Positions 1 to 64,000 of a stretch of 64,000 bases of DNA are shown piece after piece. Numbering within the stretch: position 1 is the stretch's first letter; every line of letters starts with the position of its first letter. A model generated the notes under the pieces. The model saw nothing but the letters and a program-made list of their open reading frames with translations, was not told the DNA's origin and did not search any database. A program made the translations under genes and the position numbers. Source of the stretch: Candidatus Adlerbacteria bacterium (GTDB taxonomy: Bacteria > Patescibacteriota > Minisyncoccia > Phycocordibacterales > SBAW01); contig DAIDHJ010000001.1 of the NCBI GenBank assembly GCA_027451965.1, forward strand, positions 251,276 to 315,275, given 5' to 3'.

Positions 1-1
1 T

Positions 2-706
2 GCATTTGCGCAAACCACCCCTTCAACCGTATCAACCCATACCAGTGCCCAGATTGCACGGGCGCAAGCACGGGCAAACCAGGAAATTACCCGACGAATC
101 ACGGCGCTCAACAGTCTGTCGAGCAGAATTCAAAGCATGACGCGGGTCAGCGACACGCTCAGGCAGGCACTTGAAGGCAATGTTCAGAACCAAGTGCAAC
201 TGCTCACGACATTGCAATCAAAAATTGCCGCTGATACCGATGTAGCCACCCTAAAGGCGGATGTGCAATCCATCGTGCAATCGTATCGAATTTATATGCT
301 GGTCCTTCCACAAGGAAGGATTTCCGCAGAAGCGGATCGCATCGCGACTATCACTGCCATGATGCAGGGAATTGGTAATAAGCTGCAGGCACGTCTGCAG
401 ACAGCAAGTCAGGGTGGTGCAGATATTTCCGCACCGACATCGCTTCTTACCGATCTAGGTGCAAAAATCGTAGATGCACAAAACCAAGCGCAAGCGGCGA
501 TCAACACCATTGCGCCATTGGCGCCGGATAACGGAAACAAAACAATACTCGCGCAAAACACCACTGCGCTGCAAGAAGCTCGCGCAGATCTCAAGACGGC
601 ACGCACTGATTTAGTTGCGGGTCGGCAAGATATCGCCGGTATACTCAAGTTCCTTGCGAGTGTGCACACCTCTGCGAGTGCATCTTCAACAACAGCACAG
701 CAGTAA
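2..706 (+). CDS. hypothetical alpha-helical protein, 5' end outside window (partial)
   Basis: Frame of ORF 137..706 stays open back to nt 2. The protein is Ala/Gln/Leu-rich and helical with no recognisable motif. Confidence 0.4.
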   Translation, partial: AFAQTTPSTVSTHTSAQIARAQARANQEITRRITALNSLSSRIQSMTRVSDTLRQALEGNVQNQVQLLTTLQSKIAADTDVATLKADVQSIVQSYRIYMLVLPQGRISAEADRIATITAMMQGIGNKLQARLQTASQGGADISAPTSLLTDLGAKIVDAQNQAQAAINTIAPLAPDNGNKTILAQNTTALQEARADLKTARTDLVAGRQDIAGILKFLASVHTSASASSTTAQQ

Positions 707-712
707 TCTGGC

Positions 713-922
713 ATGCAAGAACAGCTTGATCGTATAGAAAAGAAGCTCGCTGATCTGGAAGGGGAAATCGGTGCAGTGTATGCATCTTCCGAAAAAATGC
801 GGAAATATTTCCTGTGGACGCTCATCATAACCGTCGCGGTTATCGTGATCCCCCTGGTTCTGTTGCCACTATTCTTACCGGCTTTTTTCCAGTCACAAGG
901 GGTGGGAATAAGCGGTCTCTAA
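713..922 (+). CDS. small membrane protein (N-terminal coiled coil plus one TM helix)
   Basis: 69-aa ORF with a charged helical N-terminus (QEQLDRIEKKLADLEGEIG) and a strongly hydrophobic C-terminal helix. It follows the upstream gene after 6 nt and has no SD sequence. Confidence 0.3.
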   Translation: MQEQLDRIEKKLADLEGEIGAVYASSEKMRKYFLWTLIITVAVIVIPLVLLPLFLPAFFQSQGVGISGL

Positions 923-1025
923 GAGTTGTAAAATATCTTGAATTTTCTTCATACTGTGGTATGGTACGTCCTAGATTTGGGCCTTCCTCCTCTATTTATT
1001 AGCATATTACAAGGATATTTTACCT

Positions 1026-1877
1026 ATGACAGCAACATTTCTTCGCGCTCTCGGAGCGCTTCTGGGCGGCGTAGCGCTTCTTACTATGCCAGCCTTGGTT
1101 TCAGCACAAACCTGCACGTTCGGCGCCTGTGGTACCGGTACGCTTTTTGTGTACGTACAAGTGCTTAACCAGTACGGCACTCCTACTGCCGCTCCTGGAA
1201 ACTTCACTGTGCAGATCACCGGACAGAATCCTTCTCCGGCGTCATTCCCAGGCTCTCAAAGCGGTACTACTGTCTCGCTCTCTGGAGGAAGCGCCTATAC
1301 CGTGAGTGTTCCACAAACGCTCGGTTATACCCCTTCATATTCGCAAGGTTGCACCGGAACCCTCTATGGCGGTCAGCAGGCAACTTGCGTTATCACTATG
1401 AGCAGCACTCCTGGTTTCTATCCGCCCCAGCCATATCCGTATCCGTACACTCCTTCGGTGCTTTCCTGCGCACCGGCATATCAAAGTGTTCCCGCAGGAC
1501 AAACGGCAACCTTTACCGCGCAAGGAGGCACAGCAACATACAACTGGACTACCGCAAACAATACTTATTTAGGTGTTGGTTCCATCCTTAACACCACCTT
1601 GCAAAATGCAGGCGTGCAAACTGTTACCGTAACGAGCGGTTCGCAGACTGCGACCTGCACCGTCAATGTAACTGCACCGAGCAATGGCCCGATCGTCTAT
1701 CCAGGCATGCCTGGGTTTACTCCGCTTATTACCACCAATTACATTCCAGGCCTTCCGAATACGGGATTTACTCCACTGACGAGCGCCGGCATTGCATTCG
1801 GTGCGGTCGTGCTCATCGGCGGCGGCATCTTCTTCTACCCGTATGTCAGAAAAGCATTCCGCATTGTCACCCGCTAG
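1026..1877 (+). CDS. sortase-substrate surface protein with C-terminal LPNTG sorting signal
   Basis: N-terminal signal peptide (ALLTMPALVSAQT), a Thr/Ser/Gly-rich body with a PYPYPYTP repeat, and a C-terminal LPNTG motif followed by a hydrophobic stretch and a basic tail (RKAFRIVTR). This is a canonical cell-wall sorting signal. Confidence 0.6.
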   Translation: MTATFLRALGALLGGVALLTMPALVSAQTCTFGACGTGTLFVYVQVLNQYGTPTAAPGNFTVQITGQNPSPASFPGSQSGTTVSLSGGSAYTVSVPQTLGYTPSYSQGCTGTLYGGQQATCVITMSSTPGFYPPQPYPYPYTPSVLSCAPAYQSVPAGQTATFTAQGGTATYNWTTANNTYLGVGSILNTTLQNAGVQTVTVTSGSQTATCTVNVTAPSNGPIVYPGMPGFTPLITTNYIPGLPNTGFTPLTSAGIAFGAVVLIGGGIFFYPYVRKAFRIVTR

Positions 1878-2532
1878 CGCATTTTCTAGAGATGCATTTG
1901 CAGAGTATTTCCGTCTTCTGTGCATCACTGTCGGTACGCTGGTTATTTTGACCGGAGCGGCAAGTGCCGTTTCGCTCTTTGCCCGTGCAGCACTTGGATC
2001 TGATGCACTCTTTCTTGCGTTTGCTCCTGTTGCTGCAGTGCCGGCTGCTCCTGTTATCACACCGCTCACCGGTACCACTACTCCCATTGTTCCGGCTACA
2101 CTTGTCATTCCGGCAATCGGCGTACATGCAAACGTGGAACAGGTGGGTACTAATGCAAAAGGGAATCTGGGTACGCCGCATACGTTCGGTGATGTTGCCT
2201 GGTACCTGCTCGGTCCCAAGCCGGGCGATCCGGGTAATGCAATTATTGATGGCCATGTAAATAACGCGCTTACCACCGCCGGGGTATTTGAACATCTCGC
2301 CGATCTCAAAGCGGGAGATACGATACAGGTCTCTGATAGCACTGGTCATACGCTTACCTATGCCGTTACCCGTGTAGAAGACTATAGTGAGACCAACGCA
2401 CCGCTTCAAACCATCTTTTCTAACTCTGGTCCTTCGCAGCTCATACTTATTACCTGTGACGGACAGTGGCTTAACAGTGCGCACTCGTTCAACGAACGGC
2501 TTGTGGTATACGCATCCCTGGTTCGTTCGTAA
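1843..2532 (+). CDS. sortase (class A/E-like transpeptidase)
   Basis: N-terminal TM anchor. Catalytic His in IDGHVN, Cys in the LILITCDG (TLxTC-like) motif, and the downstream Arg (ERLVV). Start uncertain: the ORF is open from 1792 and overlaps the stop of the LPNTG gene. ATG at 1843 chosen; no in-frame ATG exists after 1877. Confidence 0.6.
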   Translation: MSEKHSALSPASAFSRDAFAEYFRLLCITVGTLVILTGAASAVSLFARAALGSDALFLAFAPVAAVPAAPVITPLTGTTTPIVPATLVIPAIGVHANVEQVGTNAKGNLGTPHTFGDVAWYLLGPKPGDPGNAIIDGHVNNALTTAGVFEHLADLKAGDTIQVSDSTGHTLTYAVTRVEDYSETNAPLQTIFSNSGPSQLILITCDGQWLNSAHSFNERLVVYASLVRS

Positions 2533-2653
2533 GTTGCATAATTCCGCTTGGATGATACCATCAGAACGTTCGGGTAAGTTCTCCAGTGTGCCTGTGTAAG
2601 GCTTGGGAGGGTCGCCTTACTCTAACGAGATACCAGTTTGTTTTCTCGCATTT

Positions 2654-2905
2654 ATGGCACAAAAGTTGTTCGTGGGTGGTCTTCCGTACCGCACCACGGG
2701 GGATGAGCTTCGTGATGCATTCGCTCAGGCGGGTGAAGTCGCGTCGGCATCCATTGTGACTGATCGCGAGACCGGTCGCTCACGAGGTTTCGGCTTCGTT
2801 GAGATGGCAGATGCAGCCGGAGCTCAGAATGCTATTTCCATGTGGAATGGCAAGGAGTTCGGCGGTCGCACGCTCACGGTCTCTGAAGCACGTCCAAAGG
2901 CATAA
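2654..2905 (+). CDS. RRM-type RNA-binding protein
   Basis: KLFVGGLPY (RNP2) and RGFGFVEM (RNP1) motifs. About 84 aa from the ATG at 2654, typical of bacterial Rbp-type proteins. Confidence 0.75.
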   Translation: MAQKLFVGGLPYRTTGDELRDAFAQAGEVASASIVTDRETGRSRGFGFVEMADAAGAQNAISMWNGKEFGGRTLTVSEARPKA

Positions 2906-2921
2906 GGCTTTGGATCACAGC

Positions 2922-2960
2922 AAAACACTCCTCCAGGAATTCCTGGAGGAGTGTTTTGTA
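2922..2960 (+). terminator. intrinsic terminator
   Basis: Perfect 16-bp stem aaaacactcctccagg / cctggaggagtgtttt with an aatt loop, then a ttttgtatt run, immediately after the RRM gene stop. Confidence 0.6.
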
Positions 2961-2978
2961 TTAGGGTACGATGACACT

Positions 2979-3803
2979 ATGTCGCTCGAACGTCTCGTTG
3001 ATACGGTATGGAACTACTACATCAAAGAAGGACGTTCGCACCTTCTTTGGCGTCGTACGCACGATCCATATCGGATTCTGGTATCTGAGTTCATGCTGCA
3101 GCAAACCCAAGTGTCCCGTGTGGAGGAAAAGTATCGACAGTTTCTCAAGCGTTTCCCGACGGTGCGTACGCTTGCATCCGCATCGCTTGCTGAGGTGTTG
3201 GGCATGTGGCAGGGCCTTGGGTACAATCGACGGGCAAAATTTTTGCACCAGACTGCCAAACTCGTAGTAAAAGCATATAACGGAACAATTCCAAACGATC
3301 CGGAAACAATTGAAACCCTTCCAGGAATTGGACCGTATACTGCTCGAGCGATTGCCATTTTTGCGTTTAATCGGCCGGAAGTATGCATTGAAACGAATAT
3401 CCGTACGGTATTCACGCATTTTTGTTTTCCACGTGCCATGAATATTTCTGACACTATGTTGTTGCCTCGTATTGAAAAGGCGCTTCAGATTGCGCTAGAA
3501 AAAGGGTATGCTCCACGGGCATGGTACGGCGCGCTTATGGATTACGGCGTGTATCTGAAAGGAAACGGTGTACGCATCAACCACAAAAGCGCTCATTACA
3601 AAAAACAATCTGCTTTTAAAGGATCAGGCCGAGAACTGCGCGGAGCTATCCTGCGCGAATTATTGCGTGCTCCGGCGACTACACCCTCGCTCGCGAAAAT
3701 ACTCATGCGCACTACATCAGAAGTGCAAGCGCAGCTTGTAGCATTGCAGAGAGAAGGAATGGTGGAAAGCAGAGGGAGGCGATTTTTAGTGGTGAGTGCT
3801 TAA
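2979..3803 (+). CDS. HhH-GPD superfamily DNA glycosylase (EndoIII/MutY-like) lacking the 4Fe-4S cysteine cluster
   Basis: Contains ILVSEFMLQQTQV, the helix-hairpin-helix LPGIGPYTARAIAIFAF and a GPD-loop-like IETNIRTVF. There is no C-x6-C-x2-C-x5-C cluster. The C-terminal roughly 90 aa is basic and helical. Start set at the ATG at 2979, after the upstream terminator; the ORF-track start at 2799 overlaps the previous gene. Confidence 0.6.
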   Translation: MSLERLVDTVWNYYIKEGRSHLLWRRTHDPYRILVSEFMLQQTQVSRVEEKYRQFLKRFPTVRTLASASLAEVLGMWQGLGYNRRAKFLHQTAKLVVKAYNGTIPNDPETIETLPGIGPYTARAIAIFAFNRPEVCIETNIRTVFTHFCFPRAMNISDTMLLPRIEKALQIALEKGYAPRAWYGALMDYGVYLKGNGVRINHKSAHYKKQSAFKGSGRELRGAILRELLRAPATTPSLAKILMRTTSEVQAQLVALQREGMVESRGRRFLVVSA

Positions 3804-3870
3804 TCCTGGACAAAACTCTAGGTAAGTTGGATAATGAAGCTAGAGTGAACCTCTAGAAAGGAAAAGGTCC

Positions 3871-4011
3871 ATGGCAGGATTAATGGTGTTTAAAAATCTT
3901 GTTGAGGCGCTTCGTGCTGGTTATCAGGTATACGATCGTACTCCGAACGGATACCTTGTTCGTACACGCACCAGTGCAGGATGGGCAATAGCACTTGTCG
4001 AATGCAAGTAA
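3871..4011 (+). CDS. small hypothetical protein (46 aa)
   Basis: ATG preceded by a gaaaagg purine tract. MAGLMVFKNLVEALRAGYQVYDRTPNGYLVRTRTSAGWAIALVECK. Followed by a strong hairpin. It is below the ORF-track length cutoff. Confidence 0.25.
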   Translation: MAGLMVFKNLVEALRAGYQVYDRTPNGYLVRTRTSAGWAIALVECK

Positions 4012-4025
4012 TCTTTTTCAGTACC

Positions 4026-4070
4026 AGACCTCTTGAAACAATCTACCAAAATAGGTGTTTCAAGAGGTCT
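4026..4070. terminator. bidirectional hairpin terminator between convergent genes
   Basis: 15-bp stem agacctcttgaaaca / tgtttcaagaggtct with a 15-nt loop, flanked by T-rich sequence on both sides. It lies between the small + ORF and the minus-strand HAD gene. Confidence 0.45.
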
Positions 4071-4683
4071 TTGTTGTATTTGTTATCTGTTTTTGAATAG
4101 CAGTAACTACTTCATCCCATGCGCGTACTCGTGTTATATGTTTGTTACTAATGAGCGTTTGATTCCATGGAGCATTAAAGAGTAATACAGGAATACCACG
4201 CTCAGCGATAAGACGAGTATGATTTAATGAATCATCTATAAAGAGATTGATACCGAGCATGTTGCATATCTCTGCCTTAGAACGCTTTGAAACAGGATGT
4301 GGTGAATGGTGGTTGGTAAAATGAATTGAAGTAAAGGTATGCGGAAAGTGTTCTGTTAGCCATTGTTCAGTACGCTCTCGCATATGTTCTGAACGTGCTG
4401 TAATGATATGCAGCTCATGGTCTTTTTTAAGCTGCGCAACTCCCATTTGCGCCCCGGAAAGGGGAGCGGCACGCATGTGTTCAGGGGAGTAATAGAACGC
4501 ATCGACACGCTCCAGTATTTCTTCACGGCTGCAGCCGCATACCTCCTCCATGGTCATAGTGAAAAAATCCTGTTTTGAGAGAGTGCTTCCGTAGGTCGCA
4601 TTGTGATACAGGCAAAATGCGGTTACAAAATCCATAAGCACATCATCAAAATCAACTCCGATCAGCATAACCCTACTATACAA
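4060..4683 (-). CDS. HAD-superfamily hydrolase, 5'(3')-deoxyribonucleotidase-like
   Basis: N-terminal MLIGVDFDDVLMDF matches the HAD motif I (DxDxV) of NT5C/YorS-type nucleotidases. A later IDDS motif fits motif IV. Confidence 0.55.
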   Translation of the reverse strand: MYSRVMLIGVDFDDVLMDFVTAFCLYHNATYGSTLSKQDFFTMTMEEVCGCSREEILERVDAFYYSPEHMRAAPLSGAQMGVAQLKKDHELHIITARSEHMRERTEQWLTEHFPHTFTSIHFTNHHSPHPVSKRSKAEICNMLGINLFIDDSLNHTRLIAERGIPVLLFNAPWNQTLISNKHITRVRAWDEVVTAIQKQITNTTKTS

Positions 4684-4713
4684 AAGAAAACCGCCTCGAG
4701 CAGTCGAGGCGGT
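4681..4713 (-). terminator. intrinsic terminator (minus strand)
   Basis: Stem ccgcctcga / tcgaggcgg with a gcag loop. On the minus strand it is followed by ttttcttttg. It lies just past the stop of the 4718..5242 gene. Confidence 0.5.
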
Positions 4714-4717
4714 ACAT

Positions 4718-5242
4718 TTATGTTTCTATAAAGCATTTGTGCAGAAAAGGACAGTGTTCGCTCTTGGGATCAGGAGGATTAAAACAGATTTGTACCCGCA
4801 ATTCTCTTTTTTCCTCGCTTGTCACCTTAATAAAGGCGCATTCATCCGTTACTGCGAAGTGTTCAAGGGTAAGGTGTGCTGGTGGTTCCAATAGCTCAAC
4901 GTTTTTTACCCTGCCGATGCGAGGAATAAATTGGAGTTCGGCTAGGAAGCATCCTGCACCAGGTAAAGCGGAACTGACAGTCAGACGTACATCAAACTCA
5001 AGCGGCCCAGCTGCTTTATCGGGGATAATCCTGCAAGGGATCTCAACGAGCAATACGCGGATTGCGAACGTTTGCGGGTAACCCTCTTCATGTTCAGGAT
5101 CTACAGACCAGTGCTTGAGTAGTTTATCGAGCATTCCAACACGGTTGTATGTCAGTTCGATGTTGGCAAAATCTTCTTCTCCTAGAACTTGCTTAGCAGC
5201 TCTAGAATCAGGCAATCTCACCGTGCTCCCACCGAATTTCAT
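4718..5242 (-). CDS. hypothetical protein with C-terminal CPFLHKC motif
   Basis: 174-aa ORF with its own terminator. No family recognised. Cysteines are clustered near the C-terminus (ECAF, ICF, CPFLHKCF). Confidence 0.45.
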   Translation of the reverse strand: MKFGGSTVRLPDSRAAKQVLGEEDFANIELTYNRVGMLDKLLKHWSVDPEHEEGYPQTFAIRVLLVEIPCRIIPDKAAGPLEFDVRLTVSSALPGAGCFLAELQFIPRIGRVKNVELLEPPAHLTLEHFAVTDECAFIKVTSEEKRELRVQICFNPPDPKSEHCPFLHKCFIET

Positions 5243-5385
5243 GAGTTCCCATTTCTCCTTAGGTAGATTCCAAAGTAACGATCCAAAAATAATCTAGCAT
5301 AAATTATATTTTATGTCAATGTTTTCCTGATGAAGGAATAGCAATTTGCAGGTGTATCATAAAAGGGGTGATTATTGATTAATCT

Positions 5386-5793
5386 TTGTATATGGCATTA
5401 ACATATTTTCTTGCTCAAGTTATCGGATACTATTTCATTGCTGTGGCGTTGGTGCTTTTGTTCCGTAAGGATATGTTTATCGGCGCGGTTCAAGAAGTGT
5501 ATAAGAGCCGATCCTTTACGCTTGTTGGGGGATTAACCGCTCTGCTCTTGGGATTACTGATGGTGCTCTCTCACAATTATTGGAACGCTGGACATTTGGC
5601 CTTGGTCGTCACTGTTATAGGATGGCTCGCACTCATTAAAGGACTCGTGTTGTTATTTGCTCCCCAAGCACTGTCGAGAGCGGTGCATATGTGGCGTATC
5701 GCACAGCTTTCATATTTGTATGTGATTATCTTTCTCATTATCGGTATATATCTGGTGCATGGCGGTACGACTCATTTGGGTATTCTGGGATAA
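5386..5793 (+). CDS. integral membrane protein (4 predicted TM helices)
   Basis: Four hydrophobic segments. Followed by a strong terminator. Confidence 0.5.
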   Translation: MYMALTYFLAQVIGYYFIAVALVLLFRKDMFIGAVQEVYKSRSFTLVGGLTALLLGLLMVLSHNYWNAGHLALVVTVIGWLALIKGLVLLFAPQALSRAVHMWRIAQLSYLYVIIFLIIGIYLVHGGTTHLGILG

Positions 5794-5826
5794 GGATACT
5801 AAATTGCTTTACTGAAAAAGAAAAAA

Positions 5827-5850
5827 GCCACCCGAGGGGTGGCTTTTGCA
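5827..5850. terminator. bidirectional intrinsic terminator
   Basis: Stem agccaccc / gggtggct with a gag loop. An A-tract lies upstream (aaaaagaaaaaa) and tttt downstream, so it can terminate both the + membrane gene and the convergent minus-strand rnj. Confidence 0.55.
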
Positions 5851-6027
5851 TGAGCTGGAGGTGTTCTCCAGAAAAGATTTCCCGGAACCTTTTTGTGGCC
5901 GTCCGGTATGAAACCGAATCCGAAGAGGAACACCTCCAGCTGCTTGCTTTCTACCAGGTGATGGTCTCATCGACCAAAATCCCATGGCAGTGCAAGAGAT
6001 AATAACGGATAAGCCCTGCTTGTCAAT

Positions 6028-7923
6028 TTAGAGACCAAGAATGACAGGAATGACAATCGGACGCTTGTTGGTCTTTTCGAATAGAAAACGTGCCACTGCG
6101 TCGGTTACATTGTTTTTCACATAATCAAAATTTACCGGTCGCATGCCCTTGGTGGTATCTTCAATGGTTTTCTTGATGATGATGCGTGTCTGCTGGAGTA
6201 GCTCTTGTGATTCTCTGAGATAGATAAAACCTCGGGAAATAATATCGGGACTCTTGCGCAGTCGTCCTGTCTGCGGATTTACGGTAGCAATAATGACGAA
6301 CATGCCTTCTTGGGCGAGTACGGTTCGGTCGCGAATTACTGCTTCCTGAATATCTCCAATCGAGAATCCATCCACCAAACGCAATCCAGAAGGAGCGCGT
6401 TCACCACGCCGGCTTATTTTTGTTCCTTCATCAGTGATTTCGATGATTGCTCCGTTGTCTGGAACGATAATTTCATCTTCTGCGCGGCCGCACGCTTTAG
6501 CGATATCGGCATGCACCCGCAGCATGTAGTGATATCCGTGCATAGGCATGAAGAACCGCGGATTAATCTTTTGGTGTATCCAGAACGTCTCATCCCGGTT
6601 GGCATGGCCCGAGGAGTGTACATCCATGGTGTCGCGGTGAATGATACGCGCTCCTTGGCGACTCAGATTGTCTTTGAGTTTCTGCACTGCGCGTTCGTTC
6701 CCAGGCACAATGGAAGAGGAGAGTACCACAGTGTCATTCTTATGAATCTTGATGTATTTATGCGTTTTGACGGCAATGCGCATAAGAGCAGCGAATTCGT
6801 CTCCCTGTGCGCCGGTTGCCAGGATCACAATCTGTCGATCGGGAAGAGAGTCGAGCTGTTCCGGAGAGATGAACGTTTTTTCATTGACCTTGAGCATGCC
6901 GAGCTGTTTAACGATCTCGATGTTTATTTTCATGCTCCGTCCTTCCACGAGAATCTTTTTTCCGTGGCGTTCGCAGCTCTCAATAATTTTCATGATGCGC
7001 TCGAGCTGTGAAGAGAATGTGCCGATGATAAGTCTGCCGGTTGCGGAGGCGATGATCTCGTCCATATTTTTTTCGACGAGCCGCTCTGGAAGAGAAAAAC
7101 CAGGTTTTTCAACGTTCGTTGAATCAGCACCCAGAAAAAGCACTTTTTTATCTTTGAAATAGCCAAATTCTTTCTCTTCTTTTTCAGTAGGAATACCATT
7201 AACATGATCAAGTTTGAGGTCTCCGGTGAATACCACTAATCCGTAGGGTGTTTCGATGACTATGCCCATAGAGTCAGGAATCGTGTGTGTTACGGAAAAG
7301 AAGCTTACACGCAAGTCTCCGGCGCGTACCGTCTCCTCTTTCTCTACTTCATGGATGGTTAGTTGCTTCAGGTGTGGAAATTCGTCCTGTCGTTTGCGAA
7401 TCATCACCGCGGTGAGCCGACGGGTGTAGATAGGCGGGTATCCGATACGGTCAATGACGTAAGGAATGCCGCCGATATGGTCGAGGTGACCGTGGGTGAT
7501 ACAGACCGCACGAATTTTTTCTTTACGGTCTTCAAGATATTTGGTGTTGGGGAGAATGTAATCAATGCCGGGCGTTGAATCATCTTGGAACTGAAAACCG
7601 CAATCGATAATCACAATGTCATTGCCGAATTCGACGGCAGTCATGTTTCTGCCAATCTCTTCAACGCCACCAAGAGGAATGATGCGGACTATACCCGGTT
7701 CAATCGGCGGAATCGGTTTTTCTTCTCCGTTACCATTTGCTTCTGCCGGGCGTTCATTGAGTTCTCGAGGCGGATGCGGCTGATGCGGTTTTGGTCCGTG
7801 TCGGCGCAATGGGGAACGTTTTGCTCGAAATGGTTTTTCTCCCGGTCGCTGTTTGCCATGATACGGTCGGGTATGTCCGCCAAAACGGCGGCGCGGTCCG
7901 GAAGCTGGTTTTTTCTGATCCAT
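6028..7923 (-). CDS. rnj: ribonuclease J (MBL/beta-CASP RNase)
   Basis: HGHLDHIGG metallo-beta-lactamase motif, the IIPLGG...EIGRNM N-terminal core, and beta-CASP/C-terminal domain conservation. Carries a roughly 75-aa Arg/Pro-rich N-terminal extension before the core. Confidence 0.85.
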   Translation of the reverse strand: MDQKKPASGPRRRFGGHTRPYHGKQRPGEKPFRAKRSPLRRHGPKPHQPHPPRELNERPAEANGNGEEKPIPPIEPGIVRIIPLGGVEEIGRNMTAVEFGNDIVIIDCGFQFQDDSTPGIDYILPNTKYLEDRKEKIRAVCITHGHLDHIGGIPYVIDRIGYPPIYTRRLTAVMIRKRQDEFPHLKQLTIHEVEKEETVRAGDLRVSFFSVTHTIPDSMGIVIETPYGLVVFTGDLKLDHVNGIPTEKEEKEFGYFKDKKVLFLGADSTNVEKPGFSLPERLVEKNMDEIIASATGRLIIGTFSSQLERIMKIIESCERHGKKILVEGRSMKINIEIVKQLGMLKVNEKTFISPEQLDSLPDRQIVILATGAQGDEFAALMRIAVKTHKYIKIHKNDTVVLSSSIVPGNERAVQKLKDNLSRQGARIIHRDTMDVHSSGHANRDETFWIHQKINPRFFMPMHGYHYMLRVHADIAKACGRAEDEIIVPDNGAIIEITDEGTKISRRGERAPSGLRLVDGFSIGDIQEAVIRDRTVLAQEGMFVIIATVNPQTGRLRKSPDIISRGFIYLRESQELLQQTRIIIKKTIEDTTKGMRPVNFDYVKNNVTDAVARFLFEKTNKRPIVIPVILGL

Positions 7924-7953
7924 AAAAACTGAAAAATTAGTATGTATTAGCGA

Positions 7954-9705
7954 TTAGTACTGTTTGTTTGCATGTGGTGCAAAAATGGGCCACACGTGAT
8001 CGGTCAGGCGATACCATCCTGCTACGCTGAGGAATCGATCACTCGGCATTTCAATGCTGCCAAGTTGTAGCCCTTGCACGTCGTTGGGTACACTATACAC
8101 GAAATCGGGCGTATAGAGAAATAGGGCGGGGATATCGTTCTGCAATTGTGTTTGTAGCTGCTGCTCCAGTTGCAGTTGTATTTGCAGATCACTGGTCTGT
8201 CGCAATTGCGTAAGAATCTTATCCGCAGTCGGATTTGCATACATGGCTATGTTGAGTCCGGGATCATTGCGTTCCGTCGAACTCCAATAGGCGTAGAGAT
8301 CCGGTTCGCGTCCGATGATTTCTCCAAAAAGCAGCGCATCATATGCACGCGGTCGAATCACGTTTTGAGCAAGGTCTCCCTGATTGAACACTTGTACTGA
8401 CACCTGGGCACCTAGCGTACTCCAGGTACTGCTCAAATACTGTGCGGCAGCGCGCAATTCAGGCGTATCTCCTGTTGCCAGTGAGAAGGAGAGCGTTTGT
8501 GTTTTTGCATGTTTTCCAGAACCGCTGGTTTTTTGCAGTATGCCGTTCGGACCCGGTTGCCATCCGTCTTTCGCAAGGAGTGTCTGAGCGGCGGCAAGGG
8601 TAGTCGTGGAGAAGGTACTGGTATCTACATCGCTTGGCAGCGGACCGTTAATCGCCACTCCATATCCTTTCAAGACCTGTGTTATCAAATCTTTTTTGTT
8701 AATGACCATAGAAAGTGCTTCGCGTACCGTTTTGTCTTGGAGTACCGGCGCATGTGCTTGATTGAAAAATACTCCGTAGATGCGGTTGAGTGGTGCGGAT
8801 ACCACGGGCGCATTGCCGATTTTCGAAAGATTTTCAGGAGAAAGCCCTCCGGCAGCATTGATGGCGCCGGTGCGCAGCGCCGCTTCGACCGCGGATTCGC
8901 TTGGATAGAAAGAGAAGGTGATAGAAGAGAGATATGGCCGTCCAAGTGCATAGTAATTGGACGCGCTGAGTGTATATGCCGTTGGTACGCCATCAGCACC
9001 GCGGCTGATGCTGCTCACGGTAAACGGTCCTGAACCGATTGGATTAATGTTGAGAGTGCTGAAAGGAAAATCTTGATCGCTCACATTCGCCCATAGGTGT
9101 TCCGGCAGAATACCCATGGTGAGGTTGTCGATGAACGGTGCGTATGGCTGTTTGAGAGTGAACTGCACGGTTCGCTCGTCTATTTTCTGCACTGTGACAC
9201 CGGCCCAGTTTGCCTGCAATGGACTTTTGAGCGCCGAATCCTGTGTTTTTTGAATAGTGAATATGACATCGTCGGCAGTAACCGGGGTGCCATCGCTGAA
9301 GACATCGTTGGGACGCAGCGTTACGGTATAGGTAAGACCGTCAGGAGAAACGGTGTACGACTGCGCCAGGTCGGGAACATACGTACCGCTTGGTGTGGCG
9401 CGCAGCAATCCTGAGTAAACCAAGGAGGTCAAATCATGATCAGAATCTGAGATGGCGAGCACGGGATTGATAAACCGTGGCGCGCCGATCACTCCTTCTG
9501 TCAGAGAGCTGCCGTATGCAGGAATGGTCACCAAGGTTGCCTGATCGGCAAAGTAGAGCAGAAGTAGAGAACTGAGAATGCATAGTCCTGCAAAGACACC
9601 AAACAGAAAACGGCCGCCGAGCGAAAAGGATCGGAGAGTGTCTTCTACAACACTAGTAAAAAAGAGATGAATCGGCCGATAGACCGTGCGCCAAAGATTA
9701 CGCAT
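7954..9705 (-). CDS. ABC transporter substrate-binding protein, family 5 (oligopeptide/nickel type), membrane-anchored
   Basis: N-terminal TM anchor, then an SBP_bac_5-like region (PDLAQSYTVSPDGLTYTVTLRPNDVFSDGTPVTADDV). About 580 aa, typical of OppA/DppA-like proteins. Confidence 0.7.
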   Translation of the reverse strand: MRNLWRTVYRPIHLFFTSVVEDTLRSFSLGGRFLFGVFAGLCILSSLLLLYFADQATLVTIPAYGSSLTEGVIGAPRFINPVLAISDSDHDLTSLVYSGLLRATPSGTYVPDLAQSYTVSPDGLTYTVTLRPNDVFSDGTPVTADDVIFTIQKTQDSALKSPLQANWAGVTVQKIDERTVQFTLKQPYAPFIDNLTMGILPEHLWANVSDQDFPFSTLNINPIGSGPFTVSSISRGADGVPTAYTLSASNYYALGRPYLSSITFSFYPSESAVEAALRTGAINAAGGLSPENLSKIGNAPVVSAPLNRIYGVFFNQAHAPVLQDKTVREALSMVINKKDLITQVLKGYGVAINGPLPSDVDTSTFSTTTLAAAQTLLAKDGWQPGPNGILQKTSGSGKHAKTQTLSFSLATGDTPELRAAAQYLSSTWSTLGAQVSVQVFNQGDLAQNVIRPRAYDALLFGEIIGREPDLYAYWSSTERNDPGLNIAMYANPTADKILTQLRQTSDLQIQLQLEQQLQTQLQNDIPALFLYTPDFVYSVPNDVQGLQLGSIEMPSDRFLSVAGWYRLTDHVWPIFAPHANKQY

Positions 9706-9723
9706 GTACAGAGAGTATGAAGG

Positions 9724-9954
9724 TTAGTGGATGATGAGCGCTACGAATGATGACGCAGCGAAGAGTACTCCCACCACGATGGTGGCGTATAGGAGCTGTT
9801 TCTCAAGTCCGCGACGAGTATGGTATGCCGCGCTGAAGTTGTCTCCGCCGAGCGCGCCGCCGAGCGATGCTCCCGTCTGTTGCAGCAGCACGCAGACGAT
9901 GAGTATCACGGCTAGCACTACTTGTATGTACGGGAGTATCCCGCCCAAGGTCAT
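9724..9954 (-). CDS. secG: preprotein translocase subunit SecG
   Basis: 76 aa with two TM helices and the SecG signature LLQQTGASLGGALGG...RRGLEK. Confidence 0.7.
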   Translation of the reverse strand: MTLGGILPYIQVVLAVILIVCVLLQQTGASLGGALGGDNFSAAYHTRRGLEKQLLYATIVVGVLFAASSFVALIIH

Positions 9955-9987
9955 TGCCGGTTACTTTAGCATAGGACAGACTCCAGT

Positions 9988-10020
9988 GCAAAAGAGAAAG
10001 GGCGCCTCATCGAGGCGCCC
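9988..10020 (-). terminator. terminator-like hairpin upstream of secG (minus strand)
   Basis: gggcgcctc / gaggcgccc with an atc loop. On the minus strand it is followed by tttctctttt. No convincing gene lies upstream of it on the minus strand. Confidence 0.45.
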
Positions 10021-10352
10021 GAAGGGTGTTGAGCAGGAGACTGTGCAAGACAGGATTCCTGCAAATGCTGTCAGTAGATGAAAAATCGCTTATTTGCGGG
10101 TGAGGGACGAATGCTGCACGCGCGTGTCCTTTCCGGCACTGTGCTGCATGGTGTTTTGGTTGCGGTGTTCCTCGCGCACGCTGCTCGTCTGCGGCGTCTT
10201 CTCGGCGTTCATCTATTGTTTTGTCTCCCAATGTAAAGAACGAAAAAGCACCCTCGAGTCGTCTGAGCCGAAAAACAGGTTCCTCAGAGAGGAACCATCT
10301 CAAACGATCGAGAATGCTCTGAAAAGATACCTTTCTACATTTTTTCTGTCAA

Positions 10353-10363
10353 CTTGGTATAGT
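10353..10363 (+). promoter_or_regulatory. extended -10 promoter element (TGgTATAGT)
   Basis: ttggtatagt lies about 43 nt upstream of the ATG at 10406. A GGAGG RBS sits at 10393-10397. Confidence 0.3.
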
Positions 10364-10405
10364 GCCTCACAGACGTTTCATCTACAGCAGAAGGAGGTTT
10401 GCTCA

Positions 10406-11302
10406 ATGAAGTCCCTACATCCCGATTTATCGGCGGTTTCATCCGCTTCTGCTGCGGAACAGATGCGGCAATGCGGATATCTCGAAGTTCCGATCAATGG
10501 AAAAAATCTGTGCTTTCACAAAAACCGGGCGCTCAGCCAATTCAGTCAACTTATTGCTGACCCGGAGCGCGACAAGTTTATCTATCGAGGAACCGATGAA
10601 GACTACGACATTGGCTTCTATGATCGAAATGGGGAAGCAAAAGAAACACTCACGCCGCAGGAACAGGCTGAACATCGCAATCAGTATGATCGGAAAGAAT
10701 ACTTCCATGCTGATGCGGACACATATCAGCTGCTTAAACGGCAGGGCGCTCCCGTGGAGCGCTACCCCGGACTGTTTCAAGCATGTCGGCAGTTCAACAT
10801 CCAAGCATCCAGTATCGCCAAAGTACTTGCCCAAACGCTGGATCACGGTTCAGACGGAGCCTATCCCGGTTCATTCCGTCAGAAGATTGAAGATCCGCGC
10901 AGCCGGGTGGTAACGCGTATCATGCGGTATAAGCCGCAAGAAGAAGGAGTCTTCATTGCGGCACTGCACCGCGATAAGGCAGCAGTGACTGTGCATTGGT
11001 TTTCGACACACGCGGGACTCGTCTTTTATGATGCACAGGCGCAACCAGTGGTGCTTCAGGACACTGATCCAAACACCGCGCTCGTGTTTCTGGGAAGAAA
11101 GGCGTGGGCGGCGATGCGCGGCACATACGGGAAGGGAAGTGTGCATGGCGCCCACAATGCCGTTGCCTTGCAGGGCAGAGAACATCGGTTTGTTATCGTG
11201 ACGTTCGTACACTGCTTCTTGGACGACGATGACAAAGCATGGGCTTCAGCACATGAAGGAGACATCAAGATTCGTGATGCTGAATTTCCTTCACTCAACT
11301 AA
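10406..11302 (+). CDS. 2OG-Fe(II) oxygenase superfamily protein (putative)
   Basis: HxD...H facial-triad candidates (ALHRDKAAVTVH ... SVHGAHN) and a downstream RFV. Strong GGAGG RBS 8 nt upstream of the ATG at 10406. The in-frame upstream stretch (10094-10405) is Cys-rich and lacks an RBS, so it was rejected as coding. Confidence 0.45.
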   Translation: MKSLHPDLSAVSSASAAEQMRQCGYLEVPINGKNLCFHKNRALSQFSQLIADPERDKFIYRGTDEDYDIGFYDRNGEAKETLTPQEQAEHRNQYDRKEYFHADADTYQLLKRQGAPVERYPGLFQACRQFNIQASSIAKVLAQTLDHGSDGAYPGSFRQKIEDPRSRVVTRIMRYKPQEEGVFIAALHRDKAAVTVHWFSTHAGLVFYDAQAQPVVLQDTDPNTALVFLGRKAWAAMRGTYGKGSVHGAHNAVALQGREHRFVIVTFVHCFLDDDDKAWASAHEGDIKIRDAEFPSLN

Positions 11303-11307
11303 TAATA

Positions 11308-11337
11308 AAAGCCTCTCCGTCATACGGAGAGGCTTTC
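11308..11337. terminator. bidirectional intrinsic terminator
   Basis: aaagcctctccg / cggagaggcttt with a tcata loop. Flanked by an A-tract (aataataaaa) and a T-tract (ctttta). It sits between convergent genes. Confidence 0.55.
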
Positions 11338-11339
11338 TT

Positions 11340-11603
11340 TTATCGTTGTTTTTGTTTGGGAGAAGTTCTACGGCTGCGCGTAGCGCGTGCTTGCTTGACG
11401 CGGGCAAAATCATCGAGCGCTTCTTGGAATTCAGTGAACGGTTTACCCGTACGCACCAGTTCCTGTTTTGCCCTTTCGCATTGTTCCTCAGTCAATTTGA
11501 TCGATGCTGTTTCTGTTCCTTGATACTGAAACAGTGCTTTTGTAGCGTCACGATCAAGTCCATGGTAGGTCATGGGTTCCGCACCTTTTATCAATCTGCC
11601 CAT
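11340..11603 (-). CDS. hypothetical small protein (87 aa) with basic C-terminal tail
   Basis: ATG at 11603 has a perfect AAGGAG RBS. MGRLIKGAEPMTYHGLDRD...RATRSRRTSPKQKQR. The longer ORF-track version (to 11846) overlaps the neighbouring + gene and lacks an RBS. Confidence 0.45.
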   Translation of the reverse strand: MGRLIKGAEPMTYHGLDRDATKALFQYQGTETASIKLTEEQCERAKQELVRTGKPFTEFQEALDDFARVKQARATRSRRTSPKQKQR

Positions 11604-11735
11604 TGCTTTCTCCTTCAGAAAGAACGTTTCTTCATAATCCAACCATATGTTCTTCAAATAACAAGGTAATGCTTGACTGCGTACGAAAAAAGCTTTATGT
11701 TTCTTTCTCATACGCTCTTTGTTGTAGGAGAAACG

Positions 11736-12146
11736 ATGCAGATTGATCTGGAGAAGCCTCTTATCTATGTCATCCATAACAGTCCGGAGGACAGCATTAT
11801 CGGTCATGTGTCTTCTGTGCCGCAGCGATGCAAGCAGAAAAAGCATTTTCGGCCCTTTCTCGCGCAGTTATGCAGCGAGAAACTGGGCATACCCATTCAT
11901 GACATCCACGTATCATTCCAAGAAGGCGGGGTGTTTGTAGAGCTTCGTGAGCTCTCCAATATTCGCATGCATCAGCTTCGGGATACTATCCATTACAAAG
12001 GACTCAAGGCGGCGCAACAGAATCCGCTTCTCGTGAACGCATCGCACTTTCCGGCATTTGTACTTCAGCTCAGTCGCAATCTCTCTGCCGTTCTCTCCGC
12101 AAAATTCCGCGGTATGGAAACTAATAGCATCATCAAGATCGCATAA
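11736..12146 (+). CDS. hypothetical protein (136 aa)
   Basis: AGGAG RBS 6 nt upstream of the ATG at 11736. Has its own terminator. No family recognised. Confidence 0.45.
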   Translation: MQIDLEKPLIYVIHNSPEDSIIGHVSSVPQRCKQKKHFRPFLAQLCSEKLGIPIHDIHVSFQEGGVFVELRELSNIRMHQLRDTIHYKGLKAAQQNPLLVNASHFPAFVLQLSRNLSAVLSAKFRGMETNSIIKIA

Positions 12147-12151
12147 ACAAC

Positions 12152-12181
12152 AAAACGGCACCTTCTGGTGCCGTTTTACTT
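12152..12181 (+). terminator. intrinsic terminator
   Basis: aaaacggcacc / ggtgccgtttt with a ttct loop, followed by a T-run. Confidence 0.55.
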
Positions 12182-12186
12182 TGACT

Positions 12187-12225
12187 ATAAAAAAAGAAAA
12201 AACCGCTTGATGATCGTCAAGCGGT
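12187..12225 (-). terminator. intrinsic terminator (minus strand) overlapping the stop of 12217..12615
   Basis: accgcttga / tcaagcggt with a 6-nt loop. On the minus strand it is followed by ttttttcttttttt. Confidence 0.5.
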
Positions 12226-12615
12226 ATTCATTATTACTCCCAATGCCTTCAACTTGGCGATCGAGTGTTCAGTTTTTTTCAAATAGTTCTGTTTATACGG
12301 CGGACGTATTTTCATTTCTTCCATATCTCTCTTATCCCTCTCGAAGTCCTCATCTGCGTCGTTGATAAGAACTGAAAGGTGACCCGTTTCCTCTTTGATG
12401 GGTTCAAAGTGCTCATCGAAGAATGTCACCGTTTCTCCAAGAGAGATTTTGCTGCATCGATACGGTTCATACCGTACGGCGGCATCGATACGAATTTTAT
12501 GCACTAGCACCCTCACATTTCCAGAAACGGGTGATTGTGTGACCATGATCCGATAAAAGTGCTCCACATCTTCAGCAATATAAAGATGGCCAAAGAATTG
12601 CACACCACTATCCAT
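12217..12615 (-). CDS. hypothetical protein (132 aa)
   Basis: ORF with its own terminator. Acidic C-terminal half. No family recognised. Confidence 0.45.
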   Translation of the reverse strand: MDSGVQFFGHLYIAEDVEHFYRIMVTQSPVSGNVRVLVHKIRIDAAVRYEPYRCSKISLGETVTFFDEHFEPIKEETGHLSVLINDADEDFERDKRDMEEMKIRPPYKQNYLKKTEHSIAKLKALGVIMNTA

Positions 12616-12712
12616 CCTCTTTCTCCTTCTTTTCGCCGAATTGTTCTTACAACACGATACAGTAATTTAGTCAATTAGTCAAGAAAACCATTGTAATAAA
12701 AGCTCTTTTTTC

Positions 12713-12742
12713 TTGACAATACCTTGTTTCATTCACTATACT
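12713..12742 (+). promoter_or_regulatory. sigma70-like promoter (TTGACA-N18-TATACT) upstream of groES
   Basis: Exact -35 and near-consensus -10 hexamers about 80 nt upstream of the groES start. Confidence 0.45.
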
Positions 12743-12824
12743 TTCCTCGAATCGTGTGCATTTCCTAGGGTTTTTGTAGCATTGCACAGCAATTATTGAA
12801 TAGTTAATTTGTCACTTTTTCACT

Positions 12825-14823
<1,999 letters not shown>

Positions 14824-14847
14824 GCCATTGTGCTATAGTTACACCCT

Positions 14848-15408
14848 ATGATTGCCCTCTATATAGCGCTCGGAGTTGTCGTCGTTCTGCTCTTGTGGCT
14901 CGCCAGCATGTACAACCACTTTGTGGTTCTGGTACAGCGCACCAAAGAAGCATGGGCGGATATCGACGTGCAGCTCAAGCGCCGCTACGACCTTATTCCT
15001 AATCTCGTCGAAACGGTAAAAGGATACGCCACGCACGAGCGGGAAGTGTTCGAGAACGTTTCGCAAGCGCGTGCTGCGGCTATGGGCGCTTCTGCACCCG
15101 CAGAAAAAGGCGCTGCAGAAAATCAGCTCTCGCAAGCGCTCAAGAGCATCTTTGCGGTTGCGGAAGCGTATCCGGAACTCAAAGCAAATCAGAACTTTCT
15201 AGAGCTTCAGAAGCAACTCGAAGATACGGAAAACAAAATCCAGGCGGCACGCCGTTTCTACAATGGCAATGTGCGCGATCTCAACACCGCGCTGCAAAGT
15301 TTTCCGGGCAATATGATCGCCGGTACGTTCCACTTCACCCAGCAGGAATTCTTCCAGCTTGATCAGGCGGATGCGGCTGCGCGTGAACCGGTGAAAGTAA
15401 GCTTTTAA
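14848..15408 (+). CDS. lemA: LemA family protein
   Basis: N-terminal TM helix and a LemA-type helical domain (QRTKEAWADIDVQLKRRYDLIPNLVETVKGYATHEREVFENV). Confidence 0.8.
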   Translation: MIALYIALGVVVVLLLWLASMYNHFVVLVQRTKEAWADIDVQLKRRYDLIPNLVETVKGYATHEREVFENVSQARAAAMGASAPAEKGAAENQLSQALKSIFAVAEAYPELKANQNFLELQKQLEDTENKIQAARRFYNGNVRDLNTALQSFPGNMIAGTFHFTQQEFFQLDQADAAAREPVKVSF

Positions 15409-15437
15409 ATAGTTTTTCCGTCTGTTCTATTGTCTGT

Positions 15438-16331
15438 ATGGCTACGCTCTATACGCATAAAGATGAAAATGTCGCCAAGACATGGGTGCTCATGGCTGTG
15501 TTTTTGTCTGTGGTCATAGCCATTGGCTGGGCGATATCCTGGTACTACAACAATCCCGTCATTTTGGTGTTTGCAGTTGCGTTTGCGCTTCTCACCAATA
15601 TCTGGAGCTATTGGAATTCTGACAAGGTGGTCATAGCGCTCTCCGGCGCCCGTCCGGCAGACAAGGCGCAGTATGAAGAGTTGCATCAGGTAGTAGAGAA
15701 TCTGGCAATCACCGCGGGCCTTCCCAAACCGAATATCTATATCATCAACGATCCGGCGCCCAACGCCTTTGCGACCGGCCGAGACGCGAAACACTCTGCA
15801 GTCGCAGTGACCAGCGGGTTGCTTTCCATGATGAATCGCAATGAATTGGAAGGAGTGATTGCGCACGAACTCTCGCACGTCGGCAACCGGGATATTCTCA
15901 TTTCCACCATCGCAGTGGTATTGGTCGGATTCGTGTCGCTTGCATCGAACTTTTTCCTGCGCTCCTTGTGGTGGGGAGGGGACGGGGATCGCAATGAAGG
16001 AGGCAATCCGTTGCTGGCGATTCTTGCGATTGCGTTTGTGGTGCTTGCGCCTATCTTTGCCATGCTGCTGCAATTGGCGGTATCGCGCAAGCGTGAGTTT
16101 CTCGCCGATGCGTCCGGAGCGCTGCTTACGCGCTACCCAGAAGGATTGGCGAGCGCGCTGCGTAAGATTGGTGCATATGAACGCCCGATGCAGAAAGCAA
16201 ACACGGCAACCGCGCATTTGTATATTTCCAATCCCTTCGGACCGGGTGCCGCCCGCAGCTTCATCATGCGTTTATTCTCCACACATCCGCCAATTGAAGA
16301 GCGCATCAAAGCTCTTATGGGGAATGACTAG
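15438..16331 (+). CDS. htpX: zinc metalloprotease HtpX (M48 family)
   Basis: HELSHV zinc-binding motif, multiple TM segments and a C-terminal EERIKAL. Forms the conserved lemA-htpX pair. Confidence 0.85.
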   Translation: MATLYTHKDENVAKTWVLMAVFLSVVIAIGWAISWYYNNPVILVFAVAFALLTNIWSYWNSDKVVIALSGARPADKAQYEELHQVVENLAITAGLPKPNIYIINDPAPNAFATGRDAKHSAVAVTSGLLSMMNRNELEGVIAHELSHVGNRDILISTIAVVLVGFVSLASNFFLRSLWWGGDGDRNEGGNPLLAILAIAFVVLAPIFAMLLQLAVSRKREFLADASGALLTRYPEGLASALRKIGAYERPMQKANTATAHLYISNPFGPGAARSFIMRLFSTHPPIEERIKALMGND

Positions 16332-16358
16332 CTTTTTTGTGTTATATTCGTTTCGTTA

Positions 16359-16443
16359 GGAGGCGTCGCATAGCGGTCTAGTGCACACGCTTGGAAAGCG
16401 TGCAGGGGGCAACCTCTCGCGAGTTCGAATCTCGCCGCCTCCG
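16359..16443 (+). tRNA. tRNA-Ser (GGA)
   Basis: Acceptor stem GGAGGCG/CGCCTCC, 3-bp D-stem, anticodon arm CACGC-TTGGAAA-GCGTG, long variable arm, T-arm GCGAG-TTCGAAT-CTCGC. 85 nt. Confidence 0.8.
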
Positions 16444-16538
16444 CCCGAAGACTTTTGTATCGGACAGACCTGAGAGCTCTTGTTTTGTTAATCTCTAGAA
16501 AAGTGCCATAATCATGGCGTCTTTCCCTTTCCCAGTAT

Positions 16539-16727
16539 ATGGACAACGATGCATTTAAAAATCCTACAGACGCCGCTTTTGAGGAGTTGGTTCGACTGTT
16601 AGAGATGGACGAGGAATTGAACTCGGTCAAGGAGGCTATTTCTGCCGATATTCGTGCGGAGAATCCCGAATCTCTCGAAAATCTTAAACGGGCTCTTGTG
16701 TCGGATAATGAAAATCACAAACCTTAA
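16539..16727 (+). CDS. small acidic hypothetical protein (62 aa)
   Basis: ORF immediately upstream of, and overlapping by 20 nt, the ATPase start at 16708. Highly acidic (DEELNSVKEAISADIRAENPESLENL). No SD. Could be a spurious leader ORF. Confidence 0.3.
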   Translation: MDNDAFKNPTDAAFEELVRLLEMDEELNSVKEAISADIRAENPESLENLKRALVSDNENHKP

Positions 16728-19113
16728 AATCAGCAGCGTTCGAGGGATTCCGCGCTCTTGGCCCGACCTCGCCGTCAACGACAGAGGATTGATTATTTTC
16801 GGACCGAATGGTGTCGGCAAAAGTTCTATTGTTGATTCTTTTGAATATGTTTTGACGCAGAAATCGACTTTGTTCCCCGCAGATCGTCTCGGAGTATCGT
16901 GGGAGACTGCCTCTCCTCATGTGAATGACGGAGATGGGCACATCGTTTTGCAGTTGCGGGAAGGTGGGACTGAATATGAGATAGACACGCAAAACAACAA
17001 TCCCTCTTACTCTGCATCTGTAACTGCATGGCTTGAAGCGGCAGCTAAATCAAATTTCGTGCTTCGACGGCATATGTTGCTCAGATTTATCAGTGAAGCA
17101 CCACGCAATCGATACGAGCTATTAGCCCCGTTTTGCAATCTCGGATCTTTCCAGTCTTTTGAAAGATCCCTTAAGACATGGTCGGACAACTTAGATGCGG
17201 AGCTCGCAGCGGAGACCCAGGCGATGGGTGCCAGAGAACAGCGATTTAGGCAAATCTTCAAAATATCGACGAGCGTCTCGCCGGATGAGAAGAGCTTGCA
17301 TGCTGAGCTCAATGCCACTCTTGCGAAGCTTCAGTTATCATCTTGCGATACCCCAGATGATCTCAAGAATAGACAAAAAGAAATCTCAGACGCATTAGGT
17401 GGCAGCGACCGCGCGGGACGTTTGGCCGCTTTGGGCGGCTTAAAAAACGAGATACAGCGGCTCGGTCGTCTGGAAGACCACACTCCTGCCTTAAGTGCAC
17501 TGAGATCCTCGCTTCAAGAGCTTGAGAAAGAAATGGCTGAGCGAAAGCAGGATGTGCTTGTTGATCTTCTTGCCGAGGGCAAAAGAGCCATCGAGTCAGC
17601 AGGGCTCACGTCTTGCCCTCTATGCGAACAGTCTATCGACCAAACCGCAGTCCTTGCCAGAATTGAGGAGCGAATAAAGTCCGATGAGCACATAACCGCA
17701 TTATTGGAGACAGTTGCCACTCGCCGTCGAGCGTTAATGCGCCCTTTGTCTGATCTTTCAAACGCTGCAGCTTCCGTGAAAAAGAGTTGGGAGACCCAGA
17801 TGACTGACCCTTTCCCGGAAGAATATTCAAAAGCAAACAACCGGATTAAAGATATGCTCGCTCTAGTTGAGGACAAGGAATCTACAAGTGCTCAATTTGA
17901 CGATGCTATCGCGCAATCTGCGGCATTGGTAACCAGCCATGAAAAGATTGCGGAAATGGTGGGACAACTCATTAATGCGGAAGGAGGAGGTGAGCGGCGA
18001 GGATTTTTTCAGGATGCTTCCCTCCAGATCGAAACTTTATTGAGCGAGTGGCCGGTTCAGGTTCTTGCGTTGAAGTCCCAGCAAATCCTCCAAGCGCGTA
18101 AGAAAATTGTGGACCGAGTTTACGCGCACGCTATCGAAGCTCGCAAATCGACTGTCCAAACCACGTTTAATTCTGTTTCTGGTACCGCCAATAAGTTTTA
18201 TGAGGCCATACACCCCAGCGAGAATATCGCCACTTCCAAACTCTCCGTGCGACAGGTAGGCCAGGGGTCGGTAAACCTCACAACCGAATTTTATGGAAGC
18301 GAGGAAAATCCTTTGTTGCATTTCAGTGAATCGCATCTGGATACCCTAGGATTATCTTACTTTCTTGCGCTACGGAAACATGAGTCGCAGAATGATCCAC
18401 TTTTTAAAGTCCTCATACTGGATGATGTTATGCATTCGGTGGACGCGGATCATCGCTCTCGTGTCGCGGGGGTTATCAGAGACGAGTTTAGTGATCATCA
18501 AATAATTATCACTACGCACGACCAACACTTCTATGATGCTCTGCGACGCATTCTGGGCAATGGAGGCTTTAATTTTCAAGCTATTTCGGGGTGGGACATT
18601 ATGCGCGGCCCACTTATCGGTGATCCCTCCACTGATCTCGATCTTGTAACAGACGCAAGCAAGTACACAGATCATCGCGCTGAGGATTTATCCGCAGCGG
18701 GAGGGCGCTTCTTTGAGTGGCTGCTAAAGCAGTTGGACGAGCGCCTCCAAATCTTGGTACCTGCTCGCTTCGAGAAAAGACATGACATAGGAAACCTGTG
18801 GCCACCTCTCTGTTCTAAGCTTAAAGCGCATGTGGGATTTTCTAATGCGCATCCGACTATTGCTACTGACCTTGAGAATTCTACATGGGTCAGAAATGCC
18901 TGCGGTGCGCATGATAATGAAACATCCGCTAATGTAACTCTTGCGGAAGCGCGTGAATTTGTCACCGCGCTGAGTGCACTCTACAGTGCGTCACACTGTG
19001 ATGTGTGCGGAAAGCTAATCAATAAAAAAACAAATGGGGACTGGGAGTGCGAGTGCGGCACTTTGTCATTCAAATTTCGTCCGATTCAGACGTCGATTGT
19101 GATAACCCCCTGA
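16708..19113 (+). CDS. Rad50/SbcC-like ABC ATPase with zinc hook and C-terminal zinc-ribbon domain; RloC-family anticodon-nuclease candidate
   Basis: Walker A IIFGPNGVGKSS near the N-terminus and a roughly 500-aa helical/coiled-coil region with a central SCPLCEQ (CPxC hook-like) motif at nt 17614-17625. It also has a degenerate signature, Walker B VLILDD, an H-loop IIITTHD, and a 190-aa C-terminal extension with CDVCG...CEC. Alternative ATG at 16654 adds 18 aa. Confidence 0.6.
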   Translation: MKITNLKISSVRGIPRSWPDLAVNDRGLIIFGPNGVGKSSIVDSFEYVLTQKSTLFPADRLGVSWETASPHVNDGDGHIVLQLREGGTEYEIDTQNNNPSYSASVTAWLEAAAKSNFVLRRHMLLRFISEAPRNRYELLAPFCNLGSFQSFERSLKTWSDNLDAELAAETQAMGAREQRFRQIFKISTSVSPDEKSLHAELNATLAKLQLSSCDTPDDLKNRQKEISDALGGSDRAGRLAALGGLKNEIQRLGRLEDHTPALSALRSSLQELEKEMAERKQDVLVDLLAEGKRAIESAGLTSCPLCEQSIDQTAVLARIEERIKSDEHITALLETVATRRRALMRPLSDLSNAAASVKKSWETQMTDPFPEEYSKANNRIKDMLALVEDKESTSAQFDDAIAQSAALVTSHEKIAEMVGQLINAEGGGERRGFFQDASLQIETLLSEWPVQVLALKSQQILQARKKIVDRVYAHAIEARKSTVQTTFNSVSGTANKFYEAIHPSENIATSKLSVRQVGQGSVNLTTEFYGSEENPLLHFSESHLDTLGLSYFLALRKHESQNDPLFKVLILDDVMHSVDADHRSRVAGVIRDEFSDHQIIITTHDQHFYDALRRILGNGGFNFQAISGWDIMRGPLIGDPSTDLDLVTDASKYTDHRAEDLSAAGGRFFEWLLKQLDERLQILVPARFEKRHDIGNLWPPLCSKLKAHVGFSNAHPTIATDLENSTWVRNACGAHDNETSANVTLAEAREFVTALSALYSASHCDVCGKLINKKTNGDWECECGTLSFKFRPIQTSIVITP

Positions 19114-19361
19114 GCGAGTTTTAGTTTCGATTTAAAGCATCCCATCAACTCTCGCTTCTCCTCGTTGGTACCCTCTTTGAGTATGTACTTCGCGTAAGTG
19201 CGCAGGTCGATGTCCTCGTGCGTAGCGTCCGCTTTCGAGAAGTCGAGTACTGTGCGCTGGAAAACCCTTATAGGGCTTGGAGTCTTGCGTACTAACTGTG
19301 ATATGCTCGCAGAAAGATTAAGAATATTATTTAATCTATACAAAAATATATTTTCATTTTT

Positions 19362-19763
19362 ATGAAAACATACGAACAATATCGTGAATACAGAAAACCC
19401 TCATGGGCGCCTCCAGCACGGCTTTTTGGTCCCGTATGGACCGTACTCTATATCCTTATCGCTATATCGTTTTGTTATGTCGGTTATCTATGGATTATTG
19501 GTCGTGTACCAATGCAAGTTGCATTACCGTTTATACTCAACCTCGTATTCAATTTTCTATTTACTACCGTTCAGTTTAAATGGCGGAATTTTAAAGCAGC
19601 TTTCATTGATATAATCTTTGTTTTAGGCACTCTTATATGGGCGATGATATCGATATGGCCAATAGAGCAGTGGGTAGTGTATATCAATATTCCATATGTT
19701 ATATGGGTATCGTTTGCAACGGTGTTGCAATTTAGTGTGACAAGGATGAACTCTCAGGTATAA
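19362..19763 (+). CDS. TspO/MBR-like membrane protein (short form)
   Basis: FGPVWTVLYILIAIS and LPFILNLVFNFLFTTVQF resemble the TspO tryptophan-rich sensory protein helices. At 133 aa it is shorter than canonical TspO (about 155-160 aa). Confidence 0.45.
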   Translation: MKTYEQYREYRKPSWAPPARLFGPVWTVLYILIAISFCYVGYLWIIGRVPMQVALPFILNLVFNFLFTTVQFKWRNFKAAFIDIIFVLGTLIWAMISIWPIEQWVVYINIPYVIWVSFATVLQFSVTRMNSQV

Positions 19764-19770
19764 GCAAAGT

Positions 19771-20280
19771 ATGAGGAAAATTTGTGTTAACGATAAAATG
19801 CAACACGGTTACCAATATGAATTGGTAGAGCCGCCCGGAAGACATTTTGATCCTCGATTTAAACCAGAACTTACACCAAAACAAATGCTTACCCTCGGTG
19901 TGTTTGGTGGTGTGTATATGCGTGATTGCGTTAAAGAGTTTCCCAAGGAGTGGTTCTTGAAAGCTAAATTTCAGAAACAAGGTTCTTATGACCATGATCC
20001 TAAGCTCAATTTCTTCGGTGTTAATGCTAGCCAATCACTCTCAGTGTGGCGCAAGAAAAATTGGATTCATAAAGATGATCCGCGCGGCTGGTTTCAGTGG
20101 TACTGCCGATATTACATGGGGCGCCGTGGACCAGATGATGATCGGCAGATAAAACGCTGGATGGCGATTTATCGCCACATTGCTCAAATCAAAAAACATT
20201 GTCGTACTGGTGATTTCAATTGTCATCGGAAACAGAGACAAGCCCTACTTCATTGGGCGTATGACAGTAGAAAACTGTAA
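19771..20280 (+). CDS. conserved hypothetical protein, Trp/Arg-rich
   Basis: 169-aa ORF with GVFGGVYMRDC and WFQWYCRYYMGRRGPDDDRQIKRW motifs. No family confidently recognised. Confidence 0.45.
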   Translation: MRKICVNDKMQHGYQYELVEPPGRHFDPRFKPELTPKQMLTLGVFGGVYMRDCVKEFPKEWFLKAKFQKQGSYDHDPKLNFFGVNASQSLSVWRKKNWIHKDDPRGWFQWYCRYYMGRRGPDDDRQIKRWMAIYRHIAQIKKHCRTGDFNCHRKQRQALLHWAYDSRKL

Positions 20281-20399
20281 ATTGTCTAAAATCTATTTAT
20301 TTCAGGTTACCTATCCCAAGCTCTCTTTCGGGAGTTATGCACACCTCTAGCAATAGGGTACTTGTAAGCATCATTATGCTGCTTTAAGATGTATAGGGT

Positions 20400-21158
20400 A
20401 TGAAAAATACTCCAGAAAATAAAGGGTATATAGGAGCGATACGCCTCCTACGGGATAAGCCAGAGTGGGCACCTATTATTGCCGCAGCCGTTGAAAGTGC
20501 AAAAACGATCAAGGGCGGATTTGCGGGTTCCTGGGTGCTCGATCTTGCAAAGCAAAAAGGAGTTTCCTGGATACCAGGCCTTCGTACGCTCGTCGCATAT
20601 GGCATTTTACAAAAAGAAGGAGCATCGACTCGCGGCGGTCGTCGAGCGTACTACACCATGCCCGATGTCGCAGGGGTAGAACAAGCACTCAATGAAATAC
20701 AAGTACCAAAGACCTTTACTCCGTATGCGGGATATCAAATAGGTGACTCCGGTGTCATACAAGCAACAAAAGTGCGCATACCATTTTTTGCGAACCTCGC
20801 AGCATGCGGAGGACCGAATATGAGTGAAGCGGTAGTCGATGATTACATCGATGTCGATACTCGTTTAGCACGTCCAGGACATCAGTACTATTTGGTACGC
20901 GCTGACGGAGATTCTATGGATCTTGCTGGCATACATTCAGGAGACTTTGTGCTCGTTCGAGTACAGAACCATGCAGATGTAGGACAGAAAGTAGTTGCAT
21001 CTCTTGCCGATGGAGTAACGATCAAGGAATTGCAGTACGGGGGAGATCACATCATTCTCATGCCTCGCTCGAGCAATACGGAACATAAACCAATGGTATT
21101 AAAAGATAACGTAGCGATTCAGGGTGTGGTAATCGGTACCATCCCTGGATTCAAATAA
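20400..21158 (+). CDS. LexA/CI-like S24 peptidase-family transcriptional repressor
   Basis: C-terminal S24 domain with an Ala-Gly cleavage-site-like LAACGGP, the Ser motif ADGDSM, and a Lys in PMVLKDNVAIQGVVIGT. The N-terminal 90 aa is a non-canonical probable winged-helix domain. Confidence 0.65.
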   Translation: MKNTPENKGYIGAIRLLRDKPEWAPIIAAAVESAKTIKGGFAGSWVLDLAKQKGVSWIPGLRTLVAYGILQKEGASTRGGRRAYYTMPDVAGVEQALNEIQVPKTFTPYAGYQIGDSGVIQATKVRIPFFANLAACGGPNMSEAVVDDYIDVDTRLARPGHQYYLVRADGDSMDLAGIHSGDFVLVRVQNHADVGQKVVASLADGVTIKELQYGGDHIILMPRSSNTEHKPMVLKDNVAIQGVVIGTIPGFK

Positions 21159-21378
21159 ATATATGTATCACCATATAGAAGAATCAATCATGCTGGGCGA
21201 GAATCTCCGTCGTAAGAAGATGCTGCAGGAGGTAATAAAAATGCGCAAAAAGGTCATTGATCGATTCAGCGTCATGTACGTAGGCTAAATAGCCTTGTAA
21301 TTCAAATGCTTTTTCCTTCCACAAGAATATACTGCTAGATCCTAATGGTATATCCTACCTGTGCTACGCTATATACAT

Positions 21379-22014
21379 ATGAAACGAATACTATATATAC
21401 TAAGCGCGCTCAGTATTACCCTTATGCCGGTCGGATTTGCATTTGCACAGGAGTGGGGAACACCACCACCTCCTCATATGCAACCCAATACCTCCAATGA
21501 ACAGCGGCAAGGACCCGGACCAGCAATGATGGGCGAACCGCAAAATACCCAGCAAGGTGAATACATGATGGGCGGACAACCAGGAGATGTTCAGCAAGGA
21601 GAGAACAGAATGCCACCTCCGCCACCGCAGTACTTGAACCAAGGTTCTTCAACAGACGCCAGCTCCACTCCAGGGAGGTATGGTATGCCCTGGATGCGAG
21701 GCATAAAGCGAGGCATTGAAGCACATTTCGGTACCACCACACCGCCAGGATTCTTCATGCATGCCAGCAGCTCAGACGCAGTTGGCAGCAGCTCACCCGA
21801 TCATCGCGGATGGCTTCCTCCTGTGCCGGGATTCTTGCAATGGCTTTTCTTCGGCAAGCAGAGTTCCACCACACAATCGCAACAGCAGCTTCCGCCACCT
21901 CCACAAAACCAACCAGAAAATAATACCAGTTCCTCAACACAGCCACAGCAACAATTACCCGGCCCAGCATCGTTCTGGAATGGATTCTTTGGACGCCTAA
22001 AAACCTTATTCTAA
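21379..22014 (+). CDS. secreted Pro/Gln/Gly-rich low-complexity protein
   Basis: Signal peptide MKRILYILSALSITLMPVGFAFAQE, then PPPP/QQ/MMG low-complexity repeats. ATG at 21379 preferred over 21361. Confidence 0.5.
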   Translation: MKRILYILSALSITLMPVGFAFAQEWGTPPPPHMQPNTSNEQRQGPGPAMMGEPQNTQQGEYMMGGQPGDVQQGENRMPPPPPQYLNQGSSTDASSTPGRYGMPWMRGIKRGIEAHFGTTTPPGFFMHASSSDAVGSSSPDHRGWLPPVPGFLQWLFFGKQSSTTQSQQQLPPPPQNQPENNTSSSTQPQQQLPGPASFWNGFFGRLKTLF

Positions 22015-22100
22015 GCATCTTTTGACCGCTACTCTATTCTGTTCTAGAGTGCCCTGCAGAGTAGTACACTAGCTATACCTTCCAAGAAAGGAGCTCATAT

Positions 22101-23072
22101 ATGGACTGGACACAACCGGCATACAATCGATTGCCCGACCCGCTGTTTGAGTTTCCCGTCGATGATTTTAGCTTGCCAGTCATTGAGCTGCCTGCTGAAA
22201 TATTTCTTTCGTCGCCACTCCACGGCAAGCAGATACGTATTTACGCCTTGCTCGGATTCATGGCGCCCCCGGGAAACATCAAGCGTATTCCCGCGGGATA
22301 CACGATCGAGAAACTCATCGAGCGGGGCGAGCTCAAACCAGGAGACGGAGTGATTGATTCTTCTTCGGGGAACTGGGGAGTTTCTGTCGCGTTCTACGGA
22401 AAGCGGTATAACCTCCGGGTGATCATTGTCGTTTCAGACAAGGTCCCTGAAGGGAAACTTCTTCCGATTCGGCGGCAAGGAGCAACCATCCTCAAAGAGT
22501 CAGAAGCGGTCAAAGCGCTCGGTCTGGAGAACTCTCCGGGTTGTATGGAACTTGCTCGTCTCTATGCTGAAAAGCATGGATTGAATTATCTCAATCAGTA
22601 CGGCAATCCGCTCAACCCTGAAAGTTACGAAGTGCTGGTAGCGCCTCACCTGTACGAAGGAACCAAGGGAAACATAAGCCTTTCGGTTTCTGCGACGGGT
22701 ACGAGAGGAACACAACTCGGGTTGGGACGGTACTTCAAGAAACAAAACAAAACCTTCCAAATCGTTTCCACCTTCCCGTATCTGGGACAAGAGATCGAGG
22801 GTACTCGAGACGAACGCCGGCTCAAAGAAGTGAATCAGCCGGATATTGCTGACTATCGAGATCCGATCGATCATCGCGTCGCACGGGCAGCCAGCGCTTT
22901 TCTCAACGAAAAGGGCATCCCCGCCGGACCAAGCTCCGGCGCCGCGCTCGGCTCACTCGAGCATTATCTGCTCCAGCGTGTGGTGGCGGGAACGCTTGAT
23001 GAACTGCGCAGTCCGGATGGCACCATTGGCGCCATCCTCACCTTCGCTGATACGCTCTATCCGTACAGTTAG
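22101..23072 (+). CDS. PLP-dependent enzyme, cysteine synthase/CBS (fold type II) family
   Basis: SSGNWG (compare CysK SGNTG) and GPSSGAA glycine-rich loops. A candidate PLP lysine lies in NIKRIP. Confidence 0.55.
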   Translation: MDWTQPAYNRLPDPLFEFPVDDFSLPVIELPAEIFLSSPLHGKQIRIYALLGFMAPPGNIKRIPAGYTIEKLIERGELKPGDGVIDSSSGNWGVSVAFYGKRYNLRVIIVVSDKVPEGKLLPIRRQGATILKESEAVKALGLENSPGCMELARLYAEKHGLNYLNQYGNPLNPESYEVLVAPHLYEGTKGNISLSVSATGTRGTQLGLGRYFKKQNKTFQIVSTFPYLGQEIEGTRDERRLKEVNQPDIADYRDPIDHRVARAASAFLNEKGIPAGPSSGAALGSLEHYLLQRVVAGTLDELRSPDGTIGAILTFADTLYPYS

Positions 23073-23078
23073 AACACA

Positions 23079-23107
23079 AGACCGCCAGTACTGGCGGTCT
23101 TTTTTTA
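23079..23107 (+). terminator. intrinsic terminator
   Basis: agaccgccagt / actggcggtct perfect palindromic stem followed by ttttttt. Confidence 0.6.
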
Positions 23108-23145
23108 GAGCAAGATTCGGATTTCCATGAGAAGGTAACTCACGT

Positions 23146-23982
23146 ATGCTGTGGCATATGGCGCAGTACCACACTATCGCTAAGGCACTTGCGTACCTGT
23201 ACGAACATCAAGAGGAACAGCCGACATTAGCTGCAGTAGCTCGGCATGTACATCTCAGTCCGTATCATTTTCAGCGGCTATTTACCCAATGGGCGGGAGT
23301 AAGTCCAAAAACATTTCTGCAGTATCTCAGCATTGAACGGGCGAAAGGGCTTCTCGCATATCATTCAACCCTTCGTGCAGCTCACAAGGCAGGACTCTCC
23401 GGTACCGGACGACTGCATGACCTCTTTATGCATATCGAAGGCATGACTCCCGGGGAGTATAAACGGGGAGGAGCAGGTCTCACTATTGCCTACACCTGTG
23501 GCATTTCACCGTTTGGTACGTATCTCGTTGCCGCTACAGCAAAAGGCGTTTGCAATCTGTTTTTCTATGACGGCACCGCCAAGCATGCCATAGCACAGCT
23601 GCGATCATACTGGCCGCAGGCACGGCTGATGCATAAGAAAGTGCCACTGCATGCTGCGGTGCATACGCTCCTTACGACAAAAAAACGCACTCGCATACTG
23701 TTACACGTGCGTGGCACGCCGTTTCAACTCAAAGTCTGGCAGGCGCTCCTCTCTATTCCAGAAGGATCGCTCGCCTCATACCAGCAGGTTGCGCGTGACG
23801 TTAAAGCGGTGAACGCTTCACGAGCAGTAGGGAACGCCGTCGCGCATAATCCGGTGGCATACCTTATCCCATGCCACCGCGTCATCAAAACGCTGGGCGT
23901 GATCGGTTCATATCATTGGGGCGAAGCGCGAAAGCTAGCACTTATCGGCACGGAAGCGGCACGGACGCATACATCGCATTGA
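23146..23982 (+). CDS. ada: AraC-family HTH fused to methylated-DNA-protein-cysteine methyltransferase (Ada-like)
   Basis: N-terminal AraC-type HTH (LAAVARHVHLSPYHFQRLFTQWAGVSPKTFLQYLSIERAK). C-terminal MGMT domain with the active site IPCHRVI. Confidence 0.7.
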   Translation: MLWHMAQYHTIAKALAYLYEHQEEQPTLAAVARHVHLSPYHFQRLFTQWAGVSPKTFLQYLSIERAKGLLAYHSTLRAAHKAGLSGTGRLHDLFMHIEGMTPGEYKRGGAGLTIAYTCGISPFGTYLVAATAKGVCNLFFYDGTAKHAIAQLRSYWPQARLMHKKVPLHAAVHTLLTTKKRTRILLHVRGTPFQLKVWQALLSIPEGSLASYQQVARDVKAVNASRAVGNAVAHNPVAYLIPCHRVIKTLGVIGSYHWGEARKLALIGTEAARTHTSH

Positions 23983-24014
23983 TTCGCACTGCGGATTGGC
24001 TTACAGTAAGAACG

Positions 24015-25259
24015 ATGCCCAAGCTCATTGCTCGTATTTCTGTTGCATTCCTCTCTCTCCTCATCCTCGCACTCACCTTTATTCTGCCGCTGCGTTCCAT
24101 CCGTGCCCATGCTCAGCAGGTGGCGACTACACAAAATCCAAACAGCGCTCAAATCGCCCAGCTGCAACAGGAAATCGCCCAGCTGCAAACGCTCATTGAT
24201 TTCACCAAACAACAAAAACAGACACTCCAGACGGCTATCAAAGGTCTCAATCTCAACATAGAGGTAATAGGGAAGCATGTAGCGCTTACTCAGGCGCAAA
24301 TTAATCAAACCACGCAAGAGATCGGCGTGCTCTCTGGAAACATCTCGACTACCAATGGAAAAATTTCTTCTGAACAGCAGGGAGTAGCAACCACGCTTAA
24401 GCAGCTCAATGAACTGGATGCCGAACCCCTCTCAGTGATGCTGCTCTCCGGTACGTCTCTTTCGGCATTCTTTGGACAGGAAAGCAATCTCGCTGCCGTA
24501 CGAGATGGGCTGGATACGCAGATCCACAATCTCGGCATTTTGGAAGGAAGCTTACAGACCACTAAGTCTGCGGATGAACAGACGCGCCAGCAGCTCACGA
24601 CGCTCCATCAAACGCTGGCAAGTCAGGAAGAAAATCTTGCCGCGGCACGCAATGCGAAAACACAACTACTCGCGGAGACAGACAACAAAGAATCTAATTA
24701 CGAAACATTGCTTACTGAAGCGAAAGCGCAGCTTGCCAGCTTCTCCGCCTTCACCCAGAATGCTGGAGGATCAAAACTGCTCGGCAATCAGACAAGTTGC
24801 GACGCGTGGGGATGCTATTACAACCAACGCGATACTGCATGGGGAAGCGACTCACTCAACGGCACAAAGTACGATCTTGCCAGCGATGGCTGTCTTATCA
24901 CCTCTATGGCCATGGTATTCACGCATTATGGCTACAAAGATGTAACGCCGGTCACTATCAATGCGAATCCGAACAACTTCGCATCCTATTTTCCGGCGTA
25001 TTTGCTCTATACCATTTACGCTGACGGCGTGAGTGCGACCAGAAGAGTGGCAAGTATCGATCGAACACTCGCCGGAGGCGATCCGGTTATCGTGGGACTG
25101 CATGCCTATGGTGGTACTCACTTTGTGGTACTTACGCAAGGAAGCCACGGCAATTATATTATGCGCGATCCTTACGTTGCCGATGGAAAAGATATTCCAT
25201 TTTCTAGCCATTATTCGCTGCGAGAAATCTATTACGCGGCAAAAGTGATTATCGGTTAA
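24015..25259 (+). CDS. PcsB-like secreted coiled-coil protein with C-terminal CHAP/C39-like cysteine peptidase domain (putative peptidoglycan hydrolase)
   Basis: Signal/TM segment, a roughly 250-aa Gln-rich coiled coil, and a C-terminal domain with the candidate catalytic Cys (DGCLITSMAMV) and His (GGTHFVVL). Start at the ATG at 24015; the ORF-track start at 23871 overlaps the ada-like gene. Confidence 0.6.
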   Translation: MPKLIARISVAFLSLLILALTFILPLRSIRAHAQQVATTQNPNSAQIAQLQQEIAQLQTLIDFTKQQKQTLQTAIKGLNLNIEVIGKHVALTQAQINQTTQEIGVLSGNISTTNGKISSEQQGVATTLKQLNELDAEPLSVMLLSGTSLSAFFGQESNLAAVRDGLDTQIHNLGILEGSLQTTKSADEQTRQQLTTLHQTLASQEENLAAARNAKTQLLAETDNKESNYETLLTEAKAQLASFSAFTQNAGGSKLLGNQTSCDAWGCYYNQRDTAWGSDSLNGTKYDLASDGCLITSMAMVFTHYGYKDVTPVTINANPNNFASYFPAYLLYTIYADGVSATRRVASIDRTLAGGDPVIVGLHAYGGTHFVVLTQGSHGNYIMRDPYVADGKDIPFSSHYSLREIYYAAKVIIG

Positions 25260-25264
25260 CAAAG

Positions 25265-25294
25265 AAAACGGCCGGGAATATCCGGTCGTTTTTC
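25265..25294. terminator. bidirectional hairpin terminator
   Basis: aaacggccgg / ccggtcgttt (one mismatch) with a gaatat loop. T-run on the + side (tttttc), and on the minus strand ttttctttg. Confidence 0.5.
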
Positions 25295-25309
25295 ATGTAC
25301 CGCATATGT

Positions 25310-25615
25310 TTAGCGGCGGATGATGGTAATGGTTATTTGGAGAATGTCCATGAGATCCTTTCTGAGATCTTCCATCCGTTGATTCCTGATGAGGTAGTGC
25401 TCATTTTTTGAACAGTGGACCACAATGCGTGTGCCGGCAGAAAAGGGGTATATGCCGAGTGAATTATGCCACCGTTCCTGAAGCAGGTTTGACCAGTTAC
25501 CAGGCGCTCTACTGAGGGGTGTTTCCGGAATCCAGGCTTGTATCAAGCGTTCCGCACCCATCGGTTGAATAGTGCCTCGCTCTTCAGGGACGGCACGTTT
25601 TTTTGATCGATGCAT
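25310..25615 (-). CDS. hypothetical protein (101 aa), in frame with the upstream CofE-like gene across a TAG stop
   Basis: ORF in the same frame as 25663..26367, separated by a TAG at 25663-25665 and 15 further codons. Ends at the bidirectional terminator. Confidence 0.3.
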   Translation of the reverse strand: MHRSKKRAVPEERGTIQPMGAERLIQAWIPETPLSRAPGNWSNLLQERWHNSLGIYPFSAGTRIVVHCSKNEHYLIRNQRMEDLRKDLMDILQITITIIRR

Positions 25616-25662
25616 TGCACAACTCCTGCAATGAAAGGAAAGTGCTCTGCTGCAATAGTACG

Positions 25663-26367
25663 CTATGCTGCTCGAATAATAAAGAAAGGAGTCATCTCTG
25701 CACCTTGTCCTGCAGGATTGTCTCGCAGGACTTCCTGGATAAATGATTCGGATATCGCACGATTCGATTTTCCGAGTGAAAACGCACCGATATAGTTTGC
25801 ATCTACGATGACCGTATCATAGCCGAACAGGTCGCGTAATTCCCGCGCAACACGATCAGGATGAAGCGGCGCGCGTTTTGCATAGCGGGTATACGGTTCC
25901 AGATCCCATGACATAGGACAATCCACCGATTTGGCGAGTTTTCCACTGATGCGGTAGAACATACCTTTAATCCCAAGCGGTTTAGTAAGTGCGGCAACGA
26001 AGGCGGCGAACAACACGCGTAAGACCCCCGCTTCTTCTATGAACAGCTGCATGCCCTCCGGAGTGCCATGTCCGTAGCCGCGAAACTCTTTGGTATTTCG
26101 TTTGTTGTCGACATGGTCGGAGAGGAATTGCGCGAGCCGTGATGCATGCACCGATGCTATCGGTATGATCCGGTCTTGCACCGTCGCGACGATTTTTTCG
26201 CTAATGAAGATGACATCTTTTTGCTGTGCATGCGGCAGCACGTATTCCCGCACGAGATCCGGTAACGTATCCTTGTTGGTGATAAGCCGTGTCTTGATAG
26301 GGAGGCGCAGGTAGGCCCGGCCCTGTACCGTGCGCTCGAGCAGTTTTCCCTGATTTGGTTCTAGCAT
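25663..26367 (-). CDS. CofE-like protein (F420-0:gamma-glutamyl ligase family fold), function unknown
   Basis: DVIFISEKIVATVQDRIIP resembles the CofE/F420_ligase signature (V.V.SQKIVSKAEGR). Start at the ATG at 26367 (MLEPNQGKLL). Confidence 0.5.
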   Translation of the reverse strand: MLEPNQGKLLERTVQGRAYLRLPIKTRLITNKDTLPDLVREYVLPHAQQKDVIFISEKIVATVQDRIIPIASVHASRLAQFLSDHVDNKRNTKEFRGYGHGTPEGMQLFIEEAGVLRVLFAAFVAALTKPLGIKGMFYRISGKLAKSVDCPMSWDLEPYTRYAKRAPLHPDRVARELRDLFGYDTVIVDANYIGAFSLGKSNRAISESFIQEVLRDNPAGQGAEMTPFFIIRAA

Positions 26368-26390
26368 ACCTAGCACTATAATACAGATAT

Positions 26391-26756
26391 ATGCAGATAC
26401 GTGTGTGCATGGCAAAAATCCACCGCGCAACCGTCACCCAAGCAGACCTTAATTACGTGGGATCTATTACCATTGACGCGAAGCTCCTGGAAGCCAGCGG
26501 TATCCGTCCGTTTCAAATGGTAAACATCACCAATCTTGCAAACGGTGTGCTGTGGCAGACCTATGCTATCGCCGGCAAGCCGGGAGAAATGTGCCTCAAT
26601 GGTCCTCCGGCTCGACATTTTCAGCCAGGAGATAAAATCATCGTTATTGCCGATGCGTACATTACGCCGGAAGAATTACCCGAGCTTAATCCGACTGTCG
26701 TCTTTGTCGATGAACAGAATGCAATTACTGAGATAAAGCGACATAAAGCACTATGA
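26391..26756 (+). CDS. panD: aspartate 1-decarboxylase proenzyme
   Basis: KIHRATVTQADLNYVGSITID contains the Gly-Ser self-cleavage site. GKPGEMCLNGPPARHFQPGDKIIVIA matches the PanD core. 121 aa. Confidence 0.85.
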   Translation: MQIRVCMAKIHRATVTQADLNYVGSITIDAKLLEASGIRPFQMVNITNLANGVLWQTYAIAGKPGEMCLNGPPARHFQPGDKIIVIADAYITPEELPELNPTVVFVDEQNAITEIKRHKAL

Positions 26757-27208
26757 CGAGAACTATCGTTTTTGTTTTTCTCATTGCACTGTTAATCTTC
26801 TTGGGTATCGTACTCCTTATGCCACATACAACTGTCGCGCCAAGCGCATTGCCGACTCAGCAAATTACCATCGCAACAACCACACTCGCTGTCGAAGTGG
26901 CGCATACACCCACCGCTCGCGAGCAAGGTCTCTCTGGCCGTACTGGCTTGCCGGAAGGAAGAGGTATGCTATTCGCATTCGATACGCCAGGGGAGTACGG
27001 ATTCTGGATGAAGGATATGCAATTTCCGCTTGATATCATTTTTATCGACCAAAATCTCCATGTGATAAACATAGACAGCGATCTGTCACCGGCAACCTAT
27101 CCGCAGGTTTTTTATCCTCCTACCCCTGCATTGTATGTGCTTGAAGTTCCTGCTGGATTTGCAGCTACGCACGCTATTGTTCCAGGTTCTTCCGTTGTGC
27201 TACACTAA
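26753..27208 (+). CDS. DUF192 (COG1430) family protein
   Basis: N-terminal TM, then LAVEVAHTPTAREQGLSGRTGLPEGRGMLFAFD ... FPLDIIFID ... YVLEVPAG, the characteristic DUF192 pattern. ATGA overlap with the panD stop. Confidence 0.7.
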   Translation: MTRTIVFVFLIALLIFLGIVLLMPHTTVAPSALPTQQITIATTTLAVEVAHTPTAREQGLSGRTGLPEGRGMLFAFDTPGEYGFWMKDMQFPLDIIFIDQNLHVINIDSDLSPATYPQVFYPPTPALYVLEVPAGFAATHAIVPGSSVVLH

Positions 27209-27211
27209 GCC

Positions 27212-27512
27212 CCAGCGCGTTGGACAGCAGCTCCTGCAAGGGAGAGGAAAGTCCGAACACTTGCCGAGATATTTCTCGGATCGGTAGCAGGTAACCCCTG
27301 CCATACGCTTCTAGTGGGCGTAAGAGGTGCGAACAGAGACGAGTCTTCGTGGAAACGCGAAGGGTGAAACGGCTAAATCCTTACTTGAGTGCAAGGCCGT
27401 GCCCCGCAAGGGGAGTGCCGCTGGAGCCGGGTGGTGACATCTGGCCAAGATAAATTGCTGTCATGTCTGCGCTGTCAGACAACAGAATTCGGCTTACAAA
27501 CGCGCGTACTAG
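27212..27512 (+). ncRNA. rnpB: RNase P RNA (bacterial type, compact)
   Basis: P4 5' strand GAGAGGAAAGTCCGAAC at about 27243 and P4 3' strand ACAGAATTCGGCTTAC at 27482-27497. GGGTGAAACGG and GTAAGAGGTGCG elements are present. P1 pairing agcgcgtt (27214) with aacgcgcg (27499). About 300 nt. Confidence 0.8.
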
Positions 27513-27520
27513 GATATGTG

Positions 27521-27546
27521 AACGCCCCGCACACCGCGGGGCGTTT
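27521..27546 (+). terminator. hairpin following rnpB (possible terminator or processing stem)
   Basis: acgccccgc / gcggggcgt with an acacc loop and a short ttt tail. Confidence 0.4.
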
Positions 27547-27607
27547 GCGTATGCAAAAACACGCTATACTGGATGATAATTACTGTAGTAATCAATGTAT
27601 TGTGTCT

Positions 27608-29920
27608 ATGCATCCCACAACGCCACTGCAACAACGATTTCTGTCCGGTGCCCGTATGCTCTATGTGATTGGTCTTGTCCTCGCGTTGATACTCATTATT
27701 CCCACTTCCTGGTTTCCGTTTCAGGTAGCAAAAATTGCAGCACTGACGACCTGTTTAGGGCTGGCGGCGCTTTGCCTCATTGCTGCAGATGGCATGCATC
27801 TATGGCGCAGTAAGGCTACGACAATTGCACTTACCGTCCTATCGTTGCCAGTCGCCTTTCTTATTTCCTGGTATGGATCCATTGACCGTTCGGTCGGTAT
27901 GCTGGGATTGGGAGGACTTGAGATAAGCACGATCTTCTTTACCGCACTGGCATTCCTTACTCTTCTTGGCGCATCACTTTTATTTCGTTCACAGCGCAGC
28001 ACCGCTCTTCTATTTAACGCACTGTTCGGCGCATTCATCCTTGCGGCAATCTTTCAACTGATAGCAGTCATATTTGGCACAAATGCATTGCCATTTCAGA
28101 CATTCACTGATCGCTCCGTAAACTTGATCGGCAAATGGAATGATCTTGGGCTGCTTCTGGGTATTCTGGTGTTGTGGAGTGTTATCAAACTTGAATGGAC
28201 GACACTGTCCCGGCTGCATCGCATCCTGCTTGTTCTCTTACTTCTTACTGTCGGTATACTGCTTGATCTTATTCATTTCCCAGTCGTGTGGGCACTGTTG
28301 TGCGGTTTCAGCGTGCTCTTTATCGCAGCACGATACATACTGCCACATGCCTCACGCTCTATACCATGGTATGCCGGCGCAGTTGCAGTGATTTCTATTC
28401 TCTTTTTAGTCTTTGGCACGCCGCTCAATACAAATCTAAGTAAAATATTCCCGGTTACCTCATTGGAAGTGCGTCCGTCATACCAAGCAACCGCGAATAT
28501 TATCACCGCGGCGCATCCTACTGTCTCACGTGCCCTCATCGGATCGGGTCCCGATACCTTTCGGCAAGAATGGTTCGTCAATCGGCCGGCGGAGGTGAAT
28601 CTTTCACCGTTCTGGAATCTTGATTTCACCGTTGGCTACTCAACACTACTCACTCTGTTTGCGGATGCAGGATTGCTCGGAGCTGCGGCATGGCTGTTGC
28701 CGCTATTCCTTACGTTGCTTTCCTTGTTTCGACTTGTTCGCTCATCTACCCATACGGATCTTGAAAAATTAATTGGCACTACCATAGCAGTTGGGGCAGT
28801 GTACTTATGGATAGCATCATGGTTCTACGTCTTAAGCCAAGACGTAGTGCTCCTTGCGTTTGTATTGACCGGCGTGCTTATCGGTATGGCGTACGGAGAA
28901 ACAGTTGCCACGCGACCTGCTTCACGGCTTGCGCTCTCTGGTATGTGGGTGGGCACGCTGCTTTTCTTCATTGCAACGGTCGGCGTAGCATATGCAGCAG
29001 ACCGGCTCTTTCTGTCAGATGCATATGCAAACCAAGGTCTTGCTGCACTCAGTGCCGGGAATACCCAAAAAGCGCTTGCGGATGCGGCTCGGTCTGCTGC
29101 ATATCAGCGCACGCCAAGCGCATTTGAACTTGCGGCCCAAGCGCATCTTTCCCAGTTGCAAGCTCTTGCCGCTGCATCTTCTACGCAAACGACGGCGCAG
29201 CAAAATGCCTTCATTGCTACAGCGCAACAGGCAATCGGGGAAGCAAAGGAAGCAAGTATGCTGGATCCACAAGACTACCAGCCATATGCGCTTCTTGGAC
29301 AGATATACAGTTTCCTTGCATCACTGAATGTGCAAGGAGCGTATTCCTTAGCACAGAATACATATGCGTTAGCGGCACAAAAAGATCCGACGAATCCGGA
29401 AATACCACTGTTGCAAGCGCAGCTGGCTGGAGCGGCAAATAATATGCAGGAGGTGCAGAACTACTTGCAGCAATCGCTCACCCTCAAACAAAATTTCACA
29501 AACGCTATCTTAACATTGGTGCAGCTTGATATTGCGCAAAAAGACATTAAAAATGCCATTGTCGCAGCGCAAGCAGCCGTACAGAGTGCTCCGAGCGTTC
29601 CTTCAGTATGGTTTGAATTAGGGTTGCTCTATTACAGTGAAGGGGATACTACCGATGCAATTCAACCGCTTGAACAAGCGGTGAAACTGCAGGGTAATTA
29701 CGCGAATGCAGAGTATTTCCTTGGTCTTTCGTATTATGCACAAGGCAAGACCGCGCAAGCGATCCAGCTGTTTAGCAATCTTGCCGCTACTAATCCGGAT
29801 AACCAGGAAGTAGCGCTCATTCTCTCGAACATGCAAGCGGGAAAATCCCCATTCACTTCAGCTAAGCCGCCCATTTCTACGCCTCCGCAGCGCCGTGCGA
29901 CTGCTCCGATTTCAGAGTAA
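27608..29920 (+). CDS. polytopic membrane protein, O-antigen ligase (Wzy_C)-like, with C-terminal TPR repeats
   Basis: About 10-12 hydrophobic helices in the first 500 aa, with a large loop containing WNDLGLLLGILVLWSV (Wzy_C-like). The C-terminal 250 aa has TPR-like repeats (WFELGLLYYSEGDTTDAIQPLEQAVKL, AEYFLGLSYYAQGKTAQAIQLFSNL). The ORF-track start at 27389 is rejected because it overlaps rnpB. Candidate starts are 27551, 27608 and 27656. Confidence 0.5.
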   Translation: MHPTTPLQQRFLSGARMLYVIGLVLALILIIPTSWFPFQVAKIAALTTCLGLAALCLIAADGMHLWRSKATTIALTVLSLPVAFLISWYGSIDRSVGMLGLGGLEISTIFFTALAFLTLLGASLLFRSQRSTALLFNALFGAFILAAIFQLIAVIFGTNALPFQTFTDRSVNLIGKWNDLGLLLGILVLWSVIKLEWTTLSRLHRILLVLLLLTVGILLDLIHFPVVWALLCGFSVLFIAARYILPHASRSIPWYAGAVAVISILFLVFGTPLNTNLSKIFPVTSLEVRPSYQATANIITAAHPTVSRALIGSGPDTFRQEWFVNRPAEVNLSPFWNLDFTVGYSTLLTLFADAGLLGAAAWLLPLFLTLLSLFRLVRSSTHTDLEKLIGTTIAVGAVYLWIASWFYVLSQDVVLLAFVLTGVLIGMAYGETVATRPASRLALSGMWVGTLLFFIATVGVAYAADRLFLSDAYANQGLAALSAGNTQKALADAARSAAYQRTPSAFELAAQAHLSQLQALAAASSTQTTAQQNAFIATAQQAIGEAKEASMLDPQDYQPYALLGQIYSFLASLNVQGAYSLAQNTYALAAQKDPTNPEIPLLQAQLAGAANNMQEVQNYLQQSLTLKQNFTNAILTLVQLDIAQKDIKNAIVAAQAAVQSAPSVPSVWFELGLLYYSEGDTTDAIQPLEQAVKLQGNYANAEYFLGLSYYAQGKTAQAIQLFSNLAATNPDNQEVALILSNMQAGKSPFTSAKPPISTPPQRRATAPISE

Positions 29921-29929
29921 GATACGCAC

Positions 29930-31597
29930 ATGAGAGTTCCTTTTTTCGGAGCGATTAACCGTGAGGTACGCGGCATGCACCAAGCGGCATATGTGCTTGC
30001 CGCACTGGCACTCGGATCCCAACTGTTAGCGCTTTTGCGGGATCGCCTCTTAGCGGCAACATTCGGCGCAAGTCACATTCTTGACCTCTACTATGCAGCA
30101 TTCCGTATCCCGGATTTTTTGTTTGCGACGATAGCATCGCTGTTATCGCTATATGCACTGCTACCGGTGCTTTCTCGGCTGGAAGCCAGCCAACCCGGAC
30201 GCATGATGACTTTTTTGCGGGGAGCGCTTCTTTTCTTTTTCCTCGCAATGGGCGGTATCGCCATTGTGCTCTTTTTTATGACCCCATGGCTTGCTTTGCT
30301 CATCGCACCGGGCATTGCCGGCCCTTCGCTCATACTGCTTATGCGCATTCTTTTGCTTCAGCCGATTCTTTTAGGAGCTTCAAATACTATCGCTTCGTTC
30401 ACACAGTTGCGACACCGGTTCATTCTCTATTCCATCTCTCCGCTGCTGTACAACTTAGGTATTATTTTTGGCGTGCTGATTTTATACCCTCTGTTTGGTA
30501 TTGCCGGATTGGGGTGGGGAGTAGTGTTGGGCGCTTTTTTCCACCTCATGGTGCAGGTGCCGTTTTTCTCGAGCGAATCAGGACAGCCAATGCCTTGGCA
30601 TGACATTGCGCACGCGCTCAAAGAAGTACTCACTTTGTCTGTGCCGCGTACTCTGGCGCTTGCAGCGAACCAAATCACCTTACTGGTCTTGGTAGGACTC
30701 GCCTCGGTATTTGCGGTCGGCTCTATTGCCGTTTTCATGTTTGCCTATAATCTGCAGGCGGTGCCACTGACGCTTATCGGCGTATCGTATTCTGTCGCTG
30801 CATTTCCGACATTGGCACGGCTGCACGCAAATGGTCAGAAGGAGGATTTCATTCGTCATATCGAAACGGCATTACGGCATATTTTTCTATGGTCTATCGT
30901 TGCGACTGTATTTATCATTGTGCTTCGAGCGCAGCTGGTGCGCGTGATTCTCGGCGCAGGAGCATTTGATTGGACCGCTACGCGTCTTACTGCAGCAGCG
31001 CTTGCGCTGTTTATACTGTCGCTACTCGCGCAAAATGCTTCCATGCTTATTGATCGAGTGTATTTTGCGGCCGGGAACACCATCCGTCCGCTCTTGTATG
31101 GCGTTTCGGATGTATTCTTTTCGATCGTTTCCGCATTTCTGTTTATCTTTCTCTTCCATGCGTATCCGCTATTGCAGGAATTTGTGAACGCGTTGCTTCG
31201 TGTCGATGACGTACAAGGAACGATAGTGCTCACGCTTGCCATTGCCTATGCATTCGGCTCCATCATGCAGTTTCTCATCAGTCTTTTCTTTTTTGTGCGC
31301 GACTTCAAAGTACCGCTGCACAGTGTATGGCGCCTTTGTTTTGAGATAGGGTCAGCATCAATTATCGGCTCATCCGTGTCCTACCTCATCTTGGCTTTTA
31401 TCGGTTCTCGGATTAATTTAAATACGACGCTCGGCGTGCTGTGGCAGGGTACTGCCGCGGGTATTGGTGGCCTGATCATCACTCTTGGTATTCTGTGGTT
31501 GCTTGGCAATCCGGAATTACAGGAAGCGGTCATTGCACTGCGCCGCCGCTTCGTCCCCGATACGACCACACTGGAACCGACCGATATTGCAGCCTGA
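29930..31597 (+). CDS. murJ: lipid II flippase MurJ (MviN)
   Basis: LLRDRLLAATFGASHILDLYYAAFRIPDFL N-terminal signature, 14 TM-helix-like segments, about 540 aa. An alternative start at 29975 (MHQAAYV) aligns better with MurJ N-termini. Confidence 0.8.
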   Translation: MRVPFFGAINREVRGMHQAAYVLAALALGSQLLALLRDRLLAATFGASHILDLYYAAFRIPDFLFATIASLLSLYALLPVLSRLEASQPGRMMTFLRGALLFFFLAMGGIAIVLFFMTPWLALLIAPGIAGPSLILLMRILLLQPILLGASNTIASFTQLRHRFILYSISPLLYNLGIIFGVLILYPLFGIAGLGWGVVLGAFFHLMVQVPFFSSESGQPMPWHDIAHALKEVLTLSVPRTLALAANQITLLVLVGLASVFAVGSIAVFMFAYNLQAVPLTLIGVSYSVAAFPTLARLHANGQKEDFIRHIETALRHIFLWSIVATVFIIVLRAQLVRVILGAGAFDWTATRLTAAALALFILSLLAQNASMLIDRVYFAAGNTIRPLLYGVSDVFFSIVSAFLFIFLFHAYPLLQEFVNALLRVDDVQGTIVLTLAIAYAFGSIMQFLISLFFFVRDFKVPLHSVWRLCFEIGSASIIGSSVSYLILAFIGSRINLNTTLGVLWQGTAAGIGGLIITLGILWLLGNPELQEAVIALRRRFVPDTTTLEPTDIAA

Positions 31598-33372
31598 TGG
31601 AACACATACGCAACTTCAGCATTATTGCCCACATTGATCACGGAAAATCGACGCTTGCCGATCGCTTTTTGGAGTTAACCGGAACTATTGAAAAGCGGAA
31701 AATGCGCGAACAGGTGCTTGATTCCATGGAACTGGAACGGGAACGAGGTATTACGATCAAGATGCAGCCTGTTCATATGCGCTGGAAAGGGTATGAAATG
31801 AACCTCATAGACACTCCCGGCCACATCGATTTCTCCTATGAAGTATCTCGGGCACTTTCAGCGGTAGAAGGAGCAATTTTGCTTGTCGATGCTACACAAG
31901 GGGTGCAAGCGCAAACCCTTACCACGCTACGAAGTGCTCAGCATCTGGGGCTGGTAATCATTCCCGTTATTTCAAAGATTGATTCGCCGCTGGCACAAGT
32001 GGAAGAAACTCGTGCACAGCTTGCCTCGCTACTTGAAGTAGCACCAGAGGAAATACTTTTGTGCTCTGGAAAGACCGGTGAAGGGGTGGATACGGTGCTG
32101 CAAGCGGTGATTGACCGCATTCCGCCACCCTCTACCGCTTCAGGAGGCATGCGCGCGCTCATCTTCGATTTTCAATATTCAGACCACCAGGGAGTCATCG
32201 TGTATATCCGACTGATGAATGGAGTACTGCGCAAGGGAGAGTCTCTTGAATTTGCATTCAGTGGCCACTCCTTTACGGCTCTTGAAGTGGGAACGTTTTC
32301 TCCTGAACCAACGCCTACTGGTAGTCTGGAAACGGGAACCATCGGATACGTCGTTACCGGCATTAAAAGTCCCGGAGTTGCACGCGTCGGAGATACGATT
32401 CGCAAGAAAGGTGCTGCCGATGCACCGTTGCCCGGGTACACCGAACCAAAACCGGTGGTATGGGCGAGTATCTATCCAGAAAGCCAAGATACATTTGTAG
32501 CGTTGCGGCAAGCGCTCTCGCGGTTACGCCTTTCCGATTCAGCGCTTTCTTTTGAGGAGGAATCCTCAGGGATGCTGGGAAGAGGATTTCGGTGCGGACT
32601 GCTTGGCATGCTCCATCTGGAGATTATTACTGAGCGCTTGCGCCGAGAATTCGGACTGTCGCTGGTGGTAACCACGCCGACTATCACCTATGAGATCGAA
32701 CTGCGGGATGGAAAGCGTAAAACAGTCTATTCTCCTTCGCAATTTCCTGAATATGGGGAGATCGTACATGTGTGGGAACCGTTCGTGAGCGCTGAAATCA
32801 TTACGCCAGCAGAATATACCGGCGCAGTATTGCCGTTGTTGTATGCACACGAAGCTTTTGTAGAAAGTACCGAAACGTTTTCAGAAGGACGTATGTCGAT
32901 CCGGCTCGTGATGCCGTTGCGAGAACTAATGCGCAATTTTTTCGACAAACTCAAAAGTGCTACCTCCGGCTATGCATCCATGTCCTACGAACTGCGCGAA
33001 TTGCGTCCGGCAGAAGTGGCAAAGCTCGATATTCTGGTTGCTGATGAAGTGGTTGTTGCGTTTTCTCGTATTATTGCTGCACACCGTGCCTATGAGGAGG
33101 CGGTTGCTGCGGTTGAAAAACTGTATACACTTCTGCCACGCCAGCAATTTGCCACTAAAATACAAGGACGTGCGCTAGGGCGTATTCTTTCCTCAAAAAC
33201 GCTCCCAGCGCTTCGTAAGGATGTGACCGGCTACTTATATGGGGGGGATCGTACCAGAAAAATGAAGCTGTGGGCCAAACAGAAACGCGGAAAAGAAAAA
33301 CTCAAGGAGCGCGGTCGTGTCAATATTCCCGAAGAAGTGTTCTTGAAAATGATCCAATCAGGTACTGATTAG
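31597..33372 (+). CDS. lepA: elongation factor 4 (LepA)
   Basis: [20 protein letters not shown] ... DTPGHIDF ... and the LepA-specific C-terminal domain. The ATG overlaps the murJ TGA (TGATG). Confidence 0.9.
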   Translation: MEHIRNFSIIAHIDHGKSTLADRFLELTGTIEKRKMREQVLDSMELERERGITIKMQPVHMRWKGYEMNLIDTPGHIDFSYEVSRALSAVEGAILLVDATQGVQAQTLTTLRSAQHLGLVIIPVISKIDSPLAQVEETRAQLASLLEVAPEEILLCSGKTGEGVDTVLQAVIDRIPPPSTASGGMRALIFDFQYSDHQGVIVYIRLMNGVLRKGESLEFAFSGHSFTALEVGTFSPEPTPTGSLETGTIGYVVTGIKSPGVARVGDTIRKKGAADAPLPGYTEPKPVVWASIYPESQDTFVALRQALSRLRLSDSALSFEEESSGMLGRGFRCGLLGMLHLEIITERLRREFGLSLVVTTPTITYEIELRDGKRKTVYSPSQFPEYGEIVHVWEPFVSAEIITPAEYTGAVLPLLYAHEAFVESTETFSEGRMSIRLVMPLRELMRNFFDKLKSATSGYASMSYELRELRPAEVAKLDILVADEVVVAFSRIIAAHRAYEEAVAAVEKLYTLLPRQQFATKIQGRALGRILSSKTLPALRKDVTGYLYGGDRTRKMKLWAKQKRGKEKLKERGRVNIPEEVFLKMIQSGTD

Positions 33373-33494
33373 ATTACCAGGGAGAAGTAGGCAAACACCA
33401 TAGAAACTGCCACCACCACAATAAGGAGTGCCACAAATATACGGGTGTTGCGTTCGCGGTTTTTGCCAAACATATCAGGCAGTATACTCAATAC

Positions 33495-33887
33495 ATGCAA
33501 GGTTACAAGCGCAAGCAGACCCGTCACGGTTCAATCGTACAGTGGTTGTTGCGCGGTGGCGTAGTACTGGTGCTTCTTGTCCTTTGTATTTTTTCTATAC
33601 GGGCAACATGGGGGATGTATCAAAAGTTTGTCGAGGCGTCGCAAGGTCAGGATCTTGTCCAAGCACAGCTGCATTCTCTGCAAATGCAGGAACAGACCAT
33701 AGGGGCAGCAGTACAGGAACTAAATTCCCGTGAAGGATTTGAAGCGCAGGTACGAGCGCGCTATGGAGTGGTGAAACCCGGAGAAGGGGAGATACAAATC
33801 GTTGCCACAGAGCCTACGGCATCAAGCACCGGAGGATCATCGTATAGTTTCTGGTATCGCCTGTGGCACCCCTTTTCTCTGTGGTAA
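33495..33887 (+). CDS. septum formation initiator family protein (FtsB/DivIC-like)
   Basis: Single TM helix, then a coiled coil (LHSLQMQEQTIGAAVQELNS) and the conserved EGFEAQVRARYGVVKPGEGEIQIV tail typical of FtsB/DivIC. Confidence 0.5.
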   Translation: MQGYKRKQTRHGSIVQWLLRGGVVLVLLVLCIFSIRATWGMYQKFVEASQGQDLVQAQLHSLQMQEQTIGAAVQELNSREGFEAQVRARYGVVKPGEGEIQIVATEPTASSTGGSSYSFWYRLWHPFSLW

Positions 33888-33903
33888 GATGCGCGTGGCG
33901 CAC

Positions 33904-33974
33904 GCGGGATTCGTTTAGTGGTAGGATGGCTGCTTCCCAAGCAGCAGGCGCGAGTTCGATTCTCGCATCCCGCA
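33904..33974 (+). tRNA. tRNA-Gly (CCC)
   Basis: Acceptor GCGGGAT/ATCCCGC, anticodon arm GCTGC-TTCCCAA-GCAGC, T-arm GCGAG-TTCGATT-CTCGC. 71 nt. Confidence 0.8.
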
Positions 33975-34034
33975 CCTATATTACTCGTGAGAGGGAGTAT
34001 CGTTGCTCATTCATCTTTTGCACACGCAGATTTG

Positions 34035-34346
34035 CTATAAATATTTTTCTCCATATCGCCGCATGGCGGTAAGGACGGAACGCAATGCTTTTCCTTTTGA
34101 GGTAAGCGCGTATATCTTTCCAGTAGAGATAAAACCGCAGCGTTTGAGCTGACGCAGTTTAAGGGTAAGGGTGCGCGTGCTCATGCCAAGAGAAGTGGTT
34201 AATTCTCCAAATCGCTTCGGACCTTCAAGAAGGTCACGAATAATGAGAAGAGAAGCGCTATCTCCGACCATATCCGCAACTCGTGCAACGGGACAGGGCG
34301 GGCAAAGTGTTTTTCTTTGTTTAGTAGTACGCAGCATAGTCACCAT
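34035..34346 (-). CDS. HxlR-family transcriptional regulator
   Basis: CPPCPVARVADMVGDSASLLIIRDLLEGPKRFGELTTSLGMSTRTLTLKLRQL matches the HxlR winged-HTH signature (CP...GD.W...I.R.L..G..RF.EL). Confidence 0.7.
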   Translation of the reverse strand: MVTMLRTTKQRKTLCPPCPVARVADMVGDSASLLIIRDLLEGPKRFGELTTSLGMSTRTLTLKLRQLKRCGFISTGKIYALTSKGKALRSVLTAMRRYGEKYL

Positions 34347-34368
34347 TAGTGTAACATGAATTTATCCA

Positions 34369-34383
34369 CTTTACATTGTAAAG
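34369..34383. promoter_or_regulatory. 7-1-7 palindrome (CTTTACAtTGTAAAG), candidate HxlR operator in divergent promoter region
   Basis: Perfect inverted repeat in the 60-nt gap between the divergently transcribed hxlR-like and FMN-reductase genes. A TATACT -10-like hexamer sits at 34392-34397. Confidence 0.3.
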
Positions 34384-34406
34384 TATGTACGTATACTACT
34401 TGATAT

Positions 34407-34988
34407 ATGAAACCACTTACCATACAGGTCATTATCGGTTCGGTGCGCGTAAATCGCTTTGGAGATAAGGCTGCGCAATGGATTGCGAGTCTTGCACAAG
34501 AAGCGGGTCATACAGTTACAATTGTTGATCTTAAGGATTGGCAATTGCCTGATTACAACGAGAAGGGTTCTCCAACCAGTTTGCAGGGTAAGCTGGAAAA
34601 TCAGCAAGGGATGGCATGGGGAAAGCATATTGCAGCCGCAGATGCCTTTATCATCGTCACCCCAGAGTACAATCATGGATATCCGGCATCGCTTAAAAAC
34701 GCTCTGGACTGGGCATATGCAGAATGGAATAACAAACCAGTCGGTTTTGTAGGATATGGATCAGTAGGAGGCGCGCGTTCTGTGGAACAATTGCGAACGG
34801 TTGCAGCAGAGTTGCAAATGGCCGATGTACGTACTGCGGTACACATCATGCGACCTTGGGAATTACTAACTGATACGGGAGACCTACGGCCAGGCACATT
34901 AGATGCCTATGTTGATAGCGCGAAGGATATGCTCACACAATTGTCTTTGTGGGGAAATGCATTGAAGGTTGCGCGAGAACGTAAATAA
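34407..34988 (+). CDS. NAD(P)H-dependent FMN reductase family flavoprotein
   Basis: IQVIIGSVR...IIVTPEYNHGYPASLKNALDWAY (FMN_red family signature). Divergent from the HxlR regulator, a common pairing. Confidence 0.7.
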   Translation: MKPLTIQVIIGSVRVNRFGDKAAQWIASLAQEAGHTVTIVDLKDWQLPDYNEKGSPTSLQGKLENQQGMAWGKHIAAADAFIIVTPEYNHGYPASLKNALDWAYAEWNNKPVGFVGYGSVGGARSVEQLRTVAAELQMADVRTAVHIMRPWELLTDTGDLRPGTLDAYVDSAKDMLTQLSLWGNALKVARERK

Positions 34989-35020
34989 CCTATACTTTAG
35001 AAGAACTAATAAACATATTT

Positions 35021-35263
35021 ATGGCAAAAAAAATCACCATTTACTCAACACCAACTTGTCATTTCTGTCAGATGGCAAAGACATTCTTCGAGGAGAATAA
35101 GCTCGAATATACCTCGTATGACGTAGCAAGCGATGCCGCGAAGCGCACCGAAATGATCAATATGACAGGGCAGCTGGGGGTGCCGGTCATCGTCATTGAC
35201 GGAGAGGTCACTATTGGATTTGACCGTGATAAGCTTGCTTCGCAGTTGGGTGTAGCAGCCTGA
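35021..35263 (+). CDS. glutaredoxin-like protein (NrdH/YruB-type)
   Basis: KITIYSTPTCHFCQMAK CxxC active site. 80 aa with GVPVIVIDGE. Confidence 0.7.
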   Translation: MAKKITIYSTPTCHFCQMAKTFFEENKLEYTSYDVASDAAKRTEMINMTGQLGVPVIVIDGEVTIGFDRDKLASQLGVAA

Positions 35264-35295
35264 TTAGCATTTCCGCACTTCTGTTGCATAATCAA

Positions 35296-35322
35296 CACAC
35301 CGGCTCAAAGCCGGTGTTTTTC
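35296..35322 (+). terminator. intrinsic terminator
   Basis: acaccggc / gccggtgt with a tcaaa loop, followed by ttttt. Lies between the glutaredoxin gene and tRNA-Arg. Confidence 0.6.
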
Positions 35323-35394
35323 GCCCTCGTAGTTCAATGGATAGAACAGTCCCGTCCTAAGGGATCAATGTGGGTTCGATTCCTGCCGAGGGCA
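35323..35394 (+). tRNA. tRNA-Arg (CCT)
   Basis: Acceptor GCCCTCG/CGAGGGC, anticodon loop gTCCTaa with U33 and A37, T-loop TTCGATT. 72 nt. A G at position 32 is atypical. Confidence 0.7.
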
Positions 35395-35435
35395 TATTCT
35401 CTCAGACCTATAAGTTTGCTATAGTACAACTTTGC

Positions 35436-35511
35436 GCTTGGGTAGCTCAGTTGGTAGAGCATCTCCCTGAAGAGGAGGGGGTCGCCGGTTCGAGCCCGGC
35501 CCCAAGCACCA
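35436..35511 (+). tRNA. tRNA-Phe (GAA)
   Basis: Acceptor GCTTGGG/CCCAAGC, D-arm GCTC-AGTTGGTA-GAGC, anticodon arm TCTCC-CTGAAGA-GGAGG, T-arm GCCGG-TTCGAGC-CCGGC, encoded CCA. Confidence 0.85.
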
Positions 35512-35515
35512 AAGA

Positions 35516-36025
35516 TTAGTTCGACTTTATTTTCAGCTTTGCTTGACGTCCCTTATCGAGTTTGGGAAGGCGGATAACGAGAAGTCCGTGTTTTTCAGTT
35601 GCTTCTGCTTCTTCTATCTCTACTTCTTGCGGTAGGACAATGGTGCGGGCGAATGCACCCCAATACAGTTCTTGGAAAAAGAAATCGCCCGCGGTCGCTT
35701 CCATGTGGCGTTCCCGTTTTCCGCGAATCGTGACCATGTCCCGTGTTATGGAAACATCAAGGTCATCCGGTCGAACGCCGGCGATCATTGCTTTGATTAC
35801 AATATGCGTAGGAGTTTGGTAGACATCAACTGCAAGCTCTCCTTCCGCTTCCACTTCCGGTTCAGTGACTTGCAGGGTACGTTCAGGAGCTGCAAATGCA
35901 GGCGGACGATGACTTACGCTTGAACCGCCGCTTTCTATATCATCAAAAGAGTAGTCGCTTTCCGCGCCACTGCTTCCCGTGAGCCATTCAAAGAGTGATT
36001 TTTTTTCTCGAGCCATACTTAGCAA
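35516..36025 (-). CDS. Hsp20/alpha-crystallin family small heat-shock protein
   Basis: Alpha-crystallin domain: DVYQTPTHIVIKAMIAGVRPDDLDVSITRDMVTIRG ... GAFARTIVLPQEVEIEEAEATEKHGLLVIRLPK. Confidence 0.75.
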   Translation of the reverse strand: MLSMAREKKSLFEWLTGSSGAESDYSFDDIESGGSSVSHRPPAFAAPERTLQVTEPEVEAEGELAVDVYQTPTHIVIKAMIAGVRPDDLDVSITRDMVTIRGKRERHMEATAGDFFFQELYWGAFARTIVLPQEVEIEEAEATEKHGLLVIRLPKLDKGRQAKLKIKSN

Positions 36026-36708
36026 TAATCCCGTTCAGGCAGTTTTATTCGCTCGGTGAACATGAGGAGCGCAATAATACCAATCCAGATGCAGAAAAAG
36101 ACGAAAAACGTTCCGCTGCTGCCTGCTTTGAGTATAAAAAAGTTGAAGTATGCATGCAACAAGATCGCAAGGATAAGTCCGCCCAGTGCCGCTAGTCTGC
36201 GCACAGAAGCAGGTGCGTAATAGGTGAGTCCTAGTGCGATGCCGATGACGCCAGAAGCAAGCGTATGCACTAGCGTAGCACCAATGAAACGTAAATCGCC
36301 GGTTGCTACCGCGCGCAACAGATTGCCATCCATGATGGATGGCATAAGAAATAAGGTATTTTCTACAAATGAAAAGCCCAGTGCGGCGGTTACCAAATAG
36401 ATGAGGCCGGAAAGCGGTTCATCAAACACCGGCAAACGCAGCGCTGCCAGATATGCGGCGCCAAATTTCAATAGTTCTTCTATTGCTGCCCAGGAAAGGT
36501 ACAAACCAAACCCCGTCGCGAACGATTCCGCATACTGTTCGAGAGGAAGGGCGAGTGCTACGGCAAGCATGCCGAGTGCAAACGAATAGAAAATGTAGCG
36601 TTTCGGCTCTGGGTCGCACCGATCTTCAAGCAGCCAGAAGCCAAGCCAGATCCCAGTCGGTGCAATACCGGCAAGAAACGCAATGAGAAAAGCTATCGGT
36701 GCAGTCAT
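36019..36708 (-). CDS. PrsW-family intramembrane metalloprotease
   Basis: AAIEELLKFGAAY (EExxK), FSFVENTLF (FxxxEN) and HAYFNF (HxxxN) motifs within a 7-TM protein. Confidence 0.65.
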   Translation of the reverse strand: MTAPIAFLIAFLAGIAPTGIWLGFWLLEDRCDPEPKRYIFYSFALGMLAVALALPLEQYAESFATGFGLYLSWAAIEELLKFGAAYLAALRLPVFDEPLSGLIYLVTAALGFSFVENTLFLMPSIMDGNLLRAVATGDLRFIGATLVHTLASGVIGIALGLTYYAPASVRRLAALGGLILAILLHAYFNFFILKAGSSGTFFVFFCIWIGIIALLMFTERIKLPERDYC

Positions 36709-36732
36709 CCTTCCTGCAGTATACCGCAGTCT

Positions 36733-38904
36733 TTATGCACTATGCGGCCACTGTGCAACCATGAGAAGTTCCGTATGTTCCGGCAGACTGCTCCAAATCT
36801 CTTCGGTGATAAACGGCATAAGCGGATGCAAGAGCATGAGGCAGCGCGAGAGCATGGTGCGCAGTGTCCACCCGCGCGAGCACTTCGCCGCTTCGTCTGT
36901 TCCTTTCAGAATCGGCTTACTTGCCTCAAGGATCTCACTTGCAAAACGATCCCATAGGTAATGATAGATAAGCTCCACAACAATTGAAATACGATACTGT
37001 TCAAACTGTTCTGTTATATCTGCTGCAAGGCGATCTATTTCTGCAAGCAGTACCGCATCTTCTGGGGTGAGTGGCGGTTGTTCCAATTGCGTCTCCTTTG
37101 TGTGTTCAAGGACAAACCGGGTAATATTCCATAATTTGTTCCCAAATAACTTGTATCCCTTTACTCGCTGTTCATCAAAGGTAATGTCATTTCCTGCGGC
37201 GGCACTCACCAACAAACTCATACGAAGTGCATCAGCTCCATACTTTGTGATCATATCGAGTGGATCAATACCATTCCCCGCTGATTTACTAAATTTTTTT
37301 CCATGTTTATCTCGCACAATGCCATGAAACATTACCGTTTTAAAAGGAATTTGACCCAAATGGAATCCGCTCATGAGAATCATGCGTGAGACCCATAGAT
37401 AGAGAAGTTCATACCCAGGAGAGAGGAACGATGTCGGATGAAATGTTTCAAGGTCTTTCGTGTGTTCCGGCCAGCCAAGTGTAGAAAAGGTCCATAGCGC
37501 CGATGAAAACCACGTATCAAGCACGTCAGGGTCTTGCGCCCAGCCATTTTCGGCAGGCGCTGTAAGTCCGCAGTACACTTCATCGTCGCGATACCACACA
37601 GGGATGCGATGACCGAACCAGATCTGTCGCGAGATACACCAGTCTCGTAAATGCTCAATCCAATGAAAATATGATTTTCTGAATCGATCGGGAAACATGT
37701 TGATCGCGCCGCTTTCCACGCTCTGCAACATGATCTGTTTGAGCGTTGTTTCTGTTCCCGATGCAATACCAGGGATTTCAGAATGAGAAAGCACGAACGG
37801 TTTATCCACGTCAATGAACCATTGTAATTTCGGTAATGGTTCCACAATACCCCCTGTCCGTTCCGCGGTAGAGATGTTCTGATCTATCTCTATCTCATTC
37901 TCTAAAAGTCCTTCATTGGTAAGCCACTGAATTACTAACTCTCGCGCTTCCGTTGTCTTTTTATCTTTCAGACGTCCATCAACCATCATGCGCGCGTATT
38001 CATTGATCACCTGCGGGCGGGGAAGATCGTGGCGGTCTGCAATTTCCCAATCAGCCATGCTATGCGCCGGAGTCACTCCGAGCGCCCCTGTTCCGAATTC
38101 CTGTTCAACGCTTGAGTCGGCAACGATCTGGATATGCAGCGGCACATCACAAAACACCACATCATATTCTTTGCCGATAAATGCTTGATACCGCGGATCA
38201 TCGGGATGTACGGCAACCGCAACATCGCCCACCTTTGTTTCTGGGCGGGTAGTTGCGATGGCAATCGGAAAATCCTTTGCATATTTGAAGGTATACAATT
38301 TTGCTTTCCGCGTTTCATACACGATTTCATCGTCAGAAATGGTGGTTTGTCCTTTTGGATCCCAGTTGATGATCCGATTGCCGCGGTAAATGAGGCCTGC
38401 TTCATACATGCGGACAAACGCAGTCATGACTGCGTTTGTACGTTTTTCATCAAGGGTATACGCATATCGCGACCAATCCAGTGACGCGCCCATTTGGCGT
38501 ACCTGGGCAAGAATGGTGTGCTCGCTTCCTTTTGCGAATGCTTCAACCTGGCGTACCAGTTCTTCGCGGCCGATGTCATGCCGACTTTTGCCTTCACTTT
38601 TTTGTATATTCTTCTCCACGCGAGCCTGAGTTGCGATTGCAGCAGAGTCAGTGCCCGGGATCCACAGTACTTTTTTACCTTGCATACGTTGATACCGGAC
38701 AATGGTGTCTTGCAATGCATCTTCGTATGCATGTCCCAAATGGAGCACTCCAGTTACGTTTGGCGGAGGAAGTACCACACAAAACGGTTCCGTTCTATTT
38801 CCAGGAAGCGTGTCGGGGTTAAAATAGCCACTTTGTTCCCATCGAGTATAGATAGGACCTTCTACCTGTGTGTGATCGTAGGGTTTGAGAAATTTTTCAG
38901 GCAT
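36733..38904 (-). CDS. valS: valyl-tRNA synthetase (short form)
   Basis: PPPNVTGVLHLGHA (HIGH region) and KFSKSAGN (KMSKS). ValRS-type editing/CP1 region. Start set at MPEKFLKPYD (38904), since the ORF-track start at 38988 overlaps tsaD. About 723 aa, without the usual C-terminal coiled-coil extension. Confidence 0.85.
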   Translation of the reverse strand: MPEKFLKPYDHTQVEGPIYTRWEQSGYFNPDTLPGNRTEPFCVVLPPPNVTGVLHLGHAYEDALQDTIVRYQRMQGKKVLWIPGTDSAAIATQARVEKNIQKSEGKSRHDIGREELVRQVEAFAKGSEHTILAQVRQMGASLDWSRYAYTLDEKRTNAVMTAFVRMYEAGLIYRGNRIINWDPKGQTTISDDEIVYETRKAKLYTFKYAKDFPIAIATTRPETKVGDVAVAVHPDDPRYQAFIGKEYDVVFCDVPLHIQIVADSSVEQEFGTGALGVTPAHSMADWEIADRHDLPRPQVINEYARMMVDGRLKDKKTTEARELVIQWLTNEGLLENEIEIDQNISTAERTGGIVEPLPKLQWFIDVDKPFVLSHSEIPGIASGTETTLKQIMLQSVESGAINMFPDRFRKSYFHWIEHLRDWCISRQIWFGHRIPVWYRDDEVYCGLTAPAENGWAQDPDVLDTWFSSALWTFSTLGWPEHTKDLETFHPTSFLSPGYELLYLWVSRMILMSGFHLGQIPFKTVMFHGIVRDKHGKKFSKSAGNGIDPLDMITKYGADALRMSLLVSAAAGNDITFDEQRVKGYKLFGNKLWNITRFVLEHTKETQLEQPPLTPEDAVLLAEIDRLAADITEQFEQYRISIVVELIYHYLWDRFASEILEASKPILKGTDEAAKCSRGWTLRTMLSRCLMLLHPLMPFITEEIWSSLPEHTELLMVAQWPHSA

Positions 38905-38918
38905 GCAGCCAATATACG

Positions 38919-39989
38919 TTATTTTGCTTCGGTAATCGAGAGGTTGCCGATTGCGCGAATCTGAACAGGAGGATGCTCTGTGTTCCACATACGGCGTAAA
39001 AAACGAACCAACGCCGCCTCTGCAATCATGACAGCGTTGTCTCCAGTAATGGAGAGTTCCGGCAGTTTGAGTGTTACCGTAGGGAATTCTTCTGCCAGTA
39101 GGCGTTCAAGTGCGGTACGAATATGCAGGTTTGCTGCTACACCGCCGCCGATAACAAATGTGCGGGCGTGAGAAAGGGCGAGCGCTCGCCGTGTTTTTGC
39201 AACAAACACATCGGTAACAGCATCTTCAAATTCTCTAGCAAATCCCATCCGCTCTTGCTCTGATATGGTTCCATGATCGCGCAATGCATAGAGCATTGCT
39301 GTTTTGAGTCCTGAAAATGACACATCACAGGTCTCCATGTGCACCATGGGGCGGGGAAGTGATTTCGGTGCAGTAAGGTTTTGTATGCGCGCTTCTTTTG
39401 CCAATCGGGAGATATGCGGTCCTCCCGGATAGGGGAGATCCAGCATGCGTGCCACCTTATCAAATGCTTCTCCCACCGCGTCATCGCGTGTTTCACCGAT
39501 GATGGCATACGTAAACCATTCAGACATCACTGTAAATTCGCTATGGCCTCCAGAGATGAGCAATCCCAATACCGGAAGAGCAATATCAGACAATATTCCT
39601 TGCTCCACTAGAGAAGAAATGAGATGTCCTTCCAGGTGATTCACACCAAACAGCGGTTTGTGCCACTCTTGTGCCAGCGTTTGGGCGAAGGTAACACCGC
39701 TCCAGAGTGCCGGCTCCAATCCAGGCCCTTGTGTTACTACGATCGCTCCTATTGTTTCTGGAATAGTGCGAGCTTCTTGCAACGCTTCCTCTAGGAGGAG
39801 CGGAAGATTTTTTTCATGTTCCCGTTTTGCCAGAGTCGGGTAGACTCCTCCAAAGGAAGCGTGGAGCGACGCTTGGGAAAAAAGTGTGTTACTCAGCACC
39901 TGAAAACGAATCTCAGTGCCTTCTTTTTCTCCTTCCACTATAGCGATCCCTGTTTCATCGCACGATGTTTCGATGGCCAAAATGCGCAT
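38919..39989 (-). CDS. tsaD: tRNA N6-adenosine threonylcarbamoyltransferase TsaD (Kae1/YgjD)
   Basis: MRILAIETSCDETGIAIVEG N-terminus, metal-binding HLEGH and the GGVAAN motif. Confidence 0.85.
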   Translation of the reverse strand: MRILAIETSCDETGIAIVEGEKEGTEIRFQVLSNTLFSQASLHASFGGVYPTLAKREHEKNLPLLLEEALQEARTIPETIGAIVVTQGPGLEPALWSGVTFAQTLAQEWHKPLFGVNHLEGHLISSLVEQGILSDIALPVLGLLISGGHSEFTVMSEWFTYAIIGETRDDAVGEAFDKVARMLDLPYPGGPHISRLAKEARIQNLTAPKSLPRPMVHMETCDVSFSGLKTAMLYALRDHGTISEQERMGFAREFEDAVTDVFVAKTRRALALSHARTFVIGGGVAANLHIRTALERLLAEEFPTVTLKLPELSITGDNAVMIAEAALVRFLRRMWNTEHPPVQIRAIGNLSITEAK

Positions 39990-39999
39990 AGTTCGATAG

Positions 40000-40072
40000 T
40001 GCACGCTGAGGGACTCGAACCCCCGGCCCTTCCCACGTCAAGGGAATGCTCTACCAACTGAGCTAAGCGTGC
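40000..40072 (-). tRNA. tRNA-Val (GAC)
   Basis: Reverse complement gives acceptor GCACGCT/AGCGTGC, D-arm GCTC-AGTTGGTA-GAGC, anticodon arm TTCCC-TTGACGT-GGGAA, T-loop TTCGAGT. Confidence 0.8.
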
Positions 40073-40123
40073 AGATGAGTCAACTCTAGCGAGTTTTTTT
40101 CAAAAAGCAACCGTATAAAGCCC

Positions 40124-41941
40124 TTGTGCTATAGTGCGTTGGTGAGTACTGAAAACGCAAAAGAACCTATTATTACAACGCATGGATTGCACACGGGAGC
40201 CCGTGTCCTGTGGCGCTATATTCGTATATATCGCCGGGAAATTGTCTTTATCACGATTCTCGGAGTGATTGCGGCTGTGGCAAATGCGACTGTTCCGTAC
40301 ATCGCCGGAAAGTTTTTCGATGCGATTATCACTCCGTCTCATATACAGCTGTTTGGACGCGTGTGGCCCTTGTATGCAGTGCTCCTTGCATTGTGGGCGG
40401 TCATACAACTCATCAATTCTCTCATGAATTGGCAGATTAATATTCGCAGTGAAAACTTTTCGAATACCGTGTGGGTGGATTATTGGTCTGCTGGTATTTC
40501 CAAAATACTGGAACTCCCCATGGCTTTCCATAAGGCAAAGAAAATAGGGGAAACAGAAGAGAAAATAAACCGCGCCTCAGGACAGCTGGAAACGATTGTA
40601 GGACAAATTGTCATTGATCTTACGCCGCAATTTCTCTCTATATTCGTGGTCATAGCGATTGGCCTTACCATAAGCTACTTGCTCACTCTAGCGCTCATCA
40701 TTGGTATTGTGCTGTATGTCATTATTTTGTTGCGCACGGTTCGTCCTATAGCTGAATTACAACGAGAATATCAAAAAAATCTATTTCGAGCCTATGGCGA
40801 CAGTTATGAACTGATGGGTAATGTAGCTACCGTCAAGCAGGCGGTTTCAGAAGCATATGAACGCAACCGTATCCTCACTCTCCTAAAAGGACCAGTACTC
40901 ACGCTCTGGAATAAAATGAACTTTATTTGGAGCAATCTTTCGCTTGCACAAGCAGTTATTATTCTTGCTACACAGCTCACTATTTTTATTATTTCTATCG
41001 CTCTGATTACCAAAGGAGTCATCACGATAGGAAATCTTCTGGCATTCAATGCCTATGCAACTATGGTATTCGGACCATTCGTGGTAGTGGGAAGACAATG
41101 GCAGACGATCCAAAATGGGTTGGTGCAGCTGGAAGAAGCGGAAAAAATTCTTGCCGAACCGTCTGAACAGTATGCGCCGGCAGGAGGCGATATTGGAGAA
41201 TTGCATGGTGATGTAGTGTTCAATCACGTTTCATTCGCGTATGAAGGCAATAGGCCGATATTGCAAGACGTATCATTCTCCGTACATGCAGGTCAATCGG
41301 TCGCCCTTGTAGGTGAATCGGGTGTGGGAAAATCGACTCTTATTGATCTTATTTCTGGATTTCATTTTCCCAATACGGGGGAAGTGCTCATAGACGGAAG
41401 ACCAACAAATACGCTCAATCTGAAGCAACTGCGTCAGCAGATTGGTGTAGTACCGCAAGAGGTTGTCCTCTTTAATGATACGATCAGAAACAACATTCGT
41501 TACGGCTCGTTTTCTGCTAGTGACACAGAAGTGCATGAAGCGGCAAAAGAAGCTTATGCACAGGATTTTATTCTGAAATTTCCGGATACCTGGGAGCAGT
41601 TGGTCGGCGAGCGAGGAGTGAAGCTCTCCGTAGGGCAGAAACAGCGGGTCGCAATTGCACGAGCGATACTGCGACATCCACGTATTCTGGTGTTGGATGA
41701 GCCTACCTCGGCCCTTGATGCGGGATCTGAACGGGCGGTGACTGAATCGCTGGAACGACTGATGAAAGGAAAAACTACTTTTATTATTGCGCACCGGCTT
41801 TCTACCGTACGGCGCGCTGATCTTATTTTAGTAATCAAAGACGGTCGTATCATTGAATCGGGTTCGCATGAAGAATTGCTGAGTAAAGAGGAAGGGGAAT
41901 ATCGCAGGCTCTATGAGCTGCAAATAGGATTACACGCATAA
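40124..41941 (+). CDS. ABC transporter, fused permease/ATP-binding protein (MsbA/multidrug-exporter type)
   Basis: Six-TM N-terminal domain, then an NBD with Walker A GESGVGKST, signature LSVGQKQRVAIARA, Walker B ILVLDEPTSALD and an H-loop IIAHRL. Confidence 0.8.
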   Translation: MCYSALVSTENAKEPIITTHGLHTGARVLWRYIRIYRREIVFITILGVIAAVANATVPYIAGKFFDAIITPSHIQLFGRVWPLYAVLLALWAVIQLINSLMNWQINIRSENFSNTVWVDYWSAGISKILELPMAFHKAKKIGETEEKINRASGQLETIVGQIVIDLTPQFLSIFVVIAIGLTISYLLTLALIIGIVLYVIILLRTVRPIAELQREYQKNLFRAYGDSYELMGNVATVKQAVSEAYERNRILTLLKGPVLTLWNKMNFIWSNLSLAQAVIILATQLTIFIISIALITKGVITIGNLLAFNAYATMVFGPFVVVGRQWQTIQNGLVQLEEAEKILAEPSEQYAPAGGDIGELHGDVVFNHVSFAYEGNRPILQDVSFSVHAGQSVALVGESGVGKSTLIDLISGFHFPNTGEVLIDGRPTNTLNLKQLRQQIGVVPQEVVLFNDTIRNNIRYGSFSASDTEVHEAAKEAYAQDFILKFPDTWEQLVGERGVKLSVGQKQRVAIARAILRHPRILVLDEPTSALDAGSERAVTESLERLMKGKTTFIIAHRLSTVRRADLILVIKDGRIIESGSHEELLSKEEGEYRRLYELQIGLHA

Positions 41942-41963
41942 AAAGAGTAGCGCTCAAGGCTCT

Positions 41964-42644
41964 TTAGTAGTGAGAGATGCCTTCGGTAGCTGGTTCTCCC
42001 ACCTCAAGCACTACAAACGTTTTTATGCTCCCATCAATCCATTTTCCACGTGCAATGCCAACTCCTGCGTCGGTATATACACTATTATCAATACTTTTTA
42101 AGGAAGCAGGGTCGTGTTCCCATGCACTTGCTACGGTAATTGGTGTATCGAACCCCAATGCAAGCGTTTCTCCTACGTTCTCTTCTCCGACGCTATATTG
42201 TGGATTTGCTTGAAAGATATCCTTACCATCTGCATTCAGATGTCCATAATATTGCCGACTTGCCATATCGTCAGCCTTTAGCTGTGCCATGTGCATGAGC
42301 GCTGCATTTGAGGTTAATGCAGGCAATCCTTGTGCAAATCGATAGGTATTAATCTGCTCGAGAAGACTCTGTGGCGTGAGAGTTTCGTAGGATCCGGAAG
42401 CGATTAAATCTGAGGGAGTGGTGGTGCGGAAGTAGGCAATACTGCCAACGATGAGGGCAAGCAACGCTCCTGTATACACATAACGTTTGTATGCTGCATC
42501 ATGTACGAAATAAATGTCATTGTGCCACTGCCGGTAGGGAAATATCTCCCAATTAGGAGAAAGTATTACGTCTAAGGCGATAGAATCATGCTTTGTGTTC
42601 TCCCGATGAAGAAATGTTTTTGGTGTGATAGTATACGATGTCAT
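41964..42644 (-). CDS. membrane-anchored CAP (SCP/PR-1-like, YkwD-type) domain protein
   Basis: TM anchor, then LEQINTYRFAQGLPALTSNAALMHMAQLKADDMASRQYYGHL ... VGENV ... ASAWEHDPAS typical of the CAP domain. Start at 42644; the ORF-track start at 42791 runs through tRNA-Ser. Confidence 0.55.
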   Translation of the reverse strand: MTSYTITPKTFLHRENTKHDSIALDVILSPNWEIFPYRQWHNDIYFVHDAAYKRYVYTGALLALIVGSIAYFRTTTPSDLIASGSYETLTPQSLLEQINTYRFAQGLPALTSNAALMHMAQLKADDMASRQYYGHLNADGKDIFQANPQYSVGEENVGETLALGFDTPITVASAWEHDPASLKSIDNSVYTDAGVGIARGKWIDGSIKTFVVLEVGEPATEGISHY

Positions 42645-42681
42645 TCTTTTTATTATCGCATGTACAGGTACTGCATAAGAG

Positions 42682-42768
42682 CGGAGAGGGTGGGATTTGA
42701 ACCCACGATCCAGTTTCCCGGATGCCGCATTTCGAGTGCGGTGCCTTCGACCACTCAGCCACCTCTCC
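42682..42768 (-). tRNA. tRNA-Ser (CGA)
   Basis: Reverse complement gives acceptor GGAGAGG/CCTCTCC, anticodon arm CCGCA-CTCGAAA-TGCGG, long variable arm, T-arm TGGGT-TCAAATC-CCACC. 87 nt. Confidence 0.8.
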
Positions 42769-42823
42769 AAAAACACCAGCAACCATAGCATTTTTTTCTA
42801 AATTCAGCTATAGTTTTGATGCA

Positions 42824-42895
42824 GGCCCTATCGTCTAACGGTTAGGACAGCGCCCTTTCACGGCGTAAATCCGGGTTCGATTCCCGGTAGGGTCG
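42824..42895 (+). tRNA. tRNA-Glu (TTC)
   Basis: GTCTAACGGTTAGGAC D-arm, anticodon arm GCGCC-CTTTCAC-GGCGT, T-arm CCGGG-TTCGATT-CCCGG. Very similar to canonical bacterial tRNA-Glu. Confidence 0.8.
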
Positions 42896-42922
42896 CTATT
42901 TAATTAAGAATATACCTTATCT

Positions 42923-43228
42923 ATGCAAGAAAATGATACAAACAGAGCGTCACATATTTTAGGTACTTCTTCTACGCTCCTGGGTTTTTCTTTTGTCGTA
43001 CTTGTTGATCTTCATGCCGTCGGTCTTGCTCGCAATGGAATCATCGCGAAAATGTCTGCCTTTTGTATTGGTATATTTGCTATTAGTACATTTCTTTCCT
43101 ATGCATCTATTCATGCAAAAACGAAAGGGAGAGGATATCGTTTAGAGGCATTAGCAAGCTATATTTTCCTCAGTGGATTATTGCTTCTTATAATTGCCGC
43201 CTTGCTTCTCTCTTTAAATGTCATGTAA
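42923..43228 (+). CDS. hypothetical membrane protein (3 TM helices)
   Basis: 101-aa ORF with three hydrophobic segments. No motif. Confidence 0.35.
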   Translation: MQENDTNRASHILGTSSTLLGFSFVVLVDLHAVGLARNGIIAKMSAFCIGIFAISTFLSYASIHAKTKGRGYRLEALASYIFLSGLLLLIIAALLLSLNVM

Positions 43229-43318
43229 TAAGGCTTTCTACTGTGCCAGGTAGTGATGCACCAAAAATGTATATACTACGTATACCTATATAGATAACTG
43301 TTCATAAGGAGTAAGTCA

Positions 43319-43708
43319 TTGTTCCGTTTTGTGTTACTGTTTGGACTTCTGCTCTCTCTTCTTGTTAATGGGAAGGCGGAGGCGCATACAGTACCTGTAG
43401 CGCATAAAACCCACTATTGGATGTTGGCTAGTTGGTATAATCTTCCTGGTCGCACCATGGCGGATGGTAAGATCTTCAAAGAAGGAGATCCGACGATTGC
43501 AGCTAATCTTAGCCTACCCTTCGGGACTGTTCTTTGGGTAAAGAATCCTCATACAGGTAAGGTATTAAAAGTTATCGTACAAGACAGAGGACCCGCACGT
43601 CGGACCGGCCGACAGCTTGATCTATCTGAAGCGGCTGCCAATATTCTTGGGTATACCCTCGCTGGGGTAGTACATTTAGAAGTTGTTGCTATGCAGCCGC
43701 CAAAGTAG
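43319..43708 (+). CDS. RlpA-like double-psi beta-barrel (DPBB) domain protein
   Basis: Signal peptide, then ASWYNLPGRTMADGKIF...AANLSLPFGTVLWVKNPHTGKVLKVIVQDRGP....RQLDLSEAAANILG. Apparent TTG start with an AAGGAG RBS 7 nt upstream. Confidence 0.65.
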   Translation: MFRFVLLFGLLLSLLVNGKAEAHTVPVAHKTHYWMLASWYNLPGRTMADGKIFKEGDPTIAANLSLPFGTVLWVKNPHTGKVLKVIVQDRGPARRTGRQLDLSEAAANILGYTLAGVVHLEVVAMQPPK

Positions 43709-43738
43709 TAACAAATTAAGTATTTTTTCTTTTTCCAT

Positions 43739-43768
43739 CCCCCGATTTATTCGGGGGTTATTTTTTTG
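43739..43768 (+). terminator. intrinsic terminator
   Basis: cccccga / tcggggg with a ttta loop, followed by ttattttttt. Confidence 0.6.
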
Positions 43769-44687
43769 CTTGCAGGTAATAAAAAATATCTTCAAGAGCC
43801 TTCACTGCATCGCCCGCAGCAATATTGTTTTGATGGTACAGCCCATCCGAGCAGTCGCCGGCCGCCCATATGCCTTCGAGGGAAGTGCGCTGATTTTTTG
43901 GATCTACTTTAATAAATCCATTTTGGTCTTTTGCCACGAGATCGCCCACAAAGGCAGTGGCAGGTATAGCACCAATTTCTACAAATATGCCGGTCACTGG
44001 TACTTCGGTGATCTCTCCAGTTTTTTCATTTTTTACGAATATTTTTTGTACAAATGCCTCTCCTTGGATTTCAATAGGAGAGGAATCAGTCAGTACATGC
44101 ATATTGGGATGAGCGACCACCGCCTTCACAGTAAGCTGATCCGCTTTTGCAAAATCACTATGGCGATGGATGAGCGTGACGCTTTTGGTATAGGCGAGCA
44201 GTTGTGCGGCTGATTCAAAACCGGCATTACCGCCACCGACCACTGCTACATCCTGTCCGGCAAACAACGGACCATCACAGGAGGCACAGTAGGTAAGCCC
44301 TTTGTTTTCAAATTGGTCTGCGCCGGGAATCACAAGCTTGCGCCGGGAACCACCGGTAGCGATGAGGAGTGCGCGAGCAGTATATGCTCCCTTGCTTGTT
44401 TCTACCGCAAACCCTTCTGGCGTTTTTCGTACGCTTGTTGCTCGTTCTCCAATTTGGAGTGTGAGCACATCGTCAGCATACGCACGCAGATGTGTTTCAA
44501 GCTGCTTTGCGAGATCATTGCCTGCTATTTTTTCTGTACCAATCCAATTCTGAACTTCCAAGGAATCGGTGCTTTGTCCACCTATAGTCTCTGCAATAAA
44601 AACAGTGTGAAGACGTTTACGCGCAGCGTAGACTCCAGCGGCAACGCCGGCAGGACCGCCGCCAATAATCGCAAGGTCGTATACCAT
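43758..44687 (-). CDS. trxB: thioredoxin-disulfide reductase
   Basis: IIGGGPAG FAD site, redox-active CASCDG, and NADPH site VVGGGNAG. About 309 aa. Confidence 0.85.
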   Translation of the reverse strand: MVYDLAIIGGGPAGVAAGVYAARKRLHTVFIAETIGGQSTDSLEVQNWIGTEKIAGNDLAKQLETHLRAYADDVLTLQIGERATSVRKTPEGFAVETSKGAYTARALLIATGGSRRKLVIPGADQFENKGLTYCASCDGPLFAGQDVAVVGGGNAGFESAAQLLAYTKSVTLIHRHSDFAKADQLTVKAVVAHPNMHVLTDSSPIEIQGEAFVQKIFVKNEKTGEITEVPVTGIFVEIGAIPATAFVGDLVAKDQNGFIKVDPKNQRTSLEGIWAAGDCSDGLYHQNNIAAGDAVKALEDIFYYLQAKK

Positions 44688-44691
44688 TTGG

Positions 44692-45918
44692 CTATTTTAT
44701 CTTAGGTCGTCGAAGGAATGAAGGCACTACGCCCCATTCATCCTCTTCATCCTCTTCTTTCTTTGAAAGTTTGAGTTTTGATTCTGGTTGTTTCTCTTCC
44801 TCCTTTTCTTTTTCTTTCACAATATCTTTTATAGACGCGACTGGAGTTGGTGTGGGGGCAGGAGTATTGAAGATCTTTCCCACCAATGGGGTTTCTTTCT
44901 CTTCCTTCTCTCGTTCACCAGCAAATGTTGAAAAGAGGGATGCGCCTCGCGCTGGTGTTCCAGATGTTGGAAAGCCAGTAGCAATGACCGTAACGCGCAC
45001 GTCGTCTTTCTTCAGCTTGTCGTCCTTGATAGCGCCAAAGATGATCTTTGCATTCGGGTCGACTGATTCGGTAATAATCTTTGCTGCTTCATGCACTTCT
45101 ATCATGCCAAGGTCATCACCACCGGCAATAGCAAAGAGCACCCCCTTTGCACCGTTGATAGAGAGCTCAAGGAGCGGGGAAGAAACAGCTGCTTTCGCTG
45201 CCGTTTGTGCTCGGTTTTCACCGGAAGCAATGCCGATACCCATAAGCGCCGAACCGGCGTTTTGCATGACCGCTCGTATGTCGGCAAAGTCAACATTGAT
45301 AATGCCCGGATGGGTGATGAGATCGGAAATACCTTCCACCGCCTGCTTCAGCACATCATCGCACATAGCAAACGCATCTTTCAATGTGGTGTTTTTTTCA
45401 ACGGTTGCGAGTAGTCGGTCGTTTGGAATCACGATAAGAGCGTCGACTTCCTTGCGCAGTTCATCAAGTCCTTGTTCAGCAATACGCATGCGCTGCTGCC
45501 CTTCGAATGAGAATGGTTTGGTTACTACACCAACGGTAAGTGCCCCTAATTCCTTTGCGACATTAGCAACAACTGGCGCTGCACCAGTTCCGGTACCGCC
45601 ACCCATACCACAGGCAACAAACACCATGTCCGATCCCTTGAGTGCCTGCTGTATTTCTTCCTTTGTTTCTTCTGCTGCACGCTTTCCGACATCCGGATTC
45701 ATGCCAGCGCCGAGTCCGCGGGTAAGATTTTTCCCGATATGAATTTTTTTCTTTGCAAGTGACTGGTGCAAGTCCTGTGCATCAGTGTTGACGCTGATAA
45801 AATCAACGCCGCGCATCTTACTTTCCACCATGTGATTGATGGCATTTCCTCCTGAGCCTCCGACACCGACGACACGAATCCGAGCGAATGCTTCTACTTC
45901 TGGTTGTACTTGCGGCAT
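44692..45918 (-). CDS. ftsZ: cell division GTPase FtsZ
   Basis: [13 protein letters not shown] ... [11 protein letters not shown] tubulin signature. Acidic/Lys-rich C-terminal linker and tail. Confidence 0.95.
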
Positions 45919-46005
45919 ATACGTTAGTTAATCCCCTAAATGGTATGACTCACTCTACCACCTGAAGAGGAAGAGGTGCAACAATTTGACAGAAGAACTC
46001 TTCCG

Positions 46006-47184
46006 TTACGGAAGAAACTTTTTTATCCACTGCCATATACCCGAAAAAAGCTCAGTAAATGAGCTGTCGCTCGCCTGTTCAAGATCTCCACCCTGAGTAA
46101 ACCCCCACACCGTAAGACCGTAGGACACTGCCCATGAACCGTCTTTGACCTGTAGTTGGGAGGTAGTGTTATCACTAAGTGCTGCAACACGAGAAGGAAG
46201 GCGCAGTACTGCTTTTGCCAAATCAGAAACGGTCTGAAGCGAAGAACCTCCGCCAGTCAGAATAATGCCCCCGGGAAGCAATTCATCTTTTTTGATCTTC
46301 TTCAGATGCGCTTCTATCAGCTTGAACATATCCGATACCCGCTTGGAAATAAGGTCATCAATTTTTCGTTTGGGATACGGAGAACCGAATACTACCCCTT
46401 GTTTAAGCTGCTCAGCTTCTTCAGGAGCGATACGTAATCCTAAAGCAAGGTCGTTGGTAATATCGGTACTACCGACGGGAAATACTTTTATGGAAATAGG
46501 CATAGAATCTTCAAATACGATGATAGAAAGCGTTTCAGATCCGATATTCGCCAGCACGCACCCTACACGTTTCTGCGTTTTACTGAGTGCCACGAAGGAT
46601 GCGGCAATCGGCGCAGCAACAACATCCTCCACTTCCATACCCGCCTCCTCCACCGCAGCGACCAAGTCGTTGACATGCTGTGTGAGGCAGGTGATGAAAA
46701 TTGCTTCCGTCGTAAGGCGCGTCCCTTTCATGCCGATTGGACTACGTCCTAGCAGCTTTACTCCATCGATAGTGTAATGGAGGGGAATACGATGAATGAT
46801 TTTCCGGTTGACGAGCGTTGCCGGAGGCAATGCTGCTTCGCTTGCATCGAGGGCTCGGGCGATGTCGCGCTCTGTAATCTCCGAGTCGCCTCGCTCCACT
46901 ACCGTCTCTCCGCGAGAAAATGCTTCTTCAAGTCCGATACCGCCAATGCTGAGATAGGCGCGCCGCACTTTCTGCTGTGCGGCCTTGCTGGCTTGCGCGG
47001 TTGCTGCGGCGATAGAGCGCGCTACATCAGACACCGATACGATGTATCCGTTACGCAACCCTCTGCTTTCAGCATATCCCACTCCTAAAATACGCGGCAG
47101 TTGCCGCGGATCATCGGGATGTTCAGCTATCACCACTTTTACATGGTACGAACCTACATCAATACCGGTAACAATTTTTTGCAT
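46006..47184 (-). CDS. ftsA: cell division protein FtsA
   Basis: Actin-like ATPase: GIDVGSYHVKVV phosphate-1 motif, SHSP70-like fold motifs, and GGGSSL near the C-terminus. Immediately upstream of ftsZ. Confidence 0.85.
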   Translation of the reverse strand: MQKIVTGIDVGSYHVKVVIAEHPDDPRQLPRILGVGYAESRGLRNGYIVSVSDVARSIAAATAQASKAAQQKVRRAYLSIGGIGLEEAFSRGETVVERGDSEITERDIARALDASEAALPPATLVNRKIIHRIPLHYTIDGVKLLGRSPIGMKGTRLTTEAIFITCLTQHVNDLVAAVEEAGMEVEDVVAAPIAASFVALSKTQKRVGCVLANIGSETLSIIVFEDSMPISIKVFPVGSTDITNDLALGLRIAPEEAEQLKQGVVFGSPYPKRKIDDLISKRVSDMFKLIEAHLKKIKKDELLPGGIILTGGGSSLQTVSDLAKAVLRLPSRVAALSDNTTSQLQVKDGSWAVSYGLTVWGFTQGGDLEQASDSSFTELFSGIWQWIKKFLP

Positions 47185-47223
47185 GGATACATAAAGGAAG
47201 CGCCCGGAGAGCCAGGCGCTTGG

Positions 47224-47622
47224 TCAAAGGCGTACTACTACGCCAAATCGTTTCAGTAAGCGCCGCTCACTGGCTTCCATTGTAGCACCATGTACAAATC
47301 CTTTTAAATGTAGCATGCCGTGGATAAAGAGGTAGGAAAGAAAATCGTTCGGAGTCGCTTCGTAGAGAGATGCTTGTGTGCGGGCAGTGGCAGGGCACAG
47401 AAGAATTTCGCCGCTATGTTTGGAAAGAGAGAAAGAAAGCACATTGGATGGAACATCCTTGTGCTTCGTCTGTTTGCTAATGCGGCGCGCTTCGCTAGGA
47501 GAAAGGAGTGCTACTGAGAGATCATACGTATTTCCAAGCACGGCCTGCTTGAGGGCAACAAACGGAACACCCGGCAGTTTCCCCCGGGTTTTATTGACGA
47601 TAGCGACACTTGTTCGCTTCAT
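47224..47622 (-). CDS. ybeY: rRNA maturation endoribonuclease YbeY
   Basis: HGMLHLKGFVH zinc-binding H-x3-H-x5-H motif. 132 aa. Confidence 0.8.
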   Translation of the reverse strand: MKRTSVAIVNKTRGKLPGVPFVALKQAVLGNTYDLSVALLSPSEARRISKQTKHKDVPSNVLSFSLSKHSGEILLCPATARTQASLYEATPNDFLSYLFIHGMLHLKGFVHGATMEASERRLLKRFGVVVRL

Positions 47623-47889
47623 TTATTTTCGACGTGGTCGCAGAGTAGTCTTTTCAAGCAATTTGCCGAGCTTGATGAGTTCAGCTACTTCTTCACGGCG
47701 CTTGATTACCTTGAGTGTGTGTTTGCGTTTCACTTCGCGTGATTTCTCACGGGTGAAGTAACGGCGTTCCCGCATATTTTGAATAAGCCGGGCTCCCTGC
47801 ACGCGTTTCGTAAAGCGGCGAATGAGGTTCGTTGCGCTTTCCCCGTCGTTTTTTTCTACTGCTGCGTTTACTACCATAACGCGCACCAT
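47623..47889 (-). CDS. rpsU: 30S ribosomal protein S21 (probable)
   Basis: Highly basic 88 aa with IRRFTKRVQGARLIQNMRERRYFTREKSREVKRKH resembling the S21 core (RRFKR..EKAG...E.RRR.FYEKP...RKR). Confidence 0.5.
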   Translation of the reverse strand: MVRVMVVNAAVEKNDGESATNLIRRFTKRVQGARLIQNMRERRYFTREKSREVKRKHTLKVIKRREEVAELIKLGKLLEKTTLRPRRK

Positions 47890-47904
47890 ACTACCATGAC
47901 CCCA

Positions 47905-49065
47905 TCAGACTCGCAATGTTTTAAGGTATTTTGGTAGCTGCGCGAGTGCGATGGTGGTTTGCGCGCGTTCGTCAGCAGAACGAACGATAATAGTTTTATC
48001 AAGCACCTCTCTCTGGCCCATAATGAGCACGTGTGATACGCGCGCCTTTCTTGCTTGCGCAAGCTGTATAGAAAGATGTCGGGAATCAAATGATTGCAGA
48101 GAAGGAATACGAGCCGTGCGTAGCATATCCAGCACAGTAAGACCTTGGAGTTTTGCTTGAGAACCTAATTGTACAAAATAGATTTTTGCTGAAGGTGTTT
48201 TTGAACGAACGGCGCAATGGGTTCGTTCAAGTCCCTTTCTATGAAAGAAGATACTTCCATGCACAGTAGCACTCTCTTTGCGTCCCGTAAGTCGGCGCAC
48301 AAAATCATCGTATCTCCCACCGAGGCTTGCATATATAGTCGTATCCGTATCAGCAAGGTCGAGTGCAAAGAGTACTCGTGCTTCTCGCTCGTCGCTCATG
48401 AGCGACGAATCGATGCGGTAAGGAAGATTTAATTGTTCTAATTGTTCAAGGATAGTGCGGAAATGTATGCGACTTTTTTCCGAAAGAAAGTTGATAGAGC
48501 AGGGAGCATCTATGAGTATATCGCTACAATGTGCTGCTGCATGCTGATAGGTCACAAAAGGATTGTCAGACATTTTTCCAGCAGCTGATTCAAACACGGC
48601 AGTATGCTTGCGCAAATAGAGTGTCAATTCTCGTGCAAACCGCTGTTGACTGTCCCGGTCGCCGAGCGCATTGATGCGTATGCATGAAAGTGTAGAGCCC
48701 CATTCTTCCAATATTGCCGTAATCACTTTTATAAGAAGCACCTCACCCATGCTTTCAGAAGATCCGACAATGGAGAGACCAAATTCTGCACTGTCTCGCT
48801 GTGGTAGGGATGCGGGAAGGTGCGAGGGAGCCAAGGTCGCGTAATAGAAGAGGGCTGGTTCCCCAGATAGTTCTGGAACGGTAGGTTTTGTGTTTACAAC
48901 AGCGGTGCCCACCCGCGCAGCAGTTGCAAAGGAATGCATGCCACGTATTTTTTCCTGCGGCGCAATTGCCTCAAGATCATGAATAGAACGGAATCCATAA
49001 AAAGAAGCAATATCCGAAGAGAGTTTTAAAAACGACTTCGGCGATGGGCGAGTAGGGCTACTCAT
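47905..49065 (-). CDS. hisS: histidyl-tRNA synthetase-like class II aaRS (divergent)
   Basis: HisRS-type GGRYD motif 3 (ASLGGRYDDFV), INALGD insertion-domain motif and the C-terminal anticodon-binding domain (HVLIMGQREVLDKTIIVR). The motif 2 consensus (FRYERPQ.GR.REF) is not recognisable. Confidence 0.5.
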   Translation of the reverse strand: MSSPTRPSPKSFLKLSSDIASFYGFRSIHDLEAIAPQEKIRGMHSFATAARVGTAVVNTKPTVPELSGEPALFYYATLAPSHLPASLPQRDSAEFGLSIVGSSESMGEVLLIKVITAILEEWGSTLSCIRINALGDRDSQQRFARELTLYLRKHTAVFESAAGKMSDNPFVTYQHAAAHCSDILIDAPCSINFLSEKSRIHFRTILEQLEQLNLPYRIDSSLMSDEREARVLFALDLADTDTTIYASLGGRYDDFVRRLTGRKESATVHGSIFFHRKGLERTHCAVRSKTPSAKIYFVQLGSQAKLQGLTVLDMLRTARIPSLQSFDSRHLSIQLAQARKARVSHVLIMGQREVLDKTIIVRSADERAQTTIALAQLPKYLKTLRV

Positions 49066-49079
49066 AAATACCGCTCATA

Positions 49080-49631
49080 TTATTGCGTATGCGCTCCCGG
49101 AAAAACACTTGCTTGAGAAAGGGGAAGAAGACGAACAATCACTCGTCCGACAATATTTTGTCGTGGCACAGGACCCCATATGCGAGAATCGGAACTTTCT
49201 GGTCGGTTATCTCCCATAACGAAATACTGATCTGGCCCAAGCGTGACACTCATATCCGGACCGTTGCCAGTCGAATCAGCGATATACGGTTCTGAAAGTT
49301 TTTCTGTTTGGCCGTTATGAGTGATGTATATCTGTTCATTAGTGATACTTACGGTTTCTCCAGGAAGGCCAATGATGCGTTTAATGAAAAACTGTGAAGG
49401 GTCTTTTGGGTACCGAAACACAATGACATCTCCGCGTTGCGGTGATTCGAATCGGTAGGAAAGCTCATCAACGACCAAGTACTGTTCGTTTTGAAACGTC
49501 GGGTACATAGAAGCACCGCTTACGATAAACGGTTGTGCAACAAAGAGCCGTACTGGTATGACGATAACAAGTGCGAGCGCGGCGAACTTAAGCAGTTCGG
49601 TGAAAAAATCTCCACGCTTTTCGTCAGACAT
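49080..49631 (-). CDS. lepB: signal peptidase I
   Basis: VSGASMYPT catalytic Ser box, RGDVIVFRYP, and GDNRPESSDSRIWGPV box E. Confidence 0.8.
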   Translation of the reverse strand: MSDEKRGDFFTELLKFAALALVIVIPVRLFVAQPFIVSGASMYPTFQNEQYLVVDELSYRFESPQRGDVIVFRYPKDPSQFFIKRIIGLPGETVSITNEQIYITHNGQTEKLSEPYIADSTGNGPDMSVTLGPDQYFVMGDNRPESSDSRIWGPVPRQNIVGRVIVRLLPLSQASVFPGAHTQ

Positions 49632-49684
49632 GGCTCCATTGTATGTATCTTCTTACAATGTGCAAGCAATAGGGCAAACCTGGT

Positions 49685-50290
49685 ATGATGACCGTTATGG
49701 AATGGACGGTTGTCGGACTGGGGAACCCCGGAAAGGAATACGAAGGAACAAGGCATAATGTTGGTAGAGATATACTTGTAGCTCTTGCACGTAAAGAAGG
49801 CATACGAACATGGAAAGAGGAACAAAAACCTCGCATGCAAAGTGCTCGAGGCACCATGTATGCGAAGACTGTTCGATTGGTGTTACCGGATACGTATATG
49901 AATAATTCTGGTGCAACGGTTAAAGCATGGATACGAGCACAAAAAGATTTAGAAAAACTGGTAGTGATACAAGACGATCTCGACCTTCCGCTTGGAAAAA
50001 TCAAACTTTCCTATGACAGTGGTGCGGGCGGCCATAAGGGAATAGCATCCATACAGCGGGCACTGAAAACGAATGCATTTACACGCATACGTGTCGGCAT
50101 CTCTCCCATAACACCTTCTGGCAAGCTTAAAAAGCCATCTGGAGAACAAGTAATCACTTTTGTGTTGGGTACATTCCGTCCGACGGAACAAGAATTGCTC
50201 AAAAAAACGCGCCGTCTCATAGAGAAAGCACTCACTTTGTTAGTGACTGAAGGTCGTGCTCAGGCGATGACAGAGGTCAATGCCGGATAA
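49685..50290 (+). CDS. pth: peptidyl-tRNA hydrolase
   Basis: VVGLGNPGKEYEGTRHNVG N-terminal signature with the catalytic His, plus LDLPLGKIKL..GAGGHKG. The ATG at 49700 (MEWTVV) is a possible alternative start. Confidence 0.85.
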   Translation: MMTVMEWTVVGLGNPGKEYEGTRHNVGRDILVALARKEGIRTWKEEQKPRMQSARGTMYAKTVRLVLPDTYMNNSGATVKAWIRAQKDLEKLVVIQDDLDLPLGKIKLSYDSGAGGHKGIASIQRALKTNAFTRIRVGISPITPSGKLKKPSGEQVITFVLGTFRPTEQELLKKTRRLIEKALTLLVTEGRAQAMTEVNAG

Positions 50291-51421
50291 CTATTTCTTT
50301 TCTCCGGCGAAGGAAAGCGCCATGCGTATCTCTTTCGGATCAAACAAGGAAATAATGAACGGATAGCGTTTTCCCAGTTCGAGATTCTCGCGCAGTTTTT
50401 CCTCAGAACCGAAATCAGATACATGGACTAGTCCAGCAATACCTTCTTCAATAGAGGCGAGTGCGCCGTGTTTATTGAATTTAATGATGACCCCTTCGAC
50501 GCGGTCTCCTTTGTGGTATTTCTCCGCTGCTGCTTGCCATGGATTTTCCTTGAGTTGCTTGACGGAAAGGGATACTTTTCCGTCTTTGATATCAATGATT
50601 TTCACTTTTACCTTATCTCCAACTTTGAAGAAGTGGCGCGGGTCATCCACGAGGCCCCAATCAATTTCAGAAATGTGCACCAGTCCTTCTAATCCTTCTT
50701 CCAGTTTGACGAACACACCGAAATCAACCATGCCGGTCACTTCTCCGGCGACTACATCGCCGACCTGATATCGTTCAATGATTTCTTGCTTTTCCTTATC
50801 TTCCGCTCCTTTTTCAGAGAAGATCAGCTTTCCCTCCTTGGGTAGCGCAGAAATAATAAATACAGAAAGGCGTTCTCCGACCATTTTGCGCAACTCATCC
50901 AAAATCTTATCTTTATCTCCGTCGATTACGCGAGGGTAATGTTCTGCCTTGAGCTGTGAAGCAGGAAGAAATCCGGTAATACCTTGCCACTCAAGAATCA
51001 AACCGCCCTTGTTTGCTTCCTTAACAGTAAGTTCGAGAGGTGATTTGTTCTTTTGTGCTTCTTCCGCTTCTGTCCAAATGAGCGCTTGCCGTGCTTCTTT
51101 GAGGGAAAGCTCTATGTATCCATCCTTCGTATTGCTTTCTATTACTTTGGCCGCAATCCGGTCACCAATATTGGTGCGTTTGATGACTTCTCGAGCGTTG
51201 AGATACTCTCGTCCGAAAATGACTCCAGTTCCAAATGGTGGAAGATCGATGTAGAGGCGTGCACGATCGAGAGCGATCACAGGACCTTCAACAATATCTC
51301 CTGGTTTCGGAGGTTCAGGGATACGGCTGGTGAATTCTGCCATAGCAGAAGACCCTTGCTGCGTTGCTTCGCTCAAATCGAACTTTGCCGCACGAGTAGA
51401 TTCGGTGTTTACTGATGACAT
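50291..51421 (-). CDS. rpsA: 30S ribosomal protein S1 (four S1 domains)
   Basis: Four tandem S1 RNA-binding domains (GDIVEGPV..., GDRIAAKV..., GDVVAGEV..., GDRVEGVI...). 376 aa, shorter than 6-domain S1 proteins. Confidence 0.7.
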   Translation of the reverse strand: MSSVNTESTRAAKFDLSEATQQGSSAMAEFTSRIPEPPKPGDIVEGPVIALDRARLYIDLPPFGTGVIFGREYLNAREVIKRTNIGDRIAAKVIESNTKDGYIELSLKEARQALIWTEAEEAQKNKSPLELTVKEANKGGLILEWQGITGFLPASQLKAEHYPRVIDGDKDKILDELRKMVGERLSVFIISALPKEGKLIFSEKGAEDKEKQEIIERYQVGDVVAGEVTGMVDFGVFVKLEEGLEGLVHISEIDWGLVDDPRHFFKVGDKVKVKIIDIKDGKVSLSVKQLKENPWQAAAEKYHKGDRVEGVIIKFNKHGALASIEEGIAGLVHVSDFGSEEKLRENLELGKRYPFIISLFDPKEIRMALSFAGEKK

Positions 51422-51586
51422 ACTATTGGTTTGTACGACAGGTCCTTAGTTTCCCAAGATTACTCCTGTGCGCTATTGCTCATAAAGGGGAACGCCCTCT
51501 ATTGCGTTGCAGTATAGCAGTGGAACGCATTCCGTGCAAATCGGTTTTATGCTGTAAATATAGGGAAAATCTGATAAAATAGGCAT

Positions 51587-52210
51587 ATGGTAATTACCTA
51601 TACCGGAGGAGAGTGTTTCAAGATAACCCAAGGTGATTTGACCCTTGCCTTCAATCCGCCTGCTAAAGGTTCCATATTTCCTTCTTCCAAGTTTGGTTCA
51701 GATATTGTATTGGTATCTCTTAATCATCCTGATTTTAATGGGGTTGAGAATACCGCATTTGGAGATCGTGAACCGTTCGTTATTACTGGCCCCGGAGAAT
51801 ACGAAATTAAGGGAGTCGCCGTACGAGGATTTGCCTCCAATGCCAATTACGGAAATAAAGAGACTATCAACACTATATATAGTGTATTTCTCGATGGTAT
51901 TAATTTGTGCTTCCTTGGCGCTCTGGGTGTGGCACAACTGCCACAAGGAGCTAAGCAAGAACTCGATGGCATCGATGTACTTTTTCTTCCGGTGGGAGGA
52001 GAAGGTGTATTGAATCAAAGTGAAGCATATGCACTTGCGGTGCAATTGGAACCAAAGATTATTATTCCCATGCATTACCGACATCCACAGGAACTCTCAG
52101 CTTTTCTCAAGGAAGCAGGGGCAGACCGACTGCAGCCGATAGAGAAACTCACTCTTAAAAAGAAGGATTTGGAAGGCAAAGAAGGAGAAATTGTCGTACT
52201 ATCACACTAA
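51587..52210 (+). CDS. MBL-fold metal-dependent hydrolase (UPF0173/Lactamase_B_3-like)
   Basis: 207 aa with MVITYTGGECFKI N-terminus, DIVLVSLNHPD and PVGG..M motifs typical of the YtkL/UPF0173 family. Confidence 0.6.
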   Translation: MVITYTGGECFKITQGDLTLAFNPPAKGSIFPSSKFGSDIVLVSLNHPDFNGVENTAFGDREPFVITGPGEYEIKGVAVRGFASNANYGNKETINTIYSVFLDGINLCFLGALGVAQLPQGAKQELDGIDVLFLPVGGEGVLNQSEAYALAVQLEPKIIIPMHYRHPQELSAFLKEAGADRLQPIEKLTLKKKDLEGKEGEIVVLSH

Positions 52211-52487
52211 GAACATGAAGCGCTACATCGAACACATGAAACGAAAAACGCCACATGAACGCCGGCAGCATGCATTACAAGTTGCCTGTGTAGCGACCTT
52301 CCTTGTTGCGGTCATATGGATCACTACGCTTGGCCTTCATTCTGCTCCTTCTGCGGGAACAGTGACTGCGGCAGGAGATCAAACACAATTGGCAAACGTA
52401 GCAAGTGGTGTGCAAACCTCGGACACTGCTTCTAATGCTGGAATTGAAGTAGCAACCACCAGCGTGTTTGATAGCGGTCAACAATAA
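52191..52487 (+). CDS. small hypothetical membrane protein
   Basis: Basic N-terminus, one TM helix, Thr/Ser-rich tail. Overlaps the previous gene end. An alternative start MKRYIEH lies at 52215. Confidence 0.3.
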
Positions 52488-52492
52488 CCAAT

Positions 52493-54964
52493 ATGGCGAA
52501 ATCTGAAAAATATCCTCCTGAACAGGAGTCCTCACAGCATATTGTTCCGCGCAATATCTCAACCGAGATGCGCGAAGCGTATCTCGACTACGCCATGAGC
52601 GTTATTACCGCGCGCGCCCTTCCGGATGTGCGTGACGGTCTCAAACCGGTACATCGTCGCATTCTCTACACCATGTTGCGCAATGGTCTCACCCCTTCGG
52701 CTCGGTTTCGAAAATCAGCTGCGGTCGTTGGAGATGTGATTGCAAAATATCATCCTCACGGTGATGCAGCAGTATATGACGCCATGGTTAAAATGGCACA
52801 AACATTCGCGATGCGTTATCCGCTAGTGATTGGTCAAGGAAACTTCGGGTCAATCGACGGTGATGCAGCGGCTGCCTACCGATACACCGAAGCAAAAATG
52901 TCGCGTATTGCTGAAGAGATGCTGCGAGATATTGATAAAGAAACCGTTGAATGGCGTCCAAACTATGACGGATCGCTCCAGGAGCCAGTGGTTCTTCCTG
53001 CGGCGGTTCCTAATATTTTACTCAATGGCACGTTGGGTATTGCCGTTGGTATGGCGACAAATATTCCTCCACATAACCTGCAGGAGTTGTCTGCCGCGCT
53101 TGAGCACCTTTTAGAGTATCCAGAAGCAACCGTCGAAGATCTTATGGAGTTTGTTTCCGGTCCCGATTTCCCGACTGGCGCTGTTGCATTTAATAAAAAA
53201 GACCTGCTACATGCGTACTCGACAGGAAAGGGAGGAGTGATTGTCCGCGGACAGGCGGAAATTGTAGAAGACAAGAAGGGAAATTTTCAAATTGTCGTTT
53301 CATCGCTACCTTACAGAGTTAATAAGGCAGATTTACTGGTGCGTATCGCGGATCTGGTGCGAGATAAAAAACTCGAGGGTATTCGAGGCTTGCGTGATGA
53401 ATCAACGAGAGATATTCGCATTGTGCTTGATCTCAAACAAGGAAGCCAGCCGCAGAAGGTGCTGAATTATCTCTATAAGCACACAGCTCTTGAGGATACC
53501 TTCCATTTCAACATGGTAGTGCTGGTTGATGGTGTGCCGCAAACGCTTTCTCTCAAAGGAATCCTTCAGGAATTTCTCAAGCATCGTCAGGAGGTGGTGC
53601 GTCGTCGGACGCAGTTTGATTTGCGAAAAGCGCAGGAACGGGAGCATATTCTCCTTGGTCTCAAGAAGGCACTTGATGTCATTGATCAGATCATTAAAAC
53701 AATTCGAGGATCGAAGGATGTGGCCGATGCGCACGCTAATTTGATGAAACAATTCAAGTTTTCCGACCTGCAAGCAACAGCGATTTTGGAAATGCGTCTG
53801 CAGAAACTGGCGAATCTCGAGCGTAAAAAAGTGGAAGATGAGCTTAAGGACATCCAGGCTATCATCGAAGAACTCAGTGGATTACTGAAGAGCGAAAAGA
53901 AAATTGCAGGAGTAGTCCGCAAGGAAATTGCAGATATTGCGAGTCGGTATGGTGATGACCGTCAGACGAAAGTGGTGAAAGGTGCGGTAGGAGTCATAAA
54001 TGTGGAAGATCTGGTTCCAGATGAGGAACAGGTATTAGTGCTTACTGCTGGAGGGTATGTAAAACGGACAAATCCGGAAGAATACCGAAAACAGAAGCGT
54101 GGTGGTGTAGGGGTTATTGATCTCAACACCAAAGAAGAAGATTTTGTCACGACATTTCTTACTACCTCGACACATAGTGATCTCCTGTTCTTCACTGATC
54201 GAGGAAAAGCATATCAAATCAAAATGTATGATTTGCCAGAAGGGAAACGCTCTACCAAAGGAAAGGCTCTGGTAAACTACCTTTCTATCTCAGAAGGAGA
54301 GAAGGTAACGTCAGTGCTCCCGCTCCGTAAGAATGAAAAAGAAGGCAAATCATTCCTTTACCTTATTACCCGTCAGGGTGTTGCGAAGAAGGTGGATGCG
54401 ACAGCATTTCATGATGTCCGACGCAGTGGTCTCATTGCCGTTAAACTGCAACCAGGAGATGAGCTTATTGCAGCACTCCTTACGGAAAAAGATGATGAGC
54501 TTTTCCTCTCTTCTGCAAAAGGGCAGTCCATTCGTTTCAAAGAAAGCGATATTCGGTCCATGGGTCGCAGTGCTGGCGGAGTGCGTGCTATGAAATTGGC
54601 AACCGGCGATGTAGTGGTTGGTGCTGACGTGATACGCAAGGGTCGCGCAGACATGGAGGTACTCGTGGTCTCGCGCAATGGCTATGGAAAAACAACACCA
54701 GTGAATGAATATAAAATCCAAAAACGTAGCGGCAGTGGTATAAAAACGGTAAAAGTAACACCAAAGACTGGACCATTAATTGCCGCTCGTATTATTTCTC
54801 GAGCAGCGGAAGAAGAGGAACAGGAGATCGTAGTTATTTCCAAGAAAGGACAAGTGATCCGCACTGGGCTGTCTGAAATTCCATCACTTTCACGCGGCAC
54901 CCAAGGCGTGCGTATCATGAAACTCCGGGAAGGGGATGCTATTGCTTCATTTGTGTGTCTCTAA
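52493..54964 (+). CDS. gyrA: DNA gyrase subunit A
   Basis: [27 protein letters not shown], catalytic Tyr region AAAMRYTE-like (AYRYTEAKM), and the C-terminal beta-pinwheel repeats. 823 aa. Confidence 0.95.
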
Positions 54965-54992
54965 TTGCATCAAAGGGTATATACTGAAATGA

Positions 54993-55547
54993 ATGGAAGG
55001 TTCGTTTCTACATCCTACGCAGACGCTGCGCGCCGCTGGCGTGACCGAAGGCATGTGTGTTGCTGATTTCGGGGCCGGTTCGGGATTTTTCACTCGCGCC
55101 GCAGCACGCCTTGTGGGACCCATAGGAGTAGTATGGGCTATCGATGTGCACCGAGATCTCCTTACTCGGGTAAAGAATCTCGGCACAGCAGAAGGGTTAT
55201 CAAATATTGAAATTGCGTGGGGAGATGTTGCCTTACCTAAAGGGAGTCATTTGCCGGCACAGAGCTGTGATCTGGTGCTCATAACCAACATACTCTTTAT
55301 GCTTGAATCTAAAAGAGAAGTGCTTCATGAGGCTGCACGCGTGCTTAAGCCACAAGGGCAAATTCTCCTCATTGATTGGACGAGTTCACACGATGGATTG
55401 GGACCGCACCCTGATCATATATTTACAGAAGCTGCTGCACGCACAGTGTGCGAGCAGGAAGGATTTTCAGTGCTGCGTCCTGTTCCTGCGGGCGCATATC
55501 ATTGGGGATTGATCGTTCGCAAAAACATGACAAAGGACGCACAATAA
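54993..55547 (+). CDS. class I SAM-dependent methyltransferase
   Basis: VADFGAGSGFFT motif I, acidic motif II (AIDVH), and motif IV LKPQGQILLIDW. Confidence 0.7.
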   Translation: MEGSFLHPTQTLRAAGVTEGMCVADFGAGSGFFTRAAARLVGPIGVVWAIDVHRDLLTRVKNLGTAEGLSNIEIAWGDVALPKGSHLPAQSCDLVLITNILFMLESKREVLHEAARVLKPQGQILLIDWTSSHDGLGPHPDHIFTEAAARTVCEQEGFSVLRPVPAGAYHWGLIVRKNMTKDAQ

Positions 55548-55555
55548 CAAAGTAT

Positions 55556-56860
55556 ATGAAACTCTCTATGTTTCAATTGATTGTACTCATTTCCTTTGTT
55601 GGCTTTTTGCTTGCAGGGATTGCCGCTTTTTCACTATTTGGAGGTAATAGAGGCAGTAGTATTGGCCAAGTAACCATATGGGGAACTCTTGATCAGCAAA
55701 CTATGCAATCACTCTTAGTGACTCTACGCTCTCAAAATAAAGAATTTCAAAATGTAACGTATGTACAGAAAGACCCAAGCACGTACTACACAGATCTTAT
55801 CAACGCTATGGCAAGTGGTACCGGACCAGATCTCTTTTTTATAACTCAGGATACCGTCACTAACTTTTCTAATAAAATTACTGTAATTCCATACAGTGCT
55901 GAATCACAAGCCACATACCTTTCTTCATTTCTCAATGAGGGACAACTTTTTTTGACTCCACAAGGAGCACTTGCGTTACCATTTAGTATTGATCCACTGG
56001 TGATGTACTGGAATAAAGATTTATTTGCTTCTGCGGGTATTGCGCAACCTCCGGTATATTGGAGTGATTTTCTTTCCTTGGCACCGCAAATTACTTCTAT
56101 TGATACGAGTTCTAATATTGCACGGAGTGCGGTAGCACTTGGTTCCTGGAAAAATATTACTCACGCAAAAATGATCCTATCAGCACTATTCATGGAAGCA
56201 GGAGATCCAATTATGCTGCGTACAGGATCGGGATCATTAGAATCAGTATTTGGTACTACTCCAGCCGCAGCTGCAGAAAATCCTGCATCTTCAGCTTTGC
56301 TATTTTATACAGAGTTTGCGAATCCTTCTAAAACTACGTATTCCTGGAATGATGCATTACCCCAATCACGGGATGCATTTGCTGCAGGAAATGTTGCTGT
56401 ATATTTTGGCACTGCAAGTGATAATCAGTTACTACTTCAAACAAATCCAAATTTAAATTTTGGTGTTGCGCTGCTACCGCAGATTAAGGGGAATGCCACA
56501 CACCTTACTTTCGGAGAACTTACTGGATTAGCTATTTCACGTAGTGCATCTAATCCGCAAGGAGCACTTGCAGTCGCGCAGGCGTTAACAAGTCTTTCGA
56601 TACAAGAATCACTCTTACAACAAGGTACAGTAATACCGGCGCGTAGTGATATTTCTATAAATACCAGTGCTAATGCCGCTGAGGCAATATTTGAACAGTC
56701 TGCAATTATGTCGCAAGGTTGGCTTGACCCGGATCCTAGTGCAACTGATCCACTTTTTGAGAACATGATAGAATCGGTAGTAACAGGGCAGCAAGATCCC
56801 GCACAAGCAGTAGCACAAGCTTCACAAGCAATGATACAACTTAGTACTACAGCACAATAA
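55556..56860 (+). CDS. extracellular solute-binding protein (ABC SBP family 1-like), membrane-anchored, no cognate permease/ATPase adjacent
   Basis: N-terminal TM anchor, then GTGPDLFFITQD ... MYWNKDLF motifs typical of SBP_bac_1. Start at the ATG at 55556. The stop overlaps the start of the next gene (TAATG). Confidence 0.55.
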   Translation: MKLSMFQLIVLISFVGFLLAGIAAFSLFGGNRGSSIGQVTIWGTLDQQTMQSLLVTLRSQNKEFQNVTYVQKDPSTYYTDLINAMASGTGPDLFFITQDTVTNFSNKITVIPYSAESQATYLSSFLNEGQLFLTPQGALALPFSIDPLVMYWNKDLFASAGIAQPPVYWSDFLSLAPQITSIDTSSNIARSAVALGSWKNITHAKMILSALFMEAGDPIMLRTGSGSLESVFGTTPAAAAENPASSALLFYTEFANPSKTTYSWNDALPQSRDAFAAGNVAVYFGTASDNQLLLQTNPNLNFGVALLPQIKGNATHLTFGELTGLAISRSASNPQGALAVAQALTSLSIQESLLQQGTVIPARSDISINTSANAAEAIFEQSAIMSQGWLDPDPSATDPLFENMIESVVTGQQDPAQAVAQASQAMIQLSTTAQ

Positions 56861-57345
56861 TGAAACGTATTATACGAGGATTATTCATACAAAGTTACCT
56901 CTTCTCACTTCCATTAGTATCTTTTGCAAGTGGTTCCACTGGAGGAGGCGGAGGAAGTACAGGCGGTGGAGGTGGTTCCACTGGAGGAGGCGGAGGAAGT
57001 ACAGGCGGTGGAGGTGGTTCCACTGGAGGAGGCGGAGGAAGTACAGGGACATTAATAAATCCTTTAAATGCAAATTCAGTTTGTGGTTTTTTGAAAGATG
57101 TACTTAATATTGTAATGCAAATTGCAATGCCAATTGCCTTATTATTTTTAGTATTAGCAGGATTTCAACTCGTTGCTGCTAGGGGAAATCCTGAAGCACT
57201 TACAAAAGCCAGAAAGAATCTCATTTATACGATTATTGGAATCGGCCTTTTTTTGGGAGCCTGGACTTTAGCGTTAGTACTTGCCAATACTATCAATGCC
57301 CTAGGTAGCTCTCTCGGACAGCCTAATAGTGTTGGTACTTGTTAA
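56860..57345 (+). CDS. secreted two-helix membrane protein with N-terminal (STGGGGG)5 repeat; TrbC/VirB2-like pilin candidate (paralog 1)
   Basis: Signal peptide and a Gly-Ser repeat tract, then two long hydrophobic helices separated by the polar loop ARGNPEALTKARKN. Confidence 0.5.
   Translation: MKRIIRGLFIQSYLFSLPLVSFASGSTGGGGGSTGGGGGSTGGGGGSTGGGGGSTGGGGGSTGTLINPLNANSVCGFLKDVLNIVMQIAMPIALLFLVLAGFQLVAARGNPEALTKARKNLIYTIIGIGLFLGAWTLALVLANTINALGSSLGQPNSVGTC
56938..57047 (+). repeat. tandem direct repeats (about 42-bp unit, 3 copies) encoding (STGGGGG)n
   Basis: ggttccactggaggaggcggaggaagtacaggcggtggaggt repeated nearly perfectly three times, in frame with the gene. Confidence 0.7.
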
Positions 57346-57349
57346 TTAT

Positions 57350-57601
57350 ATGAGTCTTACACTAGCTGGTATCGTAGGAAATATTGTCAACCTTATTAAC
57401 ACTACTATTCCTGTTCTTTCTACATTAGCATTGGCAATATTTTTACTAGGAATTGTTCGATATTTGTATTCTGAAACACAAGGGAAAAAGGACCAATCTA
57501 GAGAAGTAATTATATGGGGCATTATAGCCTTATTTATCATCTTTTCTTTGTGGGGAATTATTGCGGTAATGAAAAGCGTTTTGCTACCACCGGGGTTCTA
57601 A
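57350..57601 (+). CDS. two-helix small membrane protein (paralog 2, no signal peptide)
   Basis: 83 aa from the ATG at 57350: helix, then polar loop SETQGKKDQSRE, then helix ending SLWGIIAV, the same layout as the neighbouring paralogs. Confidence 0.4.
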   Translation: MSLTLAGIVGNIVNLINTTIPVLSTLALAIFLLGIVRYLYSETQGKKDQSREVIIWGIIALFIIFSLWGIIAVMKSVLLPPGF

Positions 57602-57673
57602 TCTCTATCCACACCGTCCTATTGTTTGGTTACACTAGTTTGCTACAGTGAAGGCATGTCTAATAATATTTAT

Positions 57674-58036
57674 ATGAAGAAAATACTAACAATTGCCGGA
57701 ATAATTTTTTCCATTCCGCTCCTTACCTTTGCTCAAGCGTCAAATGGTAATTCGTATATTAATTACTACATTACTCTTATACAGCAGGTGAGTTATATTC
57801 TTCATATCCTCATTCCTATTCTGGTTACTGCCGCTATTGTTATATTCTTCATTGGCTTAGTTCAATACATCTTTAAGCCTGATGATAAGGAAAAACCAAA
57901 GAAGACGATGATTGCAGGTATTGTGAGCATTTTTATCATGGTTTCATTGTGGGGGATTATCAGTTTGCTCCAGAATGTAGCGGGAGTAAATCCTAACTAC
58001 GTAAATCCTATACAACAAGGTCCTCAAGTACAATAA
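57674..58036 (+). CDS. secreted two-helix membrane protein, TrbC/VirB2-like pilin candidate (paralog 3)
   Basis: Signal peptide MKKILTIAGIIFSIPLLTFAQAS. Helix 1 LIPILVTAAIVIFFIGLVQYI, loop FKPDDKEKPKKT, helix 2 MIAGIVSIFIMVSLWGIISLL. About 60% identical to the 59799..60221 paralog. Confidence 0.5.
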   Translation: MKKILTIAGIIFSIPLLTFAQASNGNSYINYYITLIQQVSYILHILIPILVTAAIVIFFIGLVQYIFKPDDKEKPKKTMIAGIVSIFIMVSLWGIISLLQNVAGVNPNYVNPIQQGPQVQ

Positions 58037-58066
58037 AAATGTTCAACGTACAGTTGAGTCTATGGT

Positions 58067-58477
58067 ATGACGTCTGTCAGTAGCTTTGTAAGTGTAATAT
58101 CAACAAATATCATTAATCCTATTCTGGAGCTCATTTTTGCTTCCGGACTCTTACTTTTTTTAGTGGGAGTAGTCCAGTTTTTAATAGCCCTTTATCAAGG
58201 GAATAATGATGCAAAAAAGAAAGGACAACAGCATTTATTGTGGGGTGTACTAGGTATGTTTGTGATGTTAAGTGCTGTTGCTATTCTCCATTTTATTGGA
58301 AGTATTGCCTGCCAAAACGGAAGTTTGACTAATTGTTTCCCAACCTCAACTAATAGCGGGGGCGGTTCCACCGGAGGCGGAGGTGGTAGTACTGGCGGAG
58401 GTGGAGGAAGTATAGGTGGTGGAGGCGGTTCCACCGGAGGCGGAGGTGGTAGTACTGGTAATGTTCACTTTCAATAA
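58067..58477 (+). CDS. two-helix membrane protein with C-terminal (STGGGGG)n repeat (paralog 4)
   Basis: Helix, loop QGNNDAKKKGQQ, helix (LLWGVLGMFVMLSAVAIL), Cys-containing linker, then Gly-Ser repeats at the C-terminus. Confidence 0.5.
   Translation: MTSVSSFVSVISTNIINPILELIFASGLLLFLVGVVQFLIALYQGNNDAKKKGQQHLLWGVLGMFVMLSAVAILHFIGSIACQNGSLTNCFPTSTNSGGGSTGGGGGSTGGGGGSIGGGGGSTGGGGGSTGNVHFQ
58365..58458 (+). repeat. tandem direct repeats encoding C-terminal (STGGGGG)n tract
   Basis: ggcggttccaccggaggcggaggtggtagtactggcggaggtggaggaagtataggtggtggaggc... near-identical about 42-bp units. Confidence 0.7.
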
Positions 58478-58482
58478 AAAAG

Positions 58483-58508
58483 CACCCTCACCTTTTATGG
58501 TGAGGGTG
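58483..58508 (-). terminator. hairpin terminator overlapping the stop of 58495..59268 (minus strand)
   Basis: caccctcacc / ggtgagggtg with a tttta loop. On the minus strand it is followed by ttttttattg. The last four codons of the minus-strand gene lie in the stem. Confidence 0.45.
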
Positions 58509-59268
58509 GTAGGAGAGCATATCCTCCAATCAGCGGCATGTTCTCTGCTAGGATCTTCTGGAAATGTGCTCCTGGTTTGATTCTTGCTGTTTTACCGCCA
58601 TCGGCAACACAGGTGGTTTTGTTCTGTAAATCGACGAAGCAGAAGGGTGTGCCTTCAGCAACATCGATATGCAGATTACAGTGTCCCGCTAAGTTTATTA
58701 CCTTGGACATCTGATGTGGTTTCAGATTTAAAGGTTGTTCAACTCCGTTACAAGCTGGGGTCATTGTCACACTCATCATTTGATTTGATAGAGCGTGTGT
58801 AGAACCTTGTGCTATGGTTGGAGTTGATACACTGGAAGGTGTTGTTGCAAAGTATGTGGTTATGTTTGGAACGACTCCGAAACACAGTATCAGACCACCA
58901 ATGCAACAGCCTTCGAGAAATCTTGCAGAACGCTCATGACCTATTCGTGCAAAAGCACGTAGTACCGGTATCTCCAAGAGAAACCAGATACCCAGGTTAA
59001 ACCATGGTCGGTGCAGGTTGTTAACCTGTAGTTGTAAGCCAATACCGTGTGCCATGACAATGAGCACGGCCACAATAAATGGACCAACGAGGAAATTCAC
59101 TGCCAGAAGGAGTCCTAAGGAGACGGTGAACAATCTCCCCAACGGAATTTCCCAGAATATCTGGATGAAAAACCGGATGACGTCCTGGAAAATTTTTCTT
59201 GCTTCTTCTGTAAGTGTTTCGAAAATTCCCTTTGGTGATGGGTTAGCCAACACAATTCCTCCTTTCAA
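58495..59268 (-). CDS. hypothetical membrane protein with Cys-containing C-terminal extracytoplasmic domain
   Basis: About four TM helices in the N-terminal 150 aa, then a Thr/Ser-rich linker and a domain with four cysteines (ACNG...GHCNLH...FCFVDL...TCVADGG). Confidence 0.45.
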   Translation of the reverse strand: MKGGIVLANPSPKGIFETLTEEARKIFQDVIRFFIQIFWEIPLGRLFTVSLGLLLAVNFLVGPFIVAVLIVMAHGIGLQLQVNNLHRPWFNLGIWFLLEIPVLRAFARIGHERSARFLEGCCIGGLILCFGVVPNITTYFATTPSSVSTPTIAQGSTHALSNQMMSVTMTPACNGVEQPLNLKPHQMSKVINLAGHCNLHIDVAEGTPFCFVDLQNKTTCVADGGKTARIKPGAHFQKILAENMPLIGGYALLPPSP

Positions 59269-59342
59269 AGGACGATGACTGTGAGGCAGTATAACATTAA
59301 TTTATTTTTTGTCAAATTATTATATTTATATAAAACCGATTG

Positions 59343-59425
59343 TGGGCGAGGGGAGACTCGAACTCCCAAGCCTTGCGGCACATGGTCCTAAGCCATGCGT
59401 GTCTACCAATTTCACCACTCGCCCC
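59343..59425 (-). tRNA. tRNA-Leu (TAG)
   Basis: Reverse complement gives acceptor GGGCGAG/CTCGCCC, anticodon arm CATGG-CTTAGGA-CCATG, long variable arm, T-arm GGGAG-TTCGAGT-CTCCC. Confidence 0.8.
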
Positions 59426-59438
59426 CATATCAACGAAC

Positions 59439-59512
59439 TGGAGTCCACGGCGGGAATCGAACCCGCGTATAAGGGTTTTGCAGACCCATGCCTTACCACT
59501 TGGCCACGTGGA
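59439..59512 (-). tRNA. tRNA-Cys (GCA)
   Basis: Reverse complement gives acceptor GTCCACG/CGTGGAC, anticodon loop CTGCAAA, T-arm GCGGG-TTCGATT-CCCGC, encoded CCA. Confidence 0.75.
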
Positions 59513-59581
59513 CGCATGTTGTACTGTACCATGCATCATTCATTTTGAAATACATCACAACGGAGGTATAAAGATAGAGAA

Positions 59582-59669
59582 GCCGGGATGGCGGAATTGG
59601 TAGACGCGCGACACTTAAAATGTCGTGAGCTCGTATGGGCGCGTGTGGGTTCGATTCCCACTCCCGGCA
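59582..59669 (+). tRNA. tRNA-Leu (TAA)
   Basis: Acceptor GCCGGGA/TCCCGGC, anticodon arm CGACA-CTTAAAA-TGTCG, long variable arm, T-arm GTGGG-TTCGATT-CCCAC. Confidence 0.8.
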
Positions 59670-59709
59670 CATTGTGAGAGTGTTTATTATATTGTAGTTT
59701 GATACATAT

Positions 59710-59782
59710 CCGCCCATAGCTCAATTGGTAGAGCAGCTGCCTCTTAAGCAGTTGGTTGTAGGTTCGAGTCCTACTGGGCGGA
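59710..59782 (+). tRNA. tRNA-Lys (CTT)
   Basis: Acceptor CCGCCCA/TGGGCGG, D-arm GCTC-AATTGGTA-GAGC, anticodon arm GCTGC-CTCTTAA-GCAGT, T-arm GTAGG-TTCGAGT-CCTAC. Confidence 0.8.
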
Positions 59783-59798
59783 CTTATTTATGAGTTTC

Positions 59799-60221
59799 TT
59801 ATGGAAGCGGACCTCTTATAGTTCCGGGATTATTAGGAGGATTATTATTAGTACTATATCCGCCCAGTACAGGAGCAGATTGTGTAGCGGTAGCACTTAT
59901 ACCAAAAACATTTTGTATAACGGTAATGATTCCCCAGAGAGACACCATAATAAAGAGCGCGGAAATACCTGCAATCATAATCGCTTTTGATTTTGCTTTA
60001 TCGTCCGGTTTTGCGATGTATTGTATTAACCCAACAAAGAATACAACTATAGCGAGTGTAACTAAAATGGGAACAAGATCACTCAGAATCTTCCCAATGG
60101 TTGCGATAAGGTTTTCCCAATTTGTAACAGTCTGAACACCTTGATAACCAACAGAGCTTTGTGCAGAGGCTAATAGTGGTATAAAAAAAATACTTCCCAC
60201 GGTGCCCAGTAGCTTTTTCAT
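59799..60221 (-). CDS. secreted two-helix membrane protein, TrbC/VirB2-like pilin candidate (paralog 5)
   Basis: Signal peptide MKKLLGTVGSIFFIPLLASAQSS. Helix 1 LVPILVTLAIVVFFVGLIQYI, loop AKPDDKAKSKA, helix 2 IMIAGISALFIMVSLWGIITVI. Pro/Asn-rich tail. Confidence 0.5.
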   Translation of the reverse strand: MKKLLGTVGSIFFIPLLASAQSSVGYQGVQTVTNWENLIATIGKILSDLVPILVTLAIVVFFVGLIQYIAKPDDKAKSKAIMIAGISALFIMVSLWGIITVIQNVFGISATATQSAPVLGGYSTNNNPPNNPGTIRGPLP

Positions 60222-60309
60222 ATAAATTTTGAGTACATATACACTCTAACAAAAATCTGCATTTTATACAAGAAAATGAAGAGTATGTCCAATTGTGCAC
60301 CTGTAGTAT

Positions 60310-60627
60310 TCAGGAGAGTTCATCTAGTCGTTGTCGATTTTTCTCTCCTTTATCGATCATAAATTCAATGTGCGGCATACGCATACCGCGTACACGAGTG
60401 CGTAGAAATTCTGCAAGTTCGCCACAGTGTCGATTTGCAAACTCTAAACCGGATTGCTCGGCACTTTCTGGAAGTACGGTAATAAAAATAGTAGCGCGTC
60501 GTCCATCGTGAGAAAGGTCAGTATCGGTGACCGTAATAAGTGACTGGCGGCTTGCTTCACGAGCAAGGAATTCTGCCGCTGCTTCTCGTACTGCTTCTCG
60601 AGCGCGTTCTTCTCGATTGCTGTTCAT
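60310..60627 (-). CDS. rbfA: ribosome-binding factor A
   Basis: 105-aa KH-like protein: ITVTDTDLSHDGRRATIFITVL and LAEFLRTRVRGMRMPHIEFMID. Immediately downstream of infB. Confidence 0.8.
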   Translation of the reverse strand: MNSNREERAREAVREAAAEFLAREASRQSLITVTDTDLSHDGRRATIFITVLPESAEQSGLEFANRHCGELAEFLRTRVRGMRMPHIEFMIDKGEKNRQRLDELS

Positions 60628-62138
60628 ACCAGTGTGATTTCGTACGTTATGAGCGTATCTCCTGTCGCCGGTGTGCCGGTTGTTTTTAGTAATGCGCCAA
60701 ATTCTTTACCTTTCTCTACTTTTTTTACTTCTGTTTTTTGTGTCTGCAGTGAAAGAATTTCTCCGCGTCCTATTTCAAGGTCGCGACGCATAATCTTACA
60801 GGCATTTCCTACTGCAAGCTCTCCTTCTTCAACTCTTCCGCCAAGCACTATTCTATTTTTTATTGTGCTGAATATTTTCAAAATGCGAGCAGACGCAATG
60901 ATTGATTCCTGATGTGTCCGTGGACGCCGTTGTTCTATTTCCGTACTGAGCCACTCGCTGAGTTTGTAGATGATATCAAATAGGGCAATAGTAACGCCGA
61001 GACGTTCCGCAATGTCTTTCGCTTCTTTCTCTATTTTTACGTTGAACCCTAGAATAATGCCAGGAGTAGATCCGGCGCCGAGCATGCGTACATCGCTTTC
61101 AGTGATATTGCCAACATTCGTAGCAATAACACGTATCTCAAGTCCTGCAGCTGCAGGAATTTTTTCTATTTCATGCCGTACTGCTTCTCCAGTTCCTGCA
61201 ACATCGGTTTTAATAAGAAGCGGAAGTATGGTCGGTTTATTCTCTTCTTCTGTTTCTGATTGGGAAAAAGGAGAAATCGACTCGCGCAAGGGTACAGCTT
61301 GTGCAACTGCTTCCTCAGCTTGTTTTTTTGTTTCTACTGTATGCCATATATCTCCCACTTTAGGCAGGGAAGAGAATCCAACGATGCGTATCGGACTTCC
61401 TGCTGAGGCATGTTTCACCTGTACTCCGAGAAAATTCTCCATGATGCGCACCGGTGCATACGCTTTTCCTGATACGGCGAATTCGCCGGTAGCGATACTG
61501 CCATCTTTAATGATGAGTGTTGCGGTGTTGCCACGGCGAGGGTCTACATTTGCCTCTATCACCACACCTTCCGCGGGAATAGCAGGATGTGCAGCGAGTC
61601 CTTCCAGTTCAGCGGCCAAAAGAATGAGATCGAGTAGTTCTGGAACACCTGCTCCGGTTTTTCCTGATACGGCGACATACGGTACGTCTCCCCCCATACC
61701 TTCCAAAAATACTTGCTGTTCCAGCAGTGACAGTTTTGCACGTTCCAAGTCGCTACCCGGTTTGTCTATCTTGGTAAATGCGACGATATAGGGAATCTGT
61801 GCTTGTGTAATGAGTTGTAATGCCTCTAGTGTCTGCGGTTTGACTCCCTCTTCCGAGGACACGACAAGCACGGCCACGTCCGCCACCTCCAGTCCTCGGG
61901 ATCGCATGGCACGGAATGCTTCATGGCCGGGCGTATCGAGAAAGGTAATATGGCGTATTCCTTGGGGCGTTTGATGTTCCGCTTCATATGCAGAGAGATG
62001 TTGGGTAATGCCTCCTACTTCAGAAGCAACCACATTTGTACGGCGAATATAATCGAGCAAGGTCGATTTTCCGTGATCGATGTGTCCTACAATAGCGACA
62101 ATGGGAGGACGCTCCTGCGTCGTTGGTTGCTGTTCCAT
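60624..62138 (-). CDS. infB: translation initiation factor IF-2 (short form)
   Basis: G domain [17 protein letters not shown] ... DTPGHEAF ... TKID. IF-2 domain II and the C-terminal beta-barrels. 504 aa, lacking the long N-terminal region. Confidence 0.9.
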
Positions 62139-62150
62139 AATATATGTTCG

Positions 62151-62663
62151 TTAACGATCTGCGGTGTGGTCTGCAATAGCACCTTTTGCTTTCTCTATCG
62201 CTTCCTGTTCCTCTTTACTGAGTTCGAACGTGGATTTGCCGTGTGCGACTGGTTTTCCGTACACCGCCATACGATCACGGGCGTAAAGACTTGAAAATAC
62301 CACCCCGTCATGTTTTTCGTCAAGAAACGCGACTGCAAAGCTTTGATTACCACCAGAGCCATCTCCAGAGAACGGATTAAAGCGAATAACGCCCAGGCCG
62401 GATATACTTCCTTGTAGTCGTTTTTCTACCAGTTTGAGATATCGCTCCAACTCACTGCGGAAGGTTTTTAAGTGAGTAATATCGTTGGAAAGCATACCTA
62501 CGCTCTCTTCGAGAGATCCGGTTTTTCCTAACATGAGGCGCGAAAGGCGCTGATGGAGAGATATCAGAAAGAAGAGTGCAATAAGCGCTGCGAGGAGTGC
62601 AAATCCGGCAAGATAGGGAGTAAGTGCCAGTAGCCATAGAGGGGTTGGGAGTGAAAATGCCAT
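62151..62663 (-). CDS. DUF4446-like membrane-anchored protein
   Basis: N-terminal TM helix, helical region, then GVIRFNPFSGDGSGGNQSFAVAFLDEKHDGVVFSSLYARDRMAVYGKPV. I recall this pattern from the DUF4446 family. Confidence 0.4.
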   Translation of the reverse strand: MAFSLPTPLWLLALTPYLAGFALLAALIALFFLISLHQRLSRLMLGKTGSLEESVGMLSNDITHLKTFRSELERYLKLVEKRLQGSISGLGVIRFNPFSGDGSGGNQSFAVAFLDEKHDGVVFSSLYARDRMAVYGKPVAHGKSTFELSKEEQEAIEKAKGAIADHTADR

Positions 62664-62684
62664 AGACAGAAGTATACTGTACCC

Positions 62685-63881
62685 ATGGCATTTTGGAAAA
62701 AACGCGTCTATGCAGACGCTGCTGCAGCAACGCCCCTTTCTCCTATCGCTCGCACTGAGCTTATTCGGCTCTTAGGATTGTATGGCAATGCAGGAGCGCT
62801 CCATCAGGAAGGAGTTGCAGCCCATGCTGCATTGGAGACAGCACGCACTACTATTGCAACCGCTATTGGTGCGCATGCAGATGAAATTATCTTCACGGGA
62901 AATGGTACGGAAGGGAATAATCTTGCGATACAGGGCAGTATACGGCCGCTCCTCTCGCAGCATGGAGAGGTACACGCTATTACTTCGGTGATAGAACATC
63001 AGTCTGTATTAGAACCACTGCATGCGCTTGAACGAGACGGTCTCTATACCACGCTGCTTGACGTTGATGGTGAGGGATTGATTGATCCACAAGAGCTTGC
63101 CGCAGCAATGAATAGCGAGACCGTGTGTATTTCCATACAGCTGGTCAATAGCGAGATAGGAACGGTGCAGCCAATCAAAGAGATTGCGAAAGAGGTGCGC
63201 CGCATACGAAAACAGCGCAACGAAGAGGGCAATACGCTTCCATTGTATTTCCACTGCGATGCATCACAAGCGCCACTCTGGATTCCGCTTCATATGGATG
63301 CATTGGGTGTGGATTTCTTGACGCTTGATGGACAAAAAGTACTTGGACCAAAAGGAGTTGGGGCACTGTTTGTTCGTCGCGGATGCACACTGGAACCGTT
63401 ATTATTTGGCGGCTCTCAAGAACGGGGATTGCGCGGAGGTACGCCGAATGTGCCGCTTGCCGGATCATTCGCTCTGGCACTCAAAGAAGCACAAGCTCAT
63501 GCAACGGAACGCAGTGAACGAGTAGAAAGGGTACGCAATCAACTGTTCTTCGATATTCAACAGTATCTTCCAACCGCCGTACTGAATGGACCACAGTTTG
63601 CACACCGTGTTGCGAATAATCTCAACATTTCCATCCCGGGCCTTGAAGGAGAAACCGGAGTGATCGCCCTTGATGTGGAAGGAATCGCTGCGTCTACACG
63701 TTCTGCATGCAGCGTACAAGAAGATACTGTTTCGCATGTTCTTGCCGCACTACGGGTTCCCCTGGAAGAGGCGCGCGGTGCTATCCGTTTGACCTTGTTG
63801 CCAGATGTGACAGTAGCAGATGCGCACGCTATCGTACATGGGCTTATTCGCGTTGCGAAAAGGTATAAATCCGTTGTATAA
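62685..63881 (+). CDS. cysteine desulfurase (NifS/IscS type, aminotransferase class V)
   Basis: IIFTGNGTEGNNLAI, PLP lysine context (DFLTLDGQKVLGPKGVGALFVRRG), and the active-site Cys near the C-terminus (STRSACSV). Confidence 0.85.
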   Translation: MAFWKKRVYADAAAATPLSPIARTELIRLLGLYGNAGALHQEGVAAHAALETARTTIATAIGAHADEIIFTGNGTEGNNLAIQGSIRPLLSQHGEVHAITSVIEHQSVLEPLHALERDGLYTTLLDVDGEGLIDPQELAAAMNSETVCISIQLVNSEIGTVQPIKEIAKEVRRIRKQRNEEGNTLPLYFHCDASQAPLWIPLHMDALGVDFLTLDGQKVLGPKGVGALFVRRGCTLEPLLFGGSQERGLRGGTPNVPLAGSFALALKEAQAHATERSERVERVRNQLFFDIQQYLPTAVLNGPQFAHRVANNLNISIPGLEGETGVIALDVEGIAASTRSACSVQEDTVSHVLAALRVPLEEARGAIRLTLLPDVTVADAHAIVHGLIRVAKRYKSVV

Positions 63882-63890
63882 TAAGGCCCT

Positions 63891-64000
63891 ATGGACATTG
63901 AGCAACTCACTAAGCACCAAATTGTACTCCTGACATTGCTTGTAAGCTTCATGACGTCCATAGCGACCGGCATTGTGACCGTTTCTCTCATGAATCAAGC
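63891..64000 (+). CDS. hypothetical membrane protein, 3' end outside window (partial)
   Basis: ATG at 63891 gives MDIEQLTKHQIVLLTLLVSFMTSIATGIVTVSLMNQ..., open to the window end. Confidence 0.25.
   Translation, partial: MDIEQLTKHQIVLLTLLVSFMTSIATGIVTVSLMNQ

Follow-up and report, generated by a model that had tools for sequence, protein, structure and literature searches.

Which kind of system is encoded directly behind the tRNA-Ser(GGA) gene in the 64,000-nt stretch of DNA analysed in this study (hereafter the window)? The initial annotation had described a large zinc-hook ABC ATPase gene preceded by a small acidic ORF and had placed two interpretations side by side: an RloC-like anticodon nuclease, or another SMC-like defence ATPase with a fused effector. 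The latter turned out to be the better half of this interpretation. We consider it fairly likely that the pair is a mobile zinc-hook ATPase-HEPN cassette presumably serving in defence or as a toxin, built like Lamassu but with the effector fused in cis. Among the known phage-defence systems, those that sense DNA and cut RNA are probably its relatives, and it has probably not been described before.

Domain organization of the 801-aa ATPase

The order of tRNA-Ser, 62-aa acidic ORF and a protein of about 800 aa was confirmed (coordinates refer to the plus strand unless otherwise indicated). The long ORF spans positions 16654-19113, and because all 24 aligned relatives begin at the equivalent of the ATG at 16708, the protein is 801 aa rather than 819 aa in length (16708..19113). 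It represents an SMC/Rad50/LmuB-like ABC ATPase extended by a HEPN-like domain and a zinc ribbon, so that the proposed architecture, an ABC head whose lobes are separated by a helical arm with a hook, followed by a C-terminal effector-type domain and a ribbon, was right. The Walker A, CPLC, Walker B and H-loop motifs were likewise all recovered in place.

The Walker A motif GPNGVGKSS (aa 32-40; 16801..16827) contains the invariant residues G32, N34, G35, G37, K38, S39 and S40. The long helical arm (17143..18210) was delimited from the secondary structure of an AlphaFold2 model of the 801-aa protein (mean pLDDT 83.8) and consists of an ascending half (aa 146-298) and a descending half (aa 312-501) with several breaks. 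The zinc-hook motif CPLC (aa 303-306; 17614..17625) lies between the two halves, in the modelled helix turn 299-311. Thus, of the antiparallel coiled coil with a CPLC apex that the structure prediction had been expected to reveal, the position of the motif at a helix turn was seen directly in the model; the arm presumably forms an antiparallel coiled coil, and the CPxC hook would pair two protomers through one zinc ion. The C-terminal ABC lobe (18211..18627), recognized by Pfam SMC_N and AAA_21, carries a signature-like SESHLD (18325-18342), the Walker B motif VLILDD (18409-18426), the D-loop HSVD (18433-18444) and the H-loop TTHD (18511-18522). In Walker B an Asp occupies the usual position of the catalytic Glu, and ATP turnover may therefore be slow or absent. 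Residues C303, P304 and C306, the ATPase motifs and three ribbon cysteines were invariant in 25/25 family members, and CP[LVI]C occurred near residue 300 in every ~800-aa member of a 174-protein set. This invariance indicates that the ATPase, hook and ribbon motifs are not chance features.

The 801-aa protein matched Pfam SMC_N, AAA_23 and AAA_21, and LmuB was its best-scoring named family (E = 2e-27 and 6e-26 against PADLOC LmuB models, which have no curated cut-off). Rad50 was the best solved relative by sequence, and Foldseek with the full model returned Rad50, SMC and, for LmuB, the structures 9hqx, 9hqu, 9uxh and 9ux7; by structure, Rad50/SMC and LmuB scored alike. The matches to RecF and to an archaeal SMC-related protein in NCBIfam were weak.

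The C-terminal domain and its relation to RloC and PrrC

The ABC lobe is followed by an all-alpha domain (aa 641-762; 18628..18993) which, judged by its motifs, looks HEPN-like. HEPN domains are defined by Rx4-6H with a polar N, D or H after the Arg, and the upstream acidic residue is typically found within Ex3[KR] (PMC3710099). The window protein has R729-N-A-C-G-A-H735 (R729-N-x4-H735; 18892-18912), preceded by E670-x3-K674 (18715-18729). Among the ~166 carriers the Arg was conserved in 165/167 proteins, the Asn in 159/166 and the His in 166/166; E670 was conserved in 166/166, as part of E-W-L-L-K in the close family, whereas the K/R position was variable in the wider set. One sub-clade has lost the motif Arg, which speaks against the assignment. 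The AlphaFold2 model places the Arg at a helix end, the His in the next loop and the Glu on a long helix that precedes them, which agrees with published HEPN domains, and it is this placement together with the near-invariant R-N-x4-H and the upstream Glu that argues for the assignment. Attempts to name the domain by sequence, in which 22 members were run against Pfam and a profile was compared with PDB sequences, yielded zinc-ribbon noise only, and Foldseek with the C-terminal model found no match at E < 1 in the PDB. The terminal zinc ribbon (CDVC-x13-CEC, aa 764-783; 18997..19056) was present as annotated and forms beta strands in the model, but its spacing is x13 and not x12; its cysteines were conserved in 163/166 (C764), 164/166 (C767), 162/164 (C781) and 124/164 (C783) proteins.

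These features raise the question of whether the protein could be a true RloC orthologue, i.e., a wobble-nucleotide-excising anticodon nuclease of the PrrC/RloC (AAA_13) family. In RloC a DNA-dependent Rad50-like ATPase and a zinc hook switch a HEPN-class tRNase (Davidov & Kaufmann 2008, Klaiman et al. 2012), and according to a published survey the RloC and PrrC nuclease domains belong to the HEPN superfamily. The resemblance is considerable: both are stand-alone, laterally transferred single polypeptides of ~800 aa with a split ABC head, a CxxC hook near residue 300 (C291 in GkaRloC) and a C-terminal domain with Arg, Glu and His, in the same order of domains, and several relatives carry precomputed AAA_13 matches. 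However, the window protein reached only 27.2 bits against AAA_13, below the cut-off of 36 bits, and the match covered profile positions 239-578 of 713, leaving out the nuclease part. The PADLOC PrrC match was marginal (E = 9e-4) and confined to the Walker B region (aa 565-616). The conserved Arg/Glu/His set that the initial annotation had suggested looking for does exist (E670, R729, H735), but it is arranged as R667-x2-E670 and R729-x5-H735; the RloC triad Arg-X3-Glu-X36-52-His (PMC2610378) was absent from the window protein and from the conserved columns, occurring scattered in 46/135 full-length proteins. Unlike RloC, which has been described without a small partner gene, the present system has the motifs E-x3-K and R-N-x4-H, a further zinc ribbon at the end of the protein and a small partner gene upstream that is obligatory; its ATPase is nearer to LmuB, with a far better score, and the nuclease part does not align. 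On these sequence comparisons we conclude that the big gene is not a true RloC/PrrC member, and RloC orthology in particular appears very improbable, while by analogy an RloC-like working mode may be envisaged.

PrrC shares with the window protein an ABC ATPase N-domain and a C-terminal HEPN-class RNase domain. It has no coiled-coil/hook insert, invariably accompanies a type Ic R-M locus and is activated by the phage Stp peptide, whereas R-M genes were not found in the window. For the ABC-HEPN proteins typified by ERFG_01251 (Anantharaman et al. 2013), compared here by description only, a HEPN/TOPRIM-NTD1 domain is reported, and no hook, ribbon or small partner is mentioned. In the literature on LmuB-, SMC- or Rad50-like proteins with HEPN, we found no description of the architecture observed here.

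A conserved small partner and the comparison with Lamassu

The small acidic protein (62 aa, pI 4.3; 16539..16727) shares its last 20 nt with the beginning of the big gene, and the coupling of its translation to that of the big gene is part of the explanation we favour. Its suggested role as a partner gained support from the homologs: in each of 24 independent loci an ORF of 58-92 aa, mostly acidic, abuts or overlaps the big gene's 5' end, and the partner is kept even in relatives with only 23-30 % identity. The small ORF is thus a conserved partner of the big gene. A profile search with it collected 31 small hypothetical proteins, none with a Pfam domain; searches of Pfam, PHROGs, PADLOC and the PDB for a name were empty or marginal, and no similarity to LmuC, Mre11/SbcD or antitoxins was detectable.

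The position of the small gene directly before the ATPase gene matches that of lmuC before lmuB. In Lamassu, LmuB and the small LmuC sense DNA ends and release the effector. Further likenesses to LmuB are the single CxxC hook on a kinked arm and the division into two size classes, a long one of ~800 aa with the hook and a short one of ~580 aa without it. In contrast to Lamassu, the effector-type domain is HEPN-like and fused to the C-terminus of the ATPase, the partner is only 60-80 aa long and found no counterpart among the PADLOC LmuC models or PDB chains, and the Lamassu survey does not mention HEPN. The LmuB score and the gene order, together with the existence of Lamassu clades that have lost components, could also be taken to mean that the locus is a degraded canonical Lamassu operon from which a separate LmuA effector gene has disappeared. 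We regard this as highly improbable, considering that no LmuA-like gene was adjacent in the window or in any of ~20 related loci, that the partner fits none of the LmuC models and that the two-gene layout with the fused domain is conserved across Bacteria and Archaea.

The same gene order can be read differently. In classic toxin-antitoxin (TA) loci the antitoxin gene comes first, and a small gene that overlaps a large one downstream fits this layout. HEPN domains are frequent among TA toxins, and copies are present on plasmids, on a conjugative element and in integrase-flanked islands beside other TA pairs. The acidic protein could accordingly be a labile antitoxin that neutralizes a HEPN toxin directly, in what is mainly a toxin-antitoxin or addiction module, with the ATPase arm being secondary; such a role would be compatible with defence. 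However, in a small sample of loci the partner accompanied the long proteins with a hook. None was seen before the short proteins that lack the hook but keep the same HEPN domain (L042/L043, L010), and one was present before a protein (L056) from which the HEPN domain is missing. This suggests, within the limits of that sample, that the partner works together with the arm or head and not with the nuclease, and we consider a module of mainly toxin-antitoxin type rather unlikely.

The cassette occupies a variable slot behind tRNA-Ser(GGA)

The tRNA-Ser(GGA) gene (16359-16445; ARAGORN, and Rfam tRNA with 54 bits) forms the left side of a variable slot and is present also in a ~97 %-identical relative (L061). 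Alignment of the two sequences showed 97.8 % identity over window positions 13708-16485 and 96.2 % over 19093-22852, with the interval between them unaligned. The 2,607-nt strain-specific cassette (16486..19092) has no counterpart in L061, which carries 3,271 nt of different cargo at the same breakpoints. The two-gene pair is therefore an accessory insertion, as had been proposed. Directly after the tRNA gene, blastn and the junction alignment identified a 36-nt att-like sequence (AGACTTTTGTATCGGACAGACCTGAGAGCTCTTGTT, 16449..16484) that occurs in one copy in the window and as a direct repeat around a P-type ATPase cassette in L061. A promoter-like site (TTGTTA-16-tgCATAAT, 16485..16512), recognized by its match to the consensus, lies 27 nt 5' of the small ORF. 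A 198-aa gene in L061 carries an RNALEH motif; compared with the HEPN-like domain it gave an hhalign probability of 0.4 %, and it had no Pfam match.

The right border differed from the initial description in several respects. The supposed non-coding spacer at 19114-19361 holds the last ~57 codons of a minus-strand gene, the 3' relic of a large serine recombinase (19089..19262, minus strand) lying tail to tail with the big gene, whose last 7 codons fall in the shared flank sequence. Amino acids 40-96 of the relic ORF match the extreme C-terminus of proteins with PF13408 Zn_ribbon_recom, and 96 homologues with up to 86 % identity were found. The relic is common to the window and L061, and a recombination gene, said to be missing, thus does adjoin the cassette in remnant form. 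Neighbouring core genes are not lacking either: GroES/EL, LemA, HtpX, TspO and a LexA-like protein flank the locus in the window. No second copy of the tRNA 3' end exists at the right border (19114-19361), where it was looked for; the relevant repeat is the 36-nt sequence behind the tRNA, duplicated in L061 only. The GC content of the cassette (0.484) equals that of the flanks (0.489), and composition therefore gives no sign of foreign origin. Our favoured explanation includes the mobility of the two-gene cassette and an integration hot spot directly after tRNA-Ser(GGA).

Distribution of the family

With clustering at 50 % identity, the C-terminal domain has 985 representatives. It occurs in both Bacteria and Archaea as well as on plasmids, which carry 19 full-length copies. 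Relatives adjoin MmeI R-M genes with SocA/M78, RES-Xre, and PIN-MazE together with integrases; one lies inside a T4SS element and another beside DUF1156/DUF499 genes on a haloarchaeal plasmid. These settings fit an accessory, defence-like gene, as do the decayed copies (L006, L009, L053); the plain housekeeping neighbourhoods around L005, L018 and the window locus itself speak against it. In one locus (L016) an unrelated Metallophos and AAA_23/AAA_27 pair is located downstream. No match was found in complete phage genomes, and a single partial match came from a putative viral contig; phage origin was therefore not adopted as an explanation. This result is neutral with regard to a role in host defence.

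In RefSeq, homologues on plasmids bear the GO term 'double-strand break repair'. This term, the position of Rad50 as the best solved relative, the weak RecF and SMC-related matches and the fact that some HEPN-fold domains are non-catalytic would all fit a DNA-repair or chromosome-maintenance protein of the SMC/Rad50/RecN type, in which the helical domain and the ribbon serve as non-catalytic nucleic-acid binders and no conflict system is involved. The layout of head, arm and zinc hook is indeed that of Rad50-Mre11 and SbcCD. However, no Mre11/SbcD-type nuclease partner is present in the window, in agreement with the initial annotation, the HEPN-like domain and ribbon are additions to that layout, and the near-absolute R-N-x4-H with its Glu is the catalytic signature of HEPN RNases. 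Moreover, the distribution is accessory and sporadic, with presence and absence in near-identical genomes, pseudogenised copies and locations on mobile elements. A repair protein of this kind is in our opinion very improbable.

Proposed mode of action and implications

For the cis-fused, Lamassu-like module that we favour, the following mode of action can be envisaged. In the resting state a hook-linked dimer, held by the small partner, would keep its two HEPN domains apart or occluded. The heads would bind foreign or damaged DNA, e.g., DNA ends or replication intermediates, and bind and hydrolyse ATP, and this ATP cycle could then bring the two HEPN domains together or free them. Paired, the HEPN domains may constitute a metal-independent RNase site cutting tRNA, mRNA or rRNA, whereupon translation would stop and the infection would abort, or the cell would become dormant. 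The anatomy, the conservation, the linkage of the partner and the presence/absence polymorphism were observed directly; that the hook joins two protomers, that the HEPN domains cut RNA, what triggers them and what the partner does are inferred.

ABC/SMC-type ATPases are the sensors in several major systems against phages, namely Lamassu, Wadjet, Gabija, PARIS, Septu and RloC/PrrC, and the link between sensing and effector is under active study. An LmuB-type sensor with its effector in cis and a partner of only 60-80 aa would offer a minimal, tractable case for such work. Such a family would join the DNA-end-sensing paradigm of Lamassu with the RNA-cutting paradigm of RloC. Existing annotation calls its members just 'AAA family ATPase' or even 'EcfA2', and the catalogues of defence systems presumably miss an abundant family for this reason. 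The host is a probable Parcubacteria (CPR) genome, in which the cassette represents swappable cargo, and the presence/absence pair documents cargo exchange at an att-like site in it. More tentatively, and with somewhat less than an even chance in our estimate, the cassette could be the founding example of widespread, unnamed cis-fused Lamassu-like immune modules, in which a hook-bearing SMC-type DNA sensor gates its own HEPN RNase by head engagement and the new 60-80-aa family is a minimal clamp on the arm, similar to LmuC or to the Mre11 tail. If this is true, even ultra-small genomes would still be exchanging abortive-infection cassettes, at a recombinase hot spot linked to a tRNA gene.

A zinc-hook ATPase of the LmuB/SMC type

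The tRNA-Ser(GGA) gene (16359-16445, +), called by ARAGORN and Rfam, is followed, as the initial annotation described, by an acidic ORF of 62 aa (16539-16727, +; pI 4.3) and a long ORF (16654-19113, +). The protein encoded by the latter had been put at 800-819 aa; because 24 of 24 aligned relatives start at the equivalent of ATG 16708 ("MKITNLK"), its length is 801 aa, so that the estimate of about 800 was sound and the upper figure falls away. The two genes overlap by 20 nt. All of the ATPase and hook motifs reported earlier were found on the plus strand of the big gene: Walker A GPNGVGKSS (16801-16827), the hook motif CPLC (17614-17625), a signature-like SESHLD, a Walker B VLILDD with Asp in place of the usual catalytic Glu, and the H-loop TTHD. 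The terminal zinc ribbon is present as well, with the spacing CDVC-x13-CEC rather than the x12 proposed. Since the ATPase motifs, C303-P304-x-C306 and three ribbon cysteines are invariant in 25/25 family members sharing only 38-56 % identity, these motifs are no chance features. The Asp-for-Glu replacement in Walker B suggests slow hydrolysis and a switch-like rather than motor-like ATPase.

Pfam assigned the 801-aa protein to SMC_N, AAA_23 and AAA_21, and LmuB, the SMC-like ATPase of Lamassu, led the PADLOC families by a wide margin (E = 2e-27 and 6e-26); the closest solved relative by sequence was Rad50. The AlphaFold2 model (mean pLDDT 83.8) contains a split ABC head and long helices that run up through aa 146-298 and down through aa 312-501, with CPLC in the turn between them, which agrees with the previously proposed order of split head, hook-bearing arm and C-terminal domain. 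Foldseek searches with the full model gave matches to four LmuB structures, to Rad50 and to SMC heads. Together with the layout of the secondary structure, these matches indicate that the arm probably packs in an antiparallel manner.

The C-terminal domain and the relationship to RloC

The HEPN proteins listed for the C-terminal domain (aa 641-762 plus the zinc ribbon), for the model of which Foldseek gave no PDB match with E < 1, were AF0298 (2hsb), the AbiA HEPN domain, 4nqf, TTHA0636 (1wwp), ST0689 (1wol), Roquin, Csm6, TT1696, the sacsin HEPN domain and three HEPN toxins of MNT-HEPN pairs. Catalytic HEPN domains are recognised by Rx4-6H, in which a polar residue follows the Arg, and by an upstream acidic residue, typically in Ex3[KR] (PMC3710099). 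In the AlphaFold2 model R729-N-A-C-G-A-H735 occupies the end of helix 726-730 and the next loop, and E670-W-L-L-K674 lies inside the long helix 658-679. Among about 166 domain carriers E670 was conserved in 166/166, R729 in 165/167, N730 in 159/166 and H735 in 166/166, and the ribbon cysteines C764, C767 and C781 were kept in at least 98 %. One sub-clade of hooked, partner-bearing proteins (L051, L059 from a Phaeobacter plasmid and L060 from a Halobacterium plasmid) has Φ-N-K-x-V-H in place of R-N-x4-H: the Arg is gone and the spacing is one residue less, with the His and the zinc ribbon retained. The active site of these proteins would be either inactivated or altered.

The initial annotation favoured RloC, an anticodon nuclease. 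RloC was discovered by BLAST from PrrC. Its defining features are ABC motifs like those of PrrC, an insert with a coiled coil and CXXC, and, towards the C-terminus, an Arg-X3-Glu-X36-52-His triad, which in GkaRloC is R692/E696/H737 (PMC2610378). The 801-aa protein shares the hook with RloC, but its sequence does not follow the RloC/PrrC pattern: AAA_13, the Pfam family of RloC and PrrC, scored 27.2 bits, below its cut-off of 36, and was aligned over profile positions 239-578 of 713 only, and the PADLOC PrrC profile matched the Walker B region alone (E = 9e-4). The Arg, Glu and His residues anticipated for the domain do exist as R729, E670 and H735, but the conserved set is R667-x2-E670 … R729-x5-H735, and the RloC triad spacing occurred only at scattered, non-homologous positions in 46/135 proteins. 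Membership in the RloC family was rejected because of the AAA_13 and PrrC scores and the lack of conservation of the triad spacing. Judged by sequence, the protein is RloC-like on paper, yet no RloC member. [quoted passage not shown] The second option of the initial annotation, an SMC-like defence ATPase with a fused effector, was the more apt of the two.

The small partner

The expected co-occurrence of the small ORF with homologues of the big gene was found at 24 independent loci, the window included. In every close relative examined a homologous ORF of 58-92 aa either runs 4-29 nt into the big gene or directly adjoins its start, and the same arrangement recurs in relatives with only 23-30 % identity, including those on haloarchaeal and Bacteroidota plasmids, where RefSeq names the partner 'hypothetical protein'. 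The partner follows roughly the pattern P-[ST]-D-x-A-[LF]-x-x-[LF]-x-x-R-[IV]-x-x-D-x-x-[LI]-P … D-L … P-x-x-[LF]-x-x-L-K-A-A-L and then an acidic tail. It had no match in the libraries searched (Pfam, PHROGs, PADLOC) or among PDB chains, and a profile search with it retrieved 31 small hypothetical proteins, none of which has a Pfam domain. In a T4SS conjugative element (L003/L004, 7298-8020) the partner is a C-terminal fusion to a ChaC/gamma-glutamylcyclotransferase (GGCT)-like domain, 240 aa in total, which also overlaps the big-gene start by 20 nt.

At the three loci checked for short, hook-less proteins with the C-terminal domain (L042/L043 and L010) no partner ORF lay upstream, and L056, a hooked relative without this domain, has a small ORF upstream. 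These few cases hint that it is the arm or head, and not the nuclease, with which the partner acts. The lmuC gene of Lamassu directly precedes lmuB, and its small product touches the arm close to the hook and aids DNA binding. The partner gene occupies the position of lmuC, but homology between the partner and LmuC is not detectable. The small ORF is a new obligatory mini-partner of the big-gene family. L056 itself (4920-7475; 824-851 aa) is a distant relative that stops right after the ABC head; its neighbours, which by eye resemble a HerA-like ATPase, a PLD-like protein and an Orc/Cdc6-like ATPase, suggest an archaeal conflict locus.

An integration hot spot after tRNA-Ser

The supposedly non-coding spacer after the big gene contains a minus-strand ORF with 96 homologues (P0211-P0306). 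Over residues 40-96 it shares 75-86 % identity with the very C-terminal end of Parcubacteria/Minisyncoccia proteins in which the preceding segment is the serine-recombinase zinc ribbon PF13408, and therefore 19089-19262 (−) is a relic of the 3′ end of a large serine-recombinase gene (C-terminal ~57 residues). The roughly 96 homologues are short 'tail' proteins of 53-170 aa, 60-86 % identical, from Parcubacteria/Minisyncoccia assemblies, and only some of them keep PF13408.

The closest match of the relic ORF led to L061, a contig of a near-identical relative without the module. Window 13708-16485 (GroEL, LemA, HtpX, tRNA-Ser and 40 nt beyond) is 97.8 % identical to L061, and window 19093-22852 (the relic, TspO, a 169-aa ORF, a LexA-like gene and onward) 96.2 %. 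The 2,607 nt that the window has between these breakpoints hold a promoter-like site, the small ORF and all but the last 7 codons of the big gene; in L061 the interval is 3,271 nt long and codes for a P-type ATPase and a 198-aa protein. The 2.6-kb P-type cation ATPase cassette of L061 is bracketed by 36-nt direct repeats (2742-2777 and 5378-5413 of its reverse complement); the first copy corresponds to window 16449-16484, begins 3 nt past tRNA-Ser(GGA) and is single in the window, so the duplication in L061 is att-like. The predicted direct repeat of the tRNA 3′ end itself was not found in the window. The GC content of the whole L061 insert is 0.55 against 0.49 in the flanks, and that of the window cassette equals that of its flanks. 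From the breakpoints, the swapped cargo and the 36-nt repeats it follows that the site after tRNA-Ser is an integration hot spot and the module strain-specific cargo. The earlier view of an accessory insertion was thus correct, but not the claim that neighbouring core genes are lacking, as the genes on either side are ordinary core genes. The window and L061 share the relic and its point of truncation but differ in the adjacent cargo, which suggests that cargo was exchanged once the recombinase gene had been truncated, or that integration took place in the 3′ end of this gene itself.

Part of the att-like sequence (12 nt, ACCTGAGAGCTC, 16468-16479) has an inverted copy, 92 % complementary, at the tspO 3′ end (19748-19759), which may be due to chance. 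The 198-aa gene in the module's slot of L061 (3802-4398, +) encodes L-R-N-A-L-E-H, a textbook Rx4H motif; the protein had no Pfam match and no profile similarity to the HEPN-like domain of the module (hhalign probability 0.4 %), and it could be a HEPN toxin in its own right, unrelated to the module, or carry the motif by chance. The 169-aa ORF (19771-20280, +), rich in W/Y/R ('GWFQWYCRYYMGRRGPDDDRQIKRW') and conserved in L061, had no match in Pfam, PHROG, PADLOC or NCBIfam. The 252-aa protein encoded at 20400-21158 (+), also conserved in L061, combines an unassigned N-terminal region of ~125 aa with an S24 LexA-type peptidase C-domain. The 64-kb window contains eleven tRNA genes, and several of its genes have their nearest homologues in Parcubacteria/Minisyncoccia; it probably belongs to a small CPR genome.

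Family size and genomic contexts

A word-indexed search gave only 28 close relatives. When a profile of the C-terminal domain was searched exhaustively, 985 cluster representatives passed E ≤ 1e-3 and 486 passed E ≤ 1e-10. They fall into two size classes, ~790-860 aa with a CP[LVI]C hook and ~570-600 aa without a hook (P0089-P0174), and R-N-x-x-G-A-H and the CxxC ribbon are present in nearly all of them. This long/short split parallels that of LmuB, and all family members tested scored as SMC_N/LmuB-like. Full-length copies on plasmids number 19 and are annotated simply as 'AAA family ATPase'; complete phage genomes had none.

The module directly follows tRNA-Thr in L006 and lies in L017 in an integrase-bearing island adjoining tRNA-Ser(GCT), with a PIN-MazE pair. 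Elsewhere it adjoins an MmeI R-M system with SocA and M78 genes (L001), RES-Xre and patatin (L016) or DUF1156/DUF499 genes (the Halobacterium plasmid), or lies within a T4SS element (L003). Directly downstream of the module in L016, a Nisaea MAG, a Metallophos (413 aa) and AAA_23/AAA_27 (801 aa) pair of SbcCD-like layout (9488-13143) may be a second SMC-type system stacked beside it. Decayed copies occur in L009, L006 and L053: in L009, another Parcubacteria genome, a non-syntenic site (10001-10749) retains the small ORF and, of the big gene, no more than the part for aa 1-248, interrupted by an internal stop, and the big gene has early stops in L006 (10001-) and L053.

A possible mode of action

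The module is of the kind that joins an ABC/SMC sensor to a HEPN effector, the effector role being predicted from sequence and structural models. The active site of a HEPN RNase is usually a composite one, built by a dimer. In the mechanism that we propose, the zinc hook would pair two protomers, and the small partner, on the arm or head, would stabilise the off state. When the heads recognise foreign or broken DNA, ATP binding and hydrolysis would juxtapose or free the two HEPN domains, and the resulting metal-independent RNase could stop translation. Precedents exist in both systems: in RloC the zinc hook and a DNA-dependent ATPase constitute the nuclease switch (PMC2610378), and in Lamassu LmuB and LmuC sense DNA ends and release the effector. 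Mutants of the RloC hook are hyperactive. In the literature we found no description of an LmuB-, SMC- or Rad50-like ATPase-HEPN fusion with such a partner, although the 2020 ABC-ATPase classification and the 2013 'ERFG_01251' ABC-HEPN alignment could mention one. The family is large and unnamed, has a new mini-partner and bridges the designs of Lamassu and RloC.

Follow-up and report, generated by a model that had tools for sequence, protein, structure and literature searches.

A Tandem Array of Probable Type IV Secretion Pilins Coupled to a Solute-Binding Protein Gene in Candidatus Adlerbacteria

Patescibacteria are known to carry arrays of VirB2-like genes; the available text of one source gives 441 arrays of 2-11 genes, VirB4 in 2,417 of 3,035 Patescibacteria assemblies, and a pilin gene near virB4 in 1,135 of 1,948 assemblies (PMC12102498). 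The accessible portions of the literature further describe six PF18895 pilins (SEML1_0014-0019) without which the Saccharibacterium Southlakia epibionticum cannot grow as an epibiont (PMC10633639) and an array of Sec-secreted VirB2-like pilins in TM7x (Wang et al. 2023, PMC10633639; Quinonero-Coronel et al. 2025, PMC12102498).

The TrbC/VirB2 pilins (PF04956; RP4 TrbC, Ti-plasmid VirB2) possess a leader, two hydrophobic helices, and a short basic loop. They undergo head-to-tail cyclisation, and F-pilin TraA is their functional analogue. VirB2-like hairpins are also encoded by the Mycoplasma ICE genes Mbov_0395 / MMCAP2_0565 (NF045849), each present once, on a mobile element that also carries conjugation genes, in a wall-less, reduced-genome bacterium. 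In Bartonella (Trw) and Anaplasma phagocytophilum, T4SS pilin genes are amplified in tandem with diversified sequences; the copies, recent and similar, are regarded as alternatives that serve surface variation. This analogy is cited in the Patescibacteria literature, in the text available (PMC12102498).

We analyzed a 64-kb stretch of DNA from Candidatus Adlerbacteria, a genome of the Parcubacteria/Paceibacteria type, referred to here as the window, in which the locus comprises the following features.

54993..55547, + strand, class I SAM-dependent methyltransferase, 184 aa (Pfam Methyltransf_11/31/25)
55562..56860, + strand, membrane-anchored family-1 (sugar-type) extracellular solute-binding protein (PF01547, 79 bits)
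56860..57345, + strand, paralog 1, predicted type-A pilin, 161 aa (PF18895 47.4 bits, TrbC 24.1 bits)
56930..57047, + strand, 42-bp x 2.8 tandem repeat encoding the STGGGGG heptads of paralog 1 (TRF, 100% matches)
57350..57601, + strand, paralog 2, predicted type-B pilin without signal peptide, 83 aa (PF18895 23.9 bits; family HMM 89.6 bits)
57674..58036, + strand, paralog 3, predicted type-B pilin, 120 aa, signal peptide ending in AQA (PF18895 30.2 bits)
58067..58477, + strand, paralog 4, predicted type-C terminal pilin without signal peptide, 136 aa (PF18895 21.0 bits)
58356..58458, + strand, degenerate 21/42-bp Gly-rich repeat in paralog 4 (TRF period 21, 4.6 copies, 64% matches)
58483..58508, no strand assigned, GC-rich hairpin with a 10-bp stem between convergent stops (terminator scan, consensus match only)
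58495-59268, - strand, 257-aa membrane protein with 7 Cys (ORF)
59342-59783, four tRNAs: Leu-TAG and Cys (- strand), Leu-TAA and Lys (+ strand)
59799..60221, - strand, paralog 5, extra predicted type-B pilin with signal peptide, 140 aa (PF18895 24.4 bits; family HMM 152.5 bits)

The five paralogous genes called in the initial annotation are all present as open reading frames, and a family HMM matches exactly these five among the window ORFs of 50 aa or more. Their alignment spans two hydrophobic helices with a Lys/Arg/Asp-rich loop between them, which bears out the helix-loop-helix topology, and their pairwise identity is 17-54%. The SLWGII ending ascribed to all of them holds for paralogs 2, 3, and 5 and fails for paralogs 1 (LGAWTLA) and 4 (LSAVAIL). 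PF18895 (T4SS_pilin) is the top Pfam match in all five cases; paralogs 1 and 3 exceed its curated cut-off of 26.6 bits, and paralogs 2, 4, and 5 fall below it. The TrbC model PF04956 scores paralog 1 below its own cut-off of 27.9 bits, a similarity that is weak but consistent, with matches at E<0.01 in eight of nine paralog 1 orthologues (best 1.3e-7). The Mycoplasma ICE pilin-like model NF045849, the sole NCBIfam model with matches in four of the five paralogs, gives 32.3 bits for paralog 1 (E 5.8e-8; cut-off 40 bits). By profile-profile alignment with hhalign, types A and B are homologous: the profiles represented by paralog 1 and paralog 3 align with a probability of 89.7% (E 1.8e-6). By these matches, the locus is a new example of an already published kind, an array of genes from the "type IV secretion pilin" family known in ultra-small Patescibacteria, and the TrbC/VirB2-like pilin reading proposed earlier is supported. 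Type IV pilins (T4P/T2SS) share the name and are also small proteins, secreted or in the membrane, that are important in Patescibacteria too, but they have one N-terminal helix and a globular head where the proteins here have two transmembrane helices; this identity is ruled out, as neither a class III leader (G/FTLxE) nor an N_methyl Pfam match was found.

The paralogs differ in how the common core is framed. Paralog 1, assigned also from orthologue alignment A6, is made up of a signal peptide spanning aa 1-23 and then a (STGGGGG)5 linker, the NPL motif, and a core of helix, RGNPEALTKARK loop, and helix, and its AF2 model shows a hairpin (H71-106 / H111-151) with a disordered linker. Its cysteines are Cys75 and the C-terminal Cys161; a Cys pair is conserved in 52 of 77 type-A sequences and could tie the N- and C-terminal ends through a disulfide, a putative arrangement that we liken to the cyclisation of TrbC/VirB2. 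Paralog 2 would measure 89 aa if its start were the upstream GTG. The AF2 model of paralog 3 (pLDDT 76.9; core pLDDT 85-94) has a helix at 2-20 followed by a hairpin (H27-67 / H73-103). Paralog 4 ends in a species-specific tail, CQNGSLTNC plus four S(T/I)GGGGG heptads, whereas type-C tails in other species are conserved and short. Paralog 5, inverted and past the tRNA cluster, is the sole minus-strand copy in about 110 loci; it shares 53-54% protein identity with paralog 3, and DNA similarity of 75% over 110 nt only. Reading of the sequence finds Sec-type signal peptides (basic N-terminus, hydrophobic core, SFA / AQA / ASA) in paralogs 1, 3, and 5, in agreement with the three claimed at the outset, and none in paralogs 2 and 4; the second array gene likewise has no signal peptide in L003, L024, and L085.

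Upstream, the stop codon of the solute-binding protein gene overlaps the paralog 1 start (TAATG at 56858-56862), as expected from the translational coupling first described. The best solved relatives of this protein are sugar-binding proteins (5ci5, E 6.6e-10). It had been called an orphan, which is apt insofar as a Pfam scan of about 50 ORFs found no ABC permease or ATPase partner in the 64-kb window, but its orthologues (27-77% identity) lie directly upstream of the array in related loci. There, 78 of 89 loci (about 88%) have between -11 and +11 nt from its stop to the pilin start, with an overlap in 27 of these 78; the binding protein is a conserved operon partner of the array and no accident. 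An orthologue of the methyltransferase is found directly 5' of the binding protein gene in 26 of 31 genome loci and in the majority of metagenome loci; the gene may belong to the same transcription unit, and we can only infer a role for it in the pilin system. The hairpin at 58483..58508 is likely a bidirectional terminator that ends the operon running from the binding protein to paralog 4, and the four tandem pilin genes appear to lie in this one operon with a single terminator. The four-tRNA cluster and the Cys-rich membrane protein, both confirmed within the locus, are bystanders.

All 31 genome loci belong to Patescibacteria and contain 2-8 tandem pilin genes, nearly all 3-8. The gene order A-B-B-C is conserved, with type A first in 63 and type C last in 56 of 66 complete arrays (ABBC 36, ABBBC 10). 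Subtypes A, B, and C are orthologous, in unchanged order, across genomes whose GyrA proteins are only 60-80% identical, and the pattern of leader and no leader is conserved as well. The paralogs, for which a lineage-specific family had been one initial suggestion, are not a lineage-specific expansion; they are ancient subtypes whose order is fixed. Two independent assemblies encode natural fusion proteins in which one chain holds 5-8 hairpin units, and these, like the fixed subtype order, argue for distinct, co-assembling roles. Related pilins tolerate extra material at their termini only; a PKD domain is inserted at the type-A N-terminus in L009, and pilin-PKD fusions are found elsewhere.

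Like the Patescibacteria arrays in the published text available, this one consists of tandem, sequence-divergent two-helix proteins, with an inter-paralog identity of about 25% on average, in a monoderm ultra-small bacterium. PF18895 is the Pfam family common to it and the Ca. Southlakia epibionticum ML1/TM7x arrays, and Southlakia SEML1_0024, an additional, non-essential copy that lies past a tRNA on the other strand, parallels paralog 5. In contrast to the Southlakia cluster as given in the accessible text, the array lies outside a T4SS gene cluster, between gyrA and infB, and is coupled to a family-1 binding protein, none being listed there. It departs from Gram-negative TrbC/VirB2 systems in its monoderm host, the absence of adjoining virB3, virB4, virB5, and virB6, several non-identical subunits in fixed order, two subtypes without a leader, and a long low-complexity extension after the cleavage site. 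Unlike the Mycoplasma ICE gene, it is chromosomal, vertically conserved, and multi-copy. The binding-protein coupling, the A-B-B-C order, the hypervariable type-A linker, and the STGGGGG repeat, with its difference between five and three heptads and its related copy at the paralog 4 C-terminus, appear to be unreported in the literature searched; no mention of the order or the linker was found in the available portions of PMC10633639 and PMC12102498.

The five STGGGGG heptads directly after the paralog 1 signal peptide are encoded, as described earlier, by a tandem repeat, which is perfect. A near-perfect 42-bp array was also claimed for paralog 4 and is not borne out, the TRF period there being 21 bp with 64% matches. 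The statement that paralog 4 carries the same repeat stands in part: over 89 nt, its DNA matches the paralog 1 repeat at 81% identity, but one of its four heptads is SIGGGGG. In strain L034/L035 the paralog 4 repeat is of equal length, with 15/103 nt substituted and the SIGGGGG unit shifted. Length variation, which the initial annotation had predicted, is seen in paralog 1, where four near-identical assemblies have a 3-heptad allele versus 5 heptads here, exactly one 42-bp unit being absent from L001/L036, L034, L037, and L038. Across the clade, the type-A linker between signal peptide and pilin core is 13-44% identical versus 90-99% for the cores, which marks it as hypervariable. The 3- versus 5-heptad difference may instead be an assembly artefact, a collapse of the perfect repeat in short-read assemblies, and we regard this as a serious possibility although we lean against it. 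Each of the four 3-heptad copies derives from a short-read-style assembly (k141 contig names) or a fragmented MAG, L037 is identical (100%) to the window on either side of the repeat, and the sole 5-heptad copy is on a long 548-kb contig. However, the array should be resolvable because its 118 nt are shorter than k=141, L034 is a separate strain (98.0-99.3% identity) with a different project accession and likewise has three heptads, and collapse is impossible as the cause of the hypervariability at this position across the clade.

The Pfam scan of about 50 window ORFs found no VirB4, VirB6, VirB8, or VirD4, in keeping with the absence of VirB4/VirD4/VirB6 already remarked on, and none was found within 10 kb of about 110 related arrays, except at the distant locus L114, which has a coupling-protein-like ATPase near its array. 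The contig of this genome is absent from the best 120 of at least 8000 coupling-protein homologues. Together with the tight spacing of binding-protein and pilin genes, the absence of nearby permease and ATPase genes, and the missing leaders of paralogs 2 and 4, the lack of VirB4 fits a T4SS-independent, membrane-embedded complex of hairpins and binding protein (e.g., an oligomeric channel or an anchor replacing the missing permease of a system for uptake or sensing), and the concatemers of 5-8 hairpins (10-16 transmembrane helices) do resemble polytopic membrane proteins. We consider such a complex unlikely, given the homology to TrbC/VirB2 and to the Mycoplasma ICE pilin-like family, and long disordered or PKD-bearing extracellular extensions that better match a displayed filament than a channel. 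The accessible literature points the same way, since Saccharimonadia PF18895 genes lie inside an essential T4SS cluster with no binding protein, and pilin genes are often near virB4 in the assemblies counted above (PMC12102498).

A Bartonella/Anaplasma-type cassette, in which the five genes are interchangeable major pilins used one at a time to evade phages or host defences, has been raised for Patescibacteria arrays in the available text of PMC12102498. The divergence of the paralogs would suit it, as would the younger duplicate pair of paralogs 3 and 5 and the tandem B duplicates of relatives, but we hold it to be very improbable: the copies here are ancient orthologous subtypes with conserved order and leader pattern, four of them apparently share one operon, no invertible or recombinogenic repeats lie between copies (the paralog 3/paralog 5 arms being only 75% identical), and variation centres on a single linker in a single subtype.

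Alongside the established family membership, two-helix architecture with basic loop, subtype order, binding-protein coupling, and hypervariable type-A linker, the reading we favor, and think probable, is that the locus is the pilin module of a Patescibacteria type IV secretion-like apparatus, comprising the binding protein, the A-B-B-C operon, and an extra inverted B. Counted against it are the sub-cut-off Pfam scores of paralogs 2, 4, and 5, the lack in paralogs 2 and 4 of the signal peptide typical of VirB2, the absence of virB/virD4 genes from the window and from within 10 kb of related arrays, and a binding-protein partnership without counterpart in classical T4SS. Polymerisation is an analogy, because the available portions of PMC10633639 and PMC12102498 report no visualised PF18895 filament.

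In such a pilin module, each protein would sit in the cytoplasmic membrane so that its basic loop faces inward and its two termini outward; paralogs 1, 3, and 5 would be processed via Sec and signal peptidase, and the insertion of paralogs 2 and 4 would need no leader. The subtypes would co-assemble and not substitute for one another, and a VirB4-dependent machine encoded elsewhere may extract them to build a surface filament or a conduit across the envelope for host-cell contact. Insertions confined to termini, and the hypervariable type-A linker, argue for surface exposure of the termini, so that the paralog 1 N-terminal linker and the paralog 4 C-terminal repeat would lie on the outer face. 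Both repeats may act as flexible surface tags, prone to slippage and recombination, and the paralog 1 repeat tag should be displayed on the cell surface and fast-changing.

Five small genes between gyrA and rbfA-infB encode membrane proteins in which a helix, a basic loop and a second helix can be aligned throughout, in agreement with the paralogy proposed in the initial annotation. When every ORF of 50 aa or more in the window is searched with an HMM of the family, exactly these five, P1 to P5, are picked. The tRNA cluster and the Cys-rich protein lie between P4 and P5, where they had been placed.

Features of the pilin locus (window coordinates)
52493-54964, gyrA, 5' boundary of the locus
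54993-55547 (+), SAM methyltransferase
55562-56860 (+), membrane-anchored family-1 solute-binding protein
56860-57345 (+), P1, 161 aa
57082-57084, Cys75 of P1
57340-57342, Cys161 of P1
57350-57601 (+), P2, 83 aa
57674-58036 (+), P3, 120 aa
58067-58477 (+), P4, 136 aa
58483-58508, GC-rich hairpin directly 3' of P4
58495-59268 (-), 257-aa membrane protein, convergent
59342-59783 (both strands), four tRNAs
59799-60221 (-), P5, 140 aa
60310-62138, rbfA-infB, 3' boundary of the locus

The best Pfam match of all five proteins is PF18895 (T4SS_pilin), which supports the suggestion that they are TrbC/VirB2-like pilins. P1 (47.4 bits) and P3 (30.2 bits) score above the gathering cut-off of 26.6 bits; for P2 (23.9), P4 (21.0) and P5 (24.4 bits) the model is the top match yet stays under the cut-off, and the place of these three in the family is supported by an HMM built locally (86-153 bits) and by hhalign, in which the type-A (P1-like) and type-B (P3-like) profiles are homologous with an E value of 1.8e-6. 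Alignments, hydropathy and AF2 models show the PF18895 architecture of two hydrophobic helices, a short charged loop and a length of ∼80-160 aa. The AF2 model of P3 is a confident hairpin (pLDDT 76.9), and that of P1 is a hairpin with a disordered repeat, informative only for the disorder of the repeat at a pLDDT of 54.7. The TrbC/VirB2 model itself (PF04956, cut-off 27.9 bits) matches P1 under the cut-off at 24.1 bits (E 4.4e-5) and 8 of 9 type-A orthologues at E<0.01 (best 1.3e-7), three type-A orthologues having precomputed matches; no PF04956 match was found for types B and C. In NCBIfam, P1 and P2 match best to a Mycoplasma ICE pilin-like model, to which P3, P4 and P5 match more weakly. 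Searches of the PDB by fold and by sequence with the type-A profile returned no pilin by sequence, and the fold is too simple to discriminate. The family is very large, with 29,416 representatives at 50% identity matched by the type-A profile (E<=1e-3).

As read from the sequence, Sec-type leaders are present on three paralogs, the number initially claimed (P1, P3 and P5), and absent from P2 and P4. Each leader has SFA, AQA or ASA at its cleavage site and precedes two helices. The SLWGII ending ascribed to all five proteins holds for three but not for the remaining two. We also considered type IV pilins and rejected them, as no N_methyl or pilin Pfam model matches, the leaders have the endings just named and there are two helices, not one N-terminal helix.

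Arrays of this kind have precedents. Quinonero-Coronel et al. 2025 (PMC12102498) ran PF18895 and PF04956 against 3,035 Patescibacteria genomes and describe 441 arrays of 2-11 pilin genes each with a mean identity of 25%. With P1-P4 in tandem, P5 separated from them by 1.3 kb and relatives that are Patescibacteria, our locus is an array as defined there. In Southlakia epibionticum, six PF18895 pilins encoded within the T4SS cluster were shown to be essential by Wang et al. 2023 (PMC10633639). No T4SS other than the Patescibacteria T4SS-like system, pilin array included, has been shown to be essential to its carrier (PMC10633639, PMC12857230), and a 2025 review describes such systems as unique among monoderms for potential pili. 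Because pilin arrays in Patescibacteria have been published, the locus type is already known and is not a new kind of system. What it usefully adds is a conserved binding-protein partner, an ABBC gene order and a hypervariable linker in type A; we found no description of these three in the literature searched, and no mention of a binding protein as operon partner of a pilin array in the T4SS literature searched.

The partner was recognized by comparing loci. A scan of GTDB species-representative genomes with a profile built from 7 sequences gave 31 loci, and every one with a record title is from Patescibacteria, the named hosts being Adler-, Kaiser- and Vogelbacteria, Paceibacterota and Parcubacteria. 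Identity is only 45% even in the best match, so the species of the window is not among the representatives scanned. A further 80 loci came from metagenomes searched with the type-A profile. Nearly all sufficiently long loci share the order MBL-fold gene, gyrA, methyltransferase, binding protein, pilin array, rbfA, infB, and the SAM methyltransferase is directly 5' of the binding protein in most. The TAATG overlap between the binding-protein stop and the P1 start, noted at the outset, is present in the window; in 78 of 89 loci the distance from stop to first pilin start is -11 to +11 nt, and the two genes overlap in 27. The binding protein is a conserved operon partner of the array. No BPD_transp permease or importer ATPase that could partner this SBP_bac_1 protein was found in the 64-kb window, where the only ABC protein (40124-41941) is of the fused exporter type. 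A second binding protein without a nearby permease or ATPase partner, a 583-aa SBP_bac_5 protein, is encoded at 7954-9705 (-).

The window as a whole (48% G+C) resembles a reduced Patescibacteria genome, with groES/EL, gyrA, ftsA/Z, infB and 11 tRNAs. It also encodes an 819-aa SMC/AAA_23-like ATPase (16654-19113, +), a 462-aa Peptidase_C39-like protein (23871-25259, +), an 843-aa protein with C-terminal TPR repeats (27389-29920, +) and a small secreted DPBB protein resembling lytic transglycosylases (43319-43708, +).

The pilins fall into three subtypes, with P1 as type A, P2 and P3 as type B and P4 as type C, so that the window array is ABBC with an inverted extra B, P5. Among 66 complete arrays, type A is first in 63 and type C last in 56; the order is ABBC in 36 arrays and ABBBC in 10. 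The nearest relatives also keep the leader pattern, with a leader on A, none on the first B, one on the second B and none on C. The fixed order and the conserved leader pattern argue against interchangeable variants and for co-assembly, and the A-B-B-C order predicts a hetero-oligomeric assembly. Co-assembly is further supported by natural single-chain proteins with 5-8 tandem type-A hairpins, up to 820 aa and 16 predicted helices long (P0145, at L121:8001-10463 and L122:230-2692, P0146, P0147 and P0173). One of these is present in two independent assemblies, where a 155-aa pilin, a pilin-PKD fusion of 383 aa and a multi-PKD protein of 718 aa are encoded 3' of it. Exchange of P3 with P5 in a shufflon or by inversion was rejected: the two arms share only 75% identity, and other inverted repeats are absent.

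P1 contains the five annotated STGGGGG heptads, encoded by a perfect 42-bp × 2.8 repeat. The predicted length variability of this repeat is borne out by a comparison of repeat number between assemblies, which yields two alleles: one of 161 aa, seen only in the 548-kb contig, and one of 147 aa, exactly one 42-bp unit shorter, in three ENA assemblies and the MAG GCA_021825025.1. The flanks of the shorter allele are 98-100% identical, and repeat collapse in short-read assemblies may account for it. Variation is far broader across type A. Across 77 distinct proteins, leader and NPL motif are separated by a linker of 0-99 aa (median 23), of which G, S, T, P and N make up 67% and which commonly contains 7-10-aa tandem repeats. 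Within strain groups (L051/L062/L068/L073/L084, L072/L078/L086 and L105/L111), linkers are 13-44% identical and defy alignment where the cores are 90-99% identical, and in two groups the leader differs too. L072 and L111 have a common leader-plus-linker module on different cores, which suggests mosaic recombination of that module. At the position of the P1 repeat, the type-A pilin at L009:8790-9470 carries a PKD domain (PF18911, 40 bits) between leader and pilin domain. In the type-A alignment, 52 of the 77 proteins share with P1 a pair of cysteines, one just past the NPL motif and one at the C-terminus or close to it; we speculate that a disulfide could tie the outward-facing ends together and mimic TrbC/VirB2 cyclisation.

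The C-terminal repeat reported for P4 is there as four S(T/I)GGGGG heptads, but its DNA is degenerate, with a 21-bp period and 64% matches, rather than near-perfect. It is 81% identical to the P1 repeat DNA over 89 nt. In the L034/L035 strain the repeat has the same length, with substitutions at 15 of 103 nt and the SIGGGGG unit repositioned, and 21 of 181 nt differ over window positions 58300-58480, compared with ∼2% across the pilin region and 0.7% upstream; the P4 repeat region is a hotspot of substitution between strains. Type-C tails outside this species are not hypervariable, which makes the STGGGGG tail of P4 species-specific, probably acquired with P1 as the source. Against L034, the pilin region (56860-58787) is 2.0% diverged, and the stretch from gyrA to the binding protein 0.7%, about three times less. 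The L001/L036 population has the reverse pattern, 0% in the pilin region and 0.45% upstream. An independent 37-kb assembly of that population (ENA contig k141_2732165) breaks at 59866, within P5, for which strain variation or similarity to P3 may be the cause.

The 257-aa membrane protein contains 7 Cys and has no match in Pfam or NCBIfam; homologues are absent from more than 110 related loci. A strong promoter-like site of its own (59315-59288) precedes the gene, which has a hairpin terminator in common with P4. The lack of homologues and the separate promoter-like site led us to reject it as a component of the pilin system. In relatives, SPFH/Band-7-like membrane proteins occupy the equivalent position; a VirB6-like identity of the convergent downstream genes was likewise rejected, since they are SPFH/Band-7-like or without Pfam match.

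As first noted, the 64-kb window of the 548,072-bp contig encodes no VirB4 ATPase, VirB6 or VirD4, and no virB3, virB4, virB6 or virB8 lies within 10 kb of the pilins in the window or in ∼110 related loci. According to PMC12102498, VirB4 is present in 2,417 of 3,035 Patescibacteria assemblies, VirB2-like genes occur in 1,948 VirB4-positive assemblies and are close to virB4 in only 1,135, so clustering with virB4 is not obligatory; coupling proteins, found in 2,918 genomes, are close to virB4 in only 148. The only T4SS-type ATPase close to any array is coupling-protein-like (TrwB_AAD_bind, T4SS-DNA_transf and TraG-D_C domains) and lies 2.6 kb from the array in a distant locus (L114:9157-10797). 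Used as a query against 5.8 billion proteins, it has at least 8000 homologues at 60-89% identity (those listed are P0025-P0144), and the window's contig has none among the best 120 of these matches. The family is unusually conserved and is dispersed across Parcubacteria; its neighbours, as seen around one homologue, are an LTD/PKD protein and glycosyltransferases, with no VirB4 and no pilins.

By analogy with VirB2 and TraA pilins, the basic loop would stay cytoplasmic and both termini would face outward; a VirB4-dependent machine would extract the subunits, which would polymerise with the loop lining the lumen. Given outward termini and polymerisation, the repeats of P1 (N-terminal) and P4 (C-terminal) would decorate the outer surface. 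One tentative reading, which we hold to be rather unlikely, is that the locus is a self-contained host-contact module of Paceibacteria, in which a hetero-oligomeric A-B-B-C filament or conduit of VirB2-like subunits would have the sugar-type binding protein as its receptor or tip-like partner, and the N-terminal module of type A (leader plus linker), swapped by recombination and resized by slippage, would determine host specificity or phage evasion.

A large part of all uncultured bacteria are Patescibacteria, which apparently live attached to other microbes. If the host-contact reading is true, the locus would encode an organelle derived from T4SS pilins, with a partner and a variation mechanism undescribed for any T4SS, and it might function without a classical VirB4-centred cluster. 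For Paceibacteria, the largest class, the locus offers several handles: a conserved binding-protein partner with a testable ligand, a fixed subunit order that predicts a hetero-oligomer and is backed by natural poly-pilin fusions, and a short, surface-predicted segment that varies between near-identical strains and is the obvious candidate for host or phage specificity.
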